Virus record (IMG/VR): IMGVR_UViG_3300025030_000071
Coordinates: 22,749-86,748 of that record
DNA: 64,000 nucleotides
Source: a virus
Reading direction: 5' to 3' (one strand)
Shown: piece after piece, positions 1 through 64,000 of the stretch
Numbering within the stretch: position 1 is the stretch's first letter
Layout: every line of letters starts with the position of its first letter
Translations under genes and position numbers: made by a program
Notes under the pieces: generated by a model
What the model was told of the DNA's origin: nothing
The model's database searches: none
Seen by the model: the letters and a program-made list of their open reading frames with translations, nothing else

Positions 1-34
1 GGGTGAGGGGCCTCGACCCCTCACCCTAATTTTA
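1..34 (+). terminator. GC-rich hairpin, terminator/attenuator-like
   Basis: GGGTGAGGGG-cctcga-CCCCTCACCC perfect 10-bp stem followed by TAATTTT, just before the AAGGAG SD of ORF 46. Confidence 0.6.
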
Positions 35-45
35 AGGAGAACAAT

Positions 46-1134
46 ATGTCACAAAGAGATCTCTCTCCTAAGGGGATTGCTGATGCCGCTGATGCCGCCC
101 AGGCTGCTGTTGATACAGCAGAGCTTGTAGTTGATGCCCTTGTAGCAGAAACTGCTGCCGTTGGTGGCAAAGTTATCCTTAAAGAAGCAACTAACAACGG
201 GGTAAATACGGCGACCTTCCAGTGTGCTGCTTCTCTAACTGGTAACCGAACAATCTCAGTCCCGAACGAGGACGTTGTATTAGCCAATATCGCAGTTAAC
301 ACGATTCACACAACTGGTGACGGCTCAGACCATGCCGACGTAGCAACCAATTCGGTTCACGTAGCCGGTGATGGTTCGGACCACGCCGATGTAGCGACCA
401 ATACGGCTACACTGGCAGAAATTGAACCAGGAGCAGTAGCAACAGCGGTTCTAATTTTTGGTGATGCAGTCAATGCTGAAAATACAGTAACCATTGGCGC
501 TGATGTCTACGAATTCGTAGCTCCAGCAGGTGTGGTGGCCCTAGACACCAATATCGCAGTGGCAACCACAGGAGTAGCCGCAACCGAACTTGATAATCTT
601 ATTGCTGCTATTAACGCAGATGACGTTGACAACGAACATCCAACCATTTTCTTGCAGGATGGCATTACTCCTGCACTAGCTAATGGTACAGAATCCGTAG
701 TAGCAGATGAAGTTGCTACTGGGATCAGAGTTAGAAGTGCAACCGTAGTTGGCGGCCAAGCCGTAGGCGCCAACCCAAATATTGTTTTGGCAGAAGCCCT
801 TACTCCGCCTGCGTCGATCTGGGACGTTGGCAATGTTAATCTAAATACCCTTGGCGGGAAAGCCGCAAGTGCTCAGCCCTGTGCTGCCCAGTCAAAGGCT
901 GTAACAGCCCCGATGATCGCTAGCGGTGCAAGATTCTCATTCCCATTTGTTGTAACTAGATTCATGGTCCAGGTTCTAAGTGCTACAGGATTTATCAGAA
1001 CTCCTGCTGGCGCAGAAGCGCTTTCGGCTGATACTTTCGAAATTGATGAAGGCGATGTCCTATATACTAGTGGCGGAGCGGCAACTCCAAACGCAATTGC
1101 TGGGGACGTTATCACAGTAATAGCTTGGCCATAA
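46..1134 (+). CDS. Virion structural protein, probable head decoration/fibre
   Basis: 362 aa, Ala/Val/Thr/Asp-rich, AAGGAG SD, tandem 17-aa repeat, upstream of neck and tail genes, followed by a terminator. Confidence 0.6.
   Translation: MSQRDLSPKGIADAADAAQAAVDTAELVVDALVAETAAVGGKVILKEATNNGVNTATFQCAASLTGNRTISVPNEDVVLANIAVNTIHTTGDGSDHADVATNSVHVAGDGSDHADVATNTATLAEIEPGAVATAVLIFGDAVNAENTVTIGADVYEFVAPAGVVALDTNIAVATTGVAATELDNLIAAINADDVDNEHPTIFLQDGITPALANGTESVVADEVATGIRVRSATVVGGQAVGANPNIVLAEALTPPASIWDVGNVNLNTLGGKAASAQPCAAQSKAVTAPMIASGARFSFPFVVTRFMVQVLSATGFIRTPAGAEALSADTFEIDEGDVLYTSGGAATPNAIAGDVITVIAWP
307..408 (+). repeat. Tandem 51-bp (17-aa) in-frame repeat
   Basis: HTTGDGSDHADVATNSV / HVAGDGSDHADVATNTA. 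Confidence 0.85.
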
Positions 1135-1184
1135 ACTAGATAATCATCATTAGCCTTAATGGCCACTTAAGATGTGGCTCCATC

Positions 1185-1220
1185 AATGGAGGTGGCTGAC
1201 CGCTGCCTCCATTTTTTTTT
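1185..1220 (+). terminator. Rho-independent terminator
   Basis: AATGGAGGTGGC-tgacc-GCTGCCTCCATT stem running into a T9 tract. Confidence 0.9.
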
Positions 1221-1244
1221 GGAAGTTGAAGAGGAGAATTCTTA

Positions 1245-1832
1245 ATGGAATTTGTACAGTTTATCCAAATGTATGGTCGGATGCATGAACTTATGCTTGA
1301 GCCAGCGTGGGTCTTTAGCAACGAAGTCGTAGTTAGAACTGAAACAGAAACTGCAACATTTCTTTGGGATTCAGCAGACGAAGATAGCGACGTGGTTCTA
1401 ACAAGAACCACTACATATGATGCTGCGAACCTAAAGGTCAGTTCAACAGTTTGGTCTTTGTCGAATGCCCCAACTGTGTCAGATGTAGAAACCGACCAAA
1501 CCCCTGACAGTGAAATTTCATTATCAGGGACCACAGTGTTAACCATAACAGGAACCAACTTCGGGGAAGAAGATACAGACATAAAAGTTTTTGTTTATGT
1601 TCAACCAGCCAAGAACCACAATGGTCCTGGCCCGACCCCAGGAAATTCTAGATTTGTCATAGAAGCAACCATCACAAATATTGACGTTGCCGACCAGGTC
1701 ATCACTGCTTCTCTAGACCTGCCAAGAGTCCATGGTGCCAAGAACGCAGCTAAGGGCCAATGCGAACTGGCAGTCCAGAATGTAAAGCGCCATTTAGCTA
1801 GTACTCCCTTCACCGCTCTGACCGTAGTGTAA
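1245..1832 (+). CDS. Ig-like (IPT/TIG-type) virion protein
   Basis: GAGGAG SD; 'GTTVLTITGTNFG' resembles the IPT/TIG signature; beta-rich. Confidence 0.55.
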   Translation: MEFVQFIQMYGRMHELMLEPAWVFSNEVVVRTETETATFLWDSADEDSDVVLTRTTTYDAANLKVSSTVWSLSNAPTVSDVETDQTPDSEISLSGTTVLTITGTNFGEEDTDIKVFVYVQPAKNHNGPGPTPGNSRFVIEATITNIDVADQVITASLDLPRVHGAKNAAKGQCELAVQNVKRHLASTPFTALTVV

Positions 1833-1856
1833 TCCAAAGATAATTTAGTAGATAAA

Positions 1857-1903
1857 TTCTCAGTTATTTAATATACTTAAGAGTACTGTTAACTAGCTGA
1901 GGA
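1857..1903 (+). promoter_or_regulatory. RBS-sequestering hairpin with GTTATT motif in its 5' arm
   Basis: TTCTCAGTTATTTAATA (1857-1873) pairs, with G-U pairs and one mismatch, to TGTTAACTAGCTGAGGA (1887-1903), covering the GAGGAG SD of ORF 1910. Confidence 0.6.
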
Positions 1904-1909
1904 GCTACT

Positions 1910-2371
1910 ATGTTTATTTATCTAAACCCACCGAGAACTTTCTGGGCCTTACCAGATACAGATATCATCTTATCTAGATCAAATCCTTATGCTGAACTTA
2001 CTTCAGAAATCTTAGAAGGATTTTCTACAGAACAACTTACCATTTTGGATTCAGCCAAACTGTCAGGCACTGTCACCGAGATAAGCCGAGACTTTGTTCC
2101 ACAAATCGGCACTACTTCTGAGGACATGGTTCTAAGTACCCCCATCCGCGAAATGCAAAGATACTATTTATCAAAGATGGTACTTAGCGGCGATCTCAAA
2201 ATGCTTGAGACCTTATTGGCCAAAGAAGAAACCAATAGATCTCGTCCTGCCGTTCTGAAGATTCTTAGAAACTCTATTGACAGAGTGCTAGATTCTAAGC
2301 CTGAAATGAAATTTTATAATTCAATTAAAGAAGAAATCTTAGACCTTGACGATCTAGATCGAGACGCATAA
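1910..2371 (+). CDS. Hypothetical phage protein
   Basis: 153 aa ORF with GAGGAG SD, abuts the next ORF. Confidence 0.75.
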   Translation: MFIYLNPPRTFWALPDTDIILSRSNPYAELTSEILEGFSTEQLTILDSAKLSGTVTEISRDFVPQIGTTSEDMVLSTPIREMQRYYLSKMVLSGDLKMLETLLAKEETNRSRPAVLKILRNSIDRVLDSKPEMKFYNSIKEEILDLDDLDRDA

Positions 2372-2833
2372 ATGGCCCGCAGACCATACTCTCTAATTAG
2401 AGGTGACACTTATCAGCCTCTAAGCAGTTCCATAATAATAAACGTTGCTGGTGGAGATGGCTCTGCTGCGGATTCTGCTTGGAATGCAACTACCGATGTT
2501 GAGGTTGGAGATTTTATTTTTATCTCTGGCCCAGAAGAAATAGACAGGGCAAATTCGACCTCAAGAGCCACGCTTCCAGCAATTGCAATAGTTGTTACTA
2601 AACCAACCGATACAACTGCAACTATTCGTTATGCAAATGAATATACTTTTGTAGGTAGAGACCCATTAATTCCTGGTGCCCTTTATTACGTTAGCGACAC
2701 TGAACCAGGAAAGATATTCACTCCTTCCGAAATCGAAACCATGCCTCCATTCCTACAACAAGTAGGCCGTGCGAAATCTGAAGAAATTCTAGTACTTATG
2801 ATTGGCGCACCATTTTCATTTCAAAGTCAATAA
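2372..2833 (+). CDS. Capsid cement/decoration-like protein (DUF2190-like)
   Basis: 'VEVGDFIFISG...ANST...PAIAIV...LIPGALYYVS..PG...QQVGRA' pattern typical of these small head domains. Confidence 0.5.
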   Translation: MARRPYSLIRGDTYQPLSSSIIINVAGGDGSAADSAWNATTDVEVGDFIFISGPEEIDRANSTSRATLPAIAIVVTKPTDTTATIRYANEYTFVGRDPLIPGALYYVSDTEPGKIFTPSEIETMPPFLQQVGRAKSEEILVLMIGAPFSFQSQ

Positions 2834-2853
2834 TTAAATCCTCCTCACATTTC

Positions 2854-2926
2854 TTTTCTCCTGTTATTTAACAAGTGAACAGTCGGACATGTTGTTTGAT
2901 TGTAAACTTCGCTAATTGGGAGGAAA
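2854..2926 (+). promoter_or_regulatory. Long RBS-sequestering hairpin with GTTATT motif in its 5' arm
   Basis: TTTTCTCCTGTTA pairs with TAATTGGGAGGAAA (SD of ORF 2930); inner stem ACAGTCGGACA/TGTTTGATTGT. Confidence 0.6.
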
Positions 2927-2929
2927 CAA

Positions 2930-4477
2930 ATGGCATCTAATGCAATTAGGTTTAATGCTTCTGGCGGCTTTGATTTAGTCACTGCCCTACAAGCGACAAC
3001 CCTCGGTCTCGGCGGTGCCCTTTCAGGTGCTACAACTGGTGCTTTTAGTACATCCATCGCATCTCCAATTCTAACTGCACCCGCAGCAACCGATCTAAAC
3101 ATCGACGCCATCGCCGCACAAGACGTCATCGTTAAGTTGGGTGATGCAATTGGCGCAAAGAAAATCCTTTTTAAGGACTCTGCTGCTGCTGAAGTCGGCT
3201 CTATCGACAGTGATGGCTTAGCTTCATTCAGCGCATTCACTACTTCAGGTGCAGTAACCGCTGGCTCTGTCGCTCTGAGCGGGACTTCAATCACCAACGA
3301 TGGTGGTACACTAAAGTGGGGTACTGCTGCATTAGCCACTCAGGCATACGTAAGCGCAGCCATTGAAGGGCTTGACGTAAAGGGTAGCGTTCTAACTTCT
3401 TCAGCTATCAACGTAAGCCTTACAGACTACCTCCTAACCGATGCGATGGACGCAGTTACTATCGCAGAAGGCGATAGAGTACTTCTACTTGCCCAGACTG
3501 ATAGCTCAGAAGAAGGCATTTACGTTGTAGGCGCTGACGGCACTGGTACTTCCGGCGCTGGTTATGCAGCCCTGACTCGTGCTGCTGATATGAGCACTTC
3601 TGCTGAATCTATCATGGCATTCACCTTCATCGAAGAGGGGACTGCTCGCGGTGGCAGGGGCTATACCAACAGCGTAGCAAGCAACTTCGTCCTTGATACT
3701 ACTGACTGCAACTTTGTACTTTTCTCTTCTGCTGGTGCTTACTCTGCTGGCATTGGTATCGCCCTTACAGGCAGCTCTATCTCACTGCACCTCACCAACT
3801 TAGATGCAGCTGTTGTAGACGTTGCAACTGACTCGATCGCTTTCCTAGACGCTTCTGATGGTGGCACTCTCACCAAACTAGAAAGCATTGCTGATCTGGC
3901 AACTGCAATGGCTGGTGACGGTATCCTCGCCTCAGCTGGTGTCTTTGGGGTTGACGTAAGTGATTTTGCTGGTGACGGGCTTGAGGACGACGGTTCAGAG
4001 AACCTTCGGATCAAAGCTGGCGGCGTTGCGGCCTCCATGCTAACAGGTTCCTTCACTGCTGGCGCCAACTTACTAAAAGGTGCCCCAGTTTACTTCAAGG
4101 GTGCTGACAGCAAGATGTGGCCTTCAGTCGACACTGCCCTAGCATCTGCTCAGATCCAGGGTCTAGCTGCTGCTGCGATCAATGCTGATGCCGCTGGGGC
4201 CTTCTACACTGTAGACGGCAGTGTTCTCACGGGTCTTGACCCAACCGTTATCGCTGATGACACAGTGTTCACAGCTACCGGCATCGATGCAGTTGAAGGT
4301 TCTCTAACTGTTGGCGCCCAGGTATATGCTCTCCACACTGGCCGTCTAGTTAGTGCTGGCATGACCTTAGCCAACTGGCTAACAGCTGGCGATTTCTTCA
4401 CCCCAGTTGGCGTTGCGACCGCAGTTGACGCTCTAATCCTACGAATTGGTCAGCCACAGGCTTACCAGGCAGCATAA
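2930..4477 (+). CDS. Head/tail fibre-like structural protein
   Basis: 515 aa Ala/Gly/Asp-rich; 'GLDVKGSV...GDRVLLLAQTD...GIYVV...LTRAAD' fibre module; C-terminal cement-like domain resembling ORF 2372. Confidence 0.65.
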   Translation: MASNAIRFNASGGFDLVTALQATTLGLGGALSGATTGAFSTSIASPILTAPAATDLNIDAIAAQDVIVKLGDAIGAKKILFKDSAAAEVGSIDSDGLASFSAFTTSGAVTAGSVALSGTSITNDGGTLKWGTAALATQAYVSAAIEGLDVKGSVLTSSAINVSLTDYLLTDAMDAVTIAEGDRVLLLAQTDSSEEGIYVVGADGTGTSGAGYAALTRAADMSTSAESIMAFTFIEEGTARGGRGYTNSVASNFVLDTTDCNFVLFSSAGAYSAGIGIALTGSSISLHLTNLDAAVVDVATDSIAFLDASDGGTLTKLESIADLATAMAGDGILASAGVFGVDVSDFAGDGLEDDGSENLRIKAGGVAASMLTGSFTAGANLLKGAPVYFKGADSKMWPSVDTALASAQIQGLAAAAINADAAGAFYTVDGSVLTGLDPTVIADDTVFTATGIDAVEGSLTVGAQVYALHTGRLVSAGMTLANWLTAGDFFTPVGVATAVDALILRIGQPQAYQAA

Positions 4478-4507
4478 TCTAATCCTACCTAATTAATCCT
4501 TCCCCTT

Positions 4508-4542
4508 AAAGCCCCAGAGGATCTCTCTGGGGCTTTTCTTTT
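4508..4542 (+). terminator. Rho-independent terminator
   Basis: AAAGCCCCAGAG-gatct-CTCTGGGGCTTT followed by TCTTTT. Confidence 0.9.
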
Positions 4543-4590
4543 ATCTAAGTGTGTTATTGTTAATAAGTGAATAATTCTAGGGAGTCTGCA

Positions 4591-6054
4591 ATGGCACACA
4601 CTAAAGCTATATACTATGATCCGGCTGGTGGTTACCGACAGATAGGGGTGACCAAAGACCTTGGCGTAGATACTGGTTATGGCTTTGTTATAGATGACGG
4701 CGGAGCTGCGCCAGTAAAATTAGACAACATAACTGGCTTAGATCTTTCTGGTGCAGCTGGTGTTGATGTTAAACTGTCAAGTACAGGCGTAATCCAAATT
4801 GGTTCATTGTCCTTATCTGCAACAACTAGCGGGATCCTTAAATGGGATGGCGCCAAAATACAAACTGCCAAAGTTAATGATTTCCAAGAAGATGTACTCG
4901 ATGTGCAAACCGATGCAACGCTGGACCCAGGTGCCACCCCAACAGCAGGTGATAGGTATATCCTCACAAATGTCGCAGCTCTACACGCTAACTTCGGTTC
5001 TATAACTGGAGTTGGTAACAACGATGTTGTTGAATATGTTAGTGCTGCATTTGTTGTTGCTTATGACGTTTCAGCCCAAGGCGAAGGCGCTTTCCTCTGG
5101 GACAGGACTGCCAACGTATTCAAAAAATATGATGGTTCGACTTGGGGGGAGTTCACGGCTGGAGCTGGCGTTTCTGGCGATGGAACAGGTGTCACTGATG
5201 CAGTTGCCTTCAGGGCCGCTATCGGCGCCGGGACTGGGGATGGAACCGTTACGGGTGACGGAACTGGCGTTACAGACTCGTCAGCATTTCGGACTGCACT
5301 TGGGCTTGGAATCGCGTATGTGCCGTCAAGTACTGGGATCCTTACTGACTGGGACCCACATCTTGGCGCATCAATCAGTAGCATCCCATGTGTAGATGGC
5401 GATAATATCGATCTTGTAACTGACCAATCTGCTGGTGCTCATAACGCAACGCAGACAACAGCCGCAAACCGCCCACAATTCCGTTCAAACACTCTTAATG
5501 GATATTCCGTAGCTGAATTCGTAGCAGGCGGAGCAGATTTTATGACTTTTGGGACAGGGATGGGCCGCCCTGCTGATTATACTGAATATGCCATTATGTG
5601 GACTCGTTCAACTAGCTCCCAGTACGTTTTGGGGAGCATCGACTCTCTTGGCACATCTGCTAAATCTTGGGGATGGTTAAATCTAAATGTTTCCAGTGGC
5701 AAGGCATTTACAGTATTTGGCGATGACTCGGTGCAAAGTCGGACAGATACTTCCAATACTGAAATCGAACAACGTAAATGGTTTGCTATTGCGATCCAGC
5801 ACACTAACGGCGAAGATCACTCACATATCTACATTAATGGCAAAGCGCCCGCTTATACAAAAACATCATCAAATACAACATTGTCAACAGGCATCGCTCA
5901 GAATTTTTCTATAGGACGAGTGGGTGATGTTACAGGCACTTATTTTGACGGAATGATTGCTCGTTTCATCGCCTACTCAGCAGCTCATGACGCGACAACA
6001 ATCCGTACAATCCTTACTGGATTGGCATTGCAATACGGGTTAACAACCCAGTAA
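4591..6054 (+). CDS. Fibre/adhesin with DUF2793-like module and C-terminal LamG/ConA-like lectin domain
   Basis: ATG 4591 has a GGAG SD (preferred over GTG 4567); 'GDRYIL...NDVVEY...W..YDGSTW' module; C-terminal 'HIYING...FSIG....YFDGMIARFIAYS' LamG-like end. Confidence 0.65.
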   Translation: MAHTKAIYYDPAGGYRQIGVTKDLGVDTGYGFVIDDGGAAPVKLDNITGLDLSGAAGVDVKLSSTGVIQIGSLSLSATTSGILKWDGAKIQTAKVNDFQEDVLDVQTDATLDPGATPTAGDRYILTNVAALHANFGSITGVGNNDVVEYVSAAFVVAYDVSAQGEGAFLWDRTANVFKKYDGSTWGEFTAGAGVSGDGTGVTDAVAFRAAIGAGTGDGTVTGDGTGVTDSSAFRTALGLGIAYVPSSTGILTDWDPHLGASISSIPCVDGDNIDLVTDQSAGAHNATQTTAANRPQFRSNTLNGYSVAEFVAGGADFMTFGTGMGRPADYTEYAIMWTRSTSSQYVLGSIDSLGTSAKSWGWLNLNVSSGKAFTVFGDDSVQSRTDTSNTEIEQRKWFAIAIQHTNGEDHSHIYINGKAPAYTKTSSNTTLSTGIAQNFSIGRVGDVTGTYFDGMIARFIAYSAAHDATTIRTILTGLALQYGLTTQ

Positions 6055-6068
6055 TTTAGGGGTTTTCT

Positions 6069-6314
6069 ATGCCAAAGATAAATATTGGGGATGAACTAGT
6101 AACAGTAACAGCAGCAATCAGTGCTGCTACAGAATTGATTGTTATTAATGATGGACGAGTGTTGATGCGGCGGATTGTAAATGGCATAACTGAAGATATT
6201 GAACTGGATTTAAAGCCCCTTGAAGCAACCGGGAAGGTAGTGGCTAGGGGTCCTGCCATTGAAGGCATCCCACTTAGCCAACAAAAAACAAAACCAGAAC
6301 AGGCAAAAGTATGA
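6069..6314 (+). CDS. Small hypothetical protein
   Basis: 81 aa; ATGA overlap with next ORF. Confidence 0.65.
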   Translation: MPKINIGDELVTVTAAISAATELIVINDGRVLMRRIVNGITEDIELDLKPLEATGKVVARGPAIEGIPLSQQKTKPEQAKV

Positions 6315-6571
6315 AAGTAATTCGGTCGTTAGAAGGCCAAGACAAAGAGCTTCTTCTTAATCTTATAGAACAAAAAGAGCATTTAGCCCTTTCATATGTT
6401 GACATATTACTTGAACTTCAGGAAAGACAAAAAGTTCTTGCTGGACAAATGCAGCAACTTAGTAATAAAATTTTATCTCTAGTTAAATCTCTAGAAGCCA
6501 AAACAAATGTTAGTTTGTCAGATGGCTGGACCCTTAATACAGAAGAGGGTTATTTCTGGAGAGAAGAGTAA
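6311..6571 (+). CDS. Coiled-coil protein, possible fibre assembly chaperone
   Basis: Heptad-rich helix then WTLNTEEGYF; similar to ORF 6595. Confidence 0.55.
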   Translation: MKVIRSLEGQDKELLLNLIEQKEHLALSYVDILLELQERQKVLAGQMQQLSNKILSLVKSLEAKTNVSLSDGWTLNTEEGYFWREE

Positions 6572-6594
6572 AACAACAATCTGAGAGGAACAAC

Positions 6595-6996
6595 ATGTCC
6601 AAAGAACTAAAGATTCCAGATGAAGAACTAAAATTAATTGTTAGTATGAATGACCAGTACTTGCATCTTTTAAAGCATCATTCCCAGACTCGCCGTTCAT
6701 TCTTGCAGACTGAACATGCAATTCTTGAGAAACTTGGTGAACTCGAAGTCAATTTTAAGAAGTTTGCCAATGTGGTTGCTTCTGAACTAGGGATCCTTGA
6801 AGATGATCTAGCCAATTGGAGTATGGATATTGGAGCAGGTTGCTACCAATTTCTAGGTGAAGAAGAAGCTCTAGAGGAAATTGCAGAAGAGACTCCAGCC
6901 GTTGAGACTGTCAAAACGCCAGAACCGACCTCTACTCCTTCCGAAGTTGCCACTAAGCGCATCAAAGAGCTTCTAAAGAAAGCCAACAAGAAATAA
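6595..6996 (+). CDS. Coiled-coil protein, possible fibre assembly chaperone
   Basis: GAGG SD; helix then WSMDIGAGCY; acidic/basic disordered tail. Confidence 0.55.
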   Translation: MSKELKIPDEELKLIVSMNDQYLHLLKHHSQTRRSFLQTEHAILEKLGELEVNFKKFANVVASELGILEDDLANWSMDIGAGCYQFLGEEEALEEIAEETPAVETVKTPEPTSTPSEVATKRIKELLKKANKK

Positions 6997-8001
6997 ATGG
7001 ATATCCTCTCAACCACTCCCGTTAATGGCGCCGAAGGCATAGCTCTTGGAGCAACTATAGAGATTGAATTTGATGAAGAGATTGACCCTTCAACCATAAT
7101 CGATCAAGGCAATCTTGTAATTTCAAGTAGCGCTTCTAAACTTTTTGCTCAGGGTCCTAGCCTAGAAAACCTCACTAATTCAGGTGAAGATTATTTAAGT
7201 TCTAAGTCCTATACCGGAGTGGTTGGGGGAACTTTCACAACTGAAGATAACATAACTTTTGTTTTTACACCAAACTCGCCATTGGAACCTAATAAGACTT
7301 ATTCCGTTTTAGTTGGCACAGGTGTTCTCAGTAAGACCATTGATGCCCCAGTAGCTGAAGTAGACAATACCTCTACTGGCTCTTTTACTCTTTCTGGCCC
7401 ATTCACTGGCGACGAAGATGACTCAATCGATATTGAGATAGTAACAGCAGGGACATTAGGAACAGCCATCTTTAAATATAGATATGGTTCAGTTGGCTCC
7501 TGGTCTGCTAATACCGTTACAGATAGAAACATAGTTCTTCTTGAGGGGGTATCAATCCATTTCTTAAGTGGTAACTTCGTTGAGGCTGATACTTGGACCG
7601 TAGCATTAACCGAAGGGATTCCTTTAGATAGTATCTACAAATTTTCTTTTGTAACTGGCCCCGAAACATATACTGAGGTTTCAGTAGAACCACAATCCTT
7701 TGATATTAAGGAAAGTGAAGTCGGTGGCCTAAAAAGAATAGACGGAGTTGCTTCGGTCGATAGCGCCGATTTTGCTGTTGTGTCTATGACCCCAGAAAAC
7801 AGAGACTCAAATTTGCCGTTATCTTTATCTGGCGTGGTTATTACCTTTAACAAGAACATAGACACAGATTCTTTAACTGAAGCAACCATAAAAGCTATTA
7901 TGGAAAATCTCCCAATGGATGAGTCCTTACAGCAGTCAGTGAATCTGCCAATCACGGTCACAGTTAGTAATAATATTCTGACAATAAAATTTACAGGATA
8001 A
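6997..8001 (+). CDS. Ig-like (Big_5/SbsA-type) domain virion protein
   Basis: 'STTPVNGAEGIALGATIEIEFDEEIDPST...TFVFTPNSPLEPNKTYSVLV' and a second 'MTPEN..NLP...ITFNKNID' repeat. Confidence 0.7.
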   Translation: MDILSTTPVNGAEGIALGATIEIEFDEEIDPSTIIDQGNLVISSSASKLFAQGPSLENLTNSGEDYLSSKSYTGVVGGTFTTEDNITFVFTPNSPLEPNKTYSVLVGTGVLSKTIDAPVAEVDNTSTGSFTLSGPFTGDEDDSIDIEIVTAGTLGTAIFKYRYGSVGSWSANTVTDRNIVLLEGVSIHFLSGNFVEADTWTVALTEGIPLDSIYKFSFVTGPETYTEVSVEPQSFDIKESEVGGLKRIDGVASVDSADFAVVSMTPENRDSNLPLSLSGVVITFNKNIDTDSLTEATIKAIMENLPMDESLQQSVNLPITVTVSNNILTIKFTG

Positions 8002-8006
8002 CAATC

Positions 8007-8537
8007 ATGGCATTAGCAACAGTTTACTTCCAAGAATTCAACGGTGAAGCAGGAGTTGAAGTCCCCACATCCAAACAAGCCAGCCCATTACAATTCACAG
8101 CAATTGACAGCCCAGATGTAGAAGAAGTTGAAACAGCAGCCCATGCTCTTGTTTCCCCAAATGCTGGAGTATTTCGTTCATATGAGAAATGGTTGAGAGT
8201 TTGCGTAGAGAGTTTAGGCGACTCCACAAGCATTTCAAATCTAGAAGTTTTTGTTAATGGCGATACGCCTAATGACGGCATCTCGGTTTGGGTTAAAACC
8301 GCTGAGGTATACGCAACACCGAAGGTGGGAGGCTATGCTTCGGCTGGAGCCATGACGGCGCCCAAAACAAACCTCTTTGCAACGAGTTCAGATGACCCAA
8401 TCTCTTTAGGTGCTGGACCTTTTGAAGCAGCAGAAGATGTCGGTCTTTACTTAGTTGTTCAGATGGAAGTATTACCTTCAGCAGGAATTGGACTTACTTC
8501 AAGTTATAGCCTAGTGCTTCGTTATGATGAAGAATGA
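8007..8537 (+). CDS. Small beta-sandwich virion protein
   Basis: 176 aa, 'YEKWLR...ISNL...YLVVQM...LRYDE' pattern; lies in the head/neck block. Confidence 0.55.
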   Translation: MALATVYFQEFNGEAGVEVPTSKQASPLQFTAIDSPDVEEVETAAHALVSPNAGVFRSYEKWLRVCVESLGDSTSISNLEVFVNGDTPNDGISVWVKTAEVYATPKVGGYASAGAMTAPKTNLFATSSDDPISLGAGPFEAAEDVGLYLVVQMEVLPSAGIGLTSSYSLVLRYDEE

Positions 8538-8914
8538 GGCTAGAGTGGCATTTAACCTTTGGTGAATCAGAAATCTTTTCAGTAACAATCGGTGAGAACT
8601 ATCCTGATTTCCACTATGTTTCTTCAAGACTCCCCTTACAGGCTGCCACATTAATCGATCTAGATATCTTTCATCTTTCGGCAGAAACTGATGATGGTAT
8701 TCTTTATACCACTTTATTCCCAGAACTAACTGCTCTCCATAAAGTAATTAGAAGAATAGAACAAGATTTTTCTTCAGGCATCACCCACATAATACCTATA
8801 GTAGTTTATAGATTAGGCAAGAAAAAGAAACTCAATTATTGTTTTGGGTATCCAGACGAACCAACAAAAACACTAGATCGTAGATTCTTTAGGAGCGAAT
8901 ATGGCGACGATTAG
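8534..8914 (+). CDS. Hypothetical protein
   Basis: 126 aa, overlaps both neighbours. Confidence 0.65.
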   Translation: MRLEWHLTFGESEIFSVTIGENYPDFHYVSSRLPLQAATLIDLDIFHLSAETDDGILYTTLFPELTALHKVIRRIEQDFSSGITHIIPIVVYRLGKKKKLNYCFGYPDEPTKTLDRRFFRSEYGDD

Positions 8915-9593
8915 TCTTTCACTGGGGGCAATATTAACCCCTTCTCGGCCTGTTGCTAATCGTATTATTCATATATCCGTCGAAGGTCTTCTTGCCACAG
9001 ACGGGAGCTCTTTAACTGGCTCAATTGAATTCTACTATACCACCAGATTTACTCCATTATATTCAAGCGCAATGCGTGTTAGGCTCCTAGCCGGTGAATT
9101 CCTATCTGAAGTACCTGACGATACCATTAACCAAATCATCCATTACTTCTCTGAACAAGCTGGTTTGATGAACTATGTACCAGAGAACTCGGCTTTAAAT
9201 CCCACTACTTATGCTAATTACAGAGCTAGATGGGCTACCGCTGCGACAATAATAACCCTCCTCTCTGGCACTTCTATAAATGCTTCTATGGCCAAACGCC
9301 TAGGAGACTTTTCAGTAAGAAGAGACAAAGCAGCAGAAGAGCTTTTTAGAATGGTGACCAAAGAGTTAATGGAATTAACTCAGATACTTGAAGATGGTGG
9401 TAACTATGGCCGTGACATGCTGACAGTAACAAGGGGCTCAGATTCTCCTGACTTCCCTACCTTTGGCCGTGGTCTATCCCCTCAAGACACCTACGATGTC
9501 CCCTCCGTCCCTGGAGCAAATAGCAGAGGTCAATTCTCAAGAACTTCAGATGGCGTAATGCAAAGACGTGTTCGAAGAGTTTGGAGTAGGTAA
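8901..9593 (+). CDS. Putative head-tail adaptor/neck protein
   Basis: GGAG SD; helical core 'YSSAMRVR...EVPDDTINQII' and 'KRLGDFSV' typical of adaptors; position before sheath. Confidence 0.5.
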   Translation: MATISLSLGAILTPSRPVANRIIHISVEGLLATDGSSLTGSIEFYYTTRFTPLYSSAMRVRLLAGEFLSEVPDDTINQIIHYFSEQAGLMNYVPENSALNPTTYANYRARWATAATIITLLSGTSINASMAKRLGDFSVRRDKAAEELFRMVTKELMELTQILEDGGNYGRDMLTVTRGSDSPDFPTFGRGLSPQDTYDVPSVPGANSRGQFSRTSDGVMQRRVRRVWSR

Positions 9594-10142
9594 ATGAAGT
9601 CTTTCAAAACATCTACTTCTCCTCGTGCCAAAGAAATAGATCTTCGTAGTGAATTAAACAAATTCTTCTTTGGAGCTTCAGATGAAGTTGCTAAAGGTTG
9701 TTTCTTTATCCTAAGAAGAATGAGAAGACAAGAAGGCGTTATTTACCCAACAACTAGCAGTGAACTACAAACCTGTATTTGTAAAAGTTCTAATCATTCA
9801 GGCGAAGTTGATAAGGATTATCCCTGCCAAAGCTGTGAAGGTGAAGGCTACCTCTTTGATGACGAAATAGTTGTAGGCTATAAGACTTCAAGATTCGAAT
9901 ACCAAGCAGTTGAGAAATATACTACTTGGGGAAAAAATATAGTTGAACTTTCGTTCTTCTATATTGAACATCATGAAGCAATTTCAAGATATGATAAACT
10001 TATAGAACCACTTACCAACAGTGAAGGAGAAATAATTTCTCCAGTTAAGATACTACATAAGCATAATATCCATATGGCTGAAAGGTTCCGTGATGATTGC
10101 GGTCGCCTTTCATACTTTAGAATTTCATGCTTCACTGATTGA
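9594..10142 (+). CDS. Putative head-closure/neck protein with Zn finger
   Basis: CxC...CxxCxGxG (CICK...CQSCEGEGY); ends 'RDDCGRLSYFR'; position before sheath. Confidence 0.55.
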   Translation: MKSFKTSTSPRAKEIDLRSELNKFFFGASDEVAKGCFFILRRMRRQEGVIYPTTSSELQTCICKSSNHSGEVDKDYPCQSCEGEGYLFDDEIVVGYKTSRFEYQAVEKYTTWGKNIVELSFFYIEHHEAISRYDKLIEPLTNSEGEIISPVKILHKHNIHMAERFRDDCGRLSYFRISCFTD

Positions 10143-10189
10143 ACCAACACATAAACAGGCATAACCCCTATGGTTATTGGTAGGTAGAG

Positions 10190-10876
10190 ATGGCTGATAC
10201 TGAACTAATTGAAATTTGGGTCAATGATTACTTAGAAGAACTTGCAAATCATGCAATTGTAGAAGCAGGTAACCCCAAATCAAGATCCCCAAGACCAGCC
10301 ATTGATATAAATCAGTTCTATGAAATTGTTGGACAGGCTATTACGACTCAGCAAAGGCTAGAAGGAGTAGAAAAGAATTTAATCTATTCCTCAGCTACTC
10401 CAGAGAATGATGATAACATCGCTGAAGAAAGAATAGTTTATAGTTTGGTAGAAAGAAAGCCTGGTTTGTTTGAACAAAAATCTACAGGTTCAGTTGGAGA
10501 TGACTCTGGTCGTCGCCAAAGAATGAAGATGTTCAGAGAAGGGATCAGAGACCCCGACAACCCAGGAATGGCCATTTACACATATGGCCAGTGGTTTGAC
10601 AACATAGTAGAATTTAAGATTTTTGCGAGAACCAATGATGTTGCTGATAGCAGGGCTCTTTGGTTCGAAGATATGATGGATTTGTGGCACTGGTATTTTA
10701 GAGCCAGTGGAATAAGTCAGTTTAAATACTTAGGTAGGCTATCTGACGAATTCTTGTCTCCAGACAATCGTAAAGTAGTTTGTAGACCTTTAAGATATTA
10801 CGTGCGTACCGAAAAGGTAACAGTAGTTAGAGAAAATATGTTACGGAGCCTTGTCGTACAAAGCTCGGTGCAGTAA
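10190..10876 (+). CDS. Putative tail terminator/completion protein
   Basis: 'GQWFDNIVEFKIFARTN..AD...WFED...RPLRYYVRTEK'; directly upstream of sheath. Confidence 0.55.
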   Translation: MADTELIEIWVNDYLEELANHAIVEAGNPKSRSPRPAIDINQFYEIVGQAITTQQRLEGVEKNLIYSSATPENDDNIAEERIVYSLVERKPGLFEQKSTGSVGDDSGRRQRMKMFREGIRDPDNPGMAIYTYGQWFDNIVEFKIFARTNDVADSRALWFEDMMDLWHWYFRASGISQFKYLGRLSDEFLSPDNRKVVCRPLRYYVRTEKVTVVRENMLRSLVVQSSVQ

Positions 10877-10888
10877 GGAGCACAACTA

Positions 10889-13726
10889 ATGGCAGATAAG
10901 TACCCAAACGTACCAGGAATAGTTGTCGAGCAAGTCGAAAGTCGACTTGCTAGAGAACAAGCTGCCCTTGGACCTACCCCTGTAGTACTAGGCACTGCCG
11001 GTAAGGGGCCTGCTGGAGAAGAGATTCGCGTCTTCTCAGGGCCAGCCGCAGTTAGTAAGTACGGCGTAAGTGGTTCACTAGGTCGAGGACTTGCAGAAGC
11101 ATTCCAAGGTGGAGCCGATAACGCTTTCGGTTTCCGTATTCTTGCAACCAAAGGCCACCTCTCCCACGTCGGAGATGTCCTAGGCGCTGATGGCATGACC
11201 ATCGAACCAGTAGTCGCTGGTTCAGACGCCCTAGAAAAATATGAAATTCTATACGGCCAGGACAACGATGAGCTCAAGGTTTACGAAGTTTCCACTGGTG
11301 ATCTTGTTTATCACAAGACTGGTGCTACAGTAAGTGTAGATCAGGGCCACTTAAATGTAAGCGGCTCAATGGCTTCAGGCAACGATGCCGATTTTAAAGC
11401 CGGTTCCATTGGCCTCCAGGTTGCTGTCGCTACTGACGAAACCCTACAGACCTTCAATGAAGTTGCAGATGCAACTCCAGCAGTTATAACCATTGTTGCG
11501 GCTGCGGGTCTCAACCTAAACATCCTTCAGTTTAGTTCAACTACTAATCCATATGTAGCCCAACTTCTTGATAGCGCAGATGCAGTTGTCCAGGAAGTAG
11601 AAATCGCCAGCGTTAGTGCCGCTGGCCCAACCGTGACCTTAACCGCAGCAAGTGCCGATCTTAATGCAGCTTTCACTGCCAACGGTAGTACTGGCCATAA
11701 AATTCGTTTTGTTTCTACTCTAAACCCAATTCGTATGGACAGAGTAGTAACTAACCGAGTTGGTGTTGGCGGCAGCACAGAGCTCCGAATGCTTCCAGGC
11801 TCAGACTTCAATGGTCTAGCTAAGCTAGTCAACGACGAAGGTGCCGAATTCGATTCTGCGGAGGCGGAAGTTGAACCAGCCAAGATGAACCTTTATGAGG
11901 CCCTTTGTGACGCAGGTCTAGCCCTAGAAGCTACAGACTTTGATCATCTAGTCCTCATGGATGCTTATGCTGACGATCCTGCTCTTGATGGCCAGGACCT
12001 TCCTGGTGGCGAAACCATTCTGCCAGGTGCCCTGTTTGGACAGACAAGTACCGCGACAATTGCAAAGAAAAAGGACCAGTTAAACCTTCTATTTACTAAT
12101 AACTCCGACCAGGCAGCGGCCAGAGTTAAATTGGATCTTGCTGGTCGCGGCGGTTGCTGGTTAACAGTAACCGAACCCAAGAATGATGACTTTGGTGCAG
12201 AAATCACAGCAGATGAATTAGTTCGTTCTGCTCGTATCTTGAACTGGGAAGAAGCAGGAGAAGTTTCAACAGTTGAATGTGTGGCAGACGTGGCCGGTTC
12301 ATTAAATAATAAATACTGGACTTTTGATGATGGCGATGGTTTATACTATGTCTGGTATAACATTAACGCAGAGGGCATAGACCCTGTAGGTGCTGGAACT
12401 GGAATCGAAGTTGCTGGAGCCACTGGCGCGACTGCTGTCACTTTAGCGGCAGCGACTGCCGACGCCATCACCGCAAGTGCTGCACTTGTTACTGCTTCAG
12501 ATCTGTTGGCTGTAGTGACGTTAACAAATACGAATACTGGACTTGCAGTTGATGCTGCTGACTCAGCAGCTGCTACAGACTTCACAATCGAAGTTGGGGT
12601 ACAAGGCACGAACCTGCTCATGCATCTTGATCGAGACCTTAGTTTCTCACTGGATGTCAATGACCTCGTCGAAGCTGGGTTGGACCCCACAGTCGTAGTC
12701 CGTGAAACAGACCTTCTCTTCTTCCATCGTGAAAAGGAAGTGTCTGGCGAACTACTTCACATGTGGTACACTGCCAAAATCGACCCAGATGGATACAGCT
12801 ACAATGAAGTTAACTTTGCTTGGAAACTAGCTAAGACCTGCAAAGATATTAGCGAAAATGAAAAGTCAGTTATTGGTAGCATTGGGGTTCGTCCTCCATC
12901 AAACCACTTCAACCCTGCTTCTTTGTCAACTTGGATCGGTAAGTCACCTTCTTATGATTCAGATGGCGAAGTATCTGTTAACGGCTCTGGCCTCTTAGGC
13001 TGGAAGTTTGTTTCCGGCCGGGCGCTTGACGATGTGGTCGCCGATCAATTCTCAGCTGGTTTCTTACTAACTGACAATGAAGAACTTGATGGCACAGAGT
13101 CCGTACTAGATTCTAATGGTTACGAAGTTGATCTTGGTAAGTTCATTAGCATCGTAGCAGCCTGGCCAATCATGAGCAATGTTTGGGATTCAGCTGGTGC
13201 TGGATACATCGCTTCAGGTGCTGCCCTCTATGCAGGTCTGCTCTGCGGTCTTGCTCCTTGGTCCGGTTCGACAGCAAAGCGCATCGGTGGTTCTAACATT
13301 AGACTACCAAGAAGCTTAGCTAAGCGCCACCAGGACTCATTAACCGGTGCTCGATTCGTAGTGATGAGTGAGAAAGATGGCGTGGTTACTGTAGTCGATG
13401 GTCCTTCCGCTGCTCTACCAGTTTCTGATTACACTCGCAACATGACGATGCGACTTGTAGCAGAAGCAGTTGACCGTTCAAGAACAGTCGCTCGGCCCTT
13501 CCTAGGCGATCCACTGGATGCGCTAAAGAAGATTGGTCTAGAGACTCAGATTAAGAGAGCATTGTCGGAACTCCAGTCTCAGTCAGGTGGGGCACTTGAG
13601 TCCTTCTCAATGGGGCTTACCCAGACAAATCTTGATAAGGCCCGTGGTACTGCAAAACTTAGCTTAGCTCTCAAAGTGATCAATGAGCTACGTAAGATTT
13701 CAGTCTCTGTAGCCCTCACCCTCTAA
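10889..13726 (+). CDS. Contractile tail sheath protein
   Basis: N-term 'YPNVPGIVVE...VVLGTAGKGP'; C-term 'TMRLV......R....PFLG...L...NELRKISVSV'; AAGGAG SD; precedes tube gene. Confidence 0.85.
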   Translation: MADKYPNVPGIVVEQVESRLAREQAALGPTPVVLGTAGKGPAGEEIRVFSGPAAVSKYGVSGSLGRGLAEAFQGGADNAFGFRILATKGHLSHVGDVLGADGMTIEPVVAGSDALEKYEILYGQDNDELKVYEVSTGDLVYHKTGATVSVDQGHLNVSGSMASGNDADFKAGSIGLQVAVATDETLQTFNEVADATPAVITIVAAAGLNLNILQFSSTTNPYVAQLLDSADAVVQEVEIASVSAAGPTVTLTAASADLNAAFTANGSTGHKIRFVSTLNPIRMDRVVTNRVGVGGSTELRMLPGSDFNGLAKLVNDEGAEFDSAEAEVEPAKMNLYEALCDAGLALEATDFDHLVLMDAYADDPALDGQDLPGGETILPGALFGQTSTATIAKKKDQLNLLFTNNSDQAAARVKLDLAGRGGCWLTVTEPKNDDFGAEITADELVRSARILNWEEAGEVSTVECVADVAGSLNNKYWTFDDGDGLYYVWYNINAEGIDPVGAGTGIEVAGATGATAVTLAAATADAITASAALVTASDLLAVVTLTNTNTGLAVDAADSAAATDFTIEVGVQGTNLLMHLDRDLSFSLDVNDLVEAGLDPTVVVRETDLLFFHREKEVSGELLHMWYTAKIDPDGYSYNEVNFAWKLAKTCKDISENEKSVIGSIGVRPPSNHFNPASLSTWIGKSPSYDSDGEVSVNGSGLLGWKFVSGRALDDVVADQFSAGFLLTDNEELDGTESVLDSNGYEVDLGKFISIVAAWPIMSNVWDSAGAGYIASGAALYAGLLCGLAPWSGSTAKRIGGSNIRLPRSLAKRHQDSLTGARFVVMSEKDGVVTVVDGPSAALPVSDYTRNMTMRLVAEAVDRSRTVARPFLGDPLDALKKIGLETQIKRALSELQSQSGGALESFSMGLTQTNLDKARGTAKLSLALKVINELRKISVSVALTL

Positions 13727-13736
13727 GGAGTAGACA

Positions 13737-14375
13737 ATGGCAAATCTTAGTAGCGAATTCACACGATCATACAACAGCTTTTCTGGCTGTGACATTCGCG
13801 CAGTCTTCGGCAACCGTGTTATTGCTACGCTCCAGGGCATTTCTTGGAGCGCAACCAGAGAAAAAGGCCCCATTTATACAATGGGCAGCCCCGACCCTCG
13901 CGCATTTGCTAGAGGCAAGCGTGGCATCGCTGGTTCGCTGGTCTTTATCCAGTTCGACCGACATGCAATTCTAGAAGAGCTTCAGGGCATGCGTTTCTGG
14001 GCCGACAAGGACAGCCTCAAGCCAGACGGCATTGAGATTTCTGCACTTGATCAAGGCTCAGGCAACTCCCCAAGTGCAAACGTCTTTGAACAGGAGACAT
14101 CGTTTGGCAACGTTACGGATCCTCGTGACGATCAGATAGCTGCTCTCCCCTGGTTCGCAGACCAGATCCCTCCATTCGATATTACTCTAGTTGCAGCCAA
14201 CGAGTATGGTTCAGCCGCAGTAATGAGAATCTACGGTGTTGAAATTCTGAATGAAGGTTCAGGCTCTTCAATCGACGACCTTGTAATGGAACATCAGATG
14301 ACCTATGTGGCACGGACCATCGCTCCTTGGAAGAGTATGGGCTTCCGTGATCCAGGCAATGGTGGGTTCCTATAA
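13737..14375 (+). CDS. Major tail tube protein
   Basis: Follows sheath; 'SFSGCDI...LQGISWSATREKGPIYTMG..PRAF.RGKRGIAGSLVF...DQIPPFDI...ANEYG...IYGVEILNEG'. Confidence 0.75.
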   Translation: MANLSSEFTRSYNSFSGCDIRAVFGNRVIATLQGISWSATREKGPIYTMGSPDPRAFARGKRGIAGSLVFIQFDRHAILEELQGMRFWADKDSLKPDGIEISALDQGSGNSPSANVFEQETSFGNVTDPRDDQIAALPWFADQIPPFDITLVAANEYGSAAVMRIYGVEILNEGSGSSIDDLVMEHQMTYVARTIAPWKSMGFRDPGNGGFL

Positions 14376-14411
14376 ACCGGAACTAACTAAATAATTAATC
14401 CTGTAATTGTA

Positions 14412-14452
14412 ATAAGGCCAGTATCGACAAGGTACTGGCCTTATGTCGTTTA
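14412..14452 (+). terminator. 14-bp hairpin after sheath-tube pair (terminator/attenuator)
   Basis: ATAAGGCCAGTATC-gacaa-GGTACTGGCCTTAT with weak T tail. Confidence 0.7.
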
Positions 14453-14464
14453 AAAGGATGCCCA

Positions 14465-15229
14465 ATGCCAAACCCATTCACTCAACTAGCTGAAAGTTAT
14501 AAATTCGGCATCAAGGACCGCTCACGTGGTCCAAGAAAAGCTGATGCCCCTTATGACGCCCCAGATTATGCTGGAGCTTTTAGTTCTTTCTCTGGTGCTG
14601 ATATCAGGATTCTTTTAGCTATGCCTGCCGCCAGTGGTAACGAACCTATATTTGTCGAACTTGCCACAGTCCAGACATTGACTTATAGCATATTTAGAGA
14701 GAAAGTTGCTGTACGTTCGGTAGGAACAGTAGGGGAGCGCGGAAGAACTAGGGGCACTAGGACTTGCGCAGGTAGCATGGTCAATACAGTTTTCGACAGA
14801 CATGTACTTTACAATGTGATGAGAAGATACCCAGGTGATCCCGCCAAAAACGCAATAAGCCCAGATAGTGGCTACATTGACTTAGAACATACCCTCCCCG
14901 ACCAACTGCCCCCATTTGATATTGTAGTAAGCTTTGCTAACGAACATGGCCATGCTTCTGAGATGGTTATCTTCGGAATAGATATAGTTTCAGAAGGTCA
15001 GGTAATGTCAATTGAAGATATGATTACAGAAAATACAATGCAATATACTGCACAACATGTAGCTATTATGCGTCCTGGCGGTTACCGAAAAGCAGTATCA
15101 GCAGTCACTGACCAATATGGTAATGAAATCCCCAGCATACAGCCAACTACATTTAAGAGTATTATTGGTGGCGCTCAGTCAGAACAATTGAAAGACTTAA
15201 TCAATAAGTCTTTCAATCCCTTTAGGTAA
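14465..15229 (+). CDS. Tail tube paralog 2
   Basis: Shares 'SFSGADI', 'RGTRT.AGS.V...FDRH', 'DQLPPFDI...ANE.G...IFGIDI..EG...SIED' with ORF 13737. Confidence 0.75.
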   Translation: MPNPFTQLAESYKFGIKDRSRGPRKADAPYDAPDYAGAFSSFSGADIRILLAMPAASGNEPIFVELATVQTLTYSIFREKVAVRSVGTVGERGRTRGTRTCAGSMVNTVFDRHVLYNVMRRYPGDPAKNAISPDSGYIDLEHTLPDQLPPFDIVVSFANEHGHASEMVIFGIDIVSEGQVMSIEDMITENTMQYTAQHVAIMRPGGYRKAVSAVTDQYGNEIPSIQPTTFKSIIGGAQSEQLKDLINKSFNPFR

Positions 15230-15234
15230 TCAGT

Positions 15235-15894
15235 ATGGCATGGGGAAACGGGTACGTACAGGCGGCAGCTTTGGCAAGCGAACAAAAGAGAACCATCTCT
15301 ACCTACAAGACTTACTACTATTGCGGTGGACAAGCAGAAATCTATCTAAATGATGTTCTTATTGATGAGCTTAATAGCCTAATGTTTAATACCATAACCA
15401 ATAGATCACCTATCTATGGTTATGCTTCTCAACTCTTTGACACAGTAGTTAAAGGTAATCTTATTATTCATGGAACCCTAACTGTTAACTTTATTGAAGC
15501 AGGTTATCTAAACATTATAGCTCAGCATCTATGGGATAGAAGCGCTCCGCCTAATGACTTAGGCATCTCTCTGCGGGACTCCGATTTAGACACAAGCACA
15601 GAGTTCAGAGCAAGACAAACAATCAATCAGATCCATCAATTAGGCAATAAGGAATTCAAAAAATTAGCTACTGATTTGAATAAAAAACAAAATGGTTCGC
15701 ATCAAGTAACAAGATTTGATAAAATACCTCCATTCGACATCTATGCTGTTTTTGGTAACCACCGAGATCCAGATGCTAACCACACAGTAAAACACATTAA
15801 GGGTGTTTACCTAACTGGTGAATCAATGGTGGTAGAAGCAAGTGGCCAACCAATCATGGAACAGTATAGTTTTATTGCCCATGACATCGTTTAA
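15235..15894 (+). CDS. Tail tube paralog 3 (tube initiator-like)
   Basis: 'PIYGYASQLFD.V.KG..IIHG.L.VNF', 'DKIPPFDI', terminal 'EQYSFIA.D'. Confidence 0.65.
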   Translation: MAWGNGYVQAAALASEQKRTISTYKTYYYCGGQAEIYLNDVLIDELNSLMFNTITNRSPIYGYASQLFDTVVKGNLIIHGTLTVNFIEAGYLNIIAQHLWDRSAPPNDLGISLRDSDLDTSTEFRARQTINQIHQLGNKEFKKLATDLNKKQNGSHQVTRFDKIPPFDIYAVFGNHRDPDANHTVKHIKGVYLTGESMVVEASGQPIMEQYSFIAHDIV

Positions 15895-15921
15895 TTAATT
15901 CCTTGGAGAAATAGTTTATAT

Positions 15922-16434
15922 ATGGCACCTCTTAACCCCAACGCAAAAACCTCACCAGGATCCCCAGGATCCGTTTTAAGCCCCGAAGCAGACGTTGCCT
16001 ATGGGTCACCCTCTCTCCCAGAAGACGAAGGCTTAGAATCGATCCTTGATCCCCTTGAGGAGATTTCTAGAACTTTCCCTGGTGCACCATCCCGTGATGT
16101 GCTCAATAGTTGGAAGATTGAATTCGGAGCTCTTTATGCATTCGTCCCTGATGACGAGAAGGTCTTCTTGGTCCGTCCCCTCCGGCGCCTAGAATACCGA
16201 AATATCCTGAGGGACACTCGCGGTCTTGGCCAGTCAGGCGTTACTCCAGCAGAAGATATTGAAGACCTTTTCCAGGAGAAGGTCGTTCAGTGCTGCTTAC
16301 TCCATCCAGTGGTAGATCACAAGATGCTAACCATGTCTGAAGCCGGCCTAATCCCAACCCTCTTTGCCCTTATCATGGAGAACTCTAAGTTCGTAAGCCC
16401 TGAAAGAGCAATGAGCGCCTGTTACAAGCTATAA
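15922..16434 (+). CDS. Tail assembly chaperone 1
   Basis: 'WK.EFG...VRPL.R.EYR...EK.V..CLLHP...AG.I.TL...IM..S.F'; lies between tube and tape-measure genes. Confidence 0.65.
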   Translation: MAPLNPNAKTSPGSPGSVLSPEADVAYGSPSLPEDEGLESILDPLEEISRTFPGAPSRDVLNSWKIEFGALYAFVPDDEKVFLVRPLRRLEYRNILRDTRGLGQSGVTPAEDIEDLFQEKVVQCCLLHPVVDHKMLTMSEAGLIPTLFALIMENSKFVSPERAMSACYKL

Positions 16435-16451
16435 TAGAAGGAAGTATTTTT

Positions 16452-16817
16452 ATGTTTAAAGATAAGATCATTGTCCTAGTAGAACGCAGAGGATTCTCAA
16501 TTGGCAAGATTGCACAGCCAAACCAACTTGGTCATGGCGACGTTATCGAACTTTATGACGCAAAGACTGAAGAGCCAATCCGTCACAAGACTGGAGCTTC
16601 TTACATTTGCACTTCAAATCCCAAGAAGGCCCCTAGTGGCGAATGGCATATTGATTATGTCCCCGTCCTAGAAGCAAATGACGTCTTCAATGAGCTTGGT
16701 GATGGTGGAACCTTCACTGTCGCCCAGGATACAAGAGGCAATTTCCAGCCAGGTGATAAGTTGAGCCAGGGCAATGTCTGGGACCAGGTCCCAATGTACA
16801 ATCGCAAGAATGCCTAA
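16452..16817 (+). CDS. Hypothetical protein
   Basis: 121 aa ORF, AAGGA SD-like. Confidence 0.7.
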   Translation: MFKDKIIVLVERRGFSIGKIAQPNQLGHGDVIELYDAKTEEPIRHKTGASYICTSNPKKAPSGEWHIDYVPVLEANDVFNELGDGGTFTVAQDTRGNFQPGDKLSQGNVWDQVPMYNRKNA

Positions 16818-16884
16818 GCCAGTAATCAATACCAACGGTCAGGTAACTAAGCCTGACCGAACAAAGCCAATCGTAAAGAAATAA
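16810..16884 (+). CDS. Possible 24-aa basic peptide (MPKPVINTNGQVTKPDRTKPIVKK)
   Basis: Fills the gap between ORF 16452 and the SD of ORF 16894; below ORF-track cutoff. Confidence 0.35.
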   Translation: MPKPVINTNGQVTKPDRTKPIVKK

Positions 16885-16893
16885 GGAGTCAAT

Positions 16894-16995
16894 ATGCTTT
16901 CATTTTTATTTGGGGCTACCTGTGGTGTGGTCGGAACAATTTTCTTCCCCTTGTGGAGTAGACCTTTTAAAAAATGGCTTGGCTTGAGTGCGTGA
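16894..16995 (+). CDS. 33-aa single-TM membrane peptide (MLSFLFGATCGVVGTIFFPLWSRPFKKWLGLSA)
   Basis: TAAGGAG SD, hydrophobic helix plus basic tail, TGATG coupling to next ORF. Confidence 0.6.
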   Translation: MLSFLFGATCGVVGTIFFPLWSRPFKKWLGLSA

Positions 16996-17261
16996 TGGAT
17001 CCAGGTCACGGCAATCAGTGTTTTGCAATTCGCTGTACCCACATACCCACCGGCATCACGGCTAGTGGGTGCAGCTGCTCTTTAGGGACTCATAGTCATT
17101 TTTTAACAAAGAAGAAAGTTCTTTGCTATCTTAGATCAAAACTAGCTGTTCATTTAAACCCTTCCATCCTCCCCCCAGAAACAACCAAGGATTATATCTT
17201 ATACGATGGCGAAAACGTACCTAGACTACAAGATAGAATCGACCAGCATATACCGGACTGA
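16995..17261 (+). CDS. Peptide-chain-release-factor-like mini-protein lacking GGQ
   Basis: 'AIRCTHIPTGITA...S...K.K....LRSKL...KDYIL' parallels RF1/RF2 'AVRITHIPTGIV...SQHKNK..A...L.AKL...IRSYVL'. Confidence 0.55.
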   Translation: MDPGHGNQCFAIRCTHIPTGITASGCSCSLGTHSHFLTKKKVLCYLRSKLAVHLNPSILPPETTKDYILYDGENVPRLQDRIDQHIPD

Positions 17262-17922
17262 CTTTGAAGAAGGTCATGTAGTCTGGACCCCCCTTCCTTG
17301 GTCTGAATATCGCAAATACAGAGAAGCAAGAGACTTCATGGGTGCCACCATCGACATCCAATTAGAAGAATCTATCTTTAACAAATGCGTTCTTTACTCT
17401 AGCTTTGACGAAGACCCACCAGAAGAACTCTCAGAAGAAGAGAAATGGCGTTGGACAGAAGACTCCCGCGCTCATCAAGATGCTGGCATCATATCTTCAG
17501 TAGTAAAGAATGTCCTTTCTGTATCTGGCACTTTAAATCCTAATTCCATAATAGAAGTTATTTCTTATAATAGACAAGCTGTTGCTAATATCGAAGACCA
17601 GCTAATTGTTTTTATATGTAATGCATTCCCTGCTTATACTCCAGAAATGGTAGAAGCGATGGAATGGGCTACTATACTTAAAAGAGCAGCTCAGGCAGAA
17701 ATGATATTACAAACTGAAATCCAGATAACTGATCCAGAAGAAGAAAGGGTCAAAGCAGCTAGGGCTCAGAAGATCAATATCGAAAAGGAAATAGCTGAAG
17801 TAGGTGCTGCCATGGGCGGCAGATCAAAACAAGACAAAGCAATGGAGCAGCAAGCTGCTGCCGATCACAGAAAGCAGATGGGCGAGCTGAGAGGACAATA
17901 CCTTAGATCAAGAGGCATGTAA
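17206..17922 (+). CDS. Tail assembly chaperone 2
   Basis: Paralog of ORF 15922 ('WTPL.W.EYR...EESIF.KCVL...AGIISS'), plus 'I..AFP.Y.PE..E.M......R.A.AE'; directly precedes tape-measure region. Confidence 0.65.
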   Translation: MAKTYLDYKIESTSIYRTDFEEGHVVWTPLPWSEYRKYREARDFMGATIDIQLEESIFNKCVLYSSFDEDPPEELSEEEKWRWTEDSRAHQDAGIISSVVKNVLSVSGTLNPNSIIEVISYNRQAVANIEDQLIVFICNAFPAYTPEMVEAMEWATILKRAAQAEMILQTEIQITDPEEERVKAARAQKINIEKEIAEVGAAMGGRSKQDKAMEQQAAADHRKQMGELRGQYLRSRGM

Positions 17923-20900
17923 ATGGAAGAAAAGCCTCTTATCAGTGGTGTTGATAAAAAGCCTTTTATCGAAGTCACCAACCATGAATACGATGAATCT
18001 AGAAGATGGACCCAGGGGCTAACTTATCTTGCTCTATCAAGTGTGGCTTTAGTTGGTGTTAGGTTCGCCAGCAATATTACTTTAAATATAGATCCAAGTA
18101 GATTATCTTATCTTACTCAGGGTCTTGGCAACTGGTGGGAAGTAGCTGGTTATCAATTAGATGCAACTGGCAAAACCCCAGTTAGATTAAGAGACTTCGC
18201 CTTAGAAGGCATCAAGCGTGTCGAAGAAACCATGGGGGGCATTCCGAGAACCTTCGGTCTCTTTGGATATGCTTCCGCCGGCACGCTGACAACTCCTGCC
18301 TCTCGTTTAACAATTCCCCCAGAAGCTCTTGTTGGAGCTAGATCCCATTACGAAACCCTCTTAGGTGAAGCTGGTCATACTCTAACCCCAGAGGACATGA
18401 TCAGAGGCTTCAAGGTCCAGCCGCACGAAGGCAGACCAGCTTTGTTCCGCCTTGCCCCTGACAGTAGTATCTCTGGCGACCCACTTATCTCCGATGTAGA
18501 TATCAGAGCACGTCGTTGGCAGGTCGAAAAGGACTCCCTTCGAGATGCTGAAGGTCGCCTCAAATACCAACACGTAATCAAAGAAACAGAAGTCTACAGT
18601 GATATCGCCGGCGCCAAACCAATCAGCAGAAACAATGAATTCAGATATGTAGTAACTAAAGCTACTGGTAAACCAAAAATCTCTGGAGTCTTGAGAGAAG
18701 CGTTAGAACCATTCCTTAATGTTGATAAGTTAGAATCAAAGATAAACATTCCTCCAGAAGCCCACAAAGTACTTCAAGGTGCTCAGGTATTTGGAAAGCG
18801 CATGACGGAACGTTATATGCGTGTTCTAGATAGCCCGTTGGAATTCATAGAAGAAGTTGTTTATGGTGGACCTTCTTCTGAAAGAGGACTTCTTAAAAAG
18901 AGTATTGAAAGCAAACCATATTCATTCTTTAAGAATGTCTTGGGTGCAGGAGGGGATTATTCAGGCACTGCTTTAGACTTGTGGGGTCGTCATATAAGCA
19001 GGCTCCTGCCAATTGTTGTTGGTGGTGCAGCTGCTTATGAAGTCGGCTCTGCTGTAACAAATCTTTTCTTTGGCAGAAATCTAGAACAGATGGGAGGAGA
19101 AGCTGTTGCAGCAGGTGAAAGAACTTATGCTGGCATCTCTGACCTTACAGGCCTAACTGCTCTAAACAAATATCAAAAAGACAAAGCAGAAGGCTCTCAC
19201 CGGCTCTTAGGCGTTATGGCTTTTCCACTTTCGGGTGCTCTAACTGGATGGGTAGCCGCCGGCCTAACAAACAAATTAGCAACCCCTGAAGGCGTTTTCC
19301 CTTGGGCACATGCCAGAGAAGCGGTCCATGATGCCCCAGCTATTCTCCAGAAAGCGGAAAAGGTTCCACTCCTAGGTAAACTCTTTGGTGCTGGGATGAC
19401 TAGAGGAGCTAAATTCGCTGGGATAGGTGGAGCTATTGGCGGGCTTCTTTCATTACCATTCTTAATTGGTTCTTTAGGTTCCGGCTCCTCCTATAGGGAA
19501 GTGGCTGCTGAGCAGTCTGGAGAAGCTGAAGTATCTATAAAGAAAGGAAGATTTTGGGAATCCGGAAAGTCGGACATCGAGGGCGAAGGAGAACAGATCT
19601 ATACTGAAGGCTGGTATAGAAGATTAATGAACGAAGGCATAGACGACCTTAATTATGGAGACTATGCTGACAGACCTTTCTCAAGAATGATTAAAGGAGT
19701 TACAGATCCCTACTACATTGAAAAAGAAATGTATCATGAAAGACCTTACCCAATTGCAACAGCAGATGATTCTTTTGCGGGTCCGTTAGGTCCAATCTGG
19801 GCGGCCACAATAGGTAGAGTTCTAAAGCCAACCAAATATATGCATGCTGATGAAACATCCGCAGGCGGCCTCGAAGGCATCCAGCAAGGCGAAGCAATCC
19901 AGTATGGGAAGGACGTCTCTCAAGCCCCAGGAGGCGATTTAAGGAGTTCTGGACCTGCGCCTGCACTCACCCCCTTAAGCCCATCCTTCACAGCCGGAGA
20001 AACGATCTACAGAGCTTCTGACGCTGCTGGTTTACCTGGTTATATATTAAGCGAAGCCCTCGGCTCAGACTCTTGGTGGGCTGACAAACCAGTACTTGCT
20101 TCTTCAAGTGATATTGGCAATATGCGTAATTCATTCTGGGATTGGGAAATTGGTGGTGGCGCCATGACCAGTGAGGGAATCCGCAGATTTCTTCCCAAAG
20201 ACAGAACTGATATCCAAACCGTTAACCCAATTGCAAACGATATGCCTGCATGGCTCCCAGGGGCTGATTACTTCCAAGGCTCATTCTTGGAAGGGGACCC
20301 TTACTCTGGCAGAAGGATGAAGGAAAGACTGCCAGGCCCTGGTTTCGCTTCTCGCTTCCCAGAATTGGAAGATGTTCCATATGAAGAATATCCTGATATC
20401 TTCAAGTACAAGATATTAGCCGATGTTGCTAGGTCAAGTGATGAGTTTAAAGAAGTAGCTGGCAGAGTTAAAAACCAAGCAGACTCTGGAGAACTCCCCT
20501 ATAGAGATCAGGCTATTTATGCTGGGACCCAAGCACAACTCTTAGAAAGAGAAAAGAAACTTTCATTTAGAGGAGAGCCAGAAGGCATCTTAGGCAACTA
20601 CTGGGCGGGTCTAACCTCAGCCGGCCACCTAAACCCAGTTGAACATTTACTGCCCACCTCTCCTGTACATAAATCCTCAGGACCAGTTTCACCAATCCAG
20701 ACTTATGAAGAACGAGAAGTATACAGCAAGACTTCTCCTCAATGGAATAAACCAATAAGTGATTTCATTTTACCAGCAGCTAGAACAGCCGTTGCCGCAA
20801 CTGGTGTCGATTTCATCCCAGCTCCAGTCCAAGAAGAGCGAGATCTAAAACAATACTTTGATATCTTAGATTATACTAAAGCTAAAAAACTAGAAGGTGC

Positions 20901-21726
20901 TGCTAGAGAACAAGGTGAAGGCAGAGCTGCTTTTGCTTTTGCTAGAAAAGCTGAATTCACTATGTACGGTGCTGATCCATATGCCGACGTAGAGACAGTT
21001 GAGAAGGTAATCCCCCGAGAAGAGAAACCATACTTCAGGGAATTTGTTGCTGAAGATGACCCAGAAGTTAGAAAGAGAGTGCTTGAAGCCTCTCCAGCAT
21101 ATATGAAGAAATTCTATATGGCTCAATGGCAAAAGAAACTCTATGGGTTCTTAGCCTCCAAAGATGAAATCTCTGACCAAGAATCAGAAGCCATGCAGGC
21201 TATTGAAGCTTCTAGAGCCTTAGAAGGCCAGTCAGCTTCAATGGATATGTTCGGGGACTACTACTCAGGTGTTCAATCAGGTGATATAAGACCTAACACC
21301 TTTCCTGATTTTATTAGGGCAAAAAGATTAGAGGGTTATTTTGAAGAAGAATCTCCTTTTAATGCACCAGCTTCGGATTGGATCGGCTACAATCCTGGTG
21401 CTAATATGGACAGTATCAAGCTAAAAGTAGTACAAGCAGAAGGACTCGACCACCACGATTTCGATTTGTGGGAAGATGATTCAGCCCAGGCTGAACGAGA
21501 TTTGTACGCTGCCGAAGGTGCTAGGGATCTAATGAATGGCCCTGGAGAAGACCCTAACGAATTATCTAAATCTTTAATGGCTCTTAGATTAAGAGATTTG
21601 GATGTTCAGTTCACCAGTTCACCAGGAGACAAAACTAGAATAGTTTTAGATCTTGCGATGGATAAACGTGGTGAGATTAAGCGCCAACTTGAGCTTCAAG
21701 GGATCAGGTATGGAGTCGACACGTAA
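17923..21726 (+). CDS. Tape measure / ejection-type protein with multiple hydrophobic segments
   Basis: 1267 aa directly after chaperones; Gly/Ala hydrophobic helices (LLPIVVGGAAAY, LLGVMAFPLSGALTGWVAAGL, FAGIGGAIGGLLSLPFLIG). Confidence 0.6.
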   Translation: MEEKPLISGVDKKPFIEVTNHEYDESRRWTQGLTYLALSSVALVGVRFASNITLNIDPSRLSYLTQGLGNWWEVAGYQLDATGKTPVRLRDFALEGIKRVEETMGGIPRTFGLFGYASAGTLTTPASRLTIPPEALVGARSHYETLLGEAGHTLTPEDMIRGFKVQPHEGRPALFRLAPDSSISGDPLISDVDIRARRWQVEKDSLRDAEGRLKYQHVIKETEVYSDIAGAKPISRNNEFRYVVTKATGKPKISGVLREALEPFLNVDKLESKINIPPEAHKVLQGAQVFGKRMTERYMRVLDSPLEFIEEVVYGGPSSERGLLKKSIESKPYSFFKNVLGAGGDYSGTALDLWGRHISRLLPIVVGGAAAYEVGSAVTNLFFGRNLEQMGGEAVAAGERTYAGISDLTGLTALNKYQKDKAEGSHRLLGVMAFPLSGALTGWVAAGLTNKLATPEGVFPWAHAREAVHDAPAILQKAEKVPLLGKLFGAGMTRGAKFAGIGGAIGGLLSLPFLIGSLGSGSSYREVAAEQSGEAEVSIKKGRFWESGKSDIEGEGEQIYTEGWYRRLMNEGIDDLNYGDYADRPFSRMIKGVTDPYYIEKEMYHERPYPIATADDSFAGPLGPIWAATIGRVLKPTKYMHADETSAGGLEGIQQGEAIQYGKDVSQAPGGDLRSSGPAPALTPLSPSFTAGETIYRASDAAGLPGYILSEALGSDSWWADKPVLASSSDIGNMRNSFWDWEIGGGAMTSEGIRRFLPKDRTDIQTVNPIANDMPAWLPGADYFQGSFLEGDPYSGRRMKERLPGPGFASRFPELEDVPYEEYPDIFKYKILADVARSSDEFKEVAGRVKNQADSGELPYRDQAIYAGTQAQLLEREKKLSFRGEPEGILGNYWAGLTSAGHLNPVEHLLPTSPVHKSSGPVSPIQTYEEREVYSKTSPQWNKPISDFILPAARTAVAATGVDFIPAPVQEERDLKQYFDILDYTKAKKLEGAAREQGEGRAAFAFARKAEFTMYGADPYADVETVEKVIPREEKPYFREFVAEDDPEVRKRVLEASPAYMKKFYMAQWQKKLYGFLASKDEISDQESEAMQAIEASRALEGQSASMDMFGDYYSGVQSGDIRPNTFPDFIRAKRLEGYFEEESPFNAPASDWIGYNPGANMDSIKLKVVQAEGLDHHDFDLWEDDSAQAERDLYAAEGARDLMNGPGEDPNELSKSLMALRLRDLDVQFTSSPGDKTRIVLDLAMDKRGEIKRQLELQGIRYGVDT

Positions 21727-24700
21727 TGGGTAACAGTAGCGATTCATTCTGGGGGGAGTATGTAGCTCCAGCTGCCTTATTAACGGGAGCCGGGATCACT
21801 GGCTATCGCACATTCCAACAAGTAAGTGCAGGTCGTATATCTGCACCTTGGCGCCAGCAAAAAGAACAAAAAGACCTTCTCCAAAAACTAAAGAGTGCAA
21901 GAGCTAACCGCTATGAAATCTCTGCAACTGATTTAGCAGATGCTTTAGACTTTGATACTAGCCGATATAAAGGCTTTAACATCTTTACAAAGAACAGAAG
22001 CAAAATTGAACCAGCATTTAAAACAGCCAAAGAACTAACCGTCAAGAGCCTATTACGTTCTTTTAACTTAAGCTCCTATGCTCAAACAGAACTAAAGGTT
22101 AACTTAGAGAATTTAGGCGATATATCAGCAGCTAACCTAAGGCATTTAATAGGGCTTTCGCCAAGCCACAAACAGCATGTTGAAAGAGTTGCTCGCTCAA
22201 CGGGTTTATTACATTTAGTGGATATCCCTGGCGCTGATACGGCAACAGGTCAATCGCTAGAAAAAAGAGCTAAGTTAGCTTACAAACAACTCATCACAGG
22301 GCATGAAGGACTTATAGACAGAACAGCTCCTGATCTTGGTGCTTTTATGGAAGAGCATAATATCTCAAGCGAGATACAAAAGCACAGAAGAATAAAACAG
22401 ATACAGATGGATTCTCCCGAAGTTATCGCTGCATATTTTGAAGAATATGGCTTTGGCAAAAGAGAAGACTTAATAGCTAAAACCCATCGTCTTTTCCAAG
22501 CCGCTAAAGGCAAGGGGTTAAAGACTCAATTAATCCTCTTAAAAGAAGGCGCCAGAACAGAACTCTCCCAAGTAAGAATCTCAAGTGGTAAAGCATTCCA
22601 GGATATCCCAATCCAGCAAGCTAACGGAAGAATAAGACTTGGTGCATTAAGCCCAACTGAATATGTAGCTAGACAGGCTTTAAATCCAGGAGAAATGAGA
22701 TCATATTTAGCTGGCAATAAAGGCACAAAGATCAGTATGGGTGCTGACGAATTCCTGATGGATTACTTTACTGAGAATATGGATGATCTTGTTGAAGGCG
22801 ATAAGTACAAGAGGTTTGTACGTTCTCATATCCAAGTAGGCAGAGAAGATATGGGTAGATTACTCATCCCTACTGTTGCTAATGAAGGACTCAATGTAAA
22901 GCGTGTCTATGAAATGGCTGCTAAAGGATTTGGCGCTTCTGCCGACGAACTCTCTTCTTTGAGAAAGATGTTAGCTGAACGCAATAACTACGACCCAGTC
23001 GCTGGCCTCGGTCCAAACCAGGTTACAAATGATGTTTTTACCCTTCCTCATCCTAGCGGGAGAATAGCAGGTTCACTTCCGGTAGGATACTCTGCTGATT
23101 CCAGAACTACAGCCCAGAGATCACGTCCTTTTAAAATCTTAAATGAAGGTAGGGGCGCAAGTACTAAATTTGTGGGGATGTTAGAAGAGCAATCAGGGGA
23201 CCAGATGCTGCGCATGCGCACAGCGGCAATTCCAGAAGAACATTTAAATGCTTTGCTTGCTGGCTCCAGTAGACCTGAGCTAAGAGCTAATGATGATATC
23301 CTATTTTTATTGGATCGTAATATTAGATATGGTGAAAGCCGCACCATAAGATTAGGTAAAAGCAATCTTCAATCTGCCAAACTTGAAGAACTTCTACAAA
23401 ACGAGACATTAAGGAGGCACGCTTTTGGAGAAGGCATCCAAGCTAGAATCTCTTTCCTTGAAGGTTTAGGTGGAGATACCATAACCGCAGAACAAAAAGC
23501 GGAAAGAGATCTGTTAGAACAAGCTAGAAGGATTTCTCCATCTGAAATTCTTGGGGAATCCTCAAAGGGGGGCTTTCAGAAAGGCCCAAAGTCTGGGAAT
23601 TTTCTTCTAGACAAAATCTTAGAAGATCCAAAGACTGGTGAACTTGCTTTAGCAGGGATGGACGAAAGAACCTTGGGGGATACTGAAAAACTCTTCGGCA
23701 ATAAAAAAGTTATTCAGATGGTGCCTGCAAGGACAGAATTCCGGGGTCTGGCTACTATATATGAAATGGCCAAAGGGTCGTCAGACATATTGCCAATTAT
23801 GGCGCTACCTGAAGGGCCAGAACGTGCCGCTGCATTAAAAGATTTCTATGGTAAATATATGGATGCTTTCCGCAGAAGCTACGGTAAGGCAATAAAATCC
23901 AACAACGGATTTACTTATAGGATTGACCCCAACACAGGTTCTACACACCACATCACTGTAGAAGAAATCATTCGAGGTACCCCAGAATTTAGGGATTTTG
24001 AATTAGGTCCACCAACGGAACCAGAAGTCTTGAGAAGAGCCCCAATTGAAGAGGCTTTAAGAAGAACCCGGGGGGTACAAGCAGTTGAGTCTCAGGGTAT
24101 AAAGAAAATAGGTGAAAAATCCCTAGATACAATCACGACTGCTATGCTTGCAGAACTTTCTGAAAGACACCAGGGAATAGTTAGGGAAGCCGATACAGCA
24201 GCTGCTCATCTCGCAGGTTCTAGTGGCCTAGGTGGCGATTATTCTGATTGGCAAAGAGCCTATTCAGAAGGAGGCGCAGAAAAAGCAAGATTCGGCCATG
24301 CCTTAAGAAGTGGGATAAAAGGTGAAGAATTGGCAGCGGCCAGAGCTGGGATGAAGCGAGCGAAATGGCTTTCTTCTGAAACTGCAAGACTAGACCCCTC
24401 AGTTCAAGGATCCCAATTTACAATTGGCCAATACCAAAAAGAAAGAAGAGACATAGAAGGTTTCTTCGCAGAAGTCGGCATCACCCCAGGAAAAGATAAC
24501 ATCTATAGATATCAAGATGCCCTTACCACATTAAGAGACCCTAGATCAACACAAAATGTAACCAACTTGTTTGATAAGGCCTTGGGGCTTACAAGAGACA
24601 TCGGGATGAGAAATAAGCTTTCTCTTTGGAGCACATCTCAACTCTTTGCAGATATTGCCTCACAACTAGAAGGGTTCAAGGAGAAAGGAGATCTAAGTAC

Positions 24701-27449
24701 TAAAGGCTTAGCAATTAGAGAATTGCTCTGGAAGGACCAGCAAGTAACTGCTGAGATGCTGGACCAGGCCATCCAACAATTCCAAACCCTTGGTAGCCGG
24801 AGTCGCAAAAATGCGGATATCGCTTTTGACCAAATGGTAAAAGGCGAAATGAAGGTTGGCCCTATGGCCAATCTGGACCCCAAACAAATTAGAGAACTTA
24901 TCATCAGAGGAGTTGAACCGCAATTACAGCATCAAGTTTACAACCTGCCGGTAGCAATAGGCGGCAGGTCTACCCTTACAAGTGCTTCTGGCGGCATGGG
25001 TTCTATGAGCTTAGCGAATGTTGGCCACATGAGAGAACAAGGCGGGGTAATGGCCGAATTAGCTGATGAACTTTTAGGCAGACAAACTGGTACCAAATTA
25101 GAACAAGCACAAGAAATTGCGAAAAGATTTACTGCTTTCCAGGGAACAATCCCAGAAGGAATCCAAGCAATTCCATTAGCAGAATTTGCTAACAACTCTG
25201 GGGTAGGCAATGACTATATAGAAGGGCTTTTCAGCCCGACCCAGCCAGAACGAAATGCAGCCTTTGACAAGATTGGTGCTCAGTATGGATTAGACAAACC
25301 ACAGTCTTTGTACTTTGATATTGGTGGCGGAAAATACATCTATCACCCGAGGGCCACTAGCCCACAAACTGGCTCTTTTATTACCTCGGAAGGCCAAGCA
25401 ATCCGGAGTGATCTAGATAAATCATTTGCTGATATTATTAAGGGCCACCAGGTAAATAGCCCTAGTTTAATAGAAAGTGGAAAAAAGGCTTATGGGGAAG
25501 CGATAGTAGAAAGTACTATCGGTCGTGACAAACCACTCATAAAAGCTTACTCTGGAAAAGTTCTAGGATCTATGCGTGGTCAGGCTCGCCCACAATTATC
25601 AGAAGAATTCTTTACTTACTTAAAAGATAAAGGTCTTACTCATAGAGTTGGGATTAGAGAAGCAACCTTCCAGTCCATGTCAGCCCAGGCTGGGATGGTC
25701 GACCAATACAAAGAAGGTTTGGGGTCATTGCGCAGAGGCGAATATGGCATGGTCCTAAGTCGAGACCCACAAACAGAACTTTATAGAACAATGGCGGCTC
25801 AGGGCTATAGTCTTGACGAAGCAGTGGGAGAGTTCACTGATAAAAGACTAAGCGGCATGAGCTTAGAAGAAAAACAATTAGAACTGGTTGGGGTAACAGG
25901 CGAAGAAAAATATAATAAATTTAGAGAAAATTATTTAGAAAAGAGTAGGAAAGCACAGGAAGCAGTGGCTCTGGCACGTAAAAAGCTTGCAGATTCGCAT
26001 CCGAATGCAGACCAAAGACCTTTTGAGAGAAGGGTCGAGAAAGCTGAAAGAAGATTGGAAAAGTTAGGCAGCTGGGAAGGAGCTATTAGCGAGAAAATAA
26101 AGAAGAGCAGATTGGCCGCCTTTGGGAAAGAAGGTGTTTATCTTCCAGAACATGTGTTAAAAGGTCTGGGCGCCGACTTCGACGATGACCAAGTAAACCT
26201 TTTCTTAGCCAAAGACAAAAATGCACGTCAGCGTTTGTCAGAAAGAGCAGGCCACCAAAACGATCTTGTTGCAAGTTGGATGGACCAAACAAATAAAGGC
26301 ATGGCAGATACAGACATTGTGGCGCAGGTAAGAGCAGGCAGAACTGACGAGATGATGAGACCTGAACAACTTCTAGCAGAAGAGGATTTCCTTTACAAGG
26401 CCAAACACAAAGCCTTATACAGCCAGCTCTATGACCGTCCTGGCGGTATTATATCAGCAGAAGCACTTATGCCTGGAACCCCAGAATGGAAACAAAGAGT
26501 AATAGGCGAAATGACAATGGCCCAACTAGAAAAAGGTGAGATCGGTTCCATGTCCAATGCTGTTGACTTTGTTAGAACATCTTTAAGAGCTAAGACTTCT
26601 TCAGATAAAGCTTCAGGAAAATTGTTTACTGAAATGCTATTAGGCATCATGCCAGAGTTACCCCTAAAGGGCAAACAGTACGGCGCCCAGGGCATCGAAG
26701 AAGCAAAAATCCATATCCTTAACTTAAGAAATATCTTGTCTGGCAGAGCGCCAATTTCTACTAGCCCTCAGGCACTTTCAGAAAGCTTTCAGGCTTCATT
26801 CAAGAGCATCATGGGGAGCCATCCAGTTGTTGAAGATATGATGAAATTTGTTCCCGATGTGATAGCTGAGGTTAAAGCTGGCAGCCGTGGAGAAAACGTT
26901 TTTACAAGAATGCTTAAATCTAGACAAGCGGCAGAAGTAAACTTAGACCATTTAATGAAACTGGCCATGGACCCAACCGTGCCATCTCCACAAGGAGAAC
27001 TGATAAGGGAAGCAGCTGGCCAAGCTCCAAGCAAAACAGGTGAAGCTGGAAGACATATTAAGAATGCAAGAGAATCTTTTAGTGATGTTTATAACATAAT
27101 GAAGAAAAATAAAGGTCCTTTGCTTATTGGTGCCGCTGCCGCAGTCGGTGTCTCAATGTTATTGGGAAGTCCAGGGCATATCTCAGAAGAGGAAGCTAAC
27201 GCTGCCGGCGCCAGGCACCAGCCATCTGGAGACCCATCAATCCCACCAATTGAATCAGGGAACTTTGCAAGAGTATCTCCTAGCTCTGGTGGTTCAATCA
27301 GAATTCGTGGAACAGCAGATAGTTCAGTAAGTCAGCAAAGTGTATTATCAATGCTTCAGTCAAAGTATCCTGGAGCTGATGTTTCATATAATATTAATGA
27401 TTATAGTTCATCAATCAACGAAGAGTACTTACGTAGAAGGGTAGGATAA
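21726..27449 (+). CDS. Giant tail-locus protein with two-barrel RNA polymerase-like motifs (candidate virion RNAP)
   Basis: GDTEKLFGNKKVI (beta-like), SGKVLGSMRG and VLSRDP (beta'-like), GADFDDDQ (26169-26192), IGSMSN, in the expected order. Confidence 0.65.
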   Translation: MGNSSDSFWGEYVAPAALLTGAGITGYRTFQQVSAGRISAPWRQQKEQKDLLQKLKSARANRYEISATDLADALDFDTSRYKGFNIFTKNRSKIEPAFKTAKELTVKSLLRSFNLSSYAQTELKVNLENLGDISAANLRHLIGLSPSHKQHVERVARSTGLLHLVDIPGADTATGQSLEKRAKLAYKQLITGHEGLIDRTAPDLGAFMEEHNISSEIQKHRRIKQIQMDSPEVIAAYFEEYGFGKREDLIAKTHRLFQAAKGKGLKTQLILLKEGARTELSQVRISSGKAFQDIPIQQANGRIRLGALSPTEYVARQALNPGEMRSYLAGNKGTKISMGADEFLMDYFTENMDDLVEGDKYKRFVRSHIQVGREDMGRLLIPTVANEGLNVKRVYEMAAKGFGASADELSSLRKMLAERNNYDPVAGLGPNQVTNDVFTLPHPSGRIAGSLPVGYSADSRTTAQRSRPFKILNEGRGASTKFVGMLEEQSGDQMLRMRTAAIPEEHLNALLAGSSRPELRANDDILFLLDRNIRYGESRTIRLGKSNLQSAKLEELLQNETLRRHAFGEGIQARISFLEGLGGDTITAEQKAERDLLEQARRISPSEILGESSKGGFQKGPKSGNFLLDKILEDPKTGELALAGMDERTLGDTEKLFGNKKVIQMVPARTEFRGLATIYEMAKGSSDILPIMALPEGPERAAALKDFYGKYMDAFRRSYGKAIKSNNGFTYRIDPNTGSTHHITVEEIIRGTPEFRDFELGPPTEPEVLRRAPIEEALRRTRGVQAVESQGIKKIGEKSLDTITTAMLAELSERHQGIVREADTAAAHLAGSSGLGGDYSDWQRAYSEGGAEKARFGHALRSGIKGEELAAARAGMKRAKWLSSETARLDPSVQGSQFTIGQYQKERRDIEGFFAEVGITPGKDNIYRYQDALTTLRDPRSTQNVTNLFDKALGLTRDIGMRNKLSLWSTSQLFADIASQLEGFKEKGDLSTKGLAIRELLWKDQQVTAEMLDQAIQQFQTLGSRSRKNADIAFDQMVKGEMKVGPMANLDPKQIRELIIRGVEPQLQHQVYNLPVAIGGRSTLTSASGGMGSMSLANVGHMREQGGVMAELADELLGRQTGTKLEQAQEIAKRFTAFQGTIPEGIQAIPLAEFANNSGVGNDYIEGLFSPTQPERNAAFDKIGAQYGLDKPQSLYFDIGGGKYIYHPRATSPQTGSFITSEGQAIRSDLDKSFADIIKGHQVNSPSLIESGKKAYGEAIVESTIGRDKPLIKAYSGKVLGSMRGQARPQLSEEFFTYLKDKGLTHRVGIREATFQSMSAQAGMVDQYKEGLGSLRRGEYGMVLSRDPQTELYRTMAAQGYSLDEAVGEFTDKRLSGMSLEEKQLELVGVTGEEKYNKFRENYLEKSRKAQEAVALARKKLADSHPNADQRPFERRVEKAERRLEKLGSWEGAISEKIKKSRLAAFGKEGVYLPEHVLKGLGADFDDDQVNLFLAKDKNARQRLSERAGHQNDLVASWMDQTNKGMADTDIVAQVRAGRTDEMMRPEQLLAEEDFLYKAKHKALYSQLYDRPGGIISAEALMPGTPEWKQRVIGEMTMAQLEKGEIGSMSNAVDFVRTSLRAKTSSDKASGKLFTEMLLGIMPELPLKGKQYGAQGIEEAKIHILNLRNILSGRAPISTSPQALSESFQASFKSIMGSHPVVEDMMKFVPDVIAEVKAGSRGENVFTRMLKSRQAAEVNLDHLMKLAMDPTVPSPQGELIREAAGQAPSKTGEAGRHIKNARESFSDVYNIMKKNKGPLLIGAAAAVGVSMLLGSPGHISEEEANAAGARHQPSGDPSIPPIESGNFARVSPSSGGSIRIRGTADSSVSQQSVLSMLQSKYPGADVSYNINDYSSSINEEYLRRRVG

Positions 27450-30400
27450 TGGCAGTAGATCAAGATGGCCTATTCAATGACATTGCAAGAGCAGCCCATT
27501 TCTATGATGCAGAGAACATAGAATCAGAAACCGTTAGCGAATTAAAAATTGGCGATCACCCAATCAACTGGGGCGATACTAATTACAAAGAACTTGTTAG
27601 CGGTGAATTCAGAATCAATGGGATAGCATTCCCAGTAGACCCCCAGAACATTTCCATTTGGGAAGAAAACCAGAACTATAAGTATGAAACCCTAAGAACA
27701 AGAGAATCTACCAAAGTACGTTCCGGCCATTCATCAATAAACATGAGTGTGCAGGCAATCTTTGCAGGGAAAACTGTTCTGTTTGGCGACAAGCACCTTC
27801 TTCAGACAACAAAGAATGCTCACTTCGCTCTCAACCATACCCTTATGCCAATCCTCTATAGTCTTAAAAAGATGCCTCTTTGTTTCTTGGACAACGAATT
27901 GCTAAGAACAACCCTGCCTGTTTCCTCAGATGAGAATATTGCTGCTTTCGTAAAGTCAGTAAACGTCAGTACGGTACAAGGAATGCCAGAAGTCCTTTCA
28001 GCCACCTTCCAATTTGTCTGGTATAACCACAGGCCCTTTGCCCCAAGGATCAAGTTCAGAGAAAACTGGTTAGATAAAACTGGGACAGTTGAGAGGATTG
28101 CTGATACTTACAGGGGCATGGCGGTTGATACAGCTCAGACAGTGGTTGGGGCGTCAAATGCCGTACGCGAGGGAACGGACGGTTATGCCTCGCACGTAGG
28201 CCGTGCCGCTTTCATCAAGCAGTATGGGCATCCCAGTATCGCCTTCAATGCAACAACAGGATTAACCGCCACAGAAAACATATACAATGCCGCGCCTCTA
28301 CGTGAATACCTTTGGCCATATGCTTACGAATCAACAAACCCAGCAATCGTAGCTTTAGGTAATGACCCAGCGATTGCAGCAATGCCTCCTTTTGTCCTTA
28401 GCGGATTTGATAGAACAATCAATTTAGATTTTACTATAGTAAAAGCACCAGATACTGTTTTCTACAAAGGTGCTGAAAGAAGTATTTTAGAGTTAGGTGA
28501 ACAAATTGTTCGAGATGACGTTATAAAAGAATACACCTTTGATGATAATGAAACCAACTCTGGGTCTGTCCCAGTTGGATATGTCTGGCCATTAAGTCCA
28601 AAGGGACGCCTTTCCAGCCACACAGGAGCCCGTACTCTCGACGGTGCAACAGGAGACCATCAAGGCATTGACATCCATGCGACAAGGGAATCTAAAGTTT
28701 TAGCTGTTGCCGATGGCAAAGTTTACTATACCTCGCCTCCGGGTCAGCTCAATGATAAGGCTGGTTACTTCATTGAGATCAGCCACAGAGGAGGAGTGTT
28801 TTCAAGATACCTTCATCTAACAAGCGTGAATGTGAAGAAAAACGACATAGTAAGAGCTGGAGACGTTATAGGTCTTGCAGGCAACACGGGTGTCACCAAC
28901 GTTGGGAGCAGCGGGGATGAAAGGATACATCTCCACTTTGAACTAAGAACAGGCGGCCCCAAAGGGCCTTATGTACCAGATCCAGAGAAGCTGTTAAAGG
29001 GTTCAGGCGAACCCCACCATACAGTTTCAACTACAAACCGTTTGATAACCCGCTTTGACCCAGCAGATATCCTATCAGTTATAAATAAAGACCTTGAAGA
29101 CATGCCAGAAGATACTGTTATGTCAAAAATTAATAAATTCATTAGTTCTAAAATGGTACAGGGAAGTACCTTGGCGGCTCAGGCAATGCAGGTAGGGGCA
29201 GGACCTGCTTTAACTAATTTGGTTTCTGGCAGGCAGGCGCCTCCCCCGGATAGCGATGCCCAAACCCTCACCACCGCCATAAACAAACTTATATCTGAGG
29301 GCTGGCACTTTGAGCGAGACCTGAATACTGGCAAGCCAGCACAGATCCGTTACCTAACTCTCTCTGCCAGATCAGACTCTGCTGATATTATTCCTCAAGA
29401 AATAAACTTTGGTTTTGGCACTAACCTAGCTATGACCCCTTTACAAGGCCATAGATTCCCAACGGTCCAATACGTAGGTGGCCAACAATCAGCTATTACG
29501 ATAGCGATGAGAGCAGAAGGCAAATACGGTAGAGAGTACATTAGAAAACTAAAAGACCTAATAGCCTCTACAGAAGAATCAGCTATTCATTTCAGGGAGT
29601 TCACAAAATACAGAGGCATTGGAATAACCAACCAATTAATTAACTCAGTTAACATCAATGAAGTTATTCTTGAGGATATGACGGTTGATGCCATCCCAGG
29701 CAACCCCGAAAGTCTTCAGATAGTATTAAGATTTGTAGACAACTCTAGAGACAAGGCCGCACCACCATTCTTGGTGCCTAGAGACGAAGTAAGTCAAGAC
29801 GATGCAGTCTTAAATGCCTTTGCTTATATCCTTGATCAAGGATGGATCCAAATAGCTATAGAAAAAGAAACGGCAAGAATAAGAACTGGTAAAACGCGAG
29901 CAGAATATAATCCCTATGCTGTCGGGGCCGGAGTAACGAGTGTGCCGATCCTTACAGATGAGATAGATGTTTATAAATTAACTCCAGAAACAAGACCGTT
30001 ACTCCATCCTAATATTGTCCAAAAACAATTGACAAACATTAAAGAGTATATACGAACAAAAGAATATGTTGCAAGAGATGGCGGACTTGCCAATAATGCC
30101 CCATACAATCTTTACAGCATTGATGAGTACAAGGAACTGTCAGGTGTTTCCATGCCATTGGCCTTTAAGGATTATAAATTCACAGAAATTATTTGGAACG
30201 CTGCTGACAACACGATCAGAGATCCTGTCTCCAAGGCGGTGCTTACAAACAAACTTTTTGAAATTATTGCCATCTTAGGAACTCCACAAAGCGACGGCAT
30301 CCCACTTGACCCTTACTTTGCGAAATTATTAACCGAGATAGGAAATACAGTTAGCTTTGTAAAGGGCAATGGATGTTACCCAGATCTACTATTGCCTCCA

Positions 30401-33244
30401 AACCCCATTACTGGACTTACAGTAGATACTCTACCAGATTTCTTCTTATACAATGAGTCAGATGTTTCTACTGCTAATAGCAACATCTTGCGAATGGTCC
30501 ATGGCAGTATCGCGGAGATGCCTAAAACCATAGGGTTAAGAGCTGCAATGTCAGCTATGGAAAATACCTGGGATAACCTAAAAGATTTGTATGGCGAGGG
30601 AGATGGCGAAGGGCTTAACCCAGCCAACGAAGGACGAACCGATGAGGATACAGGAGTTGGGGTCTATTTAAATTATGGGACAAAAACTGGGGCTTCTGGG
30701 AACGGCGTATTTAAACACGGTAACGAATCAAGAAACGTCCCCCCAGACTTGAATGCTGGCATCCTTTCAATCCAGATTGAAAATGGAGATAAACCAGCTA
30801 GGCTACAGACAGATATCAGCTCTCGCTACGACCGAAACGAAACAAATAGAGACAAGGCCCTCGATTTTAACTATGCATCTTCACCATACAAAGATATAAT
30901 CAAAAGCAACCCATCTATAAATGCCCACCAAATGCAGCATGTCTTTCATAAAGGCGAATATGAACGTTTGTTCAATAATTTTGCTGATAATTATTCAGGT
31001 GAACATTTTGCCATTAGAAGAAGTTTTCCAACATTCAAGATTTATTTTGTAGATGAGAACGCTGCAATTGGCCAAAACACAGATGACCAAACAATAAACA
31101 ATCTTATTTATACAATGGCTTTAGATGATTTCTATGGTGTAAATGCTGTTAAAGAAATACGCATTGTAGAAAACAAAGACATGGCAGCAAGTACTTGCAT
31201 CATAAGTATATTAGATTTGGATGGGGTTCTTTACAACAGAAAGTTCATGGATCCAAGCTCTGAGTTTGGTTCTAGAGATAGCAAAAAGTCAGAAAACAAC
31301 AACCCATTTGGTAATACAATGATTACTGAAGGGATGAAAGTCGTAGTTAAATTAGGACATATGAATGACCCTTACCAATTAAAGACTTGCTTTGTTGGCC
31401 AGATAGTTCAGTTTGAAGGCACGGATCTGGTAGAAATAATTTGTCAAAGTTATGGGACTGAACTAGTCCAACAAACCTTTGGCAGTAAACCCGCAGAGAA
31501 TGCCAACTTCTATAATACATATACTGTGGATTTGATCCATGACGTAATGGATAGAGAAGAACTCAGGCACTTTGGCCGGTGGGAATTAAAAAACATTGAT
31601 GCTCTTGGGTTCTATTTAGGTCACGAGAAATTAAGGCCAGATGGACAGACTAAAACAGTGTGGACTTGGAAGCCCTCAGTGGTAGATGATAATATTTTTG
31701 CCCCTCCTGCTGGTTCAGAGGCTGGATGGTGGGATAAGTTTGCAGGTAATCTAGAGTACGTCCTTTGGAATACAACCATTTGGGATGTACTCAAGGAAAT
31801 GGAATTGCGTAATCCAGGCCATATCGCCTACCCAGTTCCTTATGGAAATACCCCCAGCGCAAGAATGACAATGTTCTTTGGCGTACCTGGTATGGAGTAT
31901 CTTTTTGCTCCAGCAGAAACCCCAAATGAACAGATTAGTGATTTCTATGGGCAAAATTACAATGATGCTGTAAAGCAGTCAATCATATCTTTAGGGAATC
32001 ATTGGATCCCACAAGGGATCCAGGCCAGCACGCTAGAGCGCCTTGCATATAAAAAAGGCATTGAAGATTTAGCAACATTCTTTGAAAGTCCTGGATATGC
32101 ACAAAGATGGGATTTATCTGCGATGCAAGGGATGACCCTCTGGAGCGCTAGCGACATAGCCAACCTAACGACTATTGCCCCACATGCCCGAGCTATCGTA
32201 AATAAAATTCATCAATTGAAGCCAGGTGCTTCAAACGAAGAGTTCTGGAAAGCTACTATGATCTTCAACGAAGGTCGAATGAAATCATTTAGAAATTATG
32301 AACTTATAACTAGCGTCCATGATATTATAGCAAATGAAATTAGAACCGATCATAGAGACACGTACAACAGCATAGAGCTCAGATATACCGATGGATTAAC
32401 TGCGGTTGATAACGATGTTGATTTTATTGAATTTCAAAACAATGGGAATGTTGGGACTTTTACTGCCAATCTCGACGACAACATCAAAGAGCACCACATA
32501 AGAAGAAATATAGAAAATTGGCCCAATTGTAGCACGCCAGATTTGGCCAGAAGATATGCTTCCCAATTATTAGCTAACTCGCTAAAGAGAACCTATAAGG
32601 GTTATCTTATGATAATGGGGCGTCCTAACCTGAAACCCTATGATTACATTTATCTCAATGATGCTTATAGCGACATGTCAGGCCCATTGGAAATTGAAGA
32701 AGTAGTTCATACTTTCTCTCAAGAGACAGGCTTTATAACTGAGATAGTTCCCAACATGATTGTTACAGTTAAAGACGAAGTAAGCCTCATGACGGCCGAC
32801 ATGATGACGAGTTTCTTTGCAGAGACTTGCAAGCATATGGAAAACGAAATTCGTGCATCTTCGAAAGTTGGATGGGAAGAAGAAACGGTAGCAGCAAAGG
32901 GCCTGGGTGCAGGAGTTGTGATCGGCGCAGGCATACTAGCTGTTCCAACTTTCGCTTCTATATCAGGAATATTATCTGGCTATCTTGCTTACAAATATGT
33001 AAAATATTGTCAGACAAGAGAACCTATTGTAATTATTCCCCTCATCAAAGAAGGTAAGCCCTACGTAACGGGCATCGAGAGCATGGAGTCTGATGGGCTT
33101 GTCCTTTCAGATATTTTCGACCCAACAAAAACAGATAAATTTATTGATAGAATGGCAAAGAAGAAATGGCGTTACTGGGTAGATGGGATTAAGGATGCTA
33201 ATGAACTTATCCAAATCGGGTGGGCTAACTGGTTAACACGATGA
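27449..33244 (+). CDS. Baseplate hub / tail-associated lysin with internal M23 metallopeptidase
   Basis: HQGID (28658-28672), 'VLAVADGKV', 'SRYLHL', HLHFE (28928-); C-term 'G...IMGRPNLKPYD.IYL.D...M.G..EIEEVVH.FS..TGF.T' gp27/gpD-like hub end. Confidence 0.8.
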   Translation: MAVDQDGLFNDIARAAHFYDAENIESETVSELKIGDHPINWGDTNYKELVSGEFRINGIAFPVDPQNISIWEENQNYKYETLRTRESTKVRSGHSSINMSVQAIFAGKTVLFGDKHLLQTTKNAHFALNHTLMPILYSLKKMPLCFLDNELLRTTLPVSSDENIAAFVKSVNVSTVQGMPEVLSATFQFVWYNHRPFAPRIKFRENWLDKTGTVERIADTYRGMAVDTAQTVVGASNAVREGTDGYASHVGRAAFIKQYGHPSIAFNATTGLTATENIYNAAPLREYLWPYAYESTNPAIVALGNDPAIAAMPPFVLSGFDRTINLDFTIVKAPDTVFYKGAERSILELGEQIVRDDVIKEYTFDDNETNSGSVPVGYVWPLSPKGRLSSHTGARTLDGATGDHQGIDIHATRESKVLAVADGKVYYTSPPGQLNDKAGYFIEISHRGGVFSRYLHLTSVNVKKNDIVRAGDVIGLAGNTGVTNVGSSGDERIHLHFELRTGGPKGPYVPDPEKLLKGSGEPHHTVSTTNRLITRFDPADILSVINKDLEDMPEDTVMSKINKFISSKMVQGSTLAAQAMQVGAGPALTNLVSGRQAPPPDSDAQTLTTAINKLISEGWHFERDLNTGKPAQIRYLTLSARSDSADIIPQEINFGFGTNLAMTPLQGHRFPTVQYVGGQQSAITIAMRAEGKYGREYIRKLKDLIASTEESAIHFREFTKYRGIGITNQLINSVNINEVILEDMTVDAIPGNPESLQIVLRFVDNSRDKAAPPFLVPRDEVSQDDAVLNAFAYILDQGWIQIAIEKETARIRTGKTRAEYNPYAVGAGVTSVPILTDEIDVYKLTPETRPLLHPNIVQKQLTNIKEYIRTKEYVARDGGLANNAPYNLYSIDEYKELSGVSMPLAFKDYKFTEIIWNAADNTIRDPVSKAVLTNKLFEIIAILGTPQSDGIPLDPYFAKLLTEIGNTVSFVKGNGCYPDLLLPPNPITGLTVDTLPDFFLYNESDVSTANSNILRMVHGSIAEMPKTIGLRAAMSAMENTWDNLKDLYGEGDGEGLNPANEGRTDEDTGVGVYLNYGTKTGASGNGVFKHGNESRNVPPDLNAGILSIQIENGDKPARLQTDISSRYDRNETNRDKALDFNYASSPYKDIIKSNPSINAHQMQHVFHKGEYERLFNNFADNYSGEHFAIRRSFPTFKIYFVDENAAIGQNTDDQTINNLIYTMALDDFYGVNAVKEIRIVENKDMAASTCIISILDLDGVLYNRKFMDPSSEFGSRDSKKSENNNPFGNTMITEGMKVVVKLGHMNDPYQLKTCFVGQIVQFEGTDLVEIICQSYGTELVQQTFGSKPAENANFYNTYTVDLIHDVMDREELRHFGRWELKNIDALGFYLGHEKLRPDGQTKTVWTWKPSVVDDNIFAPPAGSEAGWWDKFAGNLEYVLWNTTIWDVLKEMELRNPGHIAYPVPYGNTPSARMTMFFGVPGMEYLFAPAETPNEQISDFYGQNYNDAVKQSIISLGNHWIPQGIQASTLERLAYKKGIEDLATFFESPGYAQRWDLSAMQGMTLWSASDIANLTTIAPHARAIVNKIHQLKPGASNEEFWKATMIFNEGRMKSFRNYELITSVHDIIANEIRTDHRDTYNSIELRYTDGLTAVDNDVDFIEFQNNGNVGTFTANLDDNIKEHHIRRNIENWPNCSTPDLARRYASQLLANSLKRTYKGYLMIMGRPNLKPYDYIYLNDAYSDMSGPLEIEEVVHTFSQETGFITEIVPNMIVTVKDEVSLMTADMMTSFFAETCKHMENEIRASSKVGWEEETVAAKGLGAGVVIGAGILAVPTFASISGILSGYLAYKYVKYCQTREPIVIIPLIKEGKPYVTGIESMESDGLVLSDIFDPTKTDKFIDRMAKKKWRYWVDGIKDANELIQIGWANWLTR

Positions 33245-33612
33245 TTAAAACTAAGTTTAAAAAGTCAAATGCAGAGTTTAAGAGCCTACAACAAAATGCT
33301 ACTTACATCCAACGGGTAAGAATTAAAGAATTTTTTCCAGAAAATAATTCAGTTACAGTAAGGGTTATTGACAATCAGAGCAGTTTGGATGGATCTACTG
33401 TGACGGATCAAATGTCAGGAACCGATTACCAGTTTCCATTGGGTTACAGAGGAGACGTTTCTGAGTCAATGGCCCCACAGCCAGGAGAGGTTTGCTATCT
33501 TATCCATTCAGGCTCCCAATATAAAACAGGCTTTGTGATCTTAGCTTATAGCCCTGGCGGCGATAGGGCCATGAAATACACCCCGTTAAGAGGAGGCTGG
33601 GCTTTAGGATGA
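33241..33612 (+). CDS. Putative baseplate spike N-terminal (OB-fold-like) protein
   Basis: 'I.EF.PENNSVTV...FPL...PQPGEVC.L' gp5/gpV N-terminal-like pattern; follows hub. Confidence 0.45.
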   Translation: MIKTKFKKSNAEFKSLQQNATYIQRVRIKEFFPENNSVTVRVIDNQSSLDGSTVTDQMSGTDYQFPLGYRGDVSESMAPQPGEVCYLIHSGSQYKTGFVILAYSPGGDRAMKYTPLRGGWALG

Positions 33613-34055
33613 GTGTAAGAGACAAACTCCAGACCAGACTAGACAAGATGGAAGATCCAGAAAAAGATCTTCAAGATGCTGTCAACAAATTCAGAAATCC
33701 TCGAACTGAAAAAACAAAGATCATTAAGGCAGCCTCAGGCAACGCTGCCGCAATTGCTGTGTCCCCGAGAGTGATTGACTTATCGGCACCAGAAAGTGCT
33801 GAGTCAGGCGAGCCGTTAGGGCTTACCATCATAGGCGGGATGGGTACAGTAGTTAAAGGCCCAGTTGCTTTTACAGCAACTCCAGGAGAAATGAGGATTG
33901 GAGGTATGTGGAAGTTTAACAACCTTTTACTATCAGCTGCACCATCCACAATGCTGACCCCCATACCTGTACTTCGTTTCTCCCTCCCTCTTGAAGGCGT
34001 AGCTAGATTTGCTAAGAACGCCACGATAATAGCAGCACTTGCAGGAGTCCTATAA
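33609..34055 (+). CDS. Baseplate-region hypothetical protein
   Basis: 148 aa coupled to both neighbours. Confidence 0.6.
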   Translation: MSVRDKLQTRLDKMEDPEKDLQDAVNKFRNPRTEKTKIIKAASGNAAAIAVSPRVIDLSAPESAESGEPLGLTIIGGMGTVVKGPVAFTATPGEMRIGGMWKFNNLLLSAAPSTMLTPIPVLRFSLPLEGVARFAKNATIIAALAGVL

Positions 34056-34468
34056 TGAGTCGTTTCGACGCAGCAGACTTATGGTTTACTGAAGAAGGCG
34101 ATTTAGTATTAGGCGATAATGGCGACCTAAAAGATACCACTTCTGTTTATGGCCGCTCCCTCTTACAAGAAATAAGAACAAGATTAAAAGCTGATAAGGG
34201 CGATTGGAAGCTCCATACAAGCCTAGGCGCCAACCTAACAAGTTACTTAGGTGAAGCTGCAACCAAAAGATATGTCTCCTTAATCGGAAGAGCAATTGTA
34301 GAATCCCTTACTTATGATCGCTTACTTCTTCCAGGAGATTTCGAAATCATTCCCTTGACATTAGCCAATGGGATTGTCTTATTCAGGCTTGTTGTTAAGA
34401 CTGCCGAAGGTGAACTGATTGCTAACTTTGGCTATGATAGTGATCGTAGTCGCTTCATGGGATATTAA
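34055..34468 (+). CDS. Baseplate gp25/W-like (DUF2634-like) protein
   Basis: 'DL.FT..GDL.L...GDL...LLQ.I..RL....GDW.LH..LGANL..Y.GE'; immediately upstream of J-like gene. Confidence 0.75.
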   Translation: MSRFDAADLWFTEEGDLVLGDNGDLKDTTSVYGRSLLQEIRTRLKADKGDWKLHTSLGANLTSYLGEAATKRYVSLIGRAIVESLTYDRLLLPGDFEIIPLTLANGIVLFRLVVKTAEGELIANFGYDSDRSRFMGY

Positions 34469-34471
34469 GAC

Positions 34472-35686
34472 ATGGCTAATATTTTAACTGAACGAGCTGA
34501 TCAAATCTTAGACAGAACTCTAAACCAATTAACAACCAATACTCAGATTAAAAGAACAACAGCAGGGTCAAAGGCTAGGAGTATACTTGCTATTGTAAGT
34601 TCTGAGATTGAGAATCTAGAAGGTATCTTAGCTGCTAACATGGTCTTAGGACTTGTTAATGGAGCTTCGGGTATCTATCTAGATTTTATTGGCGACCTAC
34701 TAGGTATCGACCGTGGTACCCAGAACCCAGCCAGAACTTACAGGGACGAGCAAAATATAAAGGTCTCTGCGCCTACCGGCTATCTCTTTGGTGCCTTAAA
34801 CAATGGTGCTCCAATAACAGTTCCTTCTGGGACTTCTATTACCTCCAAGAATGGTGATATTCGTTTCATAATGGATGAGGATCTGGTTCTTGGCCCATTA
34901 GACAATGAAGCCTTTGCCTCTGCCCATGCGGTCAATCAAGGACGTGACGGCAATATCTCTGCTGGTCTTCTCTCAGTCCTCAACTTCGACGGTTATGCCG
35001 CCCAAGCAAACACCCCATTAGAAGTAACCAACCTATCTTCAATTGAGAGTGGTTCTATCCCTGACAAAGATGACTACTATAGAAATAGAATAAAGAATGC
35101 CCTCCTATCTGCCGAGTCAGCAAATGAAACAGCAGTTAGATTAGAAATATTAAAAATTCCTTCTATCACAGATGCGATCTTCTTAAGGCGTTATCGAGGG
35201 ATCGGAACAGCCGACATTGTAGTAGACTCTGAAACCGGAGAAGTCTCAGGTATTACTATGGAGTCAATTAACAGAGCTATTGGCAGAACAGCCGCAGTGG
35301 GCATGGACATCAAGAGCAGAGGCCCCAAACGTGTTGGGCTCTCAGCAACTCTCACCGCAAAGTTCTCTGCACAATCAAGCGTGGCGATTAAAATTCAGGC
35401 CAAGACCGCCATCAGGGCTGCGATTGAAGCGCTAATAGCCAGCACCCCGCTTGGCGGTTCCTTAAGGCTCAACGACATCGCTGAAACAGCAAGAAAGGCT
35501 CATCCAGCCATTGTAGATCTAGGGCGCCCAAACAAACCCATTGATGACATCGTTATATGGAGAGACTCCCAAATCTCAGGTAGAGCCCCTTTCACTTTAA
35601 GAGAACAAGATATCTCTCTTGAGATAGATGAAAGATTAACCCTAGAAGGCTCTTTAATCAACGCTATAACCATTTACGAAAAATAA
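34472..35686 (+). CDS. Baseplate J-like wedge protein
   Basis: 'GS.AR.IL...ASG.YLD.IG..LG..R', 'ITVPSGT.I', 'G..GNI.AG', 'D..YR.RI', 'G.GT.DI'. Confidence 0.85.
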   Translation: MANILTERADQILDRTLNQLTTNTQIKRTTAGSKARSILAIVSSEIENLEGILAANMVLGLVNGASGIYLDFIGDLLGIDRGTQNPARTYRDEQNIKVSAPTGYLFGALNNGAPITVPSGTSITSKNGDIRFIMDEDLVLGPLDNEAFASAHAVNQGRDGNISAGLLSVLNFDGYAAQANTPLEVTNLSSIESGSIPDKDDYYRNRIKNALLSAESANETAVRLEILKIPSITDAIFLRRYRGIGTADIVVDSETGEVSGITMESINRAIGRTAAVGMDIKSRGPKRVGLSATLTAKFSAQSSVAIKIQAKTAIRAAIEALIASTPLGGSLRLNDIAETARKAHPAIVDLGRPNKPIDDIVIWRDSQISGRAPFTLREQDISLEIDERLTLEGSLINAITIYEK

Positions 35687-37615
35687 ATGATAACCTATAT
35701 TTTAACAGCTCCAGCAGTTACTATTGATCCAGGCTCAACTGAGATTGCTGTTTCATTCACAAGCACTAATCCAGATCAAGATATGAGCGATACTTTTAAG
35801 CTGTATCTGAACTATCTTGAAGTAGTTGCTGTAATTACCGAGGATGCCGGAGTATATACTTTAACCGCAACTGAGTTCCTAGAAGGTGGCAATGAAGTCG
35901 TAGTAACAGCAGAAGGCAGTGACAAGGATGGATGGAGTTCTGACCATTGGAATATAACAGTTAACCCAGAGGCATTATTCTCAGATGAACAATATTTCGT
36001 TTCATCTTATCTAGACAAAATGTTAACCTATTTCCCTTCTTATACAAAAGCCAGAACAGACAGGTATAGCTTAACGAGGCAATTCTTAAATCCCATTGCG
36101 CTTAAACTTGAAGAAAACCTAACTAGGCTTACGACAATGAACAGGGCCATGTCTCTAACAAATCTGAACAATGATGAACCGACTTGGTTATATGAGCATA
36201 GGTTAGAAGATGAAGAAAGTTTTCCAGAATTCGCAACAAGCTCAGGCGAATCAAGATATATACCACCAAGGGTTTGGGGTTATCGCGGCGTCAACAGAGT
36301 AGAACTTACAGCCGCAGAAGGGTTTAGAGAGATGTGGTACGAGGCATTACCAAGCCTTTATGAAGTAACTGATTTAGACAAGATCCTGGCTTCGCTAACT
36401 CCGTCGATAAAGATTACCTCCCTCAGGGAATTGTCAGTCTTCGATGTTCCACTACCCGGCAAACTCTGGATTGAAGTCCATTCGGCTACAAACCTTTTTA
36501 ATCTAGTTGATCAGCAATTCACTATAATAAGACTAGAAGGCCAAGGGCCTACAGGCAAGATCCAAGCAGAAAATTTAAGACTCTTCAAAGAAGGGACAAC
36601 ATCAACAGCTTTAGAATGGTCAAGAGTTGAGAAAGTCTTACTAGTCAGATCACCCGAAGAAATCACTGGTGAGTTAGTTATATATAATGCCCCGAGAAGA
36701 GCTATCGCCAAAGATGACAAACTTAATATTTACTTAGATGAGAATGAAGATAAAAAGCTAACATGGTCTCTTGGCTCAGACAGCTTAGGGAGCTTCTTAA
36801 CAACTACAGTTTCTGGCGAAGGCGATATCTTTGATATCGTGAAAGGCATAAACACAGCAAAGACTTTAGAATACTATAGATTGGCCGATACAACCGGTGT
36901 AGCGATTACTGTTGATGACTTCTGCCTTTCTAGTTTAAGCAATAGAATGTTCGGCATCGACAAAGACCAGCTTTATATATGGGACCGCCGAGACCCTCAC
37001 CATTCAAACCTCTCTGCCTTAACGGGTCAAACTACTGACCCAGAAGTAAATTTCTTCTTATTAAAATACTCTCAACCAACTCCAGTAGAAGGCGACTTAA
37101 CAACTGAAATAACAATTGAACTAGATACTCCTAAATCAGGTAAGATAGTCAGACGTTGGTACTGGGCTATTATCAATAGTGACAACTCAAGACTATACAT
37201 TGATAGAGACAAAAATCTAACAGCTTTATCCCCAGTATGGATAGAGAATCCAACCCCAACTGAATTCTTTGGTATTAACGAAAAGTCTTTTACAATTGAT
37301 ATGGTTGGTACTGGCGACTTTGTTGCTGAGCTTGTTGTTGATTTCAGAGATCACGAACAAGAGACCACTCGCATTCCCTTTCAGATCTACAACAAAATAG
37401 CTCTAGCTGAGTATTCATTAGATCATAGAGTAACTCTAAATGATGATATATCTACAATCTATTTAGATAATCATGGAGAACTCTTTATCATCAATAGATC
37501 AAAAGCTTATAGGCTTACTCCAGTATACAATGCCTTCATCCCTGATTACTCAAACAATAGAATACTTATGCGTGAAGAATATGATTCTGTTGAGGTTAGC
37601 TTAAATGAGTCTTAA
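35687..37615 (+). CDS. Baseplate/virion structural protein
   Basis: 642 aa acidic beta-rich ORF directly after J-like gene. Confidence 0.6.
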   Translation: MITYILTAPAVTIDPGSTEIAVSFTSTNPDQDMSDTFKLYLNYLEVVAVITEDAGVYTLTATEFLEGGNEVVVTAEGSDKDGWSSDHWNITVNPEALFSDEQYFVSSYLDKMLTYFPSYTKARTDRYSLTRQFLNPIALKLEENLTRLTTMNRAMSLTNLNNDEPTWLYEHRLEDEESFPEFATSSGESRYIPPRVWGYRGVNRVELTAAEGFREMWYEALPSLYEVTDLDKILASLTPSIKITSLRELSVFDVPLPGKLWIEVHSATNLFNLVDQQFTIIRLEGQGPTGKIQAENLRLFKEGTTSTALEWSRVEKVLLVRSPEEITGELVIYNAPRRAIAKDDKLNIYLDENEDKKLTWSLGSDSLGSFLTTTVSGEGDIFDIVKGINTAKTLEYYRLADTTGVAITVDDFCLSSLSNRMFGIDKDQLYIWDRRDPHHSNLSALTGQTTDPEVNFFLLKYSQPTPVEGDLTTEITIELDTPKSGKIVRRWYWAIINSDNSRLYIDRDKNLTALSPVWIENPTPTEFFGINEKSFTIDMVGTGDFVAELVVDFRDHEQETTRIPFQIYNKIALAEYSLDHRVTLNDDISTIYLDNHGELFIINRSKAYRLTPVYNAFIPDYSNNRILMREEYDSVEVSLNES

Positions 37616-38918
37616 ATCTTTTGCAGGTACCCTAACAATAGGGGCTCTCCCCTTTGCTGTAACAGGTAGCTTATCGAAAGTAGGTCTCAGGGTCCAGGGT
37701 AGTCTCATCTTTGCAGATGATATTACTAGAATCTTTCCAATTGATTATAGGATCAATGGTTTAGCTTTTACTAGTTTAGCCAATATGCTGTTTGTTGATC
37801 CCGAAGATAGAGTTGTACTTCTCTCCCCATTAGTTATAGCTGATACTTCTATAGATGCAGATTTTACTAATCTAACCATTACTGAAGCCCCCTGCACGAT
37901 TGATGGCCCAGCTGATGTTCTAACTTTAGATATTGATTCAGTAGAAGTGGTTGTTGATTATGGCGCCCTTGCCGATGAAGGCCCAGCGGTCGAATTCCCT
38001 TCTATCTATTCACCAGAAAGATTACGCATAAACGAAATAGCCAATCCTTATGACCATTTCGGCGATCTTCTTTCAGTTAATAGAATACCAGGTGAGTCCA
38101 ACGAATCATATCTAAACCGCATTAGGCGTGCAGCTAGCCACCCATCCAACAGCACATACCTTGGCCTCCTCAACGGCGTTTTAAGGGCTTTGAACCTCGA
38201 AGCTATACCCACAGCTAGGGTAACCATTAAAGAGGGCTTAGAATCGATCTCAGGCGCTCTCAGGTTGACATTAGATGGTACTTCAGTAAAAATTTATGAG
38301 ACCTGGATTTCAGAACAAGATCAACTGTCAGGACTGCGTCCAACGATAGAACAAGAGACCACCTTGGAAGGGTTCACAATAGCTGAGCTTGTTGACTGGA
38401 TTAACCAAAGCGAGTTCTATGAGGCCAAGCTTCTTGCTAATGGAGATGAGCTAGCTAACTTCATAATCAAATACGATTCAATTCGGTTAGTAACTGATTA
38501 CCTCCGGCCACAAAACATAACAAAGCTTACTGAAGAAAACCTTATTCCAGGAAGCCTTAGCTTCTTAGAAACTGAATACATGAATAATGAATTAGCCGAA
38601 GCCGCTTCATTAACCCAAATAGGAGATTTCAAAATCCATCATTCAGATGGAAGAATAGAAATCTTTGATCCTCCAAAAGAGCAAATGGCGTTCACGTATA
38701 TGATTAGTGACAATTCCTTTGAACTTGAATATTCTCCAGTCAGACTTATTGATTATTCAACCGAAGCTGGCCAAGAACTTCTATTCAATCAAGTTGAACT
38801 TGATCTTTATGATACAGAAGAAGGCCACTATATCAACGGTTTACCAACCGAAGAAGGCTATAAGGTAATAAGACAAGTCCTCGATCTAGAGGAGTTTCCT
38901 CAGCGGTGGGGTGAGTAA
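37605..38918 (+). CDS. Baseplate wedge (gpI/gp7-like) protein
   Basis: 'N..DHFGDLL...RIPGE.NE.Y..RI......P.NST..GL.NG..R.L' motif typical of wedge proteins. Confidence 0.6.
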   Translation: MSLKSFAGTLTIGALPFAVTGSLSKVGLRVQGSLIFADDITRIFPIDYRINGLAFTSLANMLFVDPEDRVVLLSPLVIADTSIDADFTNLTITEAPCTIDGPADVLTLDIDSVEVVVDYGALADEGPAVEFPSIYSPERLRINEIANPYDHFGDLLSVNRIPGESNESYLNRIRRAASHPSNSTYLGLLNGVLRALNLEAIPTARVTIKEGLESISGALRLTLDGTSVKIYETWISEQDQLSGLRPTIEQETTLEGFTIAELVDWINQSEFYEAKLLANGDELANFIIKYDSIRLVTDYLRPQNITKLTEENLIPGSLSFLETEYMNNELAEAASLTQIGDFKIHHSDGRIEIFDPPKEQMAFTYMISDNSFELEYSPVRLIDYSTEAGQELLFNQVELDLYDTEEGHYINGLPTEEGYKVIRQVLDLEEFPQRWGE

Positions 38919-41581
38919 TGGCCCAGGCTAGAAATTTATCTTTAATTGACAGGCCACAAAGTAAAAGACTCTTTAGAGATCTAACAGGATGGAAGTGGGA
39001 TGCAGGCTCTTGGAGGGATCAAGCCCATTCCAATAGAGAGGTTAAACTCCCTGATCTAGGCGTTATCGATCTTACAGGTCTCAACAAAAAGTTCTATCGT
39101 AGTGGTTGCCTGCTTCCTGGAGGACATCTAGATTTAGAAGAGGTTCGTTTTGAGAACGAACACTACTTAACTGGTTGGACTCCTGGGGTTAGGAGAGGTA
39201 CTTACTATATCCACAACCAACCTTCTTATTTGCACGGCTCTGAAAGTCTCCTGTTACTGGTCCGCGACCAAACAAACAACGATACTGAACTACGTTCAGT
39301 TGTAGACCTCCAGCACCAACCAGATCCCTCTCTGCCTATTATAGTAGAATATCTATCAAGGAATACTTCTACATTAGGCATTGAACCTTCTTCAATATTT
39401 AATCAAGTAAGTACTTTCACTGGTATTCGAGTAAACGGCATTGAACATAATGGAGATATCTTTGGTCAGATGGACACTTCCAAAGATGAATTCAAGATTG
39501 TTCAGAACGATTCAGACCCAGTACTTAATTTATCCATTATAGAAGGCGAGAACTACTCAGCCTTCCAACTCAATATCTATCATATAGATTTAGAAACAGA
39601 TCCTATCCATTGGTGGAAAGTCCAATTCTCCAAACCAAACATCTTCCGAAATGAATTAAGCTTTTCAGATTTCGTGGTGGGCCATGCACTTGGGACATTA
39701 ATTGAAGGTGACTACGCAATTGGTTATGATGGTACTTGGGCAGAAGGTCTGGGCGTCCGAGTCTTCCTCGAAAGAAGTCACCCCAATTATGGAACTATAA
39801 GCTACAAACCCGCTGAATCAGCTACCCTAACATTCAATAAGGATGTCCTAATTGACCGAACCACTTCGTTTGACCCAATAGCCGGTGAGAATACTTATTA
39901 CCTCCCCAATTTTCCTGTCCTAGATCTTTCAATGTACCAGGAAGGGGAATTAGCTGGAGCCTTATTGCTCGACACAGCAAGCCTAGAACTAACCGTTGAC
40001 GCTGTAGCCTGGACCAGAGTTCAAGACCTTACTGATGTTGGGGTCGCAGATGATGATCTGGTTTTCGAACTAGACCCACTTTGGGGAGAAATCAGATTTG
40101 GTAAAGCAGGCATTGATGATATCCACGGGGCACTTCCAGAAGGGCTTATTGAGATAACTTGGAAACAGGTTCCCCTAATCAGATACGATACTATTTCCAA
40201 TAATGAAATCTTTTTTGATTCTAGAGAAGACTTAGACCCACAAGTAAATGCCCTTAAACATGGCTTCTTAGTTCTAGATACAAAGCGTTTAATTCCTCAT
40301 AAGATTACCTTAACTGCATTAGGCCCAATTAGCAAACACGACAACGGAGATTGTTTTTGGGGGCCATTGGACATCCCAGCTACTAGCACAGATGATATCT
40401 TAACTCTCAGAGCTAGAGTAACGGCCAGAGGCAATCCCCCAATGCCTGTTGCTAATATTCCTGTTCAGTTTAATTCCATAGATGGGCTGATGCATTTCTC
40501 GCAAGAATTTGCAGTTACAGACGGAGATGGTTGCGCTTATACCGAATCATTTGGTAAGGGACATTTTGACGAGTACGTAGTTGCAGTCTGGATGTACGAA
40601 CCGATGGACTCTGACCAAATCAACTATCTAAACCCACATCCTCATACCCTTGTCGCTCATATACCAGAGTGGGGATTCCCAATTGTTGGTGGTGATACAC
40701 TTATTATTCCTGAGACTTTAGAAGCAGAACTTTCTGAAGTTTATCTTCTTGTTACAAGTATACCAGCCGAGGGCGCTGATCTTCTAGATTACGCAGCACT
40801 GCCTCGTCTAGAAGACGAGTACCTAACTCCATTCAACGGTAAGACAAGACAAAATGGTTTAACCGTTGTGTGGCATACGACATCTGACGGCGCCGAAAAG
40901 ATAGTTCACCCAACAGCGATTGTTGAAGGTCCAATGCCCGGAACATCAGCTATTACTTTCCCCATTGACCTTCCTACTGGACATTTGATAGTTGCCTATA
41001 AGCTTGTTATTGATAGAACAGCATTCGTAAATGCAAATACTGTTGAAGATCCAATCCTTACAAGCAACCAAATTGAAATTTTACTTTCGTTGGATGACAC
41101 GATGACAGGACAATGGAAACTCCCAAACTTGCTGCCTCCTGACTGGGATGGTTTTCATGAAGAAGAACCTTCTGGTCCTAATATGGATTCTTCAAGAATA
41201 AGCTCAGCAGTTTATATGTCTCCTAATGATTTTGAAGTTCTTAATATAGTACTTGCAGGAGATGGCCCAGGTGACGCAATAAACTCAGCTGTTGTTGGAA
41301 CTGATATTGATCTAATAGGCACAAGCTTCCCTGCCACTGGTGAACTTGATGTCTCTGTATTTATAATAAAAGCAGATGTTGATGGGAATATAATTTCAGT
41401 TAAAGATATTACTTCTAGTTCAGCAGTAATAGATTCAACCAGATTAAGAATCACTTCTTTGCCAGTGCCGCCAACTGAAGAATACGAAGTAGAATATTGG
41501 ATAGCTGTTGGAGGTTTCCACCCCGCAGATGTAGATGGTGTGAGAAAAACCGCTGTTACTTTAACAATCCTTGAGGCTTAA
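38918..41581 (+). CDS. Baseplate/virion structural protein with Ig-like domain
   Basis: 'W.RV.DL.......VFELDP..GEIRFG......G..P' wedge-type motif; Big_1-like 'PVANIPVQF.......F.....TDGDG.A'. Confidence 0.6.
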   Translation: MAQARNLSLIDRPQSKRLFRDLTGWKWDAGSWRDQAHSNREVKLPDLGVIDLTGLNKKFYRSGCLLPGGHLDLEEVRFENEHYLTGWTPGVRRGTYYIHNQPSYLHGSESLLLLVRDQTNNDTELRSVVDLQHQPDPSLPIIVEYLSRNTSTLGIEPSSIFNQVSTFTGIRVNGIEHNGDIFGQMDTSKDEFKIVQNDSDPVLNLSIIEGENYSAFQLNIYHIDLETDPIHWWKVQFSKPNIFRNELSFSDFVVGHALGTLIEGDYAIGYDGTWAEGLGVRVFLERSHPNYGTISYKPAESATLTFNKDVLIDRTTSFDPIAGENTYYLPNFPVLDLSMYQEGELAGALLLDTASLELTVDAVAWTRVQDLTDVGVADDDLVFELDPLWGEIRFGKAGIDDIHGALPEGLIEITWKQVPLIRYDTISNNEIFFDSREDLDPQVNALKHGFLVLDTKRLIPHKITLTALGPISKHDNGDCFWGPLDIPATSTDDILTLRARVTARGNPPMPVANIPVQFNSIDGLMHFSQEFAVTDGDGCAYTESFGKGHFDEYVVAVWMYEPMDSDQINYLNPHPHTLVAHIPEWGFPIVGGDTLIIPETLEAELSEVYLLVTSIPAEGADLLDYAALPRLEDEYLTPFNGKTRQNGLTVVWHTTSDGAEKIVHPTAIVEGPMPGTSAITFPIDLPTGHLIVAYKLVIDRTAFVNANTVEDPILTSNQIEILLSLDDTMTGQWKLPNLLPPDWDGFHEEEPSGPNMDSSRISSAVYMSPNDFEVLNIVLAGDGPGDAINSAVVGTDIDLIGTSFPATGELDVSVFIIKADVDGNIISVKDITSSSAVIDSTRLRITSLPVPPTEEYEVEYWIAVGGFHPADVDGVRKTAVTLTILEA

Positions 41582-41583
41582 TC

Positions 41584-43947
41584 ATGTCTGATTTAAATCT
41601 TCTTAATATCCCAGTCGAATTTGTTGATGGGCAGCAACCTACTGCGGCTTTTCTAAACGCGGCGTTCGGCCAAATTGATACAGCCTTTCAAATCTTAGGC
41701 AATATCATAGGGGATTACTTTGGCGATTCAACTAGCTTAGATACTTACCTGACAAGCTTTGTTAATGCAATAGGCAGCTTGGGCTGGATCAATACCAGGC
41801 TCCCAAGAGATACAAAAGCCAGAACTGCTGGTGGCGCAGATGACACCACTTATATAAAGGACAAAATTGGTATTGCATTTGCTGGCAAGAAAGAAGCAAT
41901 CCTAGCTTTTCAGCCAGATGCAGAAGAGGCCACAAGCGCAGGAGTGACAGGCTTTGGTCTTGGCACCGAAAAAGACAAAGTAGTTGGTGCTCCTTACGAA
42001 AACCTAGATGTGGCTGGCCAGTGGGTCCTTGACGGTCGTCGAGTCGTATCCTCCTCTTTGATTGAAGCTGCTGACTATGTAGTCTATCCAATTGACACTG
42101 ATGCTGATGATTACTATGATTCTTACGCTCCTGACAGTGGAGCAAATGTTATTCCTAATATTTATGATATTGCAAGAGAAGCACAAGACCTTTGTACTAT
42201 AAGTGCTTACCCAGCTGGTGACCCAGAGGACTTCCTTCTAACCTTCCCAATTATCAGAAGAATACAAAATCCAATTGCTCCATTTAGTACAGAAAATGCC
42301 GATACCATAGACCTTAGTCTTTCGGGTGAATCTATACATTGGTCAACTGATGCTGGCGCATTACCAGCCGAAAATCTAATGCCTACTTATGTAGTGCCAC
42401 CTTTCATTTATCAAATCGCTTCAGCACCAGGTCAAGGACTAATCATTCCTTCTGGCTTAGTCTCTCTTTGGTGCAAGAATGGAGATTCAATCCAACGAGT
42501 GAGACCTGGCCTAGATACTGAAGAAATCACTTTCAAGATCGAAGCAGGTACGCGCAGGGCAATCAAGATCACTGTCCCTGACAGCCTTTCTGGTGATATG
42601 CCACACCAATTAGCAGACCCACCAGACTCACTTGATGACCAATATATTTTAGTTTTTGCTGGCACAACAATAGCAGAAGCACTTATCCACGAAAGAGCAG
42701 GCGCTTTACGCCATACTCACGATGGCCATGATGATTCTTATCCCATCTTAACTCAGAGTCTGAGCGAGCGATTTGATCCTGCTAATTGGTATCCATCCTT
42801 AAACCTTTATAACCATTTTCCACAGTATCTACATCGTGGAGGTTATACAGCCAACCAGGATCCCCTGAACAGAGACAACGCTTTCTTAGGAGACTTCCTG
42901 TTAGGAACCTCTATATCGCTACCTACGAATCAGATTGGAGAATCTTCTGCTTCAGATAATTCACACAAACTTTATATCGGCAGTACAGTTACGCCTTACT
43001 TGCAATGGAGAGCTGAAACAAATGACCCGGCCTTGGTTCTTGGCTATGAAGAAAATAATGCCTTAGGAATAAGAATACAAGGCAAGCTCTATTTAGGTCC
43101 TTTAGCCCAATCCACCTACTTTATTTCTGAGATACCAGCAGCAACATTCAGAAAAGTTTCCCTGAAAACGGGAGCAACAGAGGCTATCGCTGATACTAAT
43201 CTAGAATTTTCAGCAGGGACCTTAGAAGCCAGGGCAGGCATAGTGGAGTTTGACGACGCTGAAGACCCATTATGTCTAGAAAATGATGGGTTATTAGGGA
43301 CTGGGTATACAAGGCTTGCCTTAAGAAAAACAGGCTCAACGGTGACGACTCAGATGAGCGTGGGCGAGCTATCAGTATACAAAATAAAACCAGAAGACCT
43401 AGTCAAAACTGATAAAATTTTCATATCTGCAATGGATTTTCGGAAAGACAAAGTGCTTGAGTCCACCCTAATAACAGAAGATAGTTCTGGGTATGCATAC
43501 TGGACCTTAGTGGATGTTGGCATACACTCATTCTATACCAATCTAAATAAATATTGTCAAAAAAAATTGGCTGGTATAGACACGGATATTTATATACAAA
43601 AAATACATATTATATATGCACCAGCAAATGACACAGCTGGCGACTTTTTACAGTCACTAGTATACAAAATAAGTACTTGGGATGGAGAGGGGGTTTTTGA
43701 CCCAGATGCCACCGTAGAGACTTTAGACACAAGCGATACGATAGACCCAACGACATCATTCTCAGACCCAGATCTAGATGGCTTTTCTGACTGGTGCATA
43801 TATACAATTGACAGTTTTGATAACTACCCACTGCTTGGCATACCAATTGATGGCGATGGGTCTTATCCACTAGAAATACGATGGACCAAAGTTAATTCTG
43901 GCGGGAATTTTGCCGGAGTACATCTTGAATATAAGATAAACGTTTAA
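41584..43947 (+). CDS. Tail fibre / receptor-binding-like protein
   Basis: N-term 'FVDGQQPTAA.LN.AF.QI' anchor, 'HTHDG' and 'HFPQYLHR.G' fibre motifs. Confidence 0.55.
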   Translation: MSDLNLLNIPVEFVDGQQPTAAFLNAAFGQIDTAFQILGNIIGDYFGDSTSLDTYLTSFVNAIGSLGWINTRLPRDTKARTAGGADDTTYIKDKIGIAFAGKKEAILAFQPDAEEATSAGVTGFGLGTEKDKVVGAPYENLDVAGQWVLDGRRVVSSSLIEAADYVVYPIDTDADDYYDSYAPDSGANVIPNIYDIAREAQDLCTISAYPAGDPEDFLLTFPIIRRIQNPIAPFSTENADTIDLSLSGESIHWSTDAGALPAENLMPTYVVPPFIYQIASAPGQGLIIPSGLVSLWCKNGDSIQRVRPGLDTEEITFKIEAGTRRAIKITVPDSLSGDMPHQLADPPDSLDDQYILVFAGTTIAEALIHERAGALRHTHDGHDDSYPILTQSLSERFDPANWYPSLNLYNHFPQYLHRGGYTANQDPLNRDNAFLGDFLLGTSISLPTNQIGESSASDNSHKLYIGSTVTPYLQWRAETNDPALVLGYEENNALGIRIQGKLYLGPLAQSTYFISEIPAATFRKVSLKTGATEAIADTNLEFSAGTLEARAGIVEFDDAEDPLCLENDGLLGTGYTRLALRKTGSTVTTQMSVGELSVYKIKPEDLVKTDKIFISAMDFRKDKVLESTLITEDSSGYAYWTLVDVGIHSFYTNLNKYCQKKLAGIDTDIYIQKIHIIYAPANDTAGDFLQSLVYKISTWDGEGVFDPDATVETLDTSDTIDPTTSFSDPDLDGFSDWCIYTIDSFDNYPLLGIPIDGDGSYPLEIRWTKVNSGGNFAGVHLEYKINV

Positions 43948-43948
43948 A

Positions 43949-46144
43949 ATGCTTCCAATCAAATTCAACATAAACCAAGTTCCAAGCTCTCACGTAATAG
44001 CAGACATCGAATTATCTCTGCAAGACGACTACAGGAATCTTGTTTACGTTGGCAAGCCTCAGCCTGACCAAGTGCCTATATCTTATATAGGAATGCCTGA
44101 ACCTTCTGTCCTTGATATTGATATTTATGATTCCAATGAATCTCCTCGCTCTTTAGAGATCATTGAGAACTCATATATAACAAGATTTAGAAGAAGATTT
44201 ACTCAGAAGGAATTCTTTCTGTCAGTAAAGGACGCCCTTATAACTGATGTAGTAAATGTTGATGATAGTGGCACGCCAATACCCCTCTTCTACAAGCATG
44301 TAATAAGCGACAGCTTTGCTGCTGAGCCTGAAGTCCTCGACCAAGATCTAAGACCAGTCCCAGCTTCTAGCTATAAACTTCTAGTAACTGATAATGAAAT
44401 TGCCCTTTGCCACAATCTAGATCCTACATACAACGATATCAATCGTAATGTAACTATCTACTATATTAGATATACTAACCTAGCTGGCGAATCTATATTC
44501 TCGCTGTTAGAATCTGCATCAGTATTTAAGAGAGCAAACTTAATTGATGGCCTTAACAGGTGGAACAGGACTTATACTACAAGAAGAAGAGGCACAAACT
44601 ACAAGTTTAATATTCTATTTGCTGGCAACGGTCCCTTCTTTCTGAAGGCGACCCAAGAGCACCAGATCAAATTAAACAAGCCTCTCTTTATCCAGCCAAA
44701 TTCTCCTTGGAATTTAAGGATTAGTGATGGAGAGATTTCTGCTGCCTACCCAGTTGGCGGAGTAGAAAGATATTCAATACCAGAATATCACCTCCAGCAA
44801 TTCAGCCCAATTGAGCCAACCCAGTTAATCAATACAGCCGAATGCCTGCAACTAACTGATCATATAGTTAAAACTCCATACAACCATTTGCTAGATGACG
44901 TTGATCATATTATCGATGTTCTAGTTACAGACAGTTCATTCATCCCTAAGTACGGTTGGACTACGGGTCCGGTAAACCCTCCTAGGGTTTGGGTAGACAG
45001 ACTAGACAGGTGGCGAGCCCAGGGGGATGCCTTTAATTTTGAGCTAGCTCCTAAATCAAGAGGGTTCTCAGTTAACAAGTTCCATGGGTTCCTGCATATA
45101 CCAGCAGTTTTAGAACCAACCGATAGAGTATTTATAAGGGCTCACAGAGAGGTGAGAGATTACACCTACCTGAATCTTAACTTGAATCCACTACATAATC
45201 GCCTAATGAATACTTGCAGGGCTATTGTTTACGTGATACCCGAGTCCTCAGTAAATGAAATGCAGACTTCAATCTACCATATTCTAGTAGACGAGAATGA
45301 TGATATTGTTAGTTGGAATGACCCAAGGCTTGGTGACGAAGAACTTATAGCTGGACTAGTGCCAGGAGAAGGCGAAACAGGCTTGGGTTTATTTAAGACA
45401 GAGTTCCCAACAAACCTGATAGTAGGAACGGTTTCGGTGAATAGAGGAATTGCTCTTTCAGATCTAACATTTATAGATGTTAGAGAAAAAGGAAATACCC
45501 TAACTGCACAGACACTAAGCCGTCTCCCCGAGCTACTAGAGACTTACCCCGAACTACTCTGGCTTGCGGATGAAACCTTATCAGGCAGAAGTATCCCAAT
45601 ACTAGGAGCTTTTAAAGTTGAGGCTCCATTTGAGATACTTGAAGAGGCTGGTGGCGATTTTACAAGAGAAACAATAAATAATATTGTCCATCGACATATG
45701 GCCGTTGGCTCTCACCCTATAATTGATTACTATGCCGATATCCCTTACATATTAGACTTGTTGTTTGACGCCACGGCTAAAACATTAAAGGTCACTTGGA
45801 CAGGTATTGACCAAGCAGACAACTATAGAATCTACTTAGGTGATAAGCCAAGGGCTATTTACTACAGCCATGAAGCTGTCGGGGCAGAAAGTTCTATCTT
45901 TGAAGGGGCATTTGAGGAAACAATTCAGTTAGCAGGAGCCGATGCTTCTGCTGATATTGACCTCACCGCCTTAGACACAATCTATGTTTATATCGCTCCA
46001 CTAAAAGATGGTACCGAATGGCCAGCAAGCAGAGTAGGCAAGATCGACATCACCCAAACAAACAACATAGTTGTTTTAGCTTTCTCGGCGATACTTACAT
46101 CTCCACCAACTGTTTCATTAATAATCAACGCGATTATCGAGTAA
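43949..46144 (+). CDS. Virion structural protein with C-terminal FN3-like strand pattern
   Basis: 731 aa; 'LKVTWTGIDQADNYRIY' FN3-like; coupled within baseplate block. Confidence 0.55.
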   Translation: MLPIKFNINQVPSSHVIADIELSLQDDYRNLVYVGKPQPDQVPISYIGMPEPSVLDIDIYDSNESPRSLEIIENSYITRFRRRFTQKEFFLSVKDALITDVVNVDDSGTPIPLFYKHVISDSFAAEPEVLDQDLRPVPASSYKLLVTDNEIALCHNLDPTYNDINRNVTIYYIRYTNLAGESIFSLLESASVFKRANLIDGLNRWNRTYTTRRRGTNYKFNILFAGNGPFFLKATQEHQIKLNKPLFIQPNSPWNLRISDGEISAAYPVGGVERYSIPEYHLQQFSPIEPTQLINTAECLQLTDHIVKTPYNHLLDDVDHIIDVLVTDSSFIPKYGWTTGPVNPPRVWVDRLDRWRAQGDAFNFELAPKSRGFSVNKFHGFLHIPAVLEPTDRVFIRAHREVRDYTYLNLNLNPLHNRLMNTCRAIVYVIPESSVNEMQTSIYHILVDENDDIVSWNDPRLGDEELIAGLVPGEGETGLGLFKTEFPTNLIVGTVSVNRGIALSDLTFIDVREKGNTLTAQTLSRLPELLETYPELLWLADETLSGRSIPILGAFKVEAPFEILEEAGGDFTRETINNIVHRHMAVGSHPIIDYYADIPYILDLLFDATAKTLKVTWTGIDQADNYRIYLGDKPRAIYYSHEAVGAESSIFEGAFEETIQLAGADASADIDLTALDTIYVYIAPLKDGTEWPASRVGKIDITQTNNIVVLAFSAILTSPPTVSLIINAIIE

Positions 46145-46148
46145 TAAT

Positions 46149-46694
46149 ATGGCAGGTTGGCTAGCAAGAGGCTCAGATGGAAACGTCCTAGAAGAACTAG
46201 TCTTTAGTAATCTTACTCCTGGTACCACTGAGATCATCAGTATATCCTTTGAATATCGAGGGTTTAGACCAACTAAAGTCTATGGGTTTTATTTAAGACC
46301 AATTGCTGAACCTCTCTACGAAGGAAGCAACAATCCAATAATTGATCCAGCTGAACTTATTCGTTGGGCAGATGAATACACACTGGCTCCAGCAATGGAA
46401 TCTGAGAACCCAGGAATGGAAATATCACAAACTGACCCAGACGGGTTAGTAGTAATCACCCAGGTTAAGTCTGGTACTGGCGATGCCGAATGGTCTTACC
46501 TAGAATATGTAGGGCATCAAGGTGGCTACGTTAGATTAGGCGATAGGGTTAGCTTAGGCATCAGAATAACAACTCCTTTAGCTTCTAATAAGGAAATATC
46601 CAAAGCAGCAAGATATCATTTCCTGTTAGACATTATTGCAGAAGAAGTTAACTTCAATCTGGTCGACATCCTACTGCCCGAAGGTGAGTGCTAA
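46149..46694 (+). CDS. Small structural protein
   Basis: 181 aa beta-rich ORF. Confidence 0.6.
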   Translation: MAGWLARGSDGNVLEELVFSNLTPGTTEIISISFEYRGFRPTKVYGFYLRPIAEPLYEGSNNPIIDPAELIRWADEYTLAPAMESENPGMEISQTDPDGLVVITQVKSGTGDAEWSYLEYVGHQGGYVRLGDRVSLGIRITTPLASNKEISKAARYHFLLDIIAEEVNFNLVDILLPEGEC

Positions 46695-48475
46695 TGGGTA
46701 AGATATTAGACAAGTTCATTTCTACAATGCCCAAGCTCCAAGCCAGGAGTATTGAGAAAGAGCTACTGCGCCAGGAAAACAGAATCCTTTACAGCTCCCC
46801 TCAGCAATTCAGAGAAGAGTTTGTACGTCGTCTTACCTCTTTGTTAGAATCGGATTACAATGCTCAATTTGCTGCTTATCCTATTCTTGATGGCGAAAGA
46901 AGATCCTCTGAACTCTTTAACTATATGTTCAGAATCATTGGTGGTGATCTTGAAACCCTCTTTACAGAAGCAGACTTAATTGCTGAGCTTTCAGATCTAC
47001 AAACAAGAATCTATGAACAAGATATCATCTTTAGACTCTCAGCAGCTTTAGCTGAAGCAGAAACTGAAGTAGAACTTCTAGAACTCTTATTAAGCAATAC
47101 TGCTGGTCTTAAAGACGCAGTTATCGAAAACTTTAGAACTGGCAGTAACAGCCTAACTAGAAATCATCCTCTAGCTTCCTTCTTGTATATTGATCCAAAA
47201 ACCAATCATCAATATGGCCCAGCTTCAGAGATGGTAGTTGATGTTTCTGTTGGCGGACTTACCTTGCCAATTGACATAAGAAAAGCTCACCGCCCAACTG
47301 CAATAAAAGAAATCACAACAAGAGATATCAGAGATAATGACCAGCAATTTGTTCTCCCCGGCAGCGTCACTCCCAGCACTCCATCAAATAGAATAGTAAC
47401 TGGTGAAATAAGCAATCTGATCGATGGCCAATACGATACCACCTTTGTTCGGATGTTCACTGTCAACCAGTTAGTTTCTGGCGGGGCAAAGATGACCCTA
47501 TTACTTGACCTTGGAAGACCAAGAACTGCTAATTACATTACCATTGATCCAGCAAATGAATATAACCAAAAACTAACTGAACTATACTATGTTGATTCAC
47601 TTGCTAAAGTTTATGCAATTAATCTCCCAACTGATGGGGTTTCTTTAGCTGACAAGGCGATGGTCCATTTTAACCCAGTTGAAACACAGTCCTTAGTCTT
47701 AGTATTTAAACAAGAAAATGATGTTCTAGTTCCTGAATTGAATGCAGGTAACGTCCAAAAATATCGTTATACTTTTGGGCTAGATAATATTTCAGTTGGG
47801 GAAACAAGTTATCTTAAAGAAGGAGTTTATGTTTCTAGGACTTTATCTGCTGACAAGATATCTAAACTCCATCTTAAAACAACACAAAACACAAACATCG
47901 GTTTAGATGAAAACGAAGCCGAACTAGATCCAATCACAAGCCCATTGCCGACTCTTGAATACTGGGTGCACTTTAGAGAAATCGATGATAGCAACAACAT
48001 AGTTTCTCAGCTATTGCCAATTGCGCCTGTAGGAATGGAAACGATAAGAGAAAAGATATATATACAGCACAATGGAAAAGCTAGATTGAACTTTACTGTT
48101 GATCACGAGATGGCAGATGATGATGCAAGCTTAAGGCTTTATAGAGATGGGACCTTAGTGCTTAGAGATGCAGATTATACAATCGATGTTCCTGGAGTAG
48201 TTACAATCGGTTCGATACTGACAGTAGATAGAGGCTTTCAAGAGGAACATGAGTATATCGCAGAGTATATCCCCTGGCACCAAGACCAAACTAAAATACC
48301 ATTTACAGATGCTACAGAACTTGTAAGATACAACCCAGATAATACGATAGACATAACACGCCCTGCTTCTTCAAGAGCAGTAAGGTCAGAAGCTAACCTC
48401 ATTATTATCATGAGGGGAACTGGCACTGACGAAATGACTTCTATATTAGACAAATATGTCTTCTCGGTAGGCTAA
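46694..48475 (+). CDS. Virion structural protein, paralog A (helical N-term + discoidin-like domain)
   Basis: Start taken at the TAATG overlap (46694); 'NLIDGQYDTTF...LLLDLG.PR.ANYI.IDP'. Confidence 0.6.
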   Translation: MGKILDKFISTMPKLQARSIEKELLRQENRILYSSPQQFREEFVRRLTSLLESDYNAQFAAYPILDGERRSSELFNYMFRIIGGDLETLFTEADLIAELSDLQTRIYEQDIIFRLSAALAEAETEVELLELLLSNTAGLKDAVIENFRTGSNSLTRNHPLASFLYIDPKTNHQYGPASEMVVDVSVGGLTLPIDIRKAHRPTAIKEITTRDIRDNDQQFVLPGSVTPSTPSNRIVTGEISNLIDGQYDTTFVRMFTVNQLVSGGAKMTLLLDLGRPRTANYITIDPANEYNQKLTELYYVDSLAKVYAINLPTDGVSLADKAMVHFNPVETQSLVLVFKQENDVLVPELNAGNVQKYRYTFGLDNISVGETSYLKEGVYVSRTLSADKISKLHLKTTQNTNIGLDENEAELDPITSPLPTLEYWVHFREIDDSNNIVSQLLPIAPVGMETIREKIYIQHNGKARLNFTVDHEMADDDASLRLYRDGTLVLRDADYTIDVPGVVTIGSILTVDRGFQEEHEYIAEYIPWHQDQTKIPFTDATELVRYNPDNTIDITRPASSRAVRSEANLIIIMRGTGTDEMTSILDKYVFSVG

Positions 48476-51285
48476 TGAAGATCGATAAAATCCAACCAAT
48501 TGAAGGTTCAAGAATCCTCCAAGAGCAAGCGGAGAGGCTTTCTAAGCGTGTTCTATTGCCTAGCGATGTCGAACTCCTAGGTAGCGAAGTCGCTTCCCGC
48601 AGGAATGCCCTCATAGCCCTTGAAGCTGAGAATGTTGAGCCTATCGCCAAACCCCCAAAAATCCGCCCAGGAGAAATTGCAGAACCAGAGCCACTGGATG
48701 AAGTTTTAAGAAATATAGAAGAGGATTTACAAATCCTCTCAAATATCAGTGAGAACATTTCAGAAACCTTAAGAGCAAGTTACAATATAACCTCAATCAA
48801 AGAAAACAACACGATAGGACTTCTCAAGACTCTACGTGATAGGATTGCTAGCTTAAAGTTGTATGCTGCCGATTCACTTTCAAGTGATGAGCACATTGCT
48901 TACTCTTTTACGGATGGGACTAAGCTTAGAGTTCCTGATTCAGAATTCGTTGCTACTTACATAGAAGAAGAAGGAGCTATTACGCTTCCATTCTCCGCTG
49001 GCAAAATCAAAATCCCTGAGATTATTTCTACAACAATACTGGATATAAGCAATGGCGTTCCTGGCAACAACCACGATAAGACAAGACAACGCCATGCTTC
49101 GATTGACACCATATATGACAGCAACATCCATACCTGGTTTGAATATGAAAAGGTGATGAGGGATTCCGGCGAGAAGCTTACATTAGCTCTACGCTTGGAC
49201 TTTAAAGAACCAACAGTTATAAACCATATTAAAGTTATCCCTGCATTGATTGGTGCGCCCACCTGGCCAAAGATAAAAAATATCCAAGTAGACGTAGGCC
49301 AAAGACTCGTCTCTATTGCCCAGGATGTTACCAATCTCGACTGGGTATCTCTTGATGAAGTCTTTACTTTATCTCCATCAAGTTCTAAATATGCAGGTTA
49401 TGGAGCTTTTACTTTTGAACCCAAATTAGCTAGAGCTATCGTAGTCACTATTGAACAAGATAAATATTATCCAATTAGAAATGAAAGAGGAAATATTCTT
49501 TGGCGCGCAGTAATAGCTTTACGAGAGGTCCAAGCATTACAGATTCCTTTTGACAGTGAAGGAGAATTTAGTCTAGCTCCTGGAACTTTTAACAATCCAG
49601 TTCGAGCAATAGGCATCCTTCATAATGCCAAACCATTTACAGATAAAGACGCAACCATTACTTATTCAATTTCAACTGACGGAGAAGACACCTGGACAGA
49701 AATCAGCCCTTTAGAATCTAAGAACACTCTTATAGATGAAGCTTATATCTTAGAAGTTCCAACAGCAAGAGTGGCGTTAAAAGGTAAGATAAAGAGAAAC
49801 TCAGAAGCCTTTCAAGGCTCAAGAAGTACAGCTGAAGACAAATTAGAAGTAGTAGAGAAAGTCTTTCCCTTAACAACTGAAGCATCTACAAAGTACTTCT
49901 TAGATAATACCCCAGAGACTTTTGTTGAGGCCATTCAGATTGGGCTAGGTGCAGTCGGTTATAGTGCAGAGCCTCTATTCTTAGGACAAGCCACTGGATC
50001 TTTGGGCAATTCACAAACATTCAAATTACCTTTCTCAATAGAGCCTTTTAACAACAACCTATTAGTTGACAACGAGATCTGGATCTGGGCTGAAACATTC
50101 ACTAGCAATACCCATAAGGCTTACCTTTATGACGATACCACAAACCCACCTCAAATCATTCTAGGAGATGGAAAGCCAATTGGCCAAGGACTGAGCGGAC
50201 GCTTACCCGCATCAGGTACTTCTATTTACCTAATGTTTCATCCAGATAAATTGCCAATTGTATCTGGAACTGGTCCTTACAAAATAGAACTTAGTCATCA
50301 ATCAGACAAGATCAAAGGTTCAACTGAAATCTTCTTCATTGAAGAACGCCAGATTGCCGAAAAGAGAGCAGGTCCTGGAATAGCTAAAATAGAAATTCCT
50401 GACGAGCATAGAGAGACAACTTTTATTTCTCTTAGCTCATCAGAACGTACTTACTCAAATGAATTGCATCCAGTAGGAAACCAGATATTATTTTTAAATG
50501 GCTCCAAAGAATTTACTGAATTGGATTTAGAAGATGATGAATATGTTTATTCAGCAGACTCTGACACTGGCTTCCTCTACCTTCATCCAGCTAACACGGA
50601 GTCTTCTCCTGACATCGTCTATAGATATTCTTATGCACCATACAAGAAATTGACAGAAGATTGCTGGAGATACTCAGATGTGGAAAACGCAATCTATGTT
50701 GATTCGCCTTTGGCCACCCCAACAATAAAAACTTATGATATTGAAGAAGTATTAGCGGGAAGGGTATTAAACCTTCTCTATGTGCCAAGGGTTATAAAAG
50801 GATCCTTAAAAGCGGTGGATAACATAGGCGATCTTGCTTTAGCATTAGAAGTAGAAATTGCTTTCATAGATGGGGCTCAAGAATTCCAGAATCTTGGTTT
50901 GGAAGATCTAACAGGGTTCTTTAGTTTTGATTACAAGGAGAACCAACTTTATTTGCCAGAAGGGGGAACATTCCCAATAGGGACCTTGCAATATTCTGTT
51001 GTAAAATTAGAACTGCATTATGGTCGTGGCATCCAATTAAAGAAAGGCTTGGACTTTACAGCCGCCCAAAACACCATTGAAATCACTCCATACTTTATGA
51101 ACCAATATGCTGAAAGGCTAAGAAGCAGACCTGCTTACAATCGCCTGTTGGCTAGATACGATGCTAAGGTTGGGGCAAGTGTCGATGGTTCTTTGTTGGA
51201 ACAGTTCTATAGTCCTGTAATTAGAGACATTGATATTATCGGGATTACGATTGACCCAAGACTAGGAACATTAGAAAGTCTATGA
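48475..51285 (+). CDS. Virion structural protein, paralog B
   Basis: 'TIYDSNIHTWFEYE...L.LDF.EP.VINHI.V.P...F.FEP..A'. Confidence 0.6.
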   Translation: MKIDKIQPIEGSRILQEQAERLSKRVLLPSDVELLGSEVASRRNALIALEAENVEPIAKPPKIRPGEIAEPEPLDEVLRNIEEDLQILSNISENISETLRASYNITSIKENNTIGLLKTLRDRIASLKLYAADSLSSDEHIAYSFTDGTKLRVPDSEFVATYIEEEGAITLPFSAGKIKIPEIISTTILDISNGVPGNNHDKTRQRHASIDTIYDSNIHTWFEYEKVMRDSGEKLTLALRLDFKEPTVINHIKVIPALIGAPTWPKIKNIQVDVGQRLVSIAQDVTNLDWVSLDEVFTLSPSSSKYAGYGAFTFEPKLARAIVVTIEQDKYYPIRNERGNILWRAVIALREVQALQIPFDSEGEFSLAPGTFNNPVRAIGILHNAKPFTDKDATITYSISTDGEDTWTEISPLESKNTLIDEAYILEVPTARVALKGKIKRNSEAFQGSRSTAEDKLEVVEKVFPLTTEASTKYFLDNTPETFVEAIQIGLGAVGYSAEPLFLGQATGSLGNSQTFKLPFSIEPFNNNLLVDNEIWIWAETFTSNTHKAYLYDDTTNPPQIILGDGKPIGQGLSGRLPASGTSIYLMFHPDKLPIVSGTGPYKIELSHQSDKIKGSTEIFFIEERQIAEKRAGPGIAKIEIPDEHRETTFISLSSSERTYSNELHPVGNQILFLNGSKEFTELDLEDDEYVYSADSDTGFLYLHPANTESSPDIVYRYSYAPYKKLTEDCWRYSDVENAIYVDSPLATPTIKTYDIEEVLAGRVLNLLYVPRVIKGSLKAVDNIGDLALALEVEIAFIDGAQEFQNLGLEDLTGFFSFDYKENQLYLPEGGTFPIGTLQYSVVKLELHYGRGIQLKKGLDFTAAQNTIEITPYFMNQYAERLRSRPAYNRLLARYDAKVGASVDGSLLEQFYSPVIRDIDIIGITIDPRLGTLESL

Positions 51286-53423
51286 ACATCTCACAAGCAA
51301 GATTAGAAGAAGTAACTAAAGATATTCTTTTAGAATCTCTGCATAAAGGCTTAGTCCCAACCGCTGACTATTTACAGAAGTCTCTCCGGACTAAGCTGGA
51401 GGACAAAGACATAACCTTACCATTTCATGTTCAGCCTTCAGTCCCTCAGTTTAACTATCTAGAAAACTCTAGCGCCAGCAAAACAAATCAGATCTTTGAT
51501 ACAATGATATCAGATCTGAATATGCTTTATGATCTTTATACGGCAATTGAAAAGAGTGCTATTGAAGTTTCAGATAGAGTGCAGCTGAAGCTATTGAACA
51601 TTGAGAAGAGAATTGCTCAGCTTCTATCCAGAATTAATAGGCTACTTCTTGTCACAAACAGGACTGAAGGCTTCTTGGATTATGTCGGAGACAGCTTTAT
51701 CGACAAGAGCAAGGTAGATCAAACAAGGACTACTGCTATTATCGACCTGACAGGCCAAGCAGCTTACGGCGGGTATTTAACTGACCGTGTTCCAGTTACT
51801 GAGACTACAGACTTATCTGCTATCCAAAATACAAACATCCAGGTCACTCCATTAGATCCAAGACTTTCTCGTTCACCTGGCACTACTAACAGCCAGCTTA
51901 CTGATATGCTTTCAGATTCCAACACTCCTTGGATATATACTGTGAGTTCTGAACAGCCTATTCCTGCTAGCATTGAAATTCAGATTAATTTTGCCCCTGT
52001 TATAGAACAGTATGCTGCTCCAGTCGAGGCGACAAAGATAATCCTTAACCCATATATCACCAACAACTCTTTCTTAGTACTGGTTCAATACTCTGAGGAC
52101 GGTATTATATGGAACGATCTTCCTGTTGCATCACCAGCTAGAAGGATTGAAGGCCCAACTCTTTTCTTATTTGAACCACTGAATATGACCAACCTAAGAT
52201 TGATCATGACCAGCGACACTCACAGCAGACTCGGACTAGGTACCCACAAATTCATTTATGAGTTTGGCATTAGAGAGTTAGTTGTTCATGGAACCCTAGC
52301 TCGTTATGCTGAAGAAACTGAACTAGTTTCTTCTCAGCTTACTCTTCTAGATGAAGATGGTGAACGTCAGCAATTTACCCAAGTAGCCTTATCAGCAGTT
52401 TGTGAGGATGTCCCTGGAGATACACAAATCGAATACCAGATAGCATTCTTAGTTCCTGATGGAGGCAACTTAGTTGAGGGCGAATTCCAAAAGATAGTTC
52501 CATTAACAAGAGGAGATATTGATGGCGCTTCAACTCTAGTCGTTGACTCTCTCTCCACTTCTCTAAGTTCTCAGAATATAGATATAACCCCTCCTGTCTT
52601 TGCGGCGAGCACGAACAAAGCTAATAAGCTTTTGGATACAGACGTAACCTCAGTATCTAAAGTTTGGAGAAATGTTGGGGATAAAACTCGGTACTATCTA
52701 ACAAGGCAGAACGACCAACTTGCCACAGAAGACGGTTGGTTCTTTACCGGAACTCATTACCAAACATATGTTTATGTTTCTGACCAAGGTGGGAAGATTT
52801 TTGACTTTGGTGAACGCCCATTAGATATTGACGGCCTTAGGGTTTCTGGAAAAGTTCGCTTGAGTAAAGGAAACCATTTCGTCAGCACCCCAGCTACTAA
52901 CTGGACATCCCTAAAAGGCCTTTATGGAGTAGTTTCTTTTAATGAAGCCACCAAACGGTTCACAGGAAACCAAAGGGCATTTGGGGCAAGTGGCTTAGAA
53001 GATGATGAAGTTTTGGATAATAGTTATAGTGTTATTGATCACTTGTACCCTTATAACCATAAATTGATCATAGAAGGTCTTGACTACTCAGAGATATTTA
53101 ACCAGGACATCTTAAAACCAAAATATACTGGGGTAGCTAGATATGCTTCTAAATTACTAGAGAAAGTTTCTCCTACTGATCTTGAATCAAATACCACCAA
53201 TGATGATTACTCCAGATTCTCAGTAGTAAATACTGCTTCAGAAACTCAAAGAGTAATGGTGAAATGGCAGCAATACCAAGATGAATTACCAAGGGAAGAC
53301 TTTCTGGTCGAGACCAAATCAGCAGACTTTGCAGAAGGAGTTGTTCTAAAGGCAATCTTCAGAACAACAAACCCACTAAGAACAGCCGCTCTAGAGGGCT
53401 ATGAAATTAAGTTGGCACAATAA
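51282..53423 (+). CDS. Virion structural protein, paralog C
   Basis: 'DMLSDSNTPW...I.LNP...VQYSEDG..W...FLFEP...YEFGI'. Confidence 0.6.
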   Translation: MNISQARLEEVTKDILLESLHKGLVPTADYLQKSLRTKLEDKDITLPFHVQPSVPQFNYLENSSASKTNQIFDTMISDLNMLYDLYTAIEKSAIEVSDRVQLKLLNIEKRIAQLLSRINRLLLVTNRTEGFLDYVGDSFIDKSKVDQTRTTAIIDLTGQAAYGGYLTDRVPVTETTDLSAIQNTNIQVTPLDPRLSRSPGTTNSQLTDMLSDSNTPWIYTVSSEQPIPASIEIQINFAPVIEQYAAPVEATKIILNPYITNNSFLVLVQYSEDGIIWNDLPVASPARRIEGPTLFLFEPLNMTNLRLIMTSDTHSRLGLGTHKFIYEFGIRELVVHGTLARYAEETELVSSQLTLLDEDGERQQFTQVALSAVCEDVPGDTQIEYQIAFLVPDGGNLVEGEFQKIVPLTRGDIDGASTLVVDSLSTSLSSQNIDITPPVFAASTNKANKLLDTDVTSVSKVWRNVGDKTRYYLTRQNDQLATEDGWFFTGTHYQTYVYVSDQGGKIFDFGERPLDIDGLRVSGKVRLSKGNHFVSTPATNWTSLKGLYGVVSFNEATKRFTGNQRAFGASGLEDDEVLDNSYSVIDHLYPYNHKLIIEGLDYSEIFNQDILKPKYTGVARYASKLLEKVSPTDLESNTTNDDYSRFSVVNTASETQRVMVKWQQYQDELPREDFLVETKSADFAEGVVLKAIFRTTNPLRTAALEGYEIKLAQ

Positions 53424-55246
53424 TGTTTAAAAGATTATCACAGAGATCGATTGTTCGCCCAAGATTAAATGATATGTCCCAGGTCACAGATAGCTTTAGA
53501 GAAGTCATCTCTGACCTTACGGATATGAGCTTACAGTGGAATGAAAACATCTATCCACTTCTAAGTTCTTTGCCGGGCGGCAGAACAAAACAAACTGTTG
53601 CAAGTAGAACTTCTGCAATTGACCCAATCGAAAATGGGCTTGATGGTTCTCAGCTGTATATGGATATGGCCGCTACGCCTCAGGTCTACAATGGATTGCT
53701 TCATAACGGCACCCGCCCAAAAACAATCAAAGAAGTCCTTTTGGATAGTTACCAAAAAGTTCTAGCAAAAGTAGATAGGCAACAGGACATCTTAGATGAC
53801 CTTGATCTTGGAGCTACTGCATATGACGATTCTGAATTACGCAACTGGATATTACAATTAGCCGGAGATACAGTATCAGGCATTGCTCAAGGTGCTACTT
53901 ACAATGCTAACAACTTTGATAACGCCCCGGCGAAACAAGCAGAATATTCTTTACACCAACGAGATGTAGGAGTTAGGACTCTTATCGGTGTAGAAGCAGA
54001 AAGCTATGGCTACATAAACCTTTCACCCCTCTTTGTCGGAAGCAATTATCTAATTGCTGAAACTGACGTTGTAGAAGCTTTACTAGCTTTAGATGCAGCA
54101 GTATTTGCAGGGGGAGGGCTTACTACTCTCAATATTGCTTATGAAAATGGCTCATTGATAAGTGTTGATGAAGGCGACCCAGTTACTCTTACTTGTTTAG
54201 ATGGAGATATTAACGCTCTAAACATTTATGGGACCATAGCTTGTCAAGCAGAAACTCCATCCGGAGAATTACCGGTAGTTCTTGACGCCCTGTTCTTGGA
54301 AACAGCCTGGTCAGGCACAGTTGATGTTGATGACATAATAAGTCTTGAACTTTCAGGCCGCAATCTAACTCCAGCTAACAAATTCATGTATTTTGAAAAG
54401 AAAACTGGGAATATAACCACTCCAGCAGAAGCAGCAATCTATATCGGCAAGAAAACAGCAGACACAGTTGAACAATTAGGTCAGATTTATATTGGAAGAC
54501 AAACCGTAGCCAATGGTGGCGTTCCTCATCTTGCAATTGAATCCTATAAAGATGGTGCATCTTTCGCTTCAAAGATTGAAGCAGTTACCCCATTAGAAAT
54601 TACTTCAGCAGATGATATCCTTATCACTGCCGGCACAACAACCTATTTAGACTCTCCACTTGTCCCTCTTACCATAACTGTTAACTCAGTTGAATTAGGC
54701 AGAGCAGTTGGATTAACCGGCAAGTACTCTGATGCAGGGTTCCAGGGCTCAGTTGGGAGTGTTGATGGATTAAACTTTGAAACTGGAAGTCTAGAACTAA
54801 CCGGCTATGCGCCAACACGCAGTACAGCAGGGATCTTTGGAGGTGGAGAACCCGAAATCACTGCTCTCTATCGTGACAATATTATCAAGTGCAAAGGTAA
54901 GTTGGTTTTGGATCCAGTTTTCGTTGGAGACCCCGTAACAATTACCACACCTATGGCTTATGATATGTACAATGTAGGATTAGATGGGGCCGGGAAAGCT
55001 ATATCACAAATAGATATAAATGCAGGTACAGTCAAGATAGGATTCCTAACCTCTTTGCCAAATGATGATTATACCATCACCTGTGGAAGTGGCAACTGCA
55101 CAAAATTAATTCATTTTGCTGTTACTAGCCAATCAGTTGATTATTTTATCGTCAAACCATACTTCTGGAATACGATAACCTCTGCCTGGGATGTTATGAC
55201 AGCTTCTTCCGGCTTGCCATTCGACTTCCACTTCACAGTAGTTTAA
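53423..55246 (+). CDS. Tail fibre / receptor-binding-like protein
   Basis: 607 aa; helical N-term, 'D...AL.ALD', beta-rich C-term 'GTV.IGF.T.LPN.DY.I' typical of fibre tips. Confidence 0.55.
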   Translation: MFKRLSQRSIVRPRLNDMSQVTDSFREVISDLTDMSLQWNENIYPLLSSLPGGRTKQTVASRTSAIDPIENGLDGSQLYMDMAATPQVYNGLLHNGTRPKTIKEVLLDSYQKVLAKVDRQQDILDDLDLGATAYDDSELRNWILQLAGDTVSGIAQGATYNANNFDNAPAKQAEYSLHQRDVGVRTLIGVEAESYGYINLSPLFVGSNYLIAETDVVEALLALDAAVFAGGGLTTLNIAYENGSLISVDEGDPVTLTCLDGDINALNIYGTIACQAETPSGELPVVLDALFLETAWSGTVDVDDIISLELSGRNLTPANKFMYFEKKTGNITTPAEAAIYIGKKTADTVEQLGQIYIGRQTVANGGVPHLAIESYKDGASFASKIEAVTPLEITSADDILITAGTTTYLDSPLVPLTITVNSVELGRAVGLTGKYSDAGFQGSVGSVDGLNFETGSLELTGYAPTRSTAGIFGGGEPEITALYRDNIIKCKGKLVLDPVFVGDPVTITTPMAYDMYNVGLDGAGKAISQIDINAGTVKIGFLTSLPNDDYTITCGSGNCTKLIHFAVTSQSVDYFIVKPYFWNTITSAWDVMTASSGLPFDFHFTVV

Positions 55247-55259
55247 AGGACAAATCAAG

Positions 55260-55670
55260 ATGAGTAACATAATCGTATTAGGCAAATCGCCAAAACCAAC
55301 TGCCAAATTTAGTAGACCAGCTCCTAGGGCTTCACAGGTTTCTTTTGAACCTACTTCTATTCAGCCAACCCCAAAGCTAGAAATACCTTCGGCCGAACCA
55401 GCTAAAAAAGAAGAACCAGTTCATATCCCAGAACCAATTCTAGAACCAGCACCAGAAGAACCAGAGATCCATCCTCAGGATGAAAAAGACCTGATTACTT
55501 TTCATCTTGATAATTTACAATCTTCTGATTTTAAAAGAGAGCTTCAAGAAGAGGATCAACCAGAACTTGGCTCAGAAGAAGAACTTTCTTCTGAAAACAA
55601 TCAGGATATTCCTTTAGCTGATTCAATTAGGCCAAGAAAACGTAGACGAAATCCACTCCCTATTGAGTAA
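55260..55670 (+). CDS. Pro/Glu-rich disordered protein
   Basis: 136 aa low-complexity, basic termini. Confidence 0.65.
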   Translation: MSNIIVLGKSPKPTAKFSRPAPRASQVSFEPTSIQPTPKLEIPSAEPAKKEEPVHIPEPILEPAPEEPEIHPQDEKDLITFHLDNLQSSDFKRELQEEDQPELGSEEELSSENNQDIPLADSIRPRKRRRNPLPIE

Positions 55671-55675
55671 ACAAT

Positions 55676-55960
55676 ATGTCATGGCAAAAATTTTTAATTG
55701 ATAATGGTTTTAAGAGTAGAAAATTTCTTATAGTACTCTTATCAATAATTATCATTTCTATTCTAGGCGTAACTTGGGCTTGGGTCATTTGGCCAACTTC
55801 ACTATTTGATATTATTACGAGTTCAATAGTAACGTTAGCTCTAGGTTTCTGCGGCATAAACGCTACAAGAGCAGCTTTACCAATAAGTGCTTCCATGTTT
55901 GCAAAGATTCTAAAACCAAAACAAGAAACAACAGGAAATACCGAAGACTTACAACCATAA
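55676..55960 (+). CDS. Holin-like two-TM membrane protein
   Basis: 'KSRKFLI' followed by two hydrophobic helices; end of the late operon. Confidence 0.55.
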   Translation: MSWQKFLIDNGFKSRKFLIVLLSIIIISILGVTWAWVIWPTSLFDIITSSIVTLALGFCGINATRAALPISASMFAKILKPKQETTGNTEDLQP

Positions 55961-55975
55961 GGAGGAAGTACTTAT

Positions 55976-56191
55976 ATGGCAGCCACACTAACAGAACTAG
56001 AATCTGCTCTAAATTCATTAACAACAAGAATTGAACAGATAGAAAGACTAATCGCCAATCTCGTTTCTACACGACAACTAAATCAAATTTCATTAATAGT
56101 AGAATCAGATATTGGGGATTTACAAACAGACGTTGCTACTCTCAAGAGTCAAGTAACAACTTTAGAAGGGATTGTCGCTAACCTTAGCTAG
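55976..56191 (+). CDS. Small coiled-coil protein
   Basis: AAGGAGG SD; heptad repeats throughout. Confidence 0.7.
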   Translation: MAATLTELESALNSLTTRIEQIERLIANLVSTRQLNQISLIVESDIGDLQTDVATLKSQVTTLEGIVANLS

Positions 56192-56819
56192 CTCTGAGGT
56201 CTTCTGAACTAGCAACACCAGCCCACTTAATATTATAGGTCTCACCTGGAAGGAACCCTCGCCAGTGCTGCACTGGAGGAGTACTACAAATATACTTAAC
56301 AAATTTTATATTTGGATAACCTTCAATCGAATCATAGAACCTAGCTACACAGCGAAGGTTCTCAAAGACCTTGCCTACCGACTTGCCAGTCTTTTCGTCC
56401 TTCCCAGTAATAAGGGCTATTGTCTTTCCATGTAGGGAATCCATCTGTCTATAAGGCTCTTCACCTTGTTTGTAGAAGAGTTCAACCTTATAATGTTTAC
56501 CACCTTCTTTAGTGGTCTTGATAGCAAATGGTTCTAGTATATCAGCGACCCATTTCTTCCCTTCTGCGAATTTGACTCGGATCTCAGACCCGTCGCCAAT
56601 TTCATAAAAATTAACTCCAAGATCAAAATCTTTTCGAAATACAACCTGTTCCTCTTCATCCTCGGCAACCGAGGCTTCCACAGGACCAGATTCAAACCCC
56701 TCACCAAAAGCCCCAGGATCCATTTTAAGCTCCGAGGAATCTTTTTCTATAGGGTCACCTAGGGTCCCTTTTTCTGAGGGCTTAAAAACGATCGCTTTTT
56801 CTTTCTTCTTATTAGCCAT
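56184..56819 (-). CDS. Hypothetical protein
   Basis: 211 aa, AGGAG SD within upstream gene; last gene of minus-strand block. Confidence 0.75.
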   Translation of the reverse strand: MANKKKEKAIVFKPSEKGTLGDPIEKDSSELKMDPGAFGEGFESGPVEASVAEDEEEQVVFRKDFDLGVNFYEIGDGSEIRVKFAEGKKWVADILEPFAIKTTKEGGKHYKVELFYKQGEEPYRQMDSLHGKTIALITGKDEKTGKSVGKVFENLRCVARFYDSIEGYPNIKFVKYICSTPPVQHWRGFLPGETYNIKWAGVASSEDLRAS

Positions 56820-57798
56820 TCAAAGCTCCTTCACGAATACCAACCAAATCAGCTTCAGGATTTGGTTTGCCATTCCTCAAATAACAAAAACTTCTATATT
56901 CACAATAAGACTGACACAAGAAATGGCCAGGAGTATCTTTAAGACTTGCTAACGGCTTACCTGCTTTTACCCAATCTTCATAGGCAGTTTTGCCTATTTC
57001 TTCTTCATCACGCAAAGCCTCAATCTCTTCTTCAGAATAAAATCTCTTATAAGTTCTTTCGGGAATAATCCCTTCATTAATATATCTCATTTCTTCTTCA
57101 GTTGAAGCATAAATATCTTCTACAGAAAAACGTTTTTCAATATATGGAAGGAAATCTTCAGTCTCTAACTTGGCATAATGCTTACCATCAATTTCTACAA
57201 GAGTAACTGTATATTCCCTATACATGCCTGTTTGATCACGAGGAATATAAATCAACTGGAACCAATCAAGAACAAAGTCAGTTCCTTTTCCTTCAGAACA
57301 CTCCCAAAGGTAAATCATAGTCTGCATCAAAGCACTATCTTTTGGTTTCGGTTGAAATGCAGGCTGTCCTTTCCAGGGTCTAGCTCTACCTTTAATATGC
57401 TTTAAAGCACCCTGACCCCAACAACTTTTTGCTTCGGTGCCGTAGTACCTAGTGCTGCTATCGTCTGCTCTATAACGCCCAACAATGTCTAATTTACCCG
57501 AAAGATTAAAATCTTTTACATAGACCCGAACATCTTCGTGTTCATAGATACCTGCTCGCTTCATACCCTCGATAATAGCTTTCTCAACAGCATTGCCTAA
57601 AATGTGTGACAATTTAATATATAGATTGCTTGGGTCAGAATCAGGCACATCATGTATCCGATACCAATCCGCCCTCCAACAACCACCTATCTGTCTGCCA
57701 TTAGCCAGCTTAACTGAAGCCGAACTAGGATATAAAGTAGGATTTCTTCTTTCAGTAGGATGCCTTTTTCTAGTTAATTCCCTTTCAACAATAGGCAT
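56812..57798 (-). CDS. Cas4-like PD-(D/E)XK exonuclease with 4-Cys Fe-S cluster
   Basis: 'PSS...C.R..WY', 'GKLD...EAKS', 'QTMIY', C-term 'CQSYCEYRSFC'; ATG 57798 preferred as start. Confidence 0.75.
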   Translation of the reverse strand: MPIVERELTRKRHPTERRNPTLYPSSASVKLANGRQIGGCWRADWYRIHDVPDSDPSNLYIKLSHILGNAVEKAIIEGMKRAGIYEHEDVRVYVKDFNLSGKLDIVGRYRADDSSTRYYGTEAKSCWGQGALKHIKGRARPWKGQPAFQPKPKDSALMQTMIYLWECSEGKGTDFVLDWFQLIYIPRDQTGMYREYTVTLVEIDGKHYAKLETEDFLPYIEKRFSVEDIYASTEEEMRYINEGIIPERTYKRFYSEEEIEALRDEEEIGKTAYEDWVKAGKPLASLKDTPGHFLCQSYCEYRSFCYLRNGKPNPEADLVGIREGALNG

Positions 57799-57802
57799 TA
57801 AA

Positions 57803-58702
57803 TTAAAAACCAATTCTTTTCTCCGTTTTTATTACATCAGTAATATGCGACTCAAGTCCTATTGAAAAATCATTAAATGAAATCAAAGAAACATCTGCTA
57901 GACTTAAGTCTTTATTGTCATTAGCTAATGCAAAATGCTCTCTAGCTTTATTCAACAATAAATTTTCCACTATGTCCCTGACTGAAGCACCAGTCAAAGA
58001 CTTCACTTTGCTTATAGAAATATCATAAGGACTAAAATCAAAAAGCTTTCTACTTACTCGGTTCTCAGCTAATCTCATGTGCTTATCCATTACTATCAAA
58101 ACATCTTCAGGTAACAAAGGAAGAAACTTAATTTCTTTAAACCTGCCAGGCCTTTTCAAAGCCTTATCAACAGTTTCCCAGACATTTGAAGTAGCAATGA
58201 TAGTAAAGTTTTCACAATCTTCTAAACCACCATCAATCCATTTAATAAAAAAGTTAGTCTTTTTCTTATCACCACTATGGGCATTGGCTTCTGTTCTATC
58301 TTGAAAAAGCATATCAGCTTCATCAATCAAGATAAGTACATGCCCATGTTCTTTAGATACCTTAGCAGCTAAAGCTTTAAATTCCCTTAGTTTTGAAATT
58401 GCATCATCATACAAATGAGAAGCTAAATCTTCATAACTAAGTTCCATTAACGGGCATTGTATCTCGTTAGCTAAAGCCCTAACACTGGCCGTCTTACCCG
58501 TTCCGGGTGGCCCAGTTAAAGCAATAGCATTAGGTTTCTTTACTGCCCAAGATTCAAAAATACCTGGGAAAGAAACTTGATTAACTAAGTCTCTTAAAGC
58601 TTCTATGGCCTCTTTTTGACCGACAATAAAATCCAATCTTATGTCAGGCTCAACGACCACTAAGCTATCACTAAAATCTATTTCAGTCTCTTTCCTTTCC
58701 AC
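57803..58702 (-). CDS. AAA+ ATPase (classic AAA clade)
   Basis: Walker A GPPGTGKT, Walker B ILIDEAD, SRH 'IATSN..ETVD.ALKRPGRF'. Confidence 0.9.
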   Translation of the reverse strand: MERKETEIDFSDSLVVVEPDIRLDFIVGQKEAIEALRDLVNQVSFPGIFESWAVKKPNAIALTGPPGTGKTASVRALANEIQCPLMELSYEDLASHLYDDAISKLREFKALAAKVSKEHGHVLILIDEADMLFQDRTEANAHSGDKKKTNFFIKWIDGGLEDCENFTIIATSNVWETVDKALKRPGRFKEIKFLPLLPEDVLIVMDKHMRLAENRVSRKLFDFSPYDISISKVKSLTGASVRDIVENLLLNKAREHFALANDNKDLSLADVSLISFNDFSIGLESHITDVIKTEKRIGF

Positions 58703-59483
58703 TATTATAATATTCCTGCAATTTACTATGGATACTATTTAAATGTCTCTTAATAGTATCTTTATCTCGTTGTAACCTTTCTCCAATCGCCACCACGGAC
58801 AAACCTTCTCTATAAACTAAAGAAAGCAAATACCTTTCATATACAGTTAACCTCTTATAAATTGTTTCTATCGGCGACATAACCCAGTTAAGATCAAAAT
58901 CAGTTTTAATTAACTCTGGATCTTCATCGGTTAAACTATGCATATCGATCAAGAAATCCATAGGATCTCCATAAGTCTCATCTTCTTGGCAATCAGAAAA
59001 ACTTACTTTCTTATTTAATGGATCTCTTACAAACTTTGTAAACCAATCTTTTAATCTAAATCTAAACATCTTAGTCAAAGGATTAGAAGCATCTACTCCT
59101 TCATGGATTGTGTACCTACTAAGATAAGTTAAAAAGATAAGCGTAAATTCAGCTTTCAGATCTTCTTTAGTAAGTCCTCGTGCTGAATGAACAATGTAAT
59201 TACGTTGATGAATGAAATTAGCGAATGTTTTTGGGCGCCCACTTAAGAACAAACCAAGAAAAACTCTAGTATCATAATTCTTTAAATCGATAGGTGCCCC
59301 AAGAAATAAACTTACATATTTCTCTAAATACCCATCAAAGAATTCTAATATCTGAGCTTGAGCATAACGCTTTTCTTTTGCTTCTCCATTAATATATTGA
59401 TAACACAAGATATTAATAAGATCGATATCTTCATTTTGGATCTTACGTCCAAGGGCTTTTTCTTTCTCAGTAACAAGGGCCAA
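58683..59483 (-). CDS. Phage sigma-70-family-like transcription factor
   Basis: Region-2-like 'EDL.AEF...F.....RY' and region-4 HTH 'LT.YER.LL.L.Y.EGLS...IG.RL......IK'; TTG start with GAGGAG SD. Confidence 0.65.
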   Translation of the reverse strand: MALVTEKEKALGRKIQNEDIDLINILCYQYINGEAKEKRYAQAQILEFFDGYLEKYVSLFLGAPIDLKNYDTRVFLGLFLSGRPKTFANFIHQRNYIVHSARGLTKEDLKAEFTLIFLTYLSRYTIHEGVDASNPLTKMFRFRLKDWFTKFVRDPLNKKVSFSDCQEDETYGDPMDFLIDMHSLTDEDPELIKTDFDLNWVMSPIETIYKRLTVYERYLLSLVYREGLSVVAIGERLQRDKDTIKRHLNSIHSKLQEYYNSGKERD

Positions 59484-59518
59484 GAACAGCTCTCCTCGCT
59501 ACACCATCCATCTACATT

Positions 59519-60010
59519 TTAGATTACTTCGTTATAAAAACTCAAATAAATCTTAGTACTTGGAGGACAAGAAACTTTTTTATTGTCCTCATCTCGCATC
59601 ACACCGGCATAATACTTACGGCAATCCATAAACCAAACTTGTCTGTCATCCTTCCACGCAATACCAGTTAATGCATCAAGCATAGCTTTTAAAACATTAT
59701 CTATATCAGGCTTTGCTAAATGATGGATAGGATCCATGCCGAGTCTTTCCTGCATCATACCTACCGGCCGAGGAAAATAAAAATGAGCCCCAACTTGTAC
59801 TAATCCCTGATGAGGGAAAGCAACCTTCTTCTCAACAGCAATCTTTCCAAGAGCATTTTCAAAACCCTCTCTAACCGCTTGTTTATATTCCTTAACATTA
59901 TTATCATTAGGAGTATACATCTTAATAAGGTTACCACGCCTAGCGGCTTTAATTCTGGGTTGAGCTATTGGTCTACCAAGAACCTCATAATCAATCAATA
60001 TCATTCTCAT
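59519..60010 (-). CDS. rusA: RusA-family Holliday junction resolvase
   Basis: 'KPDIDNVLKAMLDALTGIAWKDDRQV' RusA catalytic signature. Confidence 0.9.
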   Translation of the reverse strand: MRMILIDYEVLGRPIAQPRIKAARRGNLIKMYTPNDNNVKEYKQAVREGFENALGKIAVEKKVAFPHQGLVQVGAHFYFPRPVGMMQERLGMDPIHHLAKPDIDNVLKAMLDALTGIAWKDDRQVWFMDCRKYYAGVMRDEDNKKVSCPPSTKIYLSFYNEVI

Positions 60011-60367
60011 CCCCTAGGCTTCTTTTATAAGCTTTAGCTAACTGATATTTTTCCTTTCTAATACTTTTAGCTAACTCTTTTCTCTCTTGATAGTAACTAC
60101 TTTCTTTATATAGTTCATAAGAACATCGCCAACAACTTCTCTTATATCTAACCCAATTATCTGAAGTATTTTCCTTTATAGCAGTTAAGCATTTATCCTT
60201 AAAAGAAACAATATCAGTTAAATCATCATCAAACCAAATACAAATTAAACTGATACCTTGCTCAACGCAAAGGTCCTCTTTCCGCTTATCCCTATGCTTA
60301 GAAGCTAAAAACCCACCTTGATCTTTATGGAAGTGCTCAACAAATTCCCTATGCTGTCTTCCATGAC
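59991..60367 (-). CDS. Exon 2 of intron-split Vsr/DUF559-like nuclease
   Basis: Open frame (C)HGRQHREFVEHFH...RDKRKEDLCVEQGISLICIW...DENDID*, no start codon of its own in frame; absent from ORF track. Confidence 0.8.
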
Positions 60368-61454
60368 CAGTTTTGTTATCACTAAAGTTTTTTATCTCTA
60401 GTTTCTATATGTCACCATATAGCTCAGCATATATCATCGCCCTCGACTCTACGTTAGGGCGTCCAGCGCTCGTGGTAGTTTTATTGGATGAGTTCCTCAA
60501 CTACTATGCGTTGCACCTTCCATCTTACTTTGATACTCTTCTGATGGCTTGGCTCAGAATTTTCTGCAATTGTTTTTCATCTAGCCAATAAGGCTGTGAA
60601 GTATCTAAACGCAATAAATAAATATCATTTTCCAAACAAAAAGCATCTTTAATTAGATCTTTTTCTCTTTGATAAAAATATCTTTCATCACCATAAAGGC
60701 CTTTTATCCTATGTATAGGGCCATCAACCTCAATAGCAAAATTAATCGATGGTATCCAAAAATCTAATTCTAAAAAACAATTAGTTACAAGATTCTTAAT
60801 TAAGGAACGATGTCTCCTAAAAACAAGTTCTCTATTAACTAAATTTGCCAAAAGATTAAAAACATAGTCTTCTGCTCCGGACTGCCCCAGCGGCTTAACA
60901 CCTTTTTGACGCCTATACTTTTTTAAACGTGATCGCTCTTTAACTAAGCATCCATCACATTTTACAAAATTAGTAATAGGCTGAGCGCATTCTGTGCACA
61001 AACCATTAGATTTAAGATAAGCTCTTCTTTTCCGCCTTTTTAAACGAATTTCAGTTTTTTCTTCATCAGTAAAATTTTTTCTTCTGTTTTTCTTTTCAAC
61101 AGATTCTCTTTCTTTTTTTCTATCTGATGCACAAAAAAAACAGTATACATTCCTAGTATGCTTATCAATCTTTGTTTCACAAGTTTTACACGATCTATAA
61201 AGCTGAATCTTTAGCTTTTGCTCACGCTTTTCACTATAGATTTTTCTAGAATAAATACGTTTACGCTCTAACTCAAAAATAGTTTTACATTCAAAACAAC
61301 GTTTTTTATTACCATGACCAAATAATTCTTTATTACACTCTAAACAATTCATTAGATATACTCCATAAACTAAATGTTGTATACCTCGCAATAACAGACT
61401 TCCTCTGAATTCACTGGATTATTCGACTATAATTTCTTATAGAAGGAGCAATCT
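60368..61454 (-). ncRNA. Group I self-splicing intron (1087 nt) with internal nuclease ORF
   Basis: P1 GAGU/GCUC with U-G at the 5' splice site; P3 CCAGUG/CGCUGG; P4 UUCAGA/UCUGAG; P7 GCAUA/UAUGC; P9 CUAUAUG-GUGA-CAUAUAG; terminal G; removal restores the reading frame. Confidence 0.88.
60525..61352 (-). CDS. Intron-encoded putative homing endonuclease (Zn-ribbon repeats + Vsr/DUF559-like domain)
   Basis: ATG 61352 with GGAG SD; six CxxC motifs, Lys/Arg-rich; 'ELDFWIP....AIEVDGPIH...KD..KD.FC....I.LLR'. Confidence 0.8.
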   Translation of the reverse strand: MNCLECNKELFGHGNKKRCFECKTIFELERKRIYSRKIYSEKREQKLKIQLYRSCKTCETKIDKHTRNVYCFFCASDRKKERESVEKKNRRKNFTDEEKTEIRLKRRKRRAYLKSNGLCTECAQPITNFVKCDGCLVKERSRLKKYRRQKGVKPLGQSGAEDYVFNLLANLVNRELVFRRHRSLIKNLVTNCFLELDFWIPSINFAIEVDGPIHRIKGLYGDERYFYQREKDLIKDAFCLENDIYLLRLDTSQPYWLDEKQLQKILSQAIRRVSK

Positions 61455-61593
61455 ACTCTATTCCAAGACCATAATCTGGCAAATAAAAATCCAGCCTAAG
61501 CCCTTCACCTAAATGAAACTCAGACTGGATCTTTACATCTATCCCAAAAATATTAAGTATTAAATCTTTAACTTGCTCCGATAACTTTGACAT
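61455..61593 (-). CDS. Exon 1 of intron-split Vsr/DUF559-like nuclease
   Basis: MSKLSEQVKDLILNIFGIDVKIQSEFHLGEGLRLDFYLPDYGLGIE plus 1 nt; joins exon 2 to give GIECHGRQH, 171 aa total. Confidence 0.8.
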
Positions 61594-61897
61594 TATTCCA
61601 CACCGATATTGGCCTATTAATTGATGTAGGAGGAATTCTCCAAACTACTGGCCCATCCTTATAGGCACAGATACAAATCTCACAATCAAGAATACCTAAA
61701 TCTTTATACATATCTAACAAAGCAATCATGTCTCCCGAAATACCGAAGACTTCTTTTACACCCTTTAACCATTTGGCATCATCAGAATTCTCATAACGAT
61801 AATACCAAACAAAGTCTTTAATATGTTCTAAATCACTTTCGTTCCAGATGCTACCCTTAACACCTGGAAAAATTCTATATGATTCACCTTTTTTCAT
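61568..61897 (-). CDS. Hypothetical protein
   Basis: 109 aa, ATGA-coupled to upstream gene. Confidence 0.65.
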   Translation of the reverse strand: MKKGESYRIFPGVKGSIWNESDLEHIKDFVWYYRYENSDDAKWLKGVKEVFGISGDMIALLDMYKDLGILDCEICICAYKDGPVVWRIPPTSINRPISVWNNVKVIGAS

Positions 61898-62586
61898 CTA
61901 ACATTAACCGCCTCACATACCGAAACCAAAGGGCATGTAATACAAGAACTCGTATTAGGATATGTAGTTTTAATCTGCATAGATTGCATAACAGAAGCAA
62001 AATCTAATAAAGCAGATTCAAAATATCGGTTGGTAGGCTTCATCTCTAACGCAGACAGCAAACGAATAGGGCCAACTGCAAGAACATAGATCTTGTTTAC
62101 AGGTAAATCCTCATTTAAAACAACACTCGTATAACGAACAGAAGGCTCAACAAACAAAAGATTTTCATTAAGAGTACTATTCAAAATAAAAACCAGATCT
62201 ACTTTACCAGCAGTTTGTATAACAACTGGAATTTCAGAAACAAGTTGATGACCGTAAACTAAAGAAGAAGACATGCTATAATTTACGGCTAAAACTTCTC
62301 CATTTACATCAGTATACCAGTCATACAATTTGGTTAAAAGTAATATTGATTGGTTAAATTCTTTCTGAGTGAATTCAACAACAGAAGCTTCGCATAAAGA
62401 CTTCCATTTCTTCTCAAATCTAGCCCAAGAAAACTTTCCTCCAGATTCCATATCATGCCTAAAAGCAAACTCAACTATTTGCCTAACAAGAAGTGCATAA
62501 TCCGTTAAAGGTGCCACATGGCCACCTTGTTCATAGAATTTAGGACAAAAAGAAAAACCCACTAACTCATTTATAGATGCTTTCAT
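61894..62586 (-). CDS. Degenerate Cas4/AddB-like PD-(D/E)XK-fold protein
   Basis: N-term 'FCPKFY', C-term 'PN...C..CP....C' Fe-S cysteines, 'GKVDLV' but no following (D/E)xK. Confidence 0.55.
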   Translation of the reverse strand: MKASINELVGFSFCPKFYEQGGHVAPLTDYALLVRQIVEFAFRHDMESGGKFSWARFEKKWKSLCEASVVEFTQKEFNQSILLLTKLYDWYTDVNGEVLAVNYSMSSSLVYGHQLVSEIPVVIQTAGKVDLVFILNSTLNENLLFVEPSVRYTSVVLNEDLPVNKIYVLAVGPIRLLSALEMKPTNRYFESALLDFASVMQSMQIKTTYPNTSSCITCPLVSVCEAVNVR

Positions 62587-63122
62587 GTTGCTTTAATATT
62601 CACCACCGTAAAAGAAATACAATCTTTGTTCTCTTCTATCATCTGTTTTAGTTTTCTTTGATCATCATTAAGTCTGGCATTCTTACCAGTCTTAACATCC
62701 ATAAATTCAATACAACCAAGGCTATTTTCATCTGGAAACTTAATAGCTAAGAAATCTACTATGTCATTAATAGGAATCAATCTATCGTAATCTGACTTAA
62801 GCTTTAAAAAACCAATAAGTTCACCCATCTTACCGCTAGTTGTATTCACCGAACCTTGGATAACATTAAGAGTTTTGGTTGGAACATCTTTTAACTGGCT
62901 TTGGAGATTGCTTAATTGTCTGTCTTGAGTACCCAAAAAGTTTTGCATCTCTCTTAAAGAATCCCTCATGCCACCACTAACATCAGAAACCTTTTGTCTT
63001 AAAGAAGAATTGGCATCCTTTTCGGAGTTTAGTTGTTTTACAAGTTCAGCCAACGTCTTACCCTGGCGCCATAAAACAAAACTAGAACATACTATGCACA
63101 CAATAATAACCAACCAAGTCAC
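62583..63122 (-). CDS. Membrane-anchored endonuclease related to archaeal Holliday junction resolvase (Endonuc_Holl-like)
   Basis: N-terminal TM helix + coiled coil; 'GK.GE...VDFL...IEF.DVKTG.NARL...QR.LK..IE'. Confidence 0.7.
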   Translation of the reverse strand: MTWLVIIVCIVCSSFVLWRQGKTLAELVKQLNSEKDANSSLRQKVSDVSGGMRDSLREMQNFLGTQDRQLSNLQSQLKDVPTKTLNVIQGSVNTTSGKMGELIGFLKLKSDYDRLIPINDIVDFLAIKFPDENSLGCIEFMDVKTGKNARLNDDQRKLKQMIEENKDCISFTVVNIKAT

Positions 63123-63133
63123 TATCCACTCCT

Positions 63134-63466
63134 TTATACCTTTCTTCTTCTTGGTATTATGTATTCCATTTCGATCAGTACTTCGCCAAACTCTTTATGT
63201 TCTTCACAAAAAGCACATTCTAACTTAGACCAATTAACAAAAGTTAAATCTGAAATAACGGCCATAGGACAATGGCCTTTTTCACAACTGATAGAAAATA
63301 AAGGTTCTAACTTCCCTTCAGCAACAAGACTATCAAAAGCCAAATCAGCTTCTTCACTTTCTAAATCAAAAACTAAAGTAATCAGTTTAGAATTAAACCT
63401 TTCTACACCATGTTTCTTAAACTGGTAATCAATATAGCTTTCAATTAGAAAATATTCATAGTTCAT
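63134..63466 (-). CDS. Hypothetical protein with Zn-binding motifs
   Basis: CEKGHC and CAFC motifs. Confidence 0.65.
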   Translation of the reverse strand: MNYEYFLIESYIDYQFKKHGVERFNSKLITLVFDLESEEADLAFDSLVAEGKLEPLFSISCEKGHCPMAVISDLTFVNWSKLECAFCEEHKEFGEVLIEMEYIIPRRRKV

Positions 63467-63469
63467 TTT

Positions 63470-63685
63470 TTAAATCGAAATACCCCTCATGTTGATCTTG
63501 AAGGTTGCACTCTTACCTCCCCAAATTCTCTTCCAGTTATTTGCACCACATTCACAATAAAAATCATCAGGGGTTTCACCTGCCGACAAACCACACAACT
63601 CTCCAACCCTAATATTGTTAGAAGCATTAAGTCTCATGGTGGTTTCTTTATCGCAAACCATACATCTAAAATCATAAACAATCAT
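63470..63685 (-). CDS. FmdB-like zinc-ribbon protein
   Basis: 'M.VYDFRC..C...CECG....KRI'. Confidence 0.65.
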   Translation of the reverse strand: MIVYDFRCMVCDKETTMRLNASNNIRVGELCGLSAGETPDDFYCECGANNWKRIWGGKSATFKINMRGISI

Positions 63686-63795
63686 TTCTTTTTCTGTCTC
63701 TTCTTAGGTTTATTATCTTGCTCTTTCACTTCTTTAAGAATGCTAATACTAGCATCAATAAAAGCACCCTTAATCAACTTAACCAATTCATTCAT
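63682..63795 (-). CDS. 37-aa basic peptide (MNELVKLIKGAFIDASISILKEVKEQDNKPKKRQKKK)
   Basis: Overlap-coupled to both neighbours; below ORF-track cutoff. Confidence 0.5.
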   Translation of the reverse strand: MNELVKLIKGAFIDASISILKEVKEQDNKPKKRQKKK

Positions 63796-64000
63796 ACTTG
63801 GACCCTATGGTAAAAGGGATACTCTTATCCTTTCCCAAATAACTATAAGCGAATCTACAATTGAACAAGAAAGTAGTTAACATACCCACCTTAATATCAT
63901 GTTCAATGATACAAACATCAATAGGGCTTTCAACAACTAAATCTTCTTTCAAAACTATTAGATTAGGTAAATCAGAATCCTTTCTAGGATCCCAAATTAT
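63788..64000 (-). CDS. 3' end of a gene starting beyond the window
   Basis: Frame open from 64000 to TGA at 63790-63788 (IIWDPRKDSD...GSKYE*). Confidence 0.6.
   Translation of the reverse strand: MIWDPRKDSDLPNLIVLKEDLVVESPIDVCIIEHDIKVGMLTTFLFNCRFAYSYLGKDKSIPFTIGSKYE

What the first reader, a model, noticed from the sequence alone, without database searches (positions are those of the whole stretch)
21726..27449. Candidate virion-injected single-subunit RNA polymerase in the tape-measure locus of a myovirus
Seen: this 1907-aa protein sits between a tape-measure-like gene and the baseplate hub. It contains, in order, RTLGDTEKLFGNKKVI (K655/K660, nt ~23676-23711), SGKVLGSMRGQAR (~25551), GMVLSRDP (R1346, 25761), GVYLP...LGADFDDDQVNL (D1484-D1488, 26175-26189) and KGEIGSMSN (26541). 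Known: these parallel the beta GDKxxGRHGNKGVI lysines, the beta' GKRVDYSGR, VLLNRxP and NADFDGDQ motifs, and the IGxxxN helix of YonO/QDE-1-type single-chain two-barrel polymerases. Virion RNAPs of this fold are known from crAss-like phi14:2 gp66 and from the tape-fused gp96 of Thermus siphovirus P23-45. Inference: this phage packs an RNAP in its contractile tail and injects it to start early transcription. A pipeline would likely label it hypothetical or tape measure.
Basis: partly seen in the sequence, partly recalled or inferred. Interest (0 to 1): 0.93.

Follow-up and report, generated by a model that had tools for sequence, protein, structure and literature searches.

The report
Hidden RNA polymerase in phage tail
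A 1907-residue unannotated gene in the tape-measure slot of an uncultured ~200-kb contractile-tailed phage is predicted with high confidence to be a very diverged one-chain version of the cellular RNA polymerase core with its catalytic residues intact. The phage probably carries it in the particle and injects it to start its own transcription, but neither packaging nor activity has been shown.

Summary
ORF 21726-27449 (+) is intact, and every quoted motif sits at or within about 10 nt of the stated coordinates. The motifs are conserved in all 32 family members found among 1.84 billion protein representatives: an acidic pair at 523/524, K655, K/R660, R1346-x-P1348, D1484-x-D1486-x-D1488 and LEKxxIGxMxN.

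Sequence methods see nothing above threshold (Pfam, PHROGs, PDB profile search). The only signal is a sub-threshold Rpb1 domain 2 match on the DFDDD loop.

An AlphaFold2 model of aa 470-1669 (pLDDT 84.8, pTM 0.83) was compared with 48,161 PDB chains. The top 12 are all two-barrel RNA polymerases. QDE-1, RDR2 and Thermus phage P74-26 gp62 score Z 10.6-11.4 and span both barrels. The largest subunits of cellular and viral RNAPs score Z 8.8-10.

Both flanking genes are clear homologues of Bacillus phage 0305phi8-36 gp145 and its hub gp147. The gene therefore fills the gp146 "tape measure" slot, whose product is a virion protein in that phage.

The RNAP fold is about 90% likely. Virion delivery for early transcription is inferred, at about 55-60%.

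It is a new family and a new setting (contractile tail, separate gene) of a known kind (P23-45 gp96, crAss gp66). The scan has noted similar tail-slot proteins on other DNA in at least 58 genomes. Slot proteins of the cultured phages ME3, KLEB27-3 and WH1 carry the same motifs.

The parts
21726..27449 (+). P0001, 1907-aa tail-slot protein containing a single-chain two-barrel RNA polymerase core
   Evidence: ORF list and translation. Family of 30 clusters only. AF2 model with fold searches.
21747..21806 (+). Conserved N-terminal Gly/Ala-rich hydrophobic segment (aa 8-27, FWGEYVAPAALLTGAGITGY)
   Evidence: F8, G10, Y12, A14, P15, G21 and G23 are invariant in A1. It falls below the TM threshold in the hydropathy scan. 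Its role is unknown.
23208..23720 (+). Beta-like barrel (DPBB-B), aa ~495-665, with a helical insert
   Evidence: Strands at model 26-74 and 139-196. QDE-1, RDR2 and gp62 alignments start at model residue 26. The domain modelled alone gives only weak beta/Rpb2 matches.
23292..23297 (+). Acidic pair D523-D524 (family consensus HEDE). Candidate fourth metal-site carboxylate, as QDE-1 D709 or beta E813/D814.
   Evidence: D524 is invariant in A1. An [ED][ED] pair is kept in nearly all 32 sequences. The role of QDE-1 D709 is taken from PMC9508822. The equivalence itself is inferred.
23688..23705 (+). K655 ... K660, the two basic residues of the beta-like barrel (GDKxFGxK)
   Evidence: K655 is universal and position 660 is K or R in all family members.
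23733..25553 (+). ~600-aa mostly helical connector between the barrels (aa ~670-1276). The first ~520 aa are clamp-like or lineage-specific, with an insert unique to this phage at ~aa 880-960. The last ~140 aa (from model 670 = aa 1139) already align with the N-terminal region of RNAP largest subunits.
   Evidence: Secondary structure of the model. Gaps in homologues at alignment columns 940-1000. Largest-subunit alignments start at model 670. No specific fold match was obtained for the earlier part.
25554..26210 (+). Beta'-like barrel (DPBB-A), aa ~1277-1495, including GSxRxQA, RxP and DxDxD
   Evidence: Model strands at 808-820, 839-841, 871-876, 886-893, 1001-1004 and 1020-1025. DPBB and RNAP matches. 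Sub-threshold PF00623 match at 26142-26237.
25761..25769 (+). R1346-D-P1348 (RxP, counterpart of beta' NRxP)
   Evidence: Universal in the family.
25812..26117 (+). ~100-aa helical hairpin inserted in the barrel between RxP and DxDxD (aa 1363-1464). Its length varies among homologues.
   Evidence: Model helices 894-995. Variable columns 1560-1690 of A1. Matches only generic helical hairpins.
26175..26189 (+). Catalytic loop D1484-F-D1486-D-D1488
   Evidence: Universal Asp triad.
26481..26594 (+). Bridge-helix-like long helix (aa 1586-1623) carrying LEKGEIGSMSN
   Evidence: Model helix 1117-1154. E1602, K1603, G1607 and N1611 are near-invariant. RNAP alignments extend through it to residue 1200.
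26610..26729 (+). Following long helix (aa 1629-1668) with EMLLGIMPE..LK. Candidate trigger-loop base.
   Evidence: Model helix 1160-1199. E1644 and K1648 are near-invariant. The assignment is inferred.
27045..27446 (+). Conserved C-terminal module (aa 1774-1907): TM-like helix 1797-1815 (nt 27114-27170), Pro-rich linker and a small terminal domain
   Evidence: Hydropathy and highest conservation. It is the only part with sequence similarity to slot proteins of cultured relatives: WH1 gp095 E 3.6e-5, 0305phi8-36 gp146 domain E 0.0027, and hhalign E 5.9e-4.
17923..21726 (+). P0002, 1267 aa, homologue of 0305phi8-36 gp145 / ME3_35 / WH1 gp096 (virion structural). It has four TM-like segments. 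Its stop overlaps the P0001 start (TAATG).
   Evidence: phmmer E 5.5e-54, 9.6e-49 and 3.8e-40. Hydropathy. Junction sequence.
27449..33244 (+). P0003, 1931 aa, baseplate hub with an M23 peptidase domain. Its start overlaps the P0001 stop (TAATG).
   Evidence: Pfam PF01551 E 7.5e-22. Homology to hubs WH1 gp094, KLEB27-3 gp035, ME3_37 and 0305phi8-36 gp147. Junction sequence.
15922..17922 (+). Tail chaperonin pair (15922-16434 and 17206-17922) preceding the three giant genes
   Evidence: phmmer to WH1 gp098/gp097, ME3_33 and 0305phi8-36 gp143/gp144.
10889..15894 (+). Tail sheath (10889-13726) and three tube paralogues (13737-15894)
   Evidence: phrog_16991. tblastn to sheaths of ME3 and 0305phi8-36. 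Tube homology.

Best explanation
P0001 is a single-polypeptide two-barrel (cellular-type) RNA polymerase of a previously undescribed family.

Its core (aa ~495-1670) has these elements in order:
- a beta-like barrel that supplies K655, K/R660 and an acidic pair (D523/D524);
- a large helical connector;
- a beta'-like barrel that supplies R1346-x-P and the Mg-binding D1484-x-D-x-D1488 loop, interrupted by a helical hairpin;
- a bridge helix.
This fold assignment is shown at the level of a confident model and conservation.

The gene lies in the late tail operon, translationally coupled between the gp145-like protein and the baseplate hub. That is the slot whose product in 0305phi8-36-type jumbo myoviruses is a virion protein.

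Inferred mechanism: the protein is assembled into the tail (lumen or hub region) through its conserved C-terminal module (TM-like helix plus a small domain). It is expelled through the tube on sheath contraction and refolds at or in the cytoplasmic membrane. There it transcribes the first-entering (early) genes independently of host RNAP. It may also help to draw the ~200-kb genome in, as proposed for P23-45 gp96.
For: Fold:
- AF2 model of aa 470-1669: pLDDT 84.8, pTM 0.83.
- All top 50 Foldseek PDB matches are bacterial beta' (best E 2.9e-4, probability 0.75-1.0 across the 50 rows).
- 517 of 986 re-aligned chains reach Z >= 8, and all 50 listed rows are RNAPs.
- In the unbiased search of 48,161 chains the top 12 are all two-barrel RNAPs: QDE-1 Z 11.4 (288 aligned, rmsd 4.1), ZmRDR2 10.9 and P74-26 gp62 10.6. 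These three span model 26-1200. P23-45 gp96 scores 7.2-7.3.

Sequence:
- Catalytic and structural residues are universal across a family at 17-40% identity.
- PF00623 hits exactly the DFDDD loop (14.5 bits, E 0.002 for the genome).

Virion context:
- P0002 and P0003 are homologues of 0305phi8-36 gp145 and hub gp147 (E 5.5e-54 and 2e-19).
- Chaperonins and tube proteins are syntenic.
- The three-giant-gene row is kept in all related loci.
- Both junctions are TAATG overlaps, and no promoter or terminator excess occurs in the row.
- 0305phi8-36 gp145 and gp146 are annotated as found in virions by mass spectrometry.
- KLEB27-3 gp034 and WH1 gp095 are annotated as structural proteins and carry NRYPT...KAD[YH]DGD.
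- The P0001 C-terminal module matches WH1 gp095 and 0305phi8-36 gp146.
- The best viral structural matches include a 'minor tail protein' and a ME3 protein.

Other RNAPs: no second RNAP was detectable in a 204-kb relative that CheckV rates as 100% complete.
Against: - No experiment bears on this protein. Activity, template, packaging and ejection are all unshown.
- There is no significant sequence match to any known RNAP. PF00623 is below its cut-off.
- The beta-like barrel modelled alone gave no significant match: Z <= 5.3 from helical noise in the wide search, and Z 2.9-3.8 to beta/Rpb2.
- Model coordinates could not be inspected, so convergence of the lysines and the Asp triad is known only through rigid-body alignments.
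- A folded ~130-kDa core cannot pass a ~4-nm tail tube without unfolding. The protein could instead be in the head, or not packaged at all.
- Similarity to the proteins with virion evidence is limited to ~130 C-terminal residues at modest significance, with E-values taken from a 13-sequence database.
- 0305phi8-36 gp146 itself lacks the RNAP motifs.
- No shared early-promoter motif was found.
Confidence: 0.58

Rival explanations
1. The protein has the RNA polymerase fold and is active, but it is not a virion component. It is made late with the tail proteins and acts inside the producing cell, for example as a late or very-late transcriptase, or as a primase-like starter of replication or packaging.
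For: No direct evidence of packaging exists for this family. The complete 204-kb relative shows no other recognisable RNAP, so one enzyme might serve intracellular roles. QDE-1 and RDR2, the best structural matches, are not virion enzymes.
Against: - The gene sits inside a translationally coupled row of structural genes that is conserved in every relative.
- It carries a conserved C-terminal TM-like module shared with virion slot proteins.
- An enzyme first made late cannot explain how transcription would start if it were the only phage RNAP.
- Motif-bearing slot proteins of KLEB27-3 and WH1 are annotated as structural.
Confidence: 0.15
2. It is a structural tail or ejection protein (a tape measure or channel former) that descends from an RNA polymerase. 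It keeps the fold but no longer polymerises RNA, or it uses the site only to bind DNA during ejection.
For: It occupies the slot called tape measure in 0305phi8-36 (PMC2147016). That phage's gp146 has no RNAP motifs yet shares the C-terminal module. The barrel carries an unusual ~100-aa insert and the Gly of DFDGD is replaced by Asp.
Against: - All the key residues are strictly kept across sequences that are otherwise only 17-40% identical: the Asp triad, RxP, both basic residues, the acidic pair and the bridge-helix residues. That pattern is expected for a working active site, not a relic.
- The modelled core is a compact multi-domain enzyme, not an extended helical ruler.
Confidence: 0.12
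3. It is a two-barrel polymerase with another specificity. It could be an RNA-dependent RNA polymerase like QDE-1/RDR2 or a PolD-like DNA polymerase, delivered or not.
For: The top structural matches are the RNA-silencing RdRPs QDE-1 and RDR2 (Z 11.4 and 10.9). QDE-1 itself has both DNA- and RNA-templated activity (PMC9508822).
Against: Z values for RdRPs, phage gp62 and cellular DdRPs are within about 1-2 units, so they do not discriminate. A dsDNA phage has no evident RNA template to copy. All phage members of the superfamily tested so far are DNA-dependent RNAPs (PMC5467207, PMC10770324, 10.1101/2020.03.07.982082). No PolD chain appeared among the listed matches.
Confidence: 0.08
4. The RNAP resemblance is an artefact of motif picking plus an over-confident model built from a shallow alignment.
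For: The alignment has only 32 sequences. DxDxD is expected 0.24 times by chance in a protein of this size. No sequence method reaches significance. TM-scores are low (0.12) for the whole model.
Against: Foldseek and an independent aligner run on all 48,161 representatives both place RNAPs, and only RNAPs, at the top. Five separate motifs occur in the canonical order and are universal in the family. The motif-bearing strands form a barrel that matches unrelated DPBB domains at rmsd 2.2-2.5 A. An independent Pfam model hits the catalytic loop.
Confidence: 0.04

Closest known systems
Thermus phage P23-45 gp96 (virion RNAP fused to the tail tape measure protein; PDB 8H2M/8H2N) and its non-virion paralogue gp64 / P74-26 gp62 (PDB 8F5M); PMC10770324
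   Same: - Single-chain two-barrel RNAP encoded in the tape-measure region of a long-tailed phage, with a DxDxD loop.
- No sequence similarity to other RNAPs beyond that loop.
- A membrane segment in the same protein and a metallopeptidase nearby.
- Structural match to gp62 Z 10.6 (265 aligned) and to gp96 Z 7.2-7.3, both spanning both barrels.
   Different: - No detectable sequence homology.
- The host virus is a jumbo myovirus with a contractile tail, not a siphovirus.
- The polymerase is central in a 1907-aa protein, not at the N-terminus of a 5002-aa tape measure.
- The M23 peptidase is in the next gene (the hub), not fused.
- There is a ~600-aa connector between the barrels and a ~100-aa hairpin inside the Asp barrel.
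- gp96 is flat and clampless. Whether this one is flat was not determined.
- The R-x-P to DxDxD spacing is 135 aa. That is outside the 20-100 filter used in that paper's survey, which would therefore have missed it.
QDE-1 (Neurospora, PDB 7Y7P/2J7N) and plant RDR2 (7W84): RNA-silencing two-barrel polymerases; YonO of SPbeta belongs to the same broad clade by literature
   Same: These are the best structural matches (Z 11.4 and 10.9). The alignment runs from the lysine barrel through the Asp barrel to the bridge helix (QDE-1 residues 683-1134). Both barrels are in one chain, in the same order (basic-residue barrel first).
   Different: There is no PF05183 match in this genome or its relatives. 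The connector between the barrels is about 600 aa, against about 150-200 in QDE-1. The setting is a phage tail, not cellular silencing. YonO itself was not compared (no structure appeared in the lists).
crAss-like phage phi14:2 gp66 virion RNAP (PDB 6VR4; 10.1101/2020.03.07.982082)
   Same: A giant virion-associated protein with a non-canonical DFDxD loop (here DFDDD) and a two-barrel core embedded in a much larger polypeptide.
   Different: gp66 belongs to a podovirus-like crassvirus and is encoded next to other ejected cargo proteins, not between tail-tube and hub genes. It did not appear among the rows listed here, which is uninformative. There is no sequence similarity.
Multisubunit virion RNAPs of phiKZ / AR9-type jumbo phages
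   Same: These are jumbo myoviruses that bring their own two-barrel RNAP into the cell. The structural match to the AR9 and phiKZ non-virion beta'-like subunits is Z 8.1 and 7.7.
   Different: Those enzymes are split into 4-5 subunits, are packaged in the head, and are detectable with beta/beta' profiles. Here there is one chain, in a tail slot, and PF00562/PF00623 find nothing above cut-off.
Slot proteins of cultured relatives: Bacillus phages KLEB27-3 gp034 and WH1 gp095, Acinetobacter phage ME3_36, Bacillus phage 0305phi8-36 gp146
   Same: - Same gene position: chaperonins, gp145-like protein, the slot gene, then the hub.
- Shared C-terminal TM-plus-small-domain module.
- KLEB27-3 gp034 and WH1 gp095 carry SAKMDMSGRF, NRYPT and KAD[YH]DGD. 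ME3_36 carries SREPAQG...GGDHDQDQ.
- A ME3 protein is among the best structural matches in BFVD.
   Different: Apart from the C-terminus there is no significant sequence similarity to P0001. The sizes differ (1603-2537 aa). 0305phi8-36 gp146 lacks any RNAP motif, and that phage has a separate QDE-1-like RNAP gene (orf99; PMC2147016). None of these slot proteins is annotated as an RNAP in the records seen here, nor in the 0305phi8-36 comparative paper. The ME3 genome announcement reports no RNAP at all.

Membership tests
Two-barrel (DPBB) RNA polymerase superfamily | Beta'-type double-psi beta-barrel carrying a DxDxD metal-binding loop preceded by an R/K-x-P strand | tested here: met
   D1484/D1486/D1488 and R1346/P1348 are universal in 32 sequences. 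Model 810-1039 matches DPBB domains at Z 6.8-8.2, rmsd 2.2-2.5 A, and RNAP largest subunits at Z 8.8-10.
Two-barrel (DPBB) RNA polymerase superfamily | Second (beta-type) barrel supplying two basic residues and an acidic residue to the same site | tested here: met
   K655 is universal, position 660 is K/R, and the acidic pair 523/524 is kept. QDE-1, RDR2, gp62 and gp96 align from model residue 25/26 through both barrels. Distances in the model could not be measured.
Two-barrel (DPBB) RNA polymerase superfamily | The beta-type barrel is recognisable on its own against beta/Rpb2 structures | tested here: inconclusive
   Domain model of aa 475-725: pLDDT 87.8. The wide search gave only helical noise at Z <= 5.3. 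Foldseek found no match at E < 0.001. In the re-alignment 43 of 50 rows are second-largest RNAP subunits at their hybrid-binding region, but with Z of only 2.9-3.8.
Two-barrel (DPBB) RNA polymerase superfamily | Bridge helix after the Asp barrel | tested here: met
   Long helix at model 1117-1154 with near-invariant E1602, K1603, G1607 and N1611. RNAP alignments run through it to residue 1200.
Two-barrel (DPBB) RNA polymerase superfamily | Template-dependent NTP polymerisation | not testable with these tools
   Needs recombinant protein and Asp-to-Ala controls.
P23-45 gp96-type tape-measure-fused virion RNAP | Sequence homology to gp96/gp64 | tested here: not met
   Neither the single sequence nor the family profile finds any PDB chain (gp96, gp64 and gp62 are in the PDB) at E <= 10.
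P23-45 gp96-type tape-measure-fused virion RNAP | RNAP domain fused in one polypeptide with a tape measure that has membrane and metallopeptidase domains | tested here: not met
   P0001 has one C-terminal TM-like helix but no peptidase. The M23 domain is in the separate hub gene P0003. The core is globular rather than an extended ruler.
P23-45 gp96-type tape-measure-fused virion RNAP | Presence in the virion and transcription of pre-early genes | not testable with these tools
   Only positional and annotation-level evidence from relatives is available.
QDE-1 / RDR / YonO clade (Pfam PF05183 RdRP) | Match to the PF05183 profile | tested here: not met
   No match at E <= 1 in the window's genome or in four related records. 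Pfam scans of P0001 gave no family.
Cellular-type beta' (Pfam PF00623 RNA_pol_Rpb1_2) | Score over the curated cut-off (25.3 bits) | tested here: not met
   14.5 bits on the DFDDD loop in the genome search and 12.5 bits in the protein scan. The hit is suggestive in location only.
crAss-like gp66 virion RNAP | Structural or sequence similarity specific to gp66 | tested here: inconclusive
   gp66 (6VR4) was not among the rows listed, and lists are capped at 50 rows. There is no sequence match.
Tail tape measure protein | Gene directly upstream of the hub, following the chaperonin pair, with its C-terminus conserved with lineage tape-measure candidates | tested here: inconclusive
   The position equals that of 0305phi8-36 gp146, and the C-terminal module is shared at modest significance. 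However, P0002 lies between the chaperonins and P0001. Nothing here shows that P0001 sets tail length.

The most novel reading that the evidence does not exclude
The 'tape measure' slot of the whole 0305phi8-36 / ME3-type jumbo-myovirus lineage is a cargo-delivery position. A conserved C-terminal anchor (TM helix plus a small domain) docks the protein at the hub or tube, and the rest is exchangeable. In most lineages that cargo is a complete single-chain RNA polymerase. It is threaded unfolded through the contractile tail tube, refolds while anchored at the membrane channel, and both starts transcription and pulls the ~200-kb genome into the cell. These phages would then be fully independent of host RNAP from the first second of infection, using a single one-chain enzyme.
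Probability: 0.3. Interest if true: 0.85.

Novelty: new variant of a known kind. Interest (0 to 1): 0.72.

Why it matters
Virion-borne two-barrel RNA polymerases are known from very few systems: the phiKZ/AR9 multisubunit enzymes, crAss gp66 and P23-45 gp96. Only gp96 is linked to a tail.

This family would extend the principle to contractile-tailed jumbo phages. It uses an enzyme that no sequence method recognises, and it would have been excluded by the motif-spacing filter of the published survey.

Slot proteins with the same motifs exist in the cultured phages Acinetobacter ME3 and Bacillus KLEB27-3 and WH1. The idea can therefore be tested directly by virion proteomics, rifampicin-resistant early transcription and in vitro assays.

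It also raises a physical question: how does a polymerase with a ~130-kDa catalytic core get through a tail tube?

Finally, it adds a deeply diverged branch, with an unusually long inter-barrel connector and a hairpin inside the catalytic barrel, to the evolutionary picture of cellular-type RNA polymerases.

Tried and rejected
Searches that found nothing above threshold:
- Pfam, PHROGs, single-sequence and profile searches of PDB sequences, and tblastn against 50,697 phage records gave nothing for P0001. The exception is a sub-threshold PF00623 hit.
- The exhaustive profile search of 1.84 billion representatives found only the family itself, 30 hits and no known RNAP.
- hhalign of the family against KLEB27-3 gp034 alone, or against the three Bacillus slot proteins, aligned only the C-terminus (E 0.0054 and 5.9e-4, probability 7-29%).
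- The family HMM did not find ME3_36, KLEB27-3 gp034 or 0305phi8-36 gp146 outside the C-terminus.

Lysine barrel on its own: no significant match.

Search for a second RNAP in the complete 204-kb relative:
- PF00562, PF00623 and PF05183 found nothing.
- The family HMM run against all ORFs >= 150 aa found no paralogue.
- A [RK]xP...DxDxD scan gave only unconvincing candidates. One is a 1133-aa ORF with FDVDAD and no Pfam family, which was not followed up.

Promoter motif search:
- 10-mer enrichment in the intergenic DNA of the 204-kb relative returned only tRNA T-arm sequences.
- Sigma-70-like promoters and terminators in the tail row are at chance level.

Other:
- The ESM Atlas look-up gave only an unnamed cluster at 0.76.
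- Model coordinates are not exposed, so inter-residue distances were not measured.
- No paper on KLEB27-3 or WH1 is held in the library.


Full report
**1. The observation**

The window is the last 64 kb of an 86.7-kb IMG/VR virus record. CheckV rates that record 43% complete, which implies a genome of about 200 kb. ORF 21726-27449 (+) encodes 1907 residues without stops.

A single DxDxD is expected 0.24 times by chance in a protein of this size and composition. The motif alone is therefore weak evidence, and the weight lies in conservation and structure.

**2. The family**

The word-indexed search gave eight homologues of 1765-1863 aa at 30-35% identity over the searched region, all metagenomic and unnamed. 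A five-sequence profile of aa 600-1700 was run against 1.84 billion representatives. It returned only 30 proteins, all of the same architecture or fragments of it, and no known polymerase.

In the nine full-length sequences the following residues are invariant:
- K655 and K660
- G1277, G1281, S1282, R1284 and A1287
- R1346, P1348, E1351 and R1354
- L1481-G-A-D1484, D1486 and D1488
- E1602, K1603, I1606, G1607, M1609 and N1611
- E1636-M-L-x-G-I-M-P-E1644

Across all 32 sequences, some only 17-19% identical to the query, several features remain universal:
- the Asp triad
- RxP
- K655
- a K or R at position 660
- an acidic pair at 523/524 (consensus HEDE)
- LEKxxIGxMxN

Pfam, PHROGs, PDB sequence and profile searches, and tblastn against cultured phages find nothing. 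The one exception is Pfam's Rpb1 domain 2 model. Run over the whole record, it hits exactly window 26142-26237, the DFDDD loop, at 14.5 bits. That is below its 25.3-bit cut-off.

**3. Structure**

AlphaFold2 was run on aa 470-1669 with the 32-sequence alignment. It gave mean pLDDT 84.8 and pTM 0.83.

- Foldseek against the PDB: all top 50 matches are bacterial beta' subunits, with best E 2.9e-4 and probability 0.75-1.0 across the 50 rows. Whole-model TM-scores are low, as expected for a 1200-residue multi-domain query.
- Re-alignment of Foldseek's best 1000 chains: 517 reach Z >= 8. QDE-1 is at the top (Z 11.5-11.6, 297-319 residues, rmsd 4.3-4.4 A). The largest subunits of bacterial, archaeal, eukaryotic Pol I/II/III, poxvirus and ASFV enzymes score about Z 10.
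- A search that does not depend on Foldseek, over 48,161 representative chains, puts only two-barrel RNAPs in the first 12 places.

The main rows of that unbiased search were:

| Match | Z | Model range |
|---|---|---|
| QDE-1 | 11.4 | 26-1200 |
| maize RDR2 | 10.9 | 26-1200 |
| Thermus phage P74-26 gp62 | 10.6 | 26-1200 |
| largest subunits of cellular and viral RNAPs | 8.8-10.0 | mostly 670-1200 |
| AR9 non-virion RNAP | 8.1 | 670-1098 |
| phiKZ non-virion RNAP | 7.7 | 670-1090 |
| P23-45 gp96 | 7.2-7.3 | 25/26 to 1029 or 1200 |
| plain DPBB domains (CDC48-N, VAT-N, designed DPBB) | 6.8-8.2 (rmsd 2.2-2.5 A) | within 810-1039 for most rows |

The single-chain enzymes align from model residue 25/26 to 1200. 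For QDE-1 the matched range is 683-1134. That range contains D709 and K743/K767 of its first barrel, D1007/1009/1011 of its second barrel, and the bridge helix (PMC9508822). The two barrels and the bridge helix of P0001 are therefore predicted in the same mutual arrangement as in solved enzymes. Coordinates are not exposed to scripts.

The lysine barrel was also modelled alone (aa 475-725, pLDDT 87.8). It gave no significant match. The wide search returned helical noise and Foldseek found nothing below E 0.001. However, 43 of the 50 best re-aligned chains are second-largest RNAP subunits matched over their hybrid-binding/DPBB region, at Z of only 2.9-3.8. I count that as consistent but not as independent proof.

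**4. Anatomy**

In protein numbering:
- a conserved Gly/Ala-rich N-terminal segment (aa 8-27)
- an N-terminal region of unknown fold, up to about aa 470
- the beta-like barrel (aa ~495-665, with a helical insert)
- a ~600-aa helical connector, whose last ~140 aa already align with the N-terminal region of RNAP largest subunits
- the beta'-like barrel (aa ~1277-1495), interrupted between RxP and DxDxD by a ~100-aa helical hairpin whose length varies among homologues
- a bridge-helix-like helix (aa 1586-1623)
- a further conserved helix (aa 1629-1668)
- the most conserved part of all, a C-terminal module with a TM-like helix (aa 1797-1815), a Pro-rich linker and a small terminal domain

**5. Context**

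The surrounding genes form a myovirus tail module:
- sheath and three tube paralogues
- two chaperonins
- P0002 (1267 aa, four TM-like segments)
- P0001
- P0003 (1931 aa, M23 peptidase, hub)
- gp25-like and gpJ-like wedge proteins

P0002 is a clear homologue of 0305phi8-36 gp145 (E 5.5e-54), ME3_35 and WH1 gp096. P0003 is a clear homologue of the hubs WH1 gp094, KLEB27-3 gp035, ME3_37 and 0305phi8-36 gp147. P0001 therefore occupies the slot of 0305phi8-36 gp146.

That protein was called a tape measure on the ground of tail length. The record annotation says it was found in virions by mass spectrometry (PMC2147016). Hardies et al. also noted that only the last ~60 residues of gp146 are conserved with its prophage counterparts. 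The same holds here: only the C-terminal ~130 residues of P0001 match other slot proteins. The matches are WH1 gp095 (E 3.6e-5) and 0305phi8-36 gp146 (domain E 0.0027), both in a 13-sequence database, plus hhalign E 5.9e-4.

The three giant genes are kept in every related locus. In the window they are joined by TAATG stop/start overlaps. There is no excess of promoter-like or terminator-like sites in the row.

**6. Cultured relatives**

The slot proteins of Bacillus phages KLEB27-3 (gp034, 2434 aa) and WH1 (gp095, 2515 aa) are both annotated as structural. They contain SAKMDMSGRF, NRYPT and KAD[YH]DGD in the canonical beta' order, followed by an IGxxDN helix. KLEB27-3 gp034 gives a weak PF00623 hit.

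ME3_36 (1603 aa, 'hypothetical') has SREPAQG...GGDHDQDQ. A ME3 protein is among the three best structural matches in the viral model library, together with a 'minor tail protein'.

0305phi8-36 gp146 has no such motif. That phage has a separate QDE-1-like RNAP gene (orf99; PMC2147016; the YonO-like enzyme noted by Iyer et al., PMC7824862, is likewise a gene outside the tail module).

None of the slot proteins is annotated as a polymerase in the records seen here, or in the 0305phi8-36 comparative paper. The ME3 genome announcement reports no RNAP at all.

The survey in the P23-45 paper required 20-100 residues between [RK]xP and DxDxD. P0001 has 135.

**7. Mechanism**

Shown at the level of prediction and conservation: a complete two-barrel polymerase core with every expected catalytic element under strong purifying selection.

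Inferred: late synthesis with the tail proteins, incorporation into the tail through the conserved C-terminal module, ejection on contraction, and transcription of early genes.

Supporting the last step, a 204-kb relative that CheckV rates as complete has no other recognisable RNAP. Very diverged enzymes could be missed, as this one would be.

Against the inferred steps: packaging is unproven, a folded core cannot traverse a tail tube, and no early-promoter motif was found.

**8. Comparison and novelty**

It works like P23-45 gp96 and crAss gp66. By the tests made, it is not a member of either family, nor of the PF05183 or PF00623 families. It is a new family of a known superfamily in a new setting: a contractile tail, a separate gene, a long inter-barrel connector and a hairpin inside the catalytic barrel.

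A keyword look-up of this scan's earlier notes shows 70 findings in at least 58 genomes that hold all the search words. The eight shown are similar tail-module RNAP-like proteins of 1445-3475 aa on other DNA. The phenomenon therefore appears widespread among uncultured ~200-kb myophages. I have not let that move the scores.

**9. Verdict**

- Observation: confirmed.
- Interpretation: supported for the fold and the active site, plausible but unproven for virion delivery.
- Confidence: two-barrel RNAP fold ~0.9; catalytically active polymerase ~0.75; virion-delivered early transcriptase ~0.55-0.6.

Noticed in passing
L011:11451-18755 (KLEB27-3 gp034); L026:8758-16305 (WH1 gp095); L028:9173-13984 (ME3_36): The tail-slot proteins of three cultured jumbo phages carry beta'-type motifs: NRYPT...KAD[YH]DGD in the two Bacillus phages and SREPAQG...GGDHDQDQ in ME3. 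They are annotated only as structural or hypothetical, so the hypothesis can be tested in culturable systems.
   Followed up: partly
L012:14624-22237 (0305phi8-36 gp146): The founding 'tape measure' of this lineage shares only the C-terminal module with the other slot proteins and has no RxP/DxDxD motif. That phage has a separate QDE-1-like RNAP gene. The N-terminal cargo of the slot protein may therefore be exchangeable.
   Followed up: partly
L024:2511-6734 (own genome, upstream of the window): A 1408-aa protein combines protein-kinase-like domains (ABC1, Pkinase, RIO) with a C-terminal staphylococcal nuclease domain. The 204-kb relative has a 1279-aa counterpart with the SNase domain (L015:8036-11872, minus strand).
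   Followed up: partly
L024:10152-12536 and L024:15279-18374 (own genome, upstream of the window): The terminase large subunit appears to be interrupted by an intein (Intein_splicing / HINT, aa 154-284). The portal-like 1032-aa ORF has a weak LAGLIDADG match.
   Followed up: no
window 27449-33244: The hub protein P0003 carries an M23 peptidase (aa 403-503) and a C-terminal TM-like helix (aa 1823-1841). All three giant tail genes therefore have hydrophobic helices, four of them in P0002.
   Followed up: partly
window 55700-64000: Gene orientation flips to the minus strand, G+C drops from ~0.42 to ~0.34 and GC skew becomes strongly negative (-0.24 to -0.32). This is probably the start of the non-structural (early/middle) region.
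   Followed up: no
L016:16360-19758 (204-kb relative G001, 76360-79761): A 1133-aa ORF with no Pfam family contains RTP ... FDVDAD. It is the only other large ORF with an [RK]xP...DxDxD pattern in that genome, so it could be a second, unrecognised polymerase or a chance match.
   Followed up: no
G001 (L013-L023), intergenic DNA: The only enriched intergenic 10-mers are tRNA T-arm sequences (GGTTCGAATCC, 10 intergenic regions). The relative therefore carries a sizeable tRNA set.
   Followed up: no

Follow-up and report, generated by a model that had tools for sequence, protein, structure and literature searches.

A group I intron with a putative homing endonuclease in a Vsr-like nuclease gene of an uncultured groundwater phage

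I-Bth0305I is a member of the EDxHD family from Bacillus phage 0305phi8-36, where it belongs to a group I intron in recA, and its structure is PDB 3R3P (PMC3239194). Enzymes that combine CapR-like repeats with an EDxHD/Vsr-like domain are encoded inside phage self-splicing group I and II introns (PMC12350094). The locus described here lies in a window of 64,000 nt, the whole stretch of DNA analysed, from an uncultured groundwater phage. Two exons on the minus strand are the halves of one 171-aa Vsr-like nuclease gene. A mobile IA-type group I intron splits this conserved gene with a probability that we put at roughly 0.9; we infer splicing, the endonuclease activity and its target.

Table 1. 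Coordinates of the exons, the intron, its ORF and the ribozyme elements.
Feature	Position	Strand	Details
Exon 1	61593..61455	minus	46 codons + first base (T, 61455) of split codon
Insert between exons (group I intron, IA-type phage family)	61454..60368	minus	1087 nt; 5' splice site after U61455, terminal G 60368
P1	61458..61446	minus	exon GAGU (61458-61455) + internal guide GCUC (61449-61446), U-G at splice site
P2 hairpin	61442..61427	minus	CUAUAA-GAAA-UUAUAG
P3 5' strand	61418..61412	minus	UCCAGUG; partner 60468-60462; then J3/4 AAU
P4 5' strand	61408-61403	minus	UCAGAG; then J4/5 GAAG
P5 5' strand	61398-61389	minus	UCUGUUAUUG
Intron ORF	61352..60525	minus	275 aa; ATG 61352, GGAG 8 nt upstream
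P5 3' strand	60572-60563	minus	CAAUUGCAGA
P4 3' strand	60559-60554	minus	UUCUGA; then GCCAAG
P6	60547-60520	minus	CCAUC...GAUGG; loop contains ORF stop codon; P5'-P6 block 60572..60516
Catalytic core	60515..60423	minus	J6/7 AAGGUGCAACG
P7	60509-60505, 60431-60427	minus	GCAUA + UAUGC
P7.1/7.2	60504-60475	minus	
P3 3' strand	60468-60462	minus	CGCUGGA
P8	60461-60438	minus	then J8/7 AUGAUA
P9	60422-60405	minus	CUAUAUG-GUGA-CAUAUAG
P9.1	60402-60381	minus	then tail GAUAACAAAACUG up to terminal G 60368
Exon 2	60367..59991	minus	opens GT/CAT GGA at 60367; GT finishes split TGT (Cys) codon, then HGRQHREFVEHFHK..., 124 codons, to stop TGA 59993-59991

The split nuclease gene

Exon 1 encodes 46 aa up to ...LDFYLPDYGLGIE, followed by a TAG triplet. 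Exon 2 overlaps the RusA start by 20 nt. A sequence-only reading of the window had proposed the exon coordinates, the insert and the joined 171-aa protein, and all are exact. The same reading held that neither exon was in the ORF track, which is correct for exon 2, a frame with no start codon, and incorrect for exon 1, which appears in the list as a 46-aa ORF when the cut-off is 30 aa. Automatic annotation, with this 46-aa stub and a start-less fragment, misses the gene entirely, though the nuclease would be intact once joined.

Contiguous homologues of the joined protein, 148-168 aa long, were found, and in them the parts matching the two exons are separated by exactly one residue. Exon 1 covers residues 3-48 of these proteins (57% identical to homologue P0001 over this range), and the exon 2 alignment begins at residue 50. 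In the phrog_559 profile the exon matches adjoin at positions 307-353 and 356-416. The junction residue is predicted to be Cys, a frequent residue in this family column. Joining the exons as GAG T/GT CAT would restore ...GIE-C-HGRQH... and an intact nuclease, and the ligated junction is predicted to read GGAATAGAGT/GTCATGGAAGA. The insertion point falls after the first base of the codon 3' of the invariant Glu in the I-E-x-x-G-x-Q-H active-site motif; this Glu (GIE) and the invariant Asp (LDFYLP) are both encoded by exon 1. Neither an exon-joined nor an intron-less form was seen in contigs from four DNA runs. Positions 60152-61444 are without cover in a second DNA sample, where the contig extends 11 nt into the intron and so is not evidence of an empty site. 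In the source sample, read depth is reduced across 60780-61630. A search of RNA runs turned up none containing the locus.

The earlier description of the host protein as a Vsr-like nuclease agrees with the structure predicted for its family. The AlphaFold model of P0001 (pLDDT 89.3) had its best PDB fold matches to 1vsr (E 6e-4, probability 1.00), PvuRts1I and the I-Bth0305I structure 3r3p (probability 0.98, TM 0.61 on target). By this model the host protein family has a Vsr-type alpha/beta nuclease fold. Pfam gave sub-threshold matches only (DUF2726, DUF5889, DUF559 and PvuRts1I-like_N), and nothing relevant was matched in PDB sequence searches, whether with the intron ORF, with P0001 or with the family profile. 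Because sequence profiles reach neither I-Bth0305I nor Vsr directly, the link to both enzymes is drawn from the fold comparison and the weak Pfam matches. The catalytic residues are D51, H69 and D97 in Vsr and D196, H213 and D222 in I-Bth0305I. The invariant columns of the host family are D37, E48, G51, Q53, H54, D75 and K78, and compared by sequence spacing alone the D-to-H distance of 17 equals that of D196-H213 in I-Bth0305I (PMC3239194).

The host gene is syntenic in six contigs, in line with the suggestion that it is conserved, and is maintained within the replication/recombination module of an uncultured phage clade, where its neighbours include RusA and a Cas4-like nuclease. Megablast of the locus found no match in cultured phages. 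Among the neighbours, the 936-aa ORF had no match by tblastn and five ORFs had no match in Pfam.

The group I ribozyme

The insert contains every RNA feature named in the sequence-only reading: P1 with its U-G pair, P3, P4, P7, the GUGA-capped P9 and the terminal G. As the group I splice-site rule specifies, U61455 is paired to G61449 and the last intron base is G 60368. The P1 helix is only 4 base pairs with an AGAUU loop, and the GAU of this loop could pair with the exon-2 GUC over ~3 base pairs to form P10. A minimum-free-energy fold with the ORF loop removed recovered P1, P3, P4, P5, P6, P7.1, P8, P9 and P9.1. The P4 and P5 5' strands are in register with a Rfam-aligned Twort-like intron, as is P4-P6 with an intron that passes Rfam. 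The P6 loop, where a first hand-drawn fold had put the ORF, was ruled out by comparison with the Rfam alignment and with relatives that lack an ORF; the ORF lies in the P5 loop.

The covariance-model check that had been suggested gave a divided result. Rfam RF00028 (Intron_gpI) aligns to 60664..60405 with 27.7 bits and E 2e-5, below the gathering threshold of 50, and this match appears only when the search is restricted to 60395-60680 or run at genome level. Rfam cmscan of the whole window, of 2 kb or of the 3' 186 nt, at the gathering threshold and at E<=10, returned no Intron_gpI match. The model confidently places P4', P6, J6/7, P7, P3', P8, J8/7 and P9 and mis-places the 5' half inside the ORF. 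The score stays under the threshold because the 816-nt ORF loop in P5 parts the halves of the ribozyme, so that just the 3' one aligns. RF00028 likewise misses the ORF-bearing terL introns of phages 6ec and cr7_1.

Homology and covariation support the group I assignment that the sequence-only reading had made. The 3' 163 nt of the intron match 62 phage records by blastn. Among these is a Twort-like Staphylococcus phage intron, matched at its 3' end, to which RF00028 gives 83.4 bits, and further matches are to terL introns of 6ec-like and crAss-like phages. The tail GAUAACAAAACUG and terminal G are also present in the crAss-like terL introns. In the 5' half the motif UCCAGUG-AAU-UCAGAGGAAGUC parallels the family's CUGGAUG-AAU-UCAGUGAAACUC and others. 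Both ribozyme halves are thus homologous to bona fide phage group I introns, one of which passes Rfam.

In an alignment of 32 sequences, 95.5% of cells pair and 20/30 pairs are changed on both sides. Sliding the partner strand by 1-3 columns left 24-47% of cells paired, and 0/500 shuffles reached the score. Covariation was found in P7, P7.1, P8 and P9.1 and at 1/7 pairs of P9, a helix whose invariance in the alignment arises by selection, as it served as the search pattern. P3 was analysed in a separate family search, in which it covaries. Within 2 kb there is a single P3 partner with AAU-P4 after it, located where expected, and 43 of 55 family members have a fully pairing partner followed by AA, a count that includes some chance matches. 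P4 is supported by informal comparison with a few family members.

The intron-encoded protein and predicted intron mobility

In the product of the intron ORF, three CxxC...CxxC modules precede a Vsr/EDxHD-like nuclease domain at the C-terminus. The final ~16 codons of the ORF overlap P5', P4' and P6. It matches phrog_559, phrog_9084 'homing endonuclease' and gp194 of phage 0305phi8-36, and tblastn gave one match to a DUF723-annotated gene. Exact peptide words found no relatives of it in IMG/VR. The product is a putative homing endonuclease. Its nuclease belongs to the same family as that of the host gene, a relationship the earlier reader had noted separately. The idea that it is a recent copy of the host gene was ruled out, since its nuclease domain lies nearer to other members of the family than to the subfamily of the host gene.

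A related phage contig from a lake or groundwater (L178) has an orthologous intron of 921 nt with a 231-aa ORF, inserted in the same phase of the codon; both exons are intact there, and the junction GAGT/AT gives Tyr. The P1 of this intron has the same GAGU/GCUC pairing, and its P2 (UUAAGG-GAAA-CCUUAA) stands at the equivalent place and is fully compensatory. Compensatory changes between the two introns are found in P2, P3, P8 and P9.1. The intron-less alleles that had been anticipated in relatives were found in four syntenic contigs (L174-L177), which have exactly one codon where the 1087-nt insert sits here; in L175-L177 the site is of the type ...TTTGAGT/TTCATGG.... Intron and ORF are therefore patchy among syntenic alleles at the same site.

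After transcription, the ribozyme would fold from P1 to P9.1, and exogenous guanosine would attack the phosphate 3' of U61455 held in the P1 U-G pair. The freed exon 1 would then attack 3' of the terminal G 60368, with ligation of the exons. The P5-loop protein is predicted to cut intron-less alleles near GAGT/NTCATGG, and double-strand-break repair would copy the intron into the cut allele. Such homing would explain the presence of the intron in some syntenic relatives and not in others.

Instead, a real intron might carry an ORF for something other than a homing endonuclease, such as a maturase or a degenerate remnant, and the patchy distribution would then reflect intron loss or reverse splicing. 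As this account would allow, the orthologous ORFs share just 38% identity and have different lengths (275 versus 231 aa), but both are intact and keep the nuclease motif D...E-x-D-G-x-x-H, and the families that they match are annotated as homing or intron-encoded nucleases. Cys repeats joined to a Vsr/EDxHD-like domain in a P5 loop also parallel I-Bth0305I and a described group of homing endonuclease genes (PMC12350094, PMC3239194). We regard this explanation as unlikely.

A different question is whether the nesting of the two nucleases is more than coincidence. The intron nuclease could target the coding sequence of the catalytic motif that its family shares, and by hand count 18/30 positions are identical between the host site and the part of the ORF that codes for its own IEVDG...H. 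This proposal is speculative, and we give it little weight. If it were true, paralogous Vsr-like nuclease genes, other homing-endonuclease genes among them, could be open to the spread of this intron lineage, and the locus would document a transition between housekeeping and selfish forms of a phage nuclease.

It is still less probable that the host gene is dead, with a mobile cassette of homing-nuclease gene and intron remains, an inactive ribozyme and two halves that are decaying pseudogene fragments. The Rfam score under the family cut-off and the short P1 would fit a dead ribozyme. Against this, both exon frames are open with all invariant family residues (D, F, L, E, G, Q, H, D, K), and the exons are kept in two phages although the exon proteins are only 39-52% identical. 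The compensatory changes preserve the ribozyme helices between these phages, and both introns follow the U(-1) and terminal-G rule in the same phase.

TAG recoding is known in crAss-like phages (PMC7886860). The interrupted frame alone would suit recoding of the exon-1 TAG, a group II intron, an IStron, an intein-like element or a bypassed coding gap, all of which we dismiss: read-through of TAG meets TGA 13 codons on, Rfam gives no group II or other match, the insert ends A...G after a U and not GUGYG...AY, it has no reverse transcriptase or transposase, 1087 nt far exceeds any known translational bypass, and the insert is out of frame for an intein.

Comparison with known systems

The intron-plus allele, the diverged orthologous intron and the intron-less alleles make a natural trio for homing by the little-studied Cys-repeat + Vsr/EDxHD-like endonucleases. 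The locus also adds a host gene and an insertion site to an intron family that invades crAss-like and Staphylococcus phage terminase genes. Nesting of one nuclease in another of the same family is a curiosity and not a new principle. Overall, the locus is well-supported, fairly ordinary selfish phage DNA with an unusual host gene.

The closest parallel in architecture is the I-Bth0305I intron. In both introns the ORF interrupts P5 with a start codon ~90-100 nt into the intron, and the insertion is in a conserved motif of a DNA-metabolism gene. In both proteins an N-terminal DNA-binding region, which here is predicted, precedes a Vsr-like nuclease domain at the C-terminus. Instead of recA, the intron here interrupts the gene of a small Vsr-like nuclease, and the N-terminus of its protein consists of three Cys-repeat (zinc-ribbon-like) modules in place of NUMOD/HTH motifs. 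There is no direct sequence-profile match to I-Bth0305I, and the fold match is that of the host family, not of the intron ORF.

A search of phage 0305phi8-36 for I-Bth0305I with the intron ORF and the family profile found gp194 alone. This 170-aa free-standing 'homing nuclease' shares its nuclease domain with the host gene (E 9e-16 against P0001 and 9e-20 against the family profile), has a zinc ribbon like that of the intron ORF and lies near RecB- and RuvC-type genes. Its domain order is reversed, with the zinc ribbon ahead of the nuclease. It lacks an intron and is annotated as selfish, whereas the host gene is syntenically conserved.

The intron ORF also resembles the CapR-like-repeat + EDxHD/Vsr-like homing endonucleases, in which several ~60-aa Cys repeats precede a ~100-aa Vsr-like nuclease domain; their hosts, unlike the one here, are virion RNA polymerase and other genes (PMC12350094). 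The ribozyme is nearest to the Twort-like Staphylococcus and 6ec-like/crAss-like terL introns. J6/7, P7, J8/7 and P9 are near-identical to theirs (up to 94% over 35 nt), and all share P7.1/7.2, P9.1 and the GAUAACAAA..G tail. Those introns occupy other host genes, and many have no ORF or carry other nuclease types. The kind of intron is already known, and what is new is the host gene, whose nuclease family also includes the enzyme of the intron itself.

Two exons of a Vsr-like nuclease gene

The two open frames that flank the insert match adjacent segments of the PHROG family 559 profile (exon 1, positions 307-353; exon 2, positions 356-416). They are separated by 1087 nt containing a single long ORF, and the exon 2 frame overlaps the start of the RusA gene. 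Contiguous proteins of 166-168 aa were retrieved with exon 2 as query. Residues 3-48 of one such homologue, P0001, correspond to exon 1 (57% identity) and residue 50 onward to exon 2 (47%), which leaves just a single residue unaccounted for between the exons. A 32-sequence alignment of the nuclease family has invariant D37, F38, L40, E48, G51, Q53, H54, D75 and K78. Between E48 and residue 50 lies a variable column (V, Y, F, L, often C), where joining GAG T|GT CAT supplies a Cys. Over 350 uninterrupted relatives of this nuclease domain occur in IMG/VR. The adjacent profile segments and the contiguous homologues, with one residue between exon-equivalents, indicate that exons 1 and 2 form one predicted gene, as the sequence-only reading had claimed.

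Features of the split nuclease locus and its intron (window positions, except the L178 hairpin)
Feature	Position	Strand	Detail
Recombination/replication module	57803-63122	minus	conserved; also in L174, L178
Exon 1 ORF	61593..61456	minus	46 codons, 3' end ...LRLDFYLPDYGLGIE, then TAG
Exon 2 open frame	from 60365 down to TGA 59993-59991	minus	no start codon; reads HGRQHREFVEHFHK...
Intron ORF	start ATG 61352	minus	275 aa; GGAG 8 nt upstream
Hairpin over intron ORF Shine-Dalgarno	61353-61385	minus	AGGUAUAC...GUAUAUCU, -9.5 kcal/mol, just upstream of ORF
Equivalent hairpin in L178	about 4148-4180		AUGGGAGAC...GUCUCUCAU; also covers part of AUG
P1			GAGU / GCUC
P2			CUAUAA-GAAA-UUAUAG
P3			UCCAGUG / CGCUGGA
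P4			UCAGAG / UUCUGA
P5			UCUGUUAUUG / CAAUUGCAGA; closes 816-nt loop with ORF
P6			CCAUC / GAUGG
P7			GCAUA / UAUGC
P7.1/7.2, P8, P9, P9.1			also in layout; P9 has a GUGA loop
3' tail of intron			GAUAACAAAACUG

A model of P0001 built with alignment A4 had a pLDDT of 89.3, and its best PDB matches were Vsr (1vsr, E 6e-4), PvuRts1I, RAP-domain proteins and the I-Bth0305I catalytic domain (3r3p, probability 0.98). Host-family sequence profiles alone gave weak DUF2726, DUF559 and PvuRts1I-like_N matches, and a PDB sequence and profile search with the host family gave no match.

A metagenome scan, then tblastn with neighbouring proteins, showed that five further contigs (L174-L178) share the gene module of this locus. 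It encodes a Holliday-junction-resolvase-like endonuclease (PF10107), a Cas4-like protein, a ~109-aa ORF, the split nuclease, RusA, an HTH protein (HTH_38) and an AAA ATPase. The protein termed Cas4-like here has 230 aa and a C-terminal Cys cluster, and had no Pfam or PHROG match. L174 and L178 keep the full module order, with proteins 35-53% identical; the module is only partly present in L175-L177, which are short contigs. The ~109-aa ORF gave a tblastn match in L175 only and was spotted by eye in L178. Module contigs come from marine, lake and groundwater metagenomes.

Intron-less alleles, sought in relatives, were found as an uninterrupted syntenic gene in L174-L177. A single codon, GTG or TTT, separates the exon-equivalents there, and the site is GAGT|TTCAYGG in three of these four contigs. 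An insert of 921 nt, encoding a homologous 231-aa ORF, occupies the same place in L178. Exon 1 of L178 ends in GAGT and exon 2 begins with AT|CAT; the joined codon specifies Tyr, as in proteins P0002 and P0003. Both insert-bearing phages have intact exons that keep every invariant residue, yet the exon proteins are just 39-52% identical. A dead nuclease gene is hard to reconcile with such exons and with the intron-less syntenic alleles. The distribution with and without insert is what a spliced, mobile intron would predict. A search for RNA runs containing the locus found none, and the exon-exon joint was not seen in DNA contigs.

Logan contigs of the likely source sample break at 60782-60790 and 61604-61630. 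Depth at 60782-61630 (exon 1, 5' intron and first two-thirds of the ORF) was 4.8, compared with about 12 on both sides, and the limits of this piece differ from the intron ends. Differences between strains, a deletion variant or AT-bias could account for the lower depth. Elsewhere, five large ORFs at 48475-57813 (936, 713, 607, 333 and 211 aa) had no Pfam match, and a tblastn search of 50,697 phage records gave no match to the 936-aa ORF. All cultured phages are distant from this one.

Ribozyme structure of the insert

The proposed intron was recovered in part by covariance models. Nothing in the window matched at Rfam thresholds; RF00028 aligned with the 3' half at 60664..60405 (27.7 bits, E 2e-5), with high posterior probability for P4', P6, J6/7 (AAGGUGCAACG), P7, P3', P8, J8/7 and P9. 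Since the true 5' half is located ~820 nt upstream, the model pushes its 5' part onto coding sequence. Rfam also misses the ORF-bearing introns of Staphylococcus phage 6ec and crAss-like phage cr7_1; the sub-threshold score therefore points to a shortcoming of the model and is no evidence against the intron.

The 3' 163 nt of the insert matched 62 phage records by blastn. These include the 3' end of the terL-splitting intron in phage 6ec and Arcanobacterium phage TPWB06, a site just past the annotated terL of cr7_1, and a Twort-like phage intron that itself passes RF00028 (83.4 bits). Positions 2440-2640 of cr7_1 (L081, NC_055895.1) contain a compact, complete member of this intron family directly past the annotated terL end, and the terL 3' exon appears unannotated. 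Dozens of IMG/VR crAss-like contigs share this arrangement, with exon 2 starting (A/G)(T/C)GA(T/C)CA(T/C)GA.

A search pattern built on P9 found 87 stretches in IMG/VR, which collapse to ~70 distinct sequences. Thirty-two diverse 3' halves, the present intron included, were aligned with the proposed P7, P7.1, P8, P9 and P9.1 imposed. Pairing held in 95.5% of cells, and 20 of 30 pairs had both-sided changes. The covariation score was 0.495 versus 0.07-0.11 with partners slid 1-3 columns, and 0/500 shuffles attained the observed value. P9 is nearly invariant by selection in the P9-based retrieval; one P9 pair nonetheless covaries, U-A with C-G. To locate P3, 7-nt stretches able to pair with the P3' strand and with AA directly after them were sought. 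The present sequence has a single site, UCCAGUG-AAU-UCAGAGGAAGUC, 991 nt upstream of P9, and 43 of 55 family members have equivalents with highly varied P3 sequences. The site lies 770-1080 nt upstream in several members, which places an ORF after P4 there too.

The helix layout was derived by comparison with ORF-less relatives and the Rfam-annotated Twort-like intron. When a tetraloop was substituted for the P5 loop, minimum-free-energy folding recovered all nested helices except P2, displaced by exon pairing, at an energy 3.2 standard deviations below mononucleotide shuffles. Comparison of the last 270 nt with the L178 intron gave 76% identity (207/274 alignment columns, 28 nt of exon 2 included), with compensatory changes in P2 (whole helix), P3 and P8 (two pairs each) and P9.1. 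Both phages follow the group I splice-site rule: the U before the 5' site pairs with the G of GCUC, and the last intron base is G. The distance from GAUAACAAA to this G is the same as in crAss-like terL introns. Family homology, helix covariation and the splice-site rule in two phages support the group I intron that the sequence-only reading placed in the nuclease active-site motif; overall, its observation is confirmed and its interpretation supported.

The intron ORF and known intron-borne nucleases

The intron ORF encodes three CxxC...CxxC modules and a C-terminal nuclease domain (...LELDFWIPSINFAIEVDGPIHR...) of the host-gene family. The ATG start was chosen; automatic ORF listing gives TTG at 61391. 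Profile matches were phrog_559 (E 1e-12) and phrog_9084 'homing endonuclease' (2e-9). Host subfamily rows are absent from the 14 best matches of the nuclease domain. The domain is nearer to other members of the family (38-46% identity) than to the host subfamily, so the idea that it was recently copied from the host gene was rejected. Two U-A pairs of the hairpin preceding the ORF are replaced by G-C pairs in L178, which shows covariation of the stem. As described for I-TevI, the hairpin may limit translation of the intron nuclease. Splicing, endonuclease activity and the target site are deduced from homology and comparative genomics.

The ORF resembles gp194 of phage 0305phi8-36, a zinc-ribbon plus nuclease protein, and matches the Cys-repeat plus Vsr-like layout of a HEG group (PMC12350094). 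As in I-Bth0305I, it lies in P5 and starts about 100 nt into the intron (PMC3239194). EDxHD-type nucleases in phage group I introns are already known and common. New here are the host gene, a Vsr-like nuclease with conserved synteny in an uncultured phage clade, and the membership of this gene and its intron-borne passenger in one nuclease family.

Follow-up and report, generated by a model that had tools for sequence, protein, structure and literature searches.

A group I intron with a predicted EDxHD homing endonuclease gene in the active-site codons of a homologous, Vsr-like nuclease gene of a groundwater phage

Among the closest described counterparts of the locus analyzed here is I-Bth0305I, an EDxHD homing endonuclease that is encoded in a group I intron within recA of Bacillus thuringiensis phage 0305phi8-36 (PMC3239194; PDB entry 3R3P). 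Its composite catalytic motif consists of E170, D196, N208, H213, and D222, and its open reading frame (ORF) is located in the P5 element of the intron (PMC3239194). Vsr-like endonuclease genes have also been reported in “fractured genes” and in recA introns (Dassa et al. 2009, PMC2677866). Both the EDxHD family and the endonuclease-bearing group I introns in phage DNA metabolism genes are already well known. In the cases covered by the relevant sections of PMC2677866, as in the present one, the same endonuclease family invades DNA metabolism genes of environmental phages, including one nuclease gene (SbcD-like). However, those sections deal with split inteins, intein-less fractures, or recA introns, and no target that would be homologous to the endonuclease itself is described there.

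In the window (the whole 64,000-nucleotide stretch of groundwater phage DNA that was analyzed), a resident, stand-alone Vsr-like nuclease gene is split in its active-site codons, with a probability of about 0.85 by a mobile group I intron that carries a gene for an EDxHD homing endonuclease. The sequencing runs listed as containing this locus are all DNA runs, namely, groundwater metagenomes from a single study, with no RNA run among them. According to the ORF listing, all genes in the 56.8- to 64-kb part of the window are on the minus strand. The main features of the locus are as follows.

61593 to 61455, minus strand: exon 1 of a stand-alone Vsr-like nuclease gene, 46 codons and the first base of codon 47, with the 3' end GGA ATA GAG T (from the ORF listing and the sequence)
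61454 to 60368, minus strand: predicted group I intron of 1,087 nt, which, like those of subgroup IA, has a P7.1/P7.2 extension (from the junction, hand-mapped helices, and covariation)
61352 to 60525, minus strand: intron ORF for a predicted homing-type endonuclease of 275 aa, sited in L5, with the ATG at 61352 and the stop codon at 60527 to 60525 (from 363 relatives, alignment A2, and a structural model)
60903 to 61352, minus strand: N-terminal region of the ORF product (aa 1 to 150) with three predicted Cys4 zinc ribbons (from a regular-expression count, predicted helices, and a weak Zn_ribbon_6 match)
60537 to 60884, minus strand: predicted EDxHD/Vsr-like nuclease domain of the ORF product, aa 157 to 272 (from the invariant columns of A2, hhalign, and Foldseek)
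60367 to 59991, minus strand: exon 2 of this gene, comprising the two remaining bases of codon 47 and then HGRQHREFVEHFH, D73, K76, and a basic C-terminal helix

The short ORF of exon 1 (61593 to 61456) ends in the residues LRLDFYLPDYGLGIE and a stop codon, and the frame of exon 2 is open from 60404 to 59991, including the stretch that begins with HGRQHREFVEHFH and continues to RDKRK; its stop codon (59993 to 59991) overlaps the start of the RusA gene. Joining T61455 to G60367 is in frame and combines 139 and 377 nt into a 516-nt gene of 171 codons plus the stop codon. The spliced product would read GIE-C-HGRQH, with Cys47 being the split codon, and its catalytic stretch is LRLDFYLPDYGLGIECHGRQH (D35 to H52). 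The insertion splits codon 47, the one that separates Glu46 from His48 in the IE-x-HGRQH motif, where His48 occupies the position of Vsr His64; the earlier claim that the interruption falls at the catalytic codons of a relative of the endonuclease was therefore correct. Three uninterrupted homologues from marine and other metagenomes (P0001 to P0003, 166 to 168 aa), which are 47 to 49% identical to the spliced host protein (49% in the case of P0001), contain GVE-V-HGRQH or GLE-Y-HGRQH at this place with no insertion or deletion. Because these uninterrupted orthologues read through the motif without a gap, the junction is exact at the protein level. The host-family profile matches exon 1 at positions 1 to 48 and exon 2 at positions 50 to 100 (E value of 3e-22); run against the whole 86.7-kb record, it finds three pieces, namely, the two exons and the nuclease domain of the intron ORF. 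A search of the contigs of two groundwater sequencing runs found neither an intron-less allele nor the joined exons.

The RF00028 consensus and two ORF-less relatives of the intron, L123 and L096, served as guides for mapping the RNA by hand, and all core elements from P1 to P9.1 could be placed. They are listed below with the evidence used for each.

61353 to 61454, minus strand: 5' core part, with the P1 guide GCUC at 61449 to 61446 and P2 at 61442 to 61427 with a GAAA loop (sequence)
61418 to 61412, 61409 to 61403, and 61398 to 61395, minus strand: 5' core strands of P3, P4, and P5, respectively (sequence and L087 alignment)
60368 to 60566, minus strand: 3' core part, with, in its upstream half, P5' at 60566 to 60563, P4' at 60559 to 60553, and P6/P6a at 60553 to 60515 (alignments A3 and A6)
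60509 to 60505 with 60431 to 60427, minus strand: P7, with P7.1 and P7.2 also present (alignments A3 and A6)
60468 to 60462 and 60460 to 60439, minus strand: P3' and P8, respectively (alignments A3 and A6)
60422 to 60405 and 60402 to 60381, minus strand: P9 with a GUGA loop and P9.1, respectively (alignments A3 and A6)

In P1, which is only 4 bp long, the exon sequence GAGU (61458 to 61455) pairs with the intron sequence GCUC (61449 to 61446), which places U61455 in a G.U pair at the 5' splice site. At the other end, the terminal G of the intron, 60368, directly precedes exon 2. The strands of the core helices are UCCAGUG/CGCUGGA in P3, UUCAGAG/UUCUGAG in P4, UCUG/CAGA in P5, and GCAUA/UAUGC in P7, and P2 has a 6-bp stem. 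The P, Q, R, and S elements, placed by hand mapping on the RF00028 consensus, are AAUUCAGAGGAAG, AAUUCUGAGCCAA, GGUGCAACGCAUAG (the R element), and GAUGAUAUAUGCUGAG. The last ∼15 codons of the ORF run through P5', P4', and P6, with the stop codon in the P6a loop; for this reason, the stretch coding for the conserved peptide ILSQAI of the endonuclease is also the Q element. A hairpin that ends right before the AUG codon of the ORF is retained, with compensatory changes, in the related intron of the contig L087 (see below), and similar hairpins located just 5' of endonuclease start codons are described in the corresponding sections of PMC2677866.

A motif scan and an nhmmer profile search of phage contigs yielded ∼30 related intron 3' halves. 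Over 24 relatives of the 3' half, its helices are 95.2% paired, versus 76.8% in shuffled alignments and 22 to 49% with slid partners; 20 of the 29 base pairs show changes on both sides, and P7, P7.1, P8, P9, and P9.1 covary. Between the window and L087, compensatory changes were seen in P2, P3, and P8. Rfam scans of positions 59900 to 61700 (E values up to 1) and 60355 to 60530 (E values up to 10) gave chance matches but none to the group I model, probably because of the 828-nt ORF that resides in L5. As Rfam provides no score for the window intron, its fold is based on hand mapping and covariation; in the ORF-less relative L123, the related segment (6309 to 6469) overlaps an Rfam Intron_gpI match of 72.5 bits. 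The covarying core, the exact junction, and a second case at the same site allow the interrupting element to be identified as an intron, as had been supposed in the initial, sequence-only reading of the locus.

Close similarity was also found in the terL introns of phages like Staphylococcus phage 6ec, in which the terL gene is split and its 3' exon has the matching sequence immediately upstream. Their 3' core (P7 to P9.1) is 81 to 84% identical to that of the window intron over ∼64 nt and can be aligned over ∼150 nt, but the host gene is the large terminase and the phages are different. There, too, Rfam gave no group I score: in scans of two terL loci (Staphylococcus phage 6ec, Arcanobacterium phage TPWB06), it detected only tRNAs. 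A 15-mer scan of viral contigs for the P4'-P6 element returned 116 stretches, none of which belonged to relatives of the endonuclease or of the host family, and a few of which were other group I introns.

The second case comes from L087, a 20-kb contig of a syntenic metagenomic relative, in which the same gene is split at the same codon by a homologous intron of 921 nt. The spliced reading there is GVE-Y-HGRQH, and the arrangement of the P1 G.U pair and the terminal G is the same as in the window. The ORF of this intron encodes P0005, a 231-aa protein with two zinc ribbons, which is the closest relative of the window ORF product (38% identity). The intron is missing from four orthologous loci (L083 to L086). 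In the tree of nuclease domains, the window host protein groups with the intron-less P0001 (97/86*) and the L087 host protein with the intron-less P0002 and P0003; the intron-bearing alleles are not sisters, so the intron must have been gained or lost at least twice. The noncoding core of the intron is 79 to 85% identical between the window and L087, versus 59 to 69% for the exons. The divergence of the two endonucleases (38% identity) is about the same as that of the flanking genes, and a long vertical coresidence with losses would fit it as well as recent homing would. The patchy distribution at a single site is a likely signature of mobility of the intron.

The predicted product of the intron ORF contains, as was noticed at the outset, an N-terminal array of six CxxC motifs and basic helices. 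These motifs, at residues 3, 19, 55, 71, 119, and 132, pair into three zinc ribbons (3/19, 55/71, and 119/132), with a long basic helix after each of them; helices are predicted at residues 20 to 48, 72 to 92, 96 to 115, and 133 to 149. This region is presumably the DNA-binding part of the protein. The key residues of the C-terminal domain are S158, E161 (in the first helix), D197, E208, D210, H214, D232, and K235, and the catalytic stretch of the ORF is LELDFWIPSINFAIEVDGPIH (D197 to H214); this motif, reported earlier from the translation, and its host counterpart, which is seen after the exons are joined, are both present. The composite EDxHD motif is filled by E161, D197, D210 (the x position), H214, and D232; no change was seen at D197, H214, or D232 among 27 relatives (alignment A2). 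The AlphaFold model of the ORF product has a pLDDT of 91.6, and in Foldseek it matches the Vsr structure 1cw0 with a probability of 1.00 and I-Bth0305I (3r3p) with a probability of 0.99 and a TM score of 0.75 on the target.

At the sequence level, a word-indexed homologue search with the intron ORF recovered only the query itself, whereas the full HMMER scan recovered 363 relatives at E values of up to 1e-3. Single-sequence Pfam scans with the ORF and both exons gave nothing above the cut-off, and PDB sequence searches (phmmer for the ORF and exon 2, hmmsearch for A2) retrieved neither Vsr nor 3R3P, the A2 matches being limited to zinc-ribbon proteins. The endonuclease profile, run against viral contigs, returned 80 loci; split host-family exons were seen in none of them, and a weak match to the intron 3' half only in L130. 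Taken with the structural matches, the catalytic residues support prediction of the ORF product as an EDxHD/Vsr-like, homing-type nuclease. Like I-Bth0305I, it is encoded in a phage group I intron, in L5 (the ORF of I-Bth0305I being in P5), and has an additional N-terminal region, which may bind DNA, in front of a C-terminal Vsr-like catalytic domain, in which D197, H214, D232, and the acidic residue of the first helix fill the catalytic positions. In contrast to I-Bth0305I, its N terminus consists of three Cys4 zinc ribbons and basic helices instead of NUMOD and helix-turn-helix elements, the interrupted gene codes for a Vsr-like nuclease and not for RecA, the end of the ORF overlaps P5'-P4'-P6, and no match to 3R3P is found at the sequence level.

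The predicted product of the interrupted gene is a protein of 171 aa with D35, E46, H48, H52, D73, and K76 and a basic helix at its C-terminal end. Its fold was modeled on the orthologue P0001 (49% identical to the spliced protein of the window; AlphaFold pLDDT of 90.4), for which the top Foldseek matches are 1vsr and 1cw0, with the best Vsr match at an E value of 3e-4 and a probability of 1.00. The catalytic columns of the first Asp, the second His, and the second Asp are invariant in 15 members of the host family. In Pfam, no family reached the cut-off for the host protein; there were only weak similarities to PvuRts1I-like_N, DUF559, and DUF2726, and no match to Vsr. The Vsr endonuclease of Escherichia coli (1VSR, 1CW0), which ranks first among the structures that the host-family model matches, shares with the host protein the Asp, His, His, and Asp residues at positions D51, H64, H69, and D97. 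However, it is only ∼18 to 20% identical to the host protein, which lacks the Cys/His zinc site of the Vsr type and carries instead a phage-specific GRQHxEFVEHFH block. The host protein can thus be assigned to the Vsr-like nuclease superfamily without being the Vsr repair endonuclease proper and, given the location of its gene in phage recombination and replication modules, there is no reason to assume that it nicks T:G mismatches.

A scan of metagenomes revealed 22 loci of this stand-alone family, encoding proteins of 112 to 171 aa without an N-terminal extension. The window and L083 to L087 share a common gene order (Holliday junction endonuclease-like, Cas4-like, small ORF, the nuclease, RusA, sigma-like, AAA ATPase, and PD-(D/E)XK-like), with the neighboring genes being 35 to 53% identical; a scan of viral contigs with the neighboring RusA gene revealed no relative. 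In a second group of phages, the nuclease gene and the end of recA overlap, and a gene for a DnaB-type helicase comes next. Such a fixed place in replication and recombination modules is the pattern of a resident gene and not of a sporadic homing gene, and the host gene can be regarded as a conserved resident of the recombination module.

The sequence-only reading had assigned the intron ORF to the same family as the gene that it interrupts, and this assignment held up. BLASTP aligns the two proteins at 29% identity over 69 aa (E value of 6e-6), and hhalign of the two family alignments (A2 for the ORF and A5 for the host) gives a probability of 98.8% and an E value of 5.4e-17 over 109 columns, i.e., the whole domain. 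Profile searches, which had been suggested as a way to reveal two unrelated families, placed both proteins in the same best-matching ones, phrog_559 and phrog_9084. In phrog_559, exon 1 matches positions 307 to 353 and exon 2 the adjoining positions 356 to 416, and the intron ORF spans both in one stretch; phrog_9084 is matched by exon 2 and by the intron ORF, with exon 1 matching phrog_559 only. All 15 analyzed members of the host family match both of these PHROGs. In Foldseek, both models match Vsr (1vsr, 1cw0) and I-Bth0305I (3r3p) with probabilities of 0.99 to 1.00. The two nuclease domains, with similarity beyond chance in sequence and in modeled fold, can be considered homologous. Their catalytic positions, taken from the definitions for I-Bth0305I and Vsr (PMC3239194), align as follows.

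Vsr D51 position: D197 in the intron ORF, D35 in the host
Glu directly preceding the x position: E208 in the intron ORF, E46 in the host
x position (Vsr H64): D210 in the intron ORF, H48 in the host
Vsr H69 position: H214 in the intron ORF, H52 in the host
Vsr D97 position: D232 in the intron ORF, D73 in the host

It follows from this alignment that the intron splits the catalytic stretch IE-x-H of the host.

A phylogeny of both domains, the check that the sequence-only reading had proposed, was inferred with IQ-TREE from 71 nuclease domains and 114 columns as an unrooted tree. In the maximum-likelihood tree, the stand-alone host family forms one clade (97/96*), and the window ORF belongs to a separate starred set of 20 rows together with other zinc-ribbon, endonuclease-like proteins (98/96*). 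Within this tree, the intron enzyme is farther from the host family than the DFYLPDYN-type zinc-ribbon proteins are. The tree accordingly separated the two sets, and a joint clade was left standing: a tree constrained to unite the host family with both intron enzymes was 29 log-likelihood units worse and was not rejected by the AU test (P = 0.195). Descent of one from the other therefore gains no positive support, and the statistics weigh only slightly against it. The shared family membership most likely reflects how widespread Vsr-like domains are in phages, in resident as well as in homing enzymes, rather than descent.

This leaves several other readings to be weighed. One of them, that the host nuclease gene is itself mobile, so that the locus would be a mobile element nested in another one, appears unlikely. 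It draws on the best profile matches of the host family, which are PHROGs annotated as homing or intron-encoded nucleases, and on the placement of that family in the tree among the DFYLPDYN-type endonuclease-like proteins, which occur in several copies per contig of jumbo phages. Against it, the host gene keeps a fixed position with neighbor-like divergence in at least five related contigs and another one, after recA, in a different phage group, its product has no N-terminal DNA-binding region, and only the stand-alone family has the near-invariant GRQHxEFVEHFH block. The nearest relatives in IMG/VR, by contrast, are proteins of 250 to 500 aa with the domain at the C terminus and 2 to 8 N-terminal CxxC motifs, often several per contig, which is an endonuclease-like layout. 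As the tree has no root, these observations disfavor only a present-day selfish nature of the host gene, leaving room for ancient domestication.

Along the same lines, the stand-alone nucleases associated with RecA or RusA and the zinc-ribbon EDxHD homing enzymes might represent two states of one lineage, linked by domestication or by recruitment into an intron; this view is best treated as a long shot. If it were true, the intron enzyme would recognize the DNA that encodes a motif which the enzyme itself carries in a diverged form, and the locus would capture a transition between resident and selfish states, with self-immunity provided by codon divergence.

The more specific proposal that the intron endonuclease came directly from the resident nuclease or its lineage, e.g., by copying of the domain into an ORF-less intron and subsequent acquisition of zinc ribbons, seems rather improbable. 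The homology does extend across the whole nuclease domain, ORF-less introns of the same family (L096 and L123) do exist, and the joint clade survived the AU test; yet the best tree and the likelihood cost of the constrained one point the other way, the two domains are just 29% identical while each has relatives at 36 to 63% elsewhere, and hundreds of phage proteins that are not linked to the host gene also combine zinc ribbons with a nuclease domain at the C terminus. The earlier suggestion that this locus illustrates how homing enzymes arise from resident nucleases is not borne out by these data, and the locus alone is no demonstration of such an origin. Finally, it is very improbable that there is no splicing at all and that a free-standing endonuclease gene simply broke the nuclease gene into a fractured gene or a pseudogene, as Vsr-like endonuclease genes are described to do without introns (e.g., in the SbcD-like case in the sections of PMC2677866 cited above) and as the lack of an Rfam match on the window might suggest, since the regions on either side of the ORF make up a conserved group I core that covaries, exon 1 cannot be read on without meeting a stop codon, no start codon is present in exon 2 close to the junction, the junction lies within a codon and restores an invariant motif exactly, and both exons are intact in two diverged phages, those of the window and of L087.

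A mobile group I intron in a resident nuclease gene can be expected to function in the following way. The 1,087-nt intron would be transcribed within the gene and fold into the P1 to P9.1 structure, and guanosine-initiated self-splicing, with the 5' site after the U of the P1 G.U pair and the 3' site after the terminal G (60368), would restore the GIE-C-HGRQH reading. Translation of the ORF in L5 would produce an enzyme whose three zinc-ribbon/basic-helix modules presumably read the DNA and whose C-terminal nuclease domain cuts it. In a mixed infection, this enzyme would cleave, close to the insertion site, those alleles of the nuclease gene that lack the intron, and repair from the intron-bearing allele would copy the intron in, i.e., result in homing.

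What this locus adds to the known systems is, in the first place, a target gene that is homologous to the predicted catalytic domain of its own invader and is interrupted at the catalytic motif that they share, an arrangement seen twice, in diverged phages. It also provides a predicted EDxHD enzyme with a triple zinc-ribbon array in place of the NUMOD motifs, and it brings to light, as the host, an unnamed but widespread family of stand-alone, Vsr-like nucleases that are encoded, within recombination modules of phages, beside RecA or RusA. The pair may serve as a compact system for finding out how a homing enzyme distinguishes the motif of a related gene from its own and what role the resident nuclease plays in the phage.

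The split Vsr-like nuclease gene lies in a module (window positions 56812-63122, minus strand) that encodes at least three further predicted nucleases, with the following genes around it:

62583-63122, minus strand, Endonuc_Holl-like protein
61894-62586, minus strand, Cas4-like protein of 230 aa with a C-terminal Cys cluster; no match in Pfam
59519-60010, minus strand, RusA
56812-57813, minus strand, protein of 333 aa, PD-(D/E)XK-like as a guess; no match in Pfam

This gene order is preserved in all five syntenic metagenomic relatives of the window (L083-L087). In a second phage group, represented by contig L088 (positions 3899-5348) and also by L089, L092, L093, and L097, a stand-alone nuclease of the same family, 112 to 116 aa long, overlaps the 3' end of recA and is followed downstream by a DnaB-type helicase. 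Along L088 the genes run beta-clamp, ORF, RecA, nuclease, ORF, DnaB, ORF, and primase.

Introns of the same family as that in the window can be clustered: several phage contigs (IMG/VR contigs L105, L110, L112, and L123) carry two to four of them within a few kilobases. In contig L096, an ORF-less member of this intron family is found inside a different gene, ∼1.3 kb upstream of a nuclease of the host family.

The assembly graph of the probable source run shows breaks at ∼60786 and ∼61617 (window positions 60782-61630), which do not coincide with the intron boundaries. Exon 1, the 5' part of the intron, and the zinc-ribbon region fall on the middle contig, whose k-mer depth is lower (4.8 versus ∼12, contig depths being weak evidence); this may reflect a second haplotype in the population.

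The AUG codon of the intron endonuclease is directly preceded by a hairpin (positions 61353-61386 in the window and 4148-4176 in L087, the relative with the same intron) that includes part of the Shine-Dalgarno sequence. Its strands differ between the two by compensatory changes, AGGUAUAC/GUAUAUCU versus GGGAGAC/GUCUCUC, with z-scores of only -1.0 and -2.0. Similar hairpins 5' of Vsr-like endonuclease genes are described by Dassa et al. 2009 (PMC2677866). At the other end, the endonuclease ORF of several relatives (L087, positions 4846-4872, and the close protein relatives P0007, P0010, and P0011) continues through P6 into the R element. These read-through proteins share the conserved C-terminal peptide (M/I)EGATH(N/S/R)(S/Q), whose residues are imposed by GGAAGGUGCAACGCAU in the RNA. 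The ORF in the window ends sooner, with its stop codon in the P6a loop.

Finally, phrog_559 is annotated as “HNH endonuclease.” This label looks misleading for its positions 307-432, given that they match the Vsr-like/EDxHD domain of both the host nuclease and the intron endonuclease.
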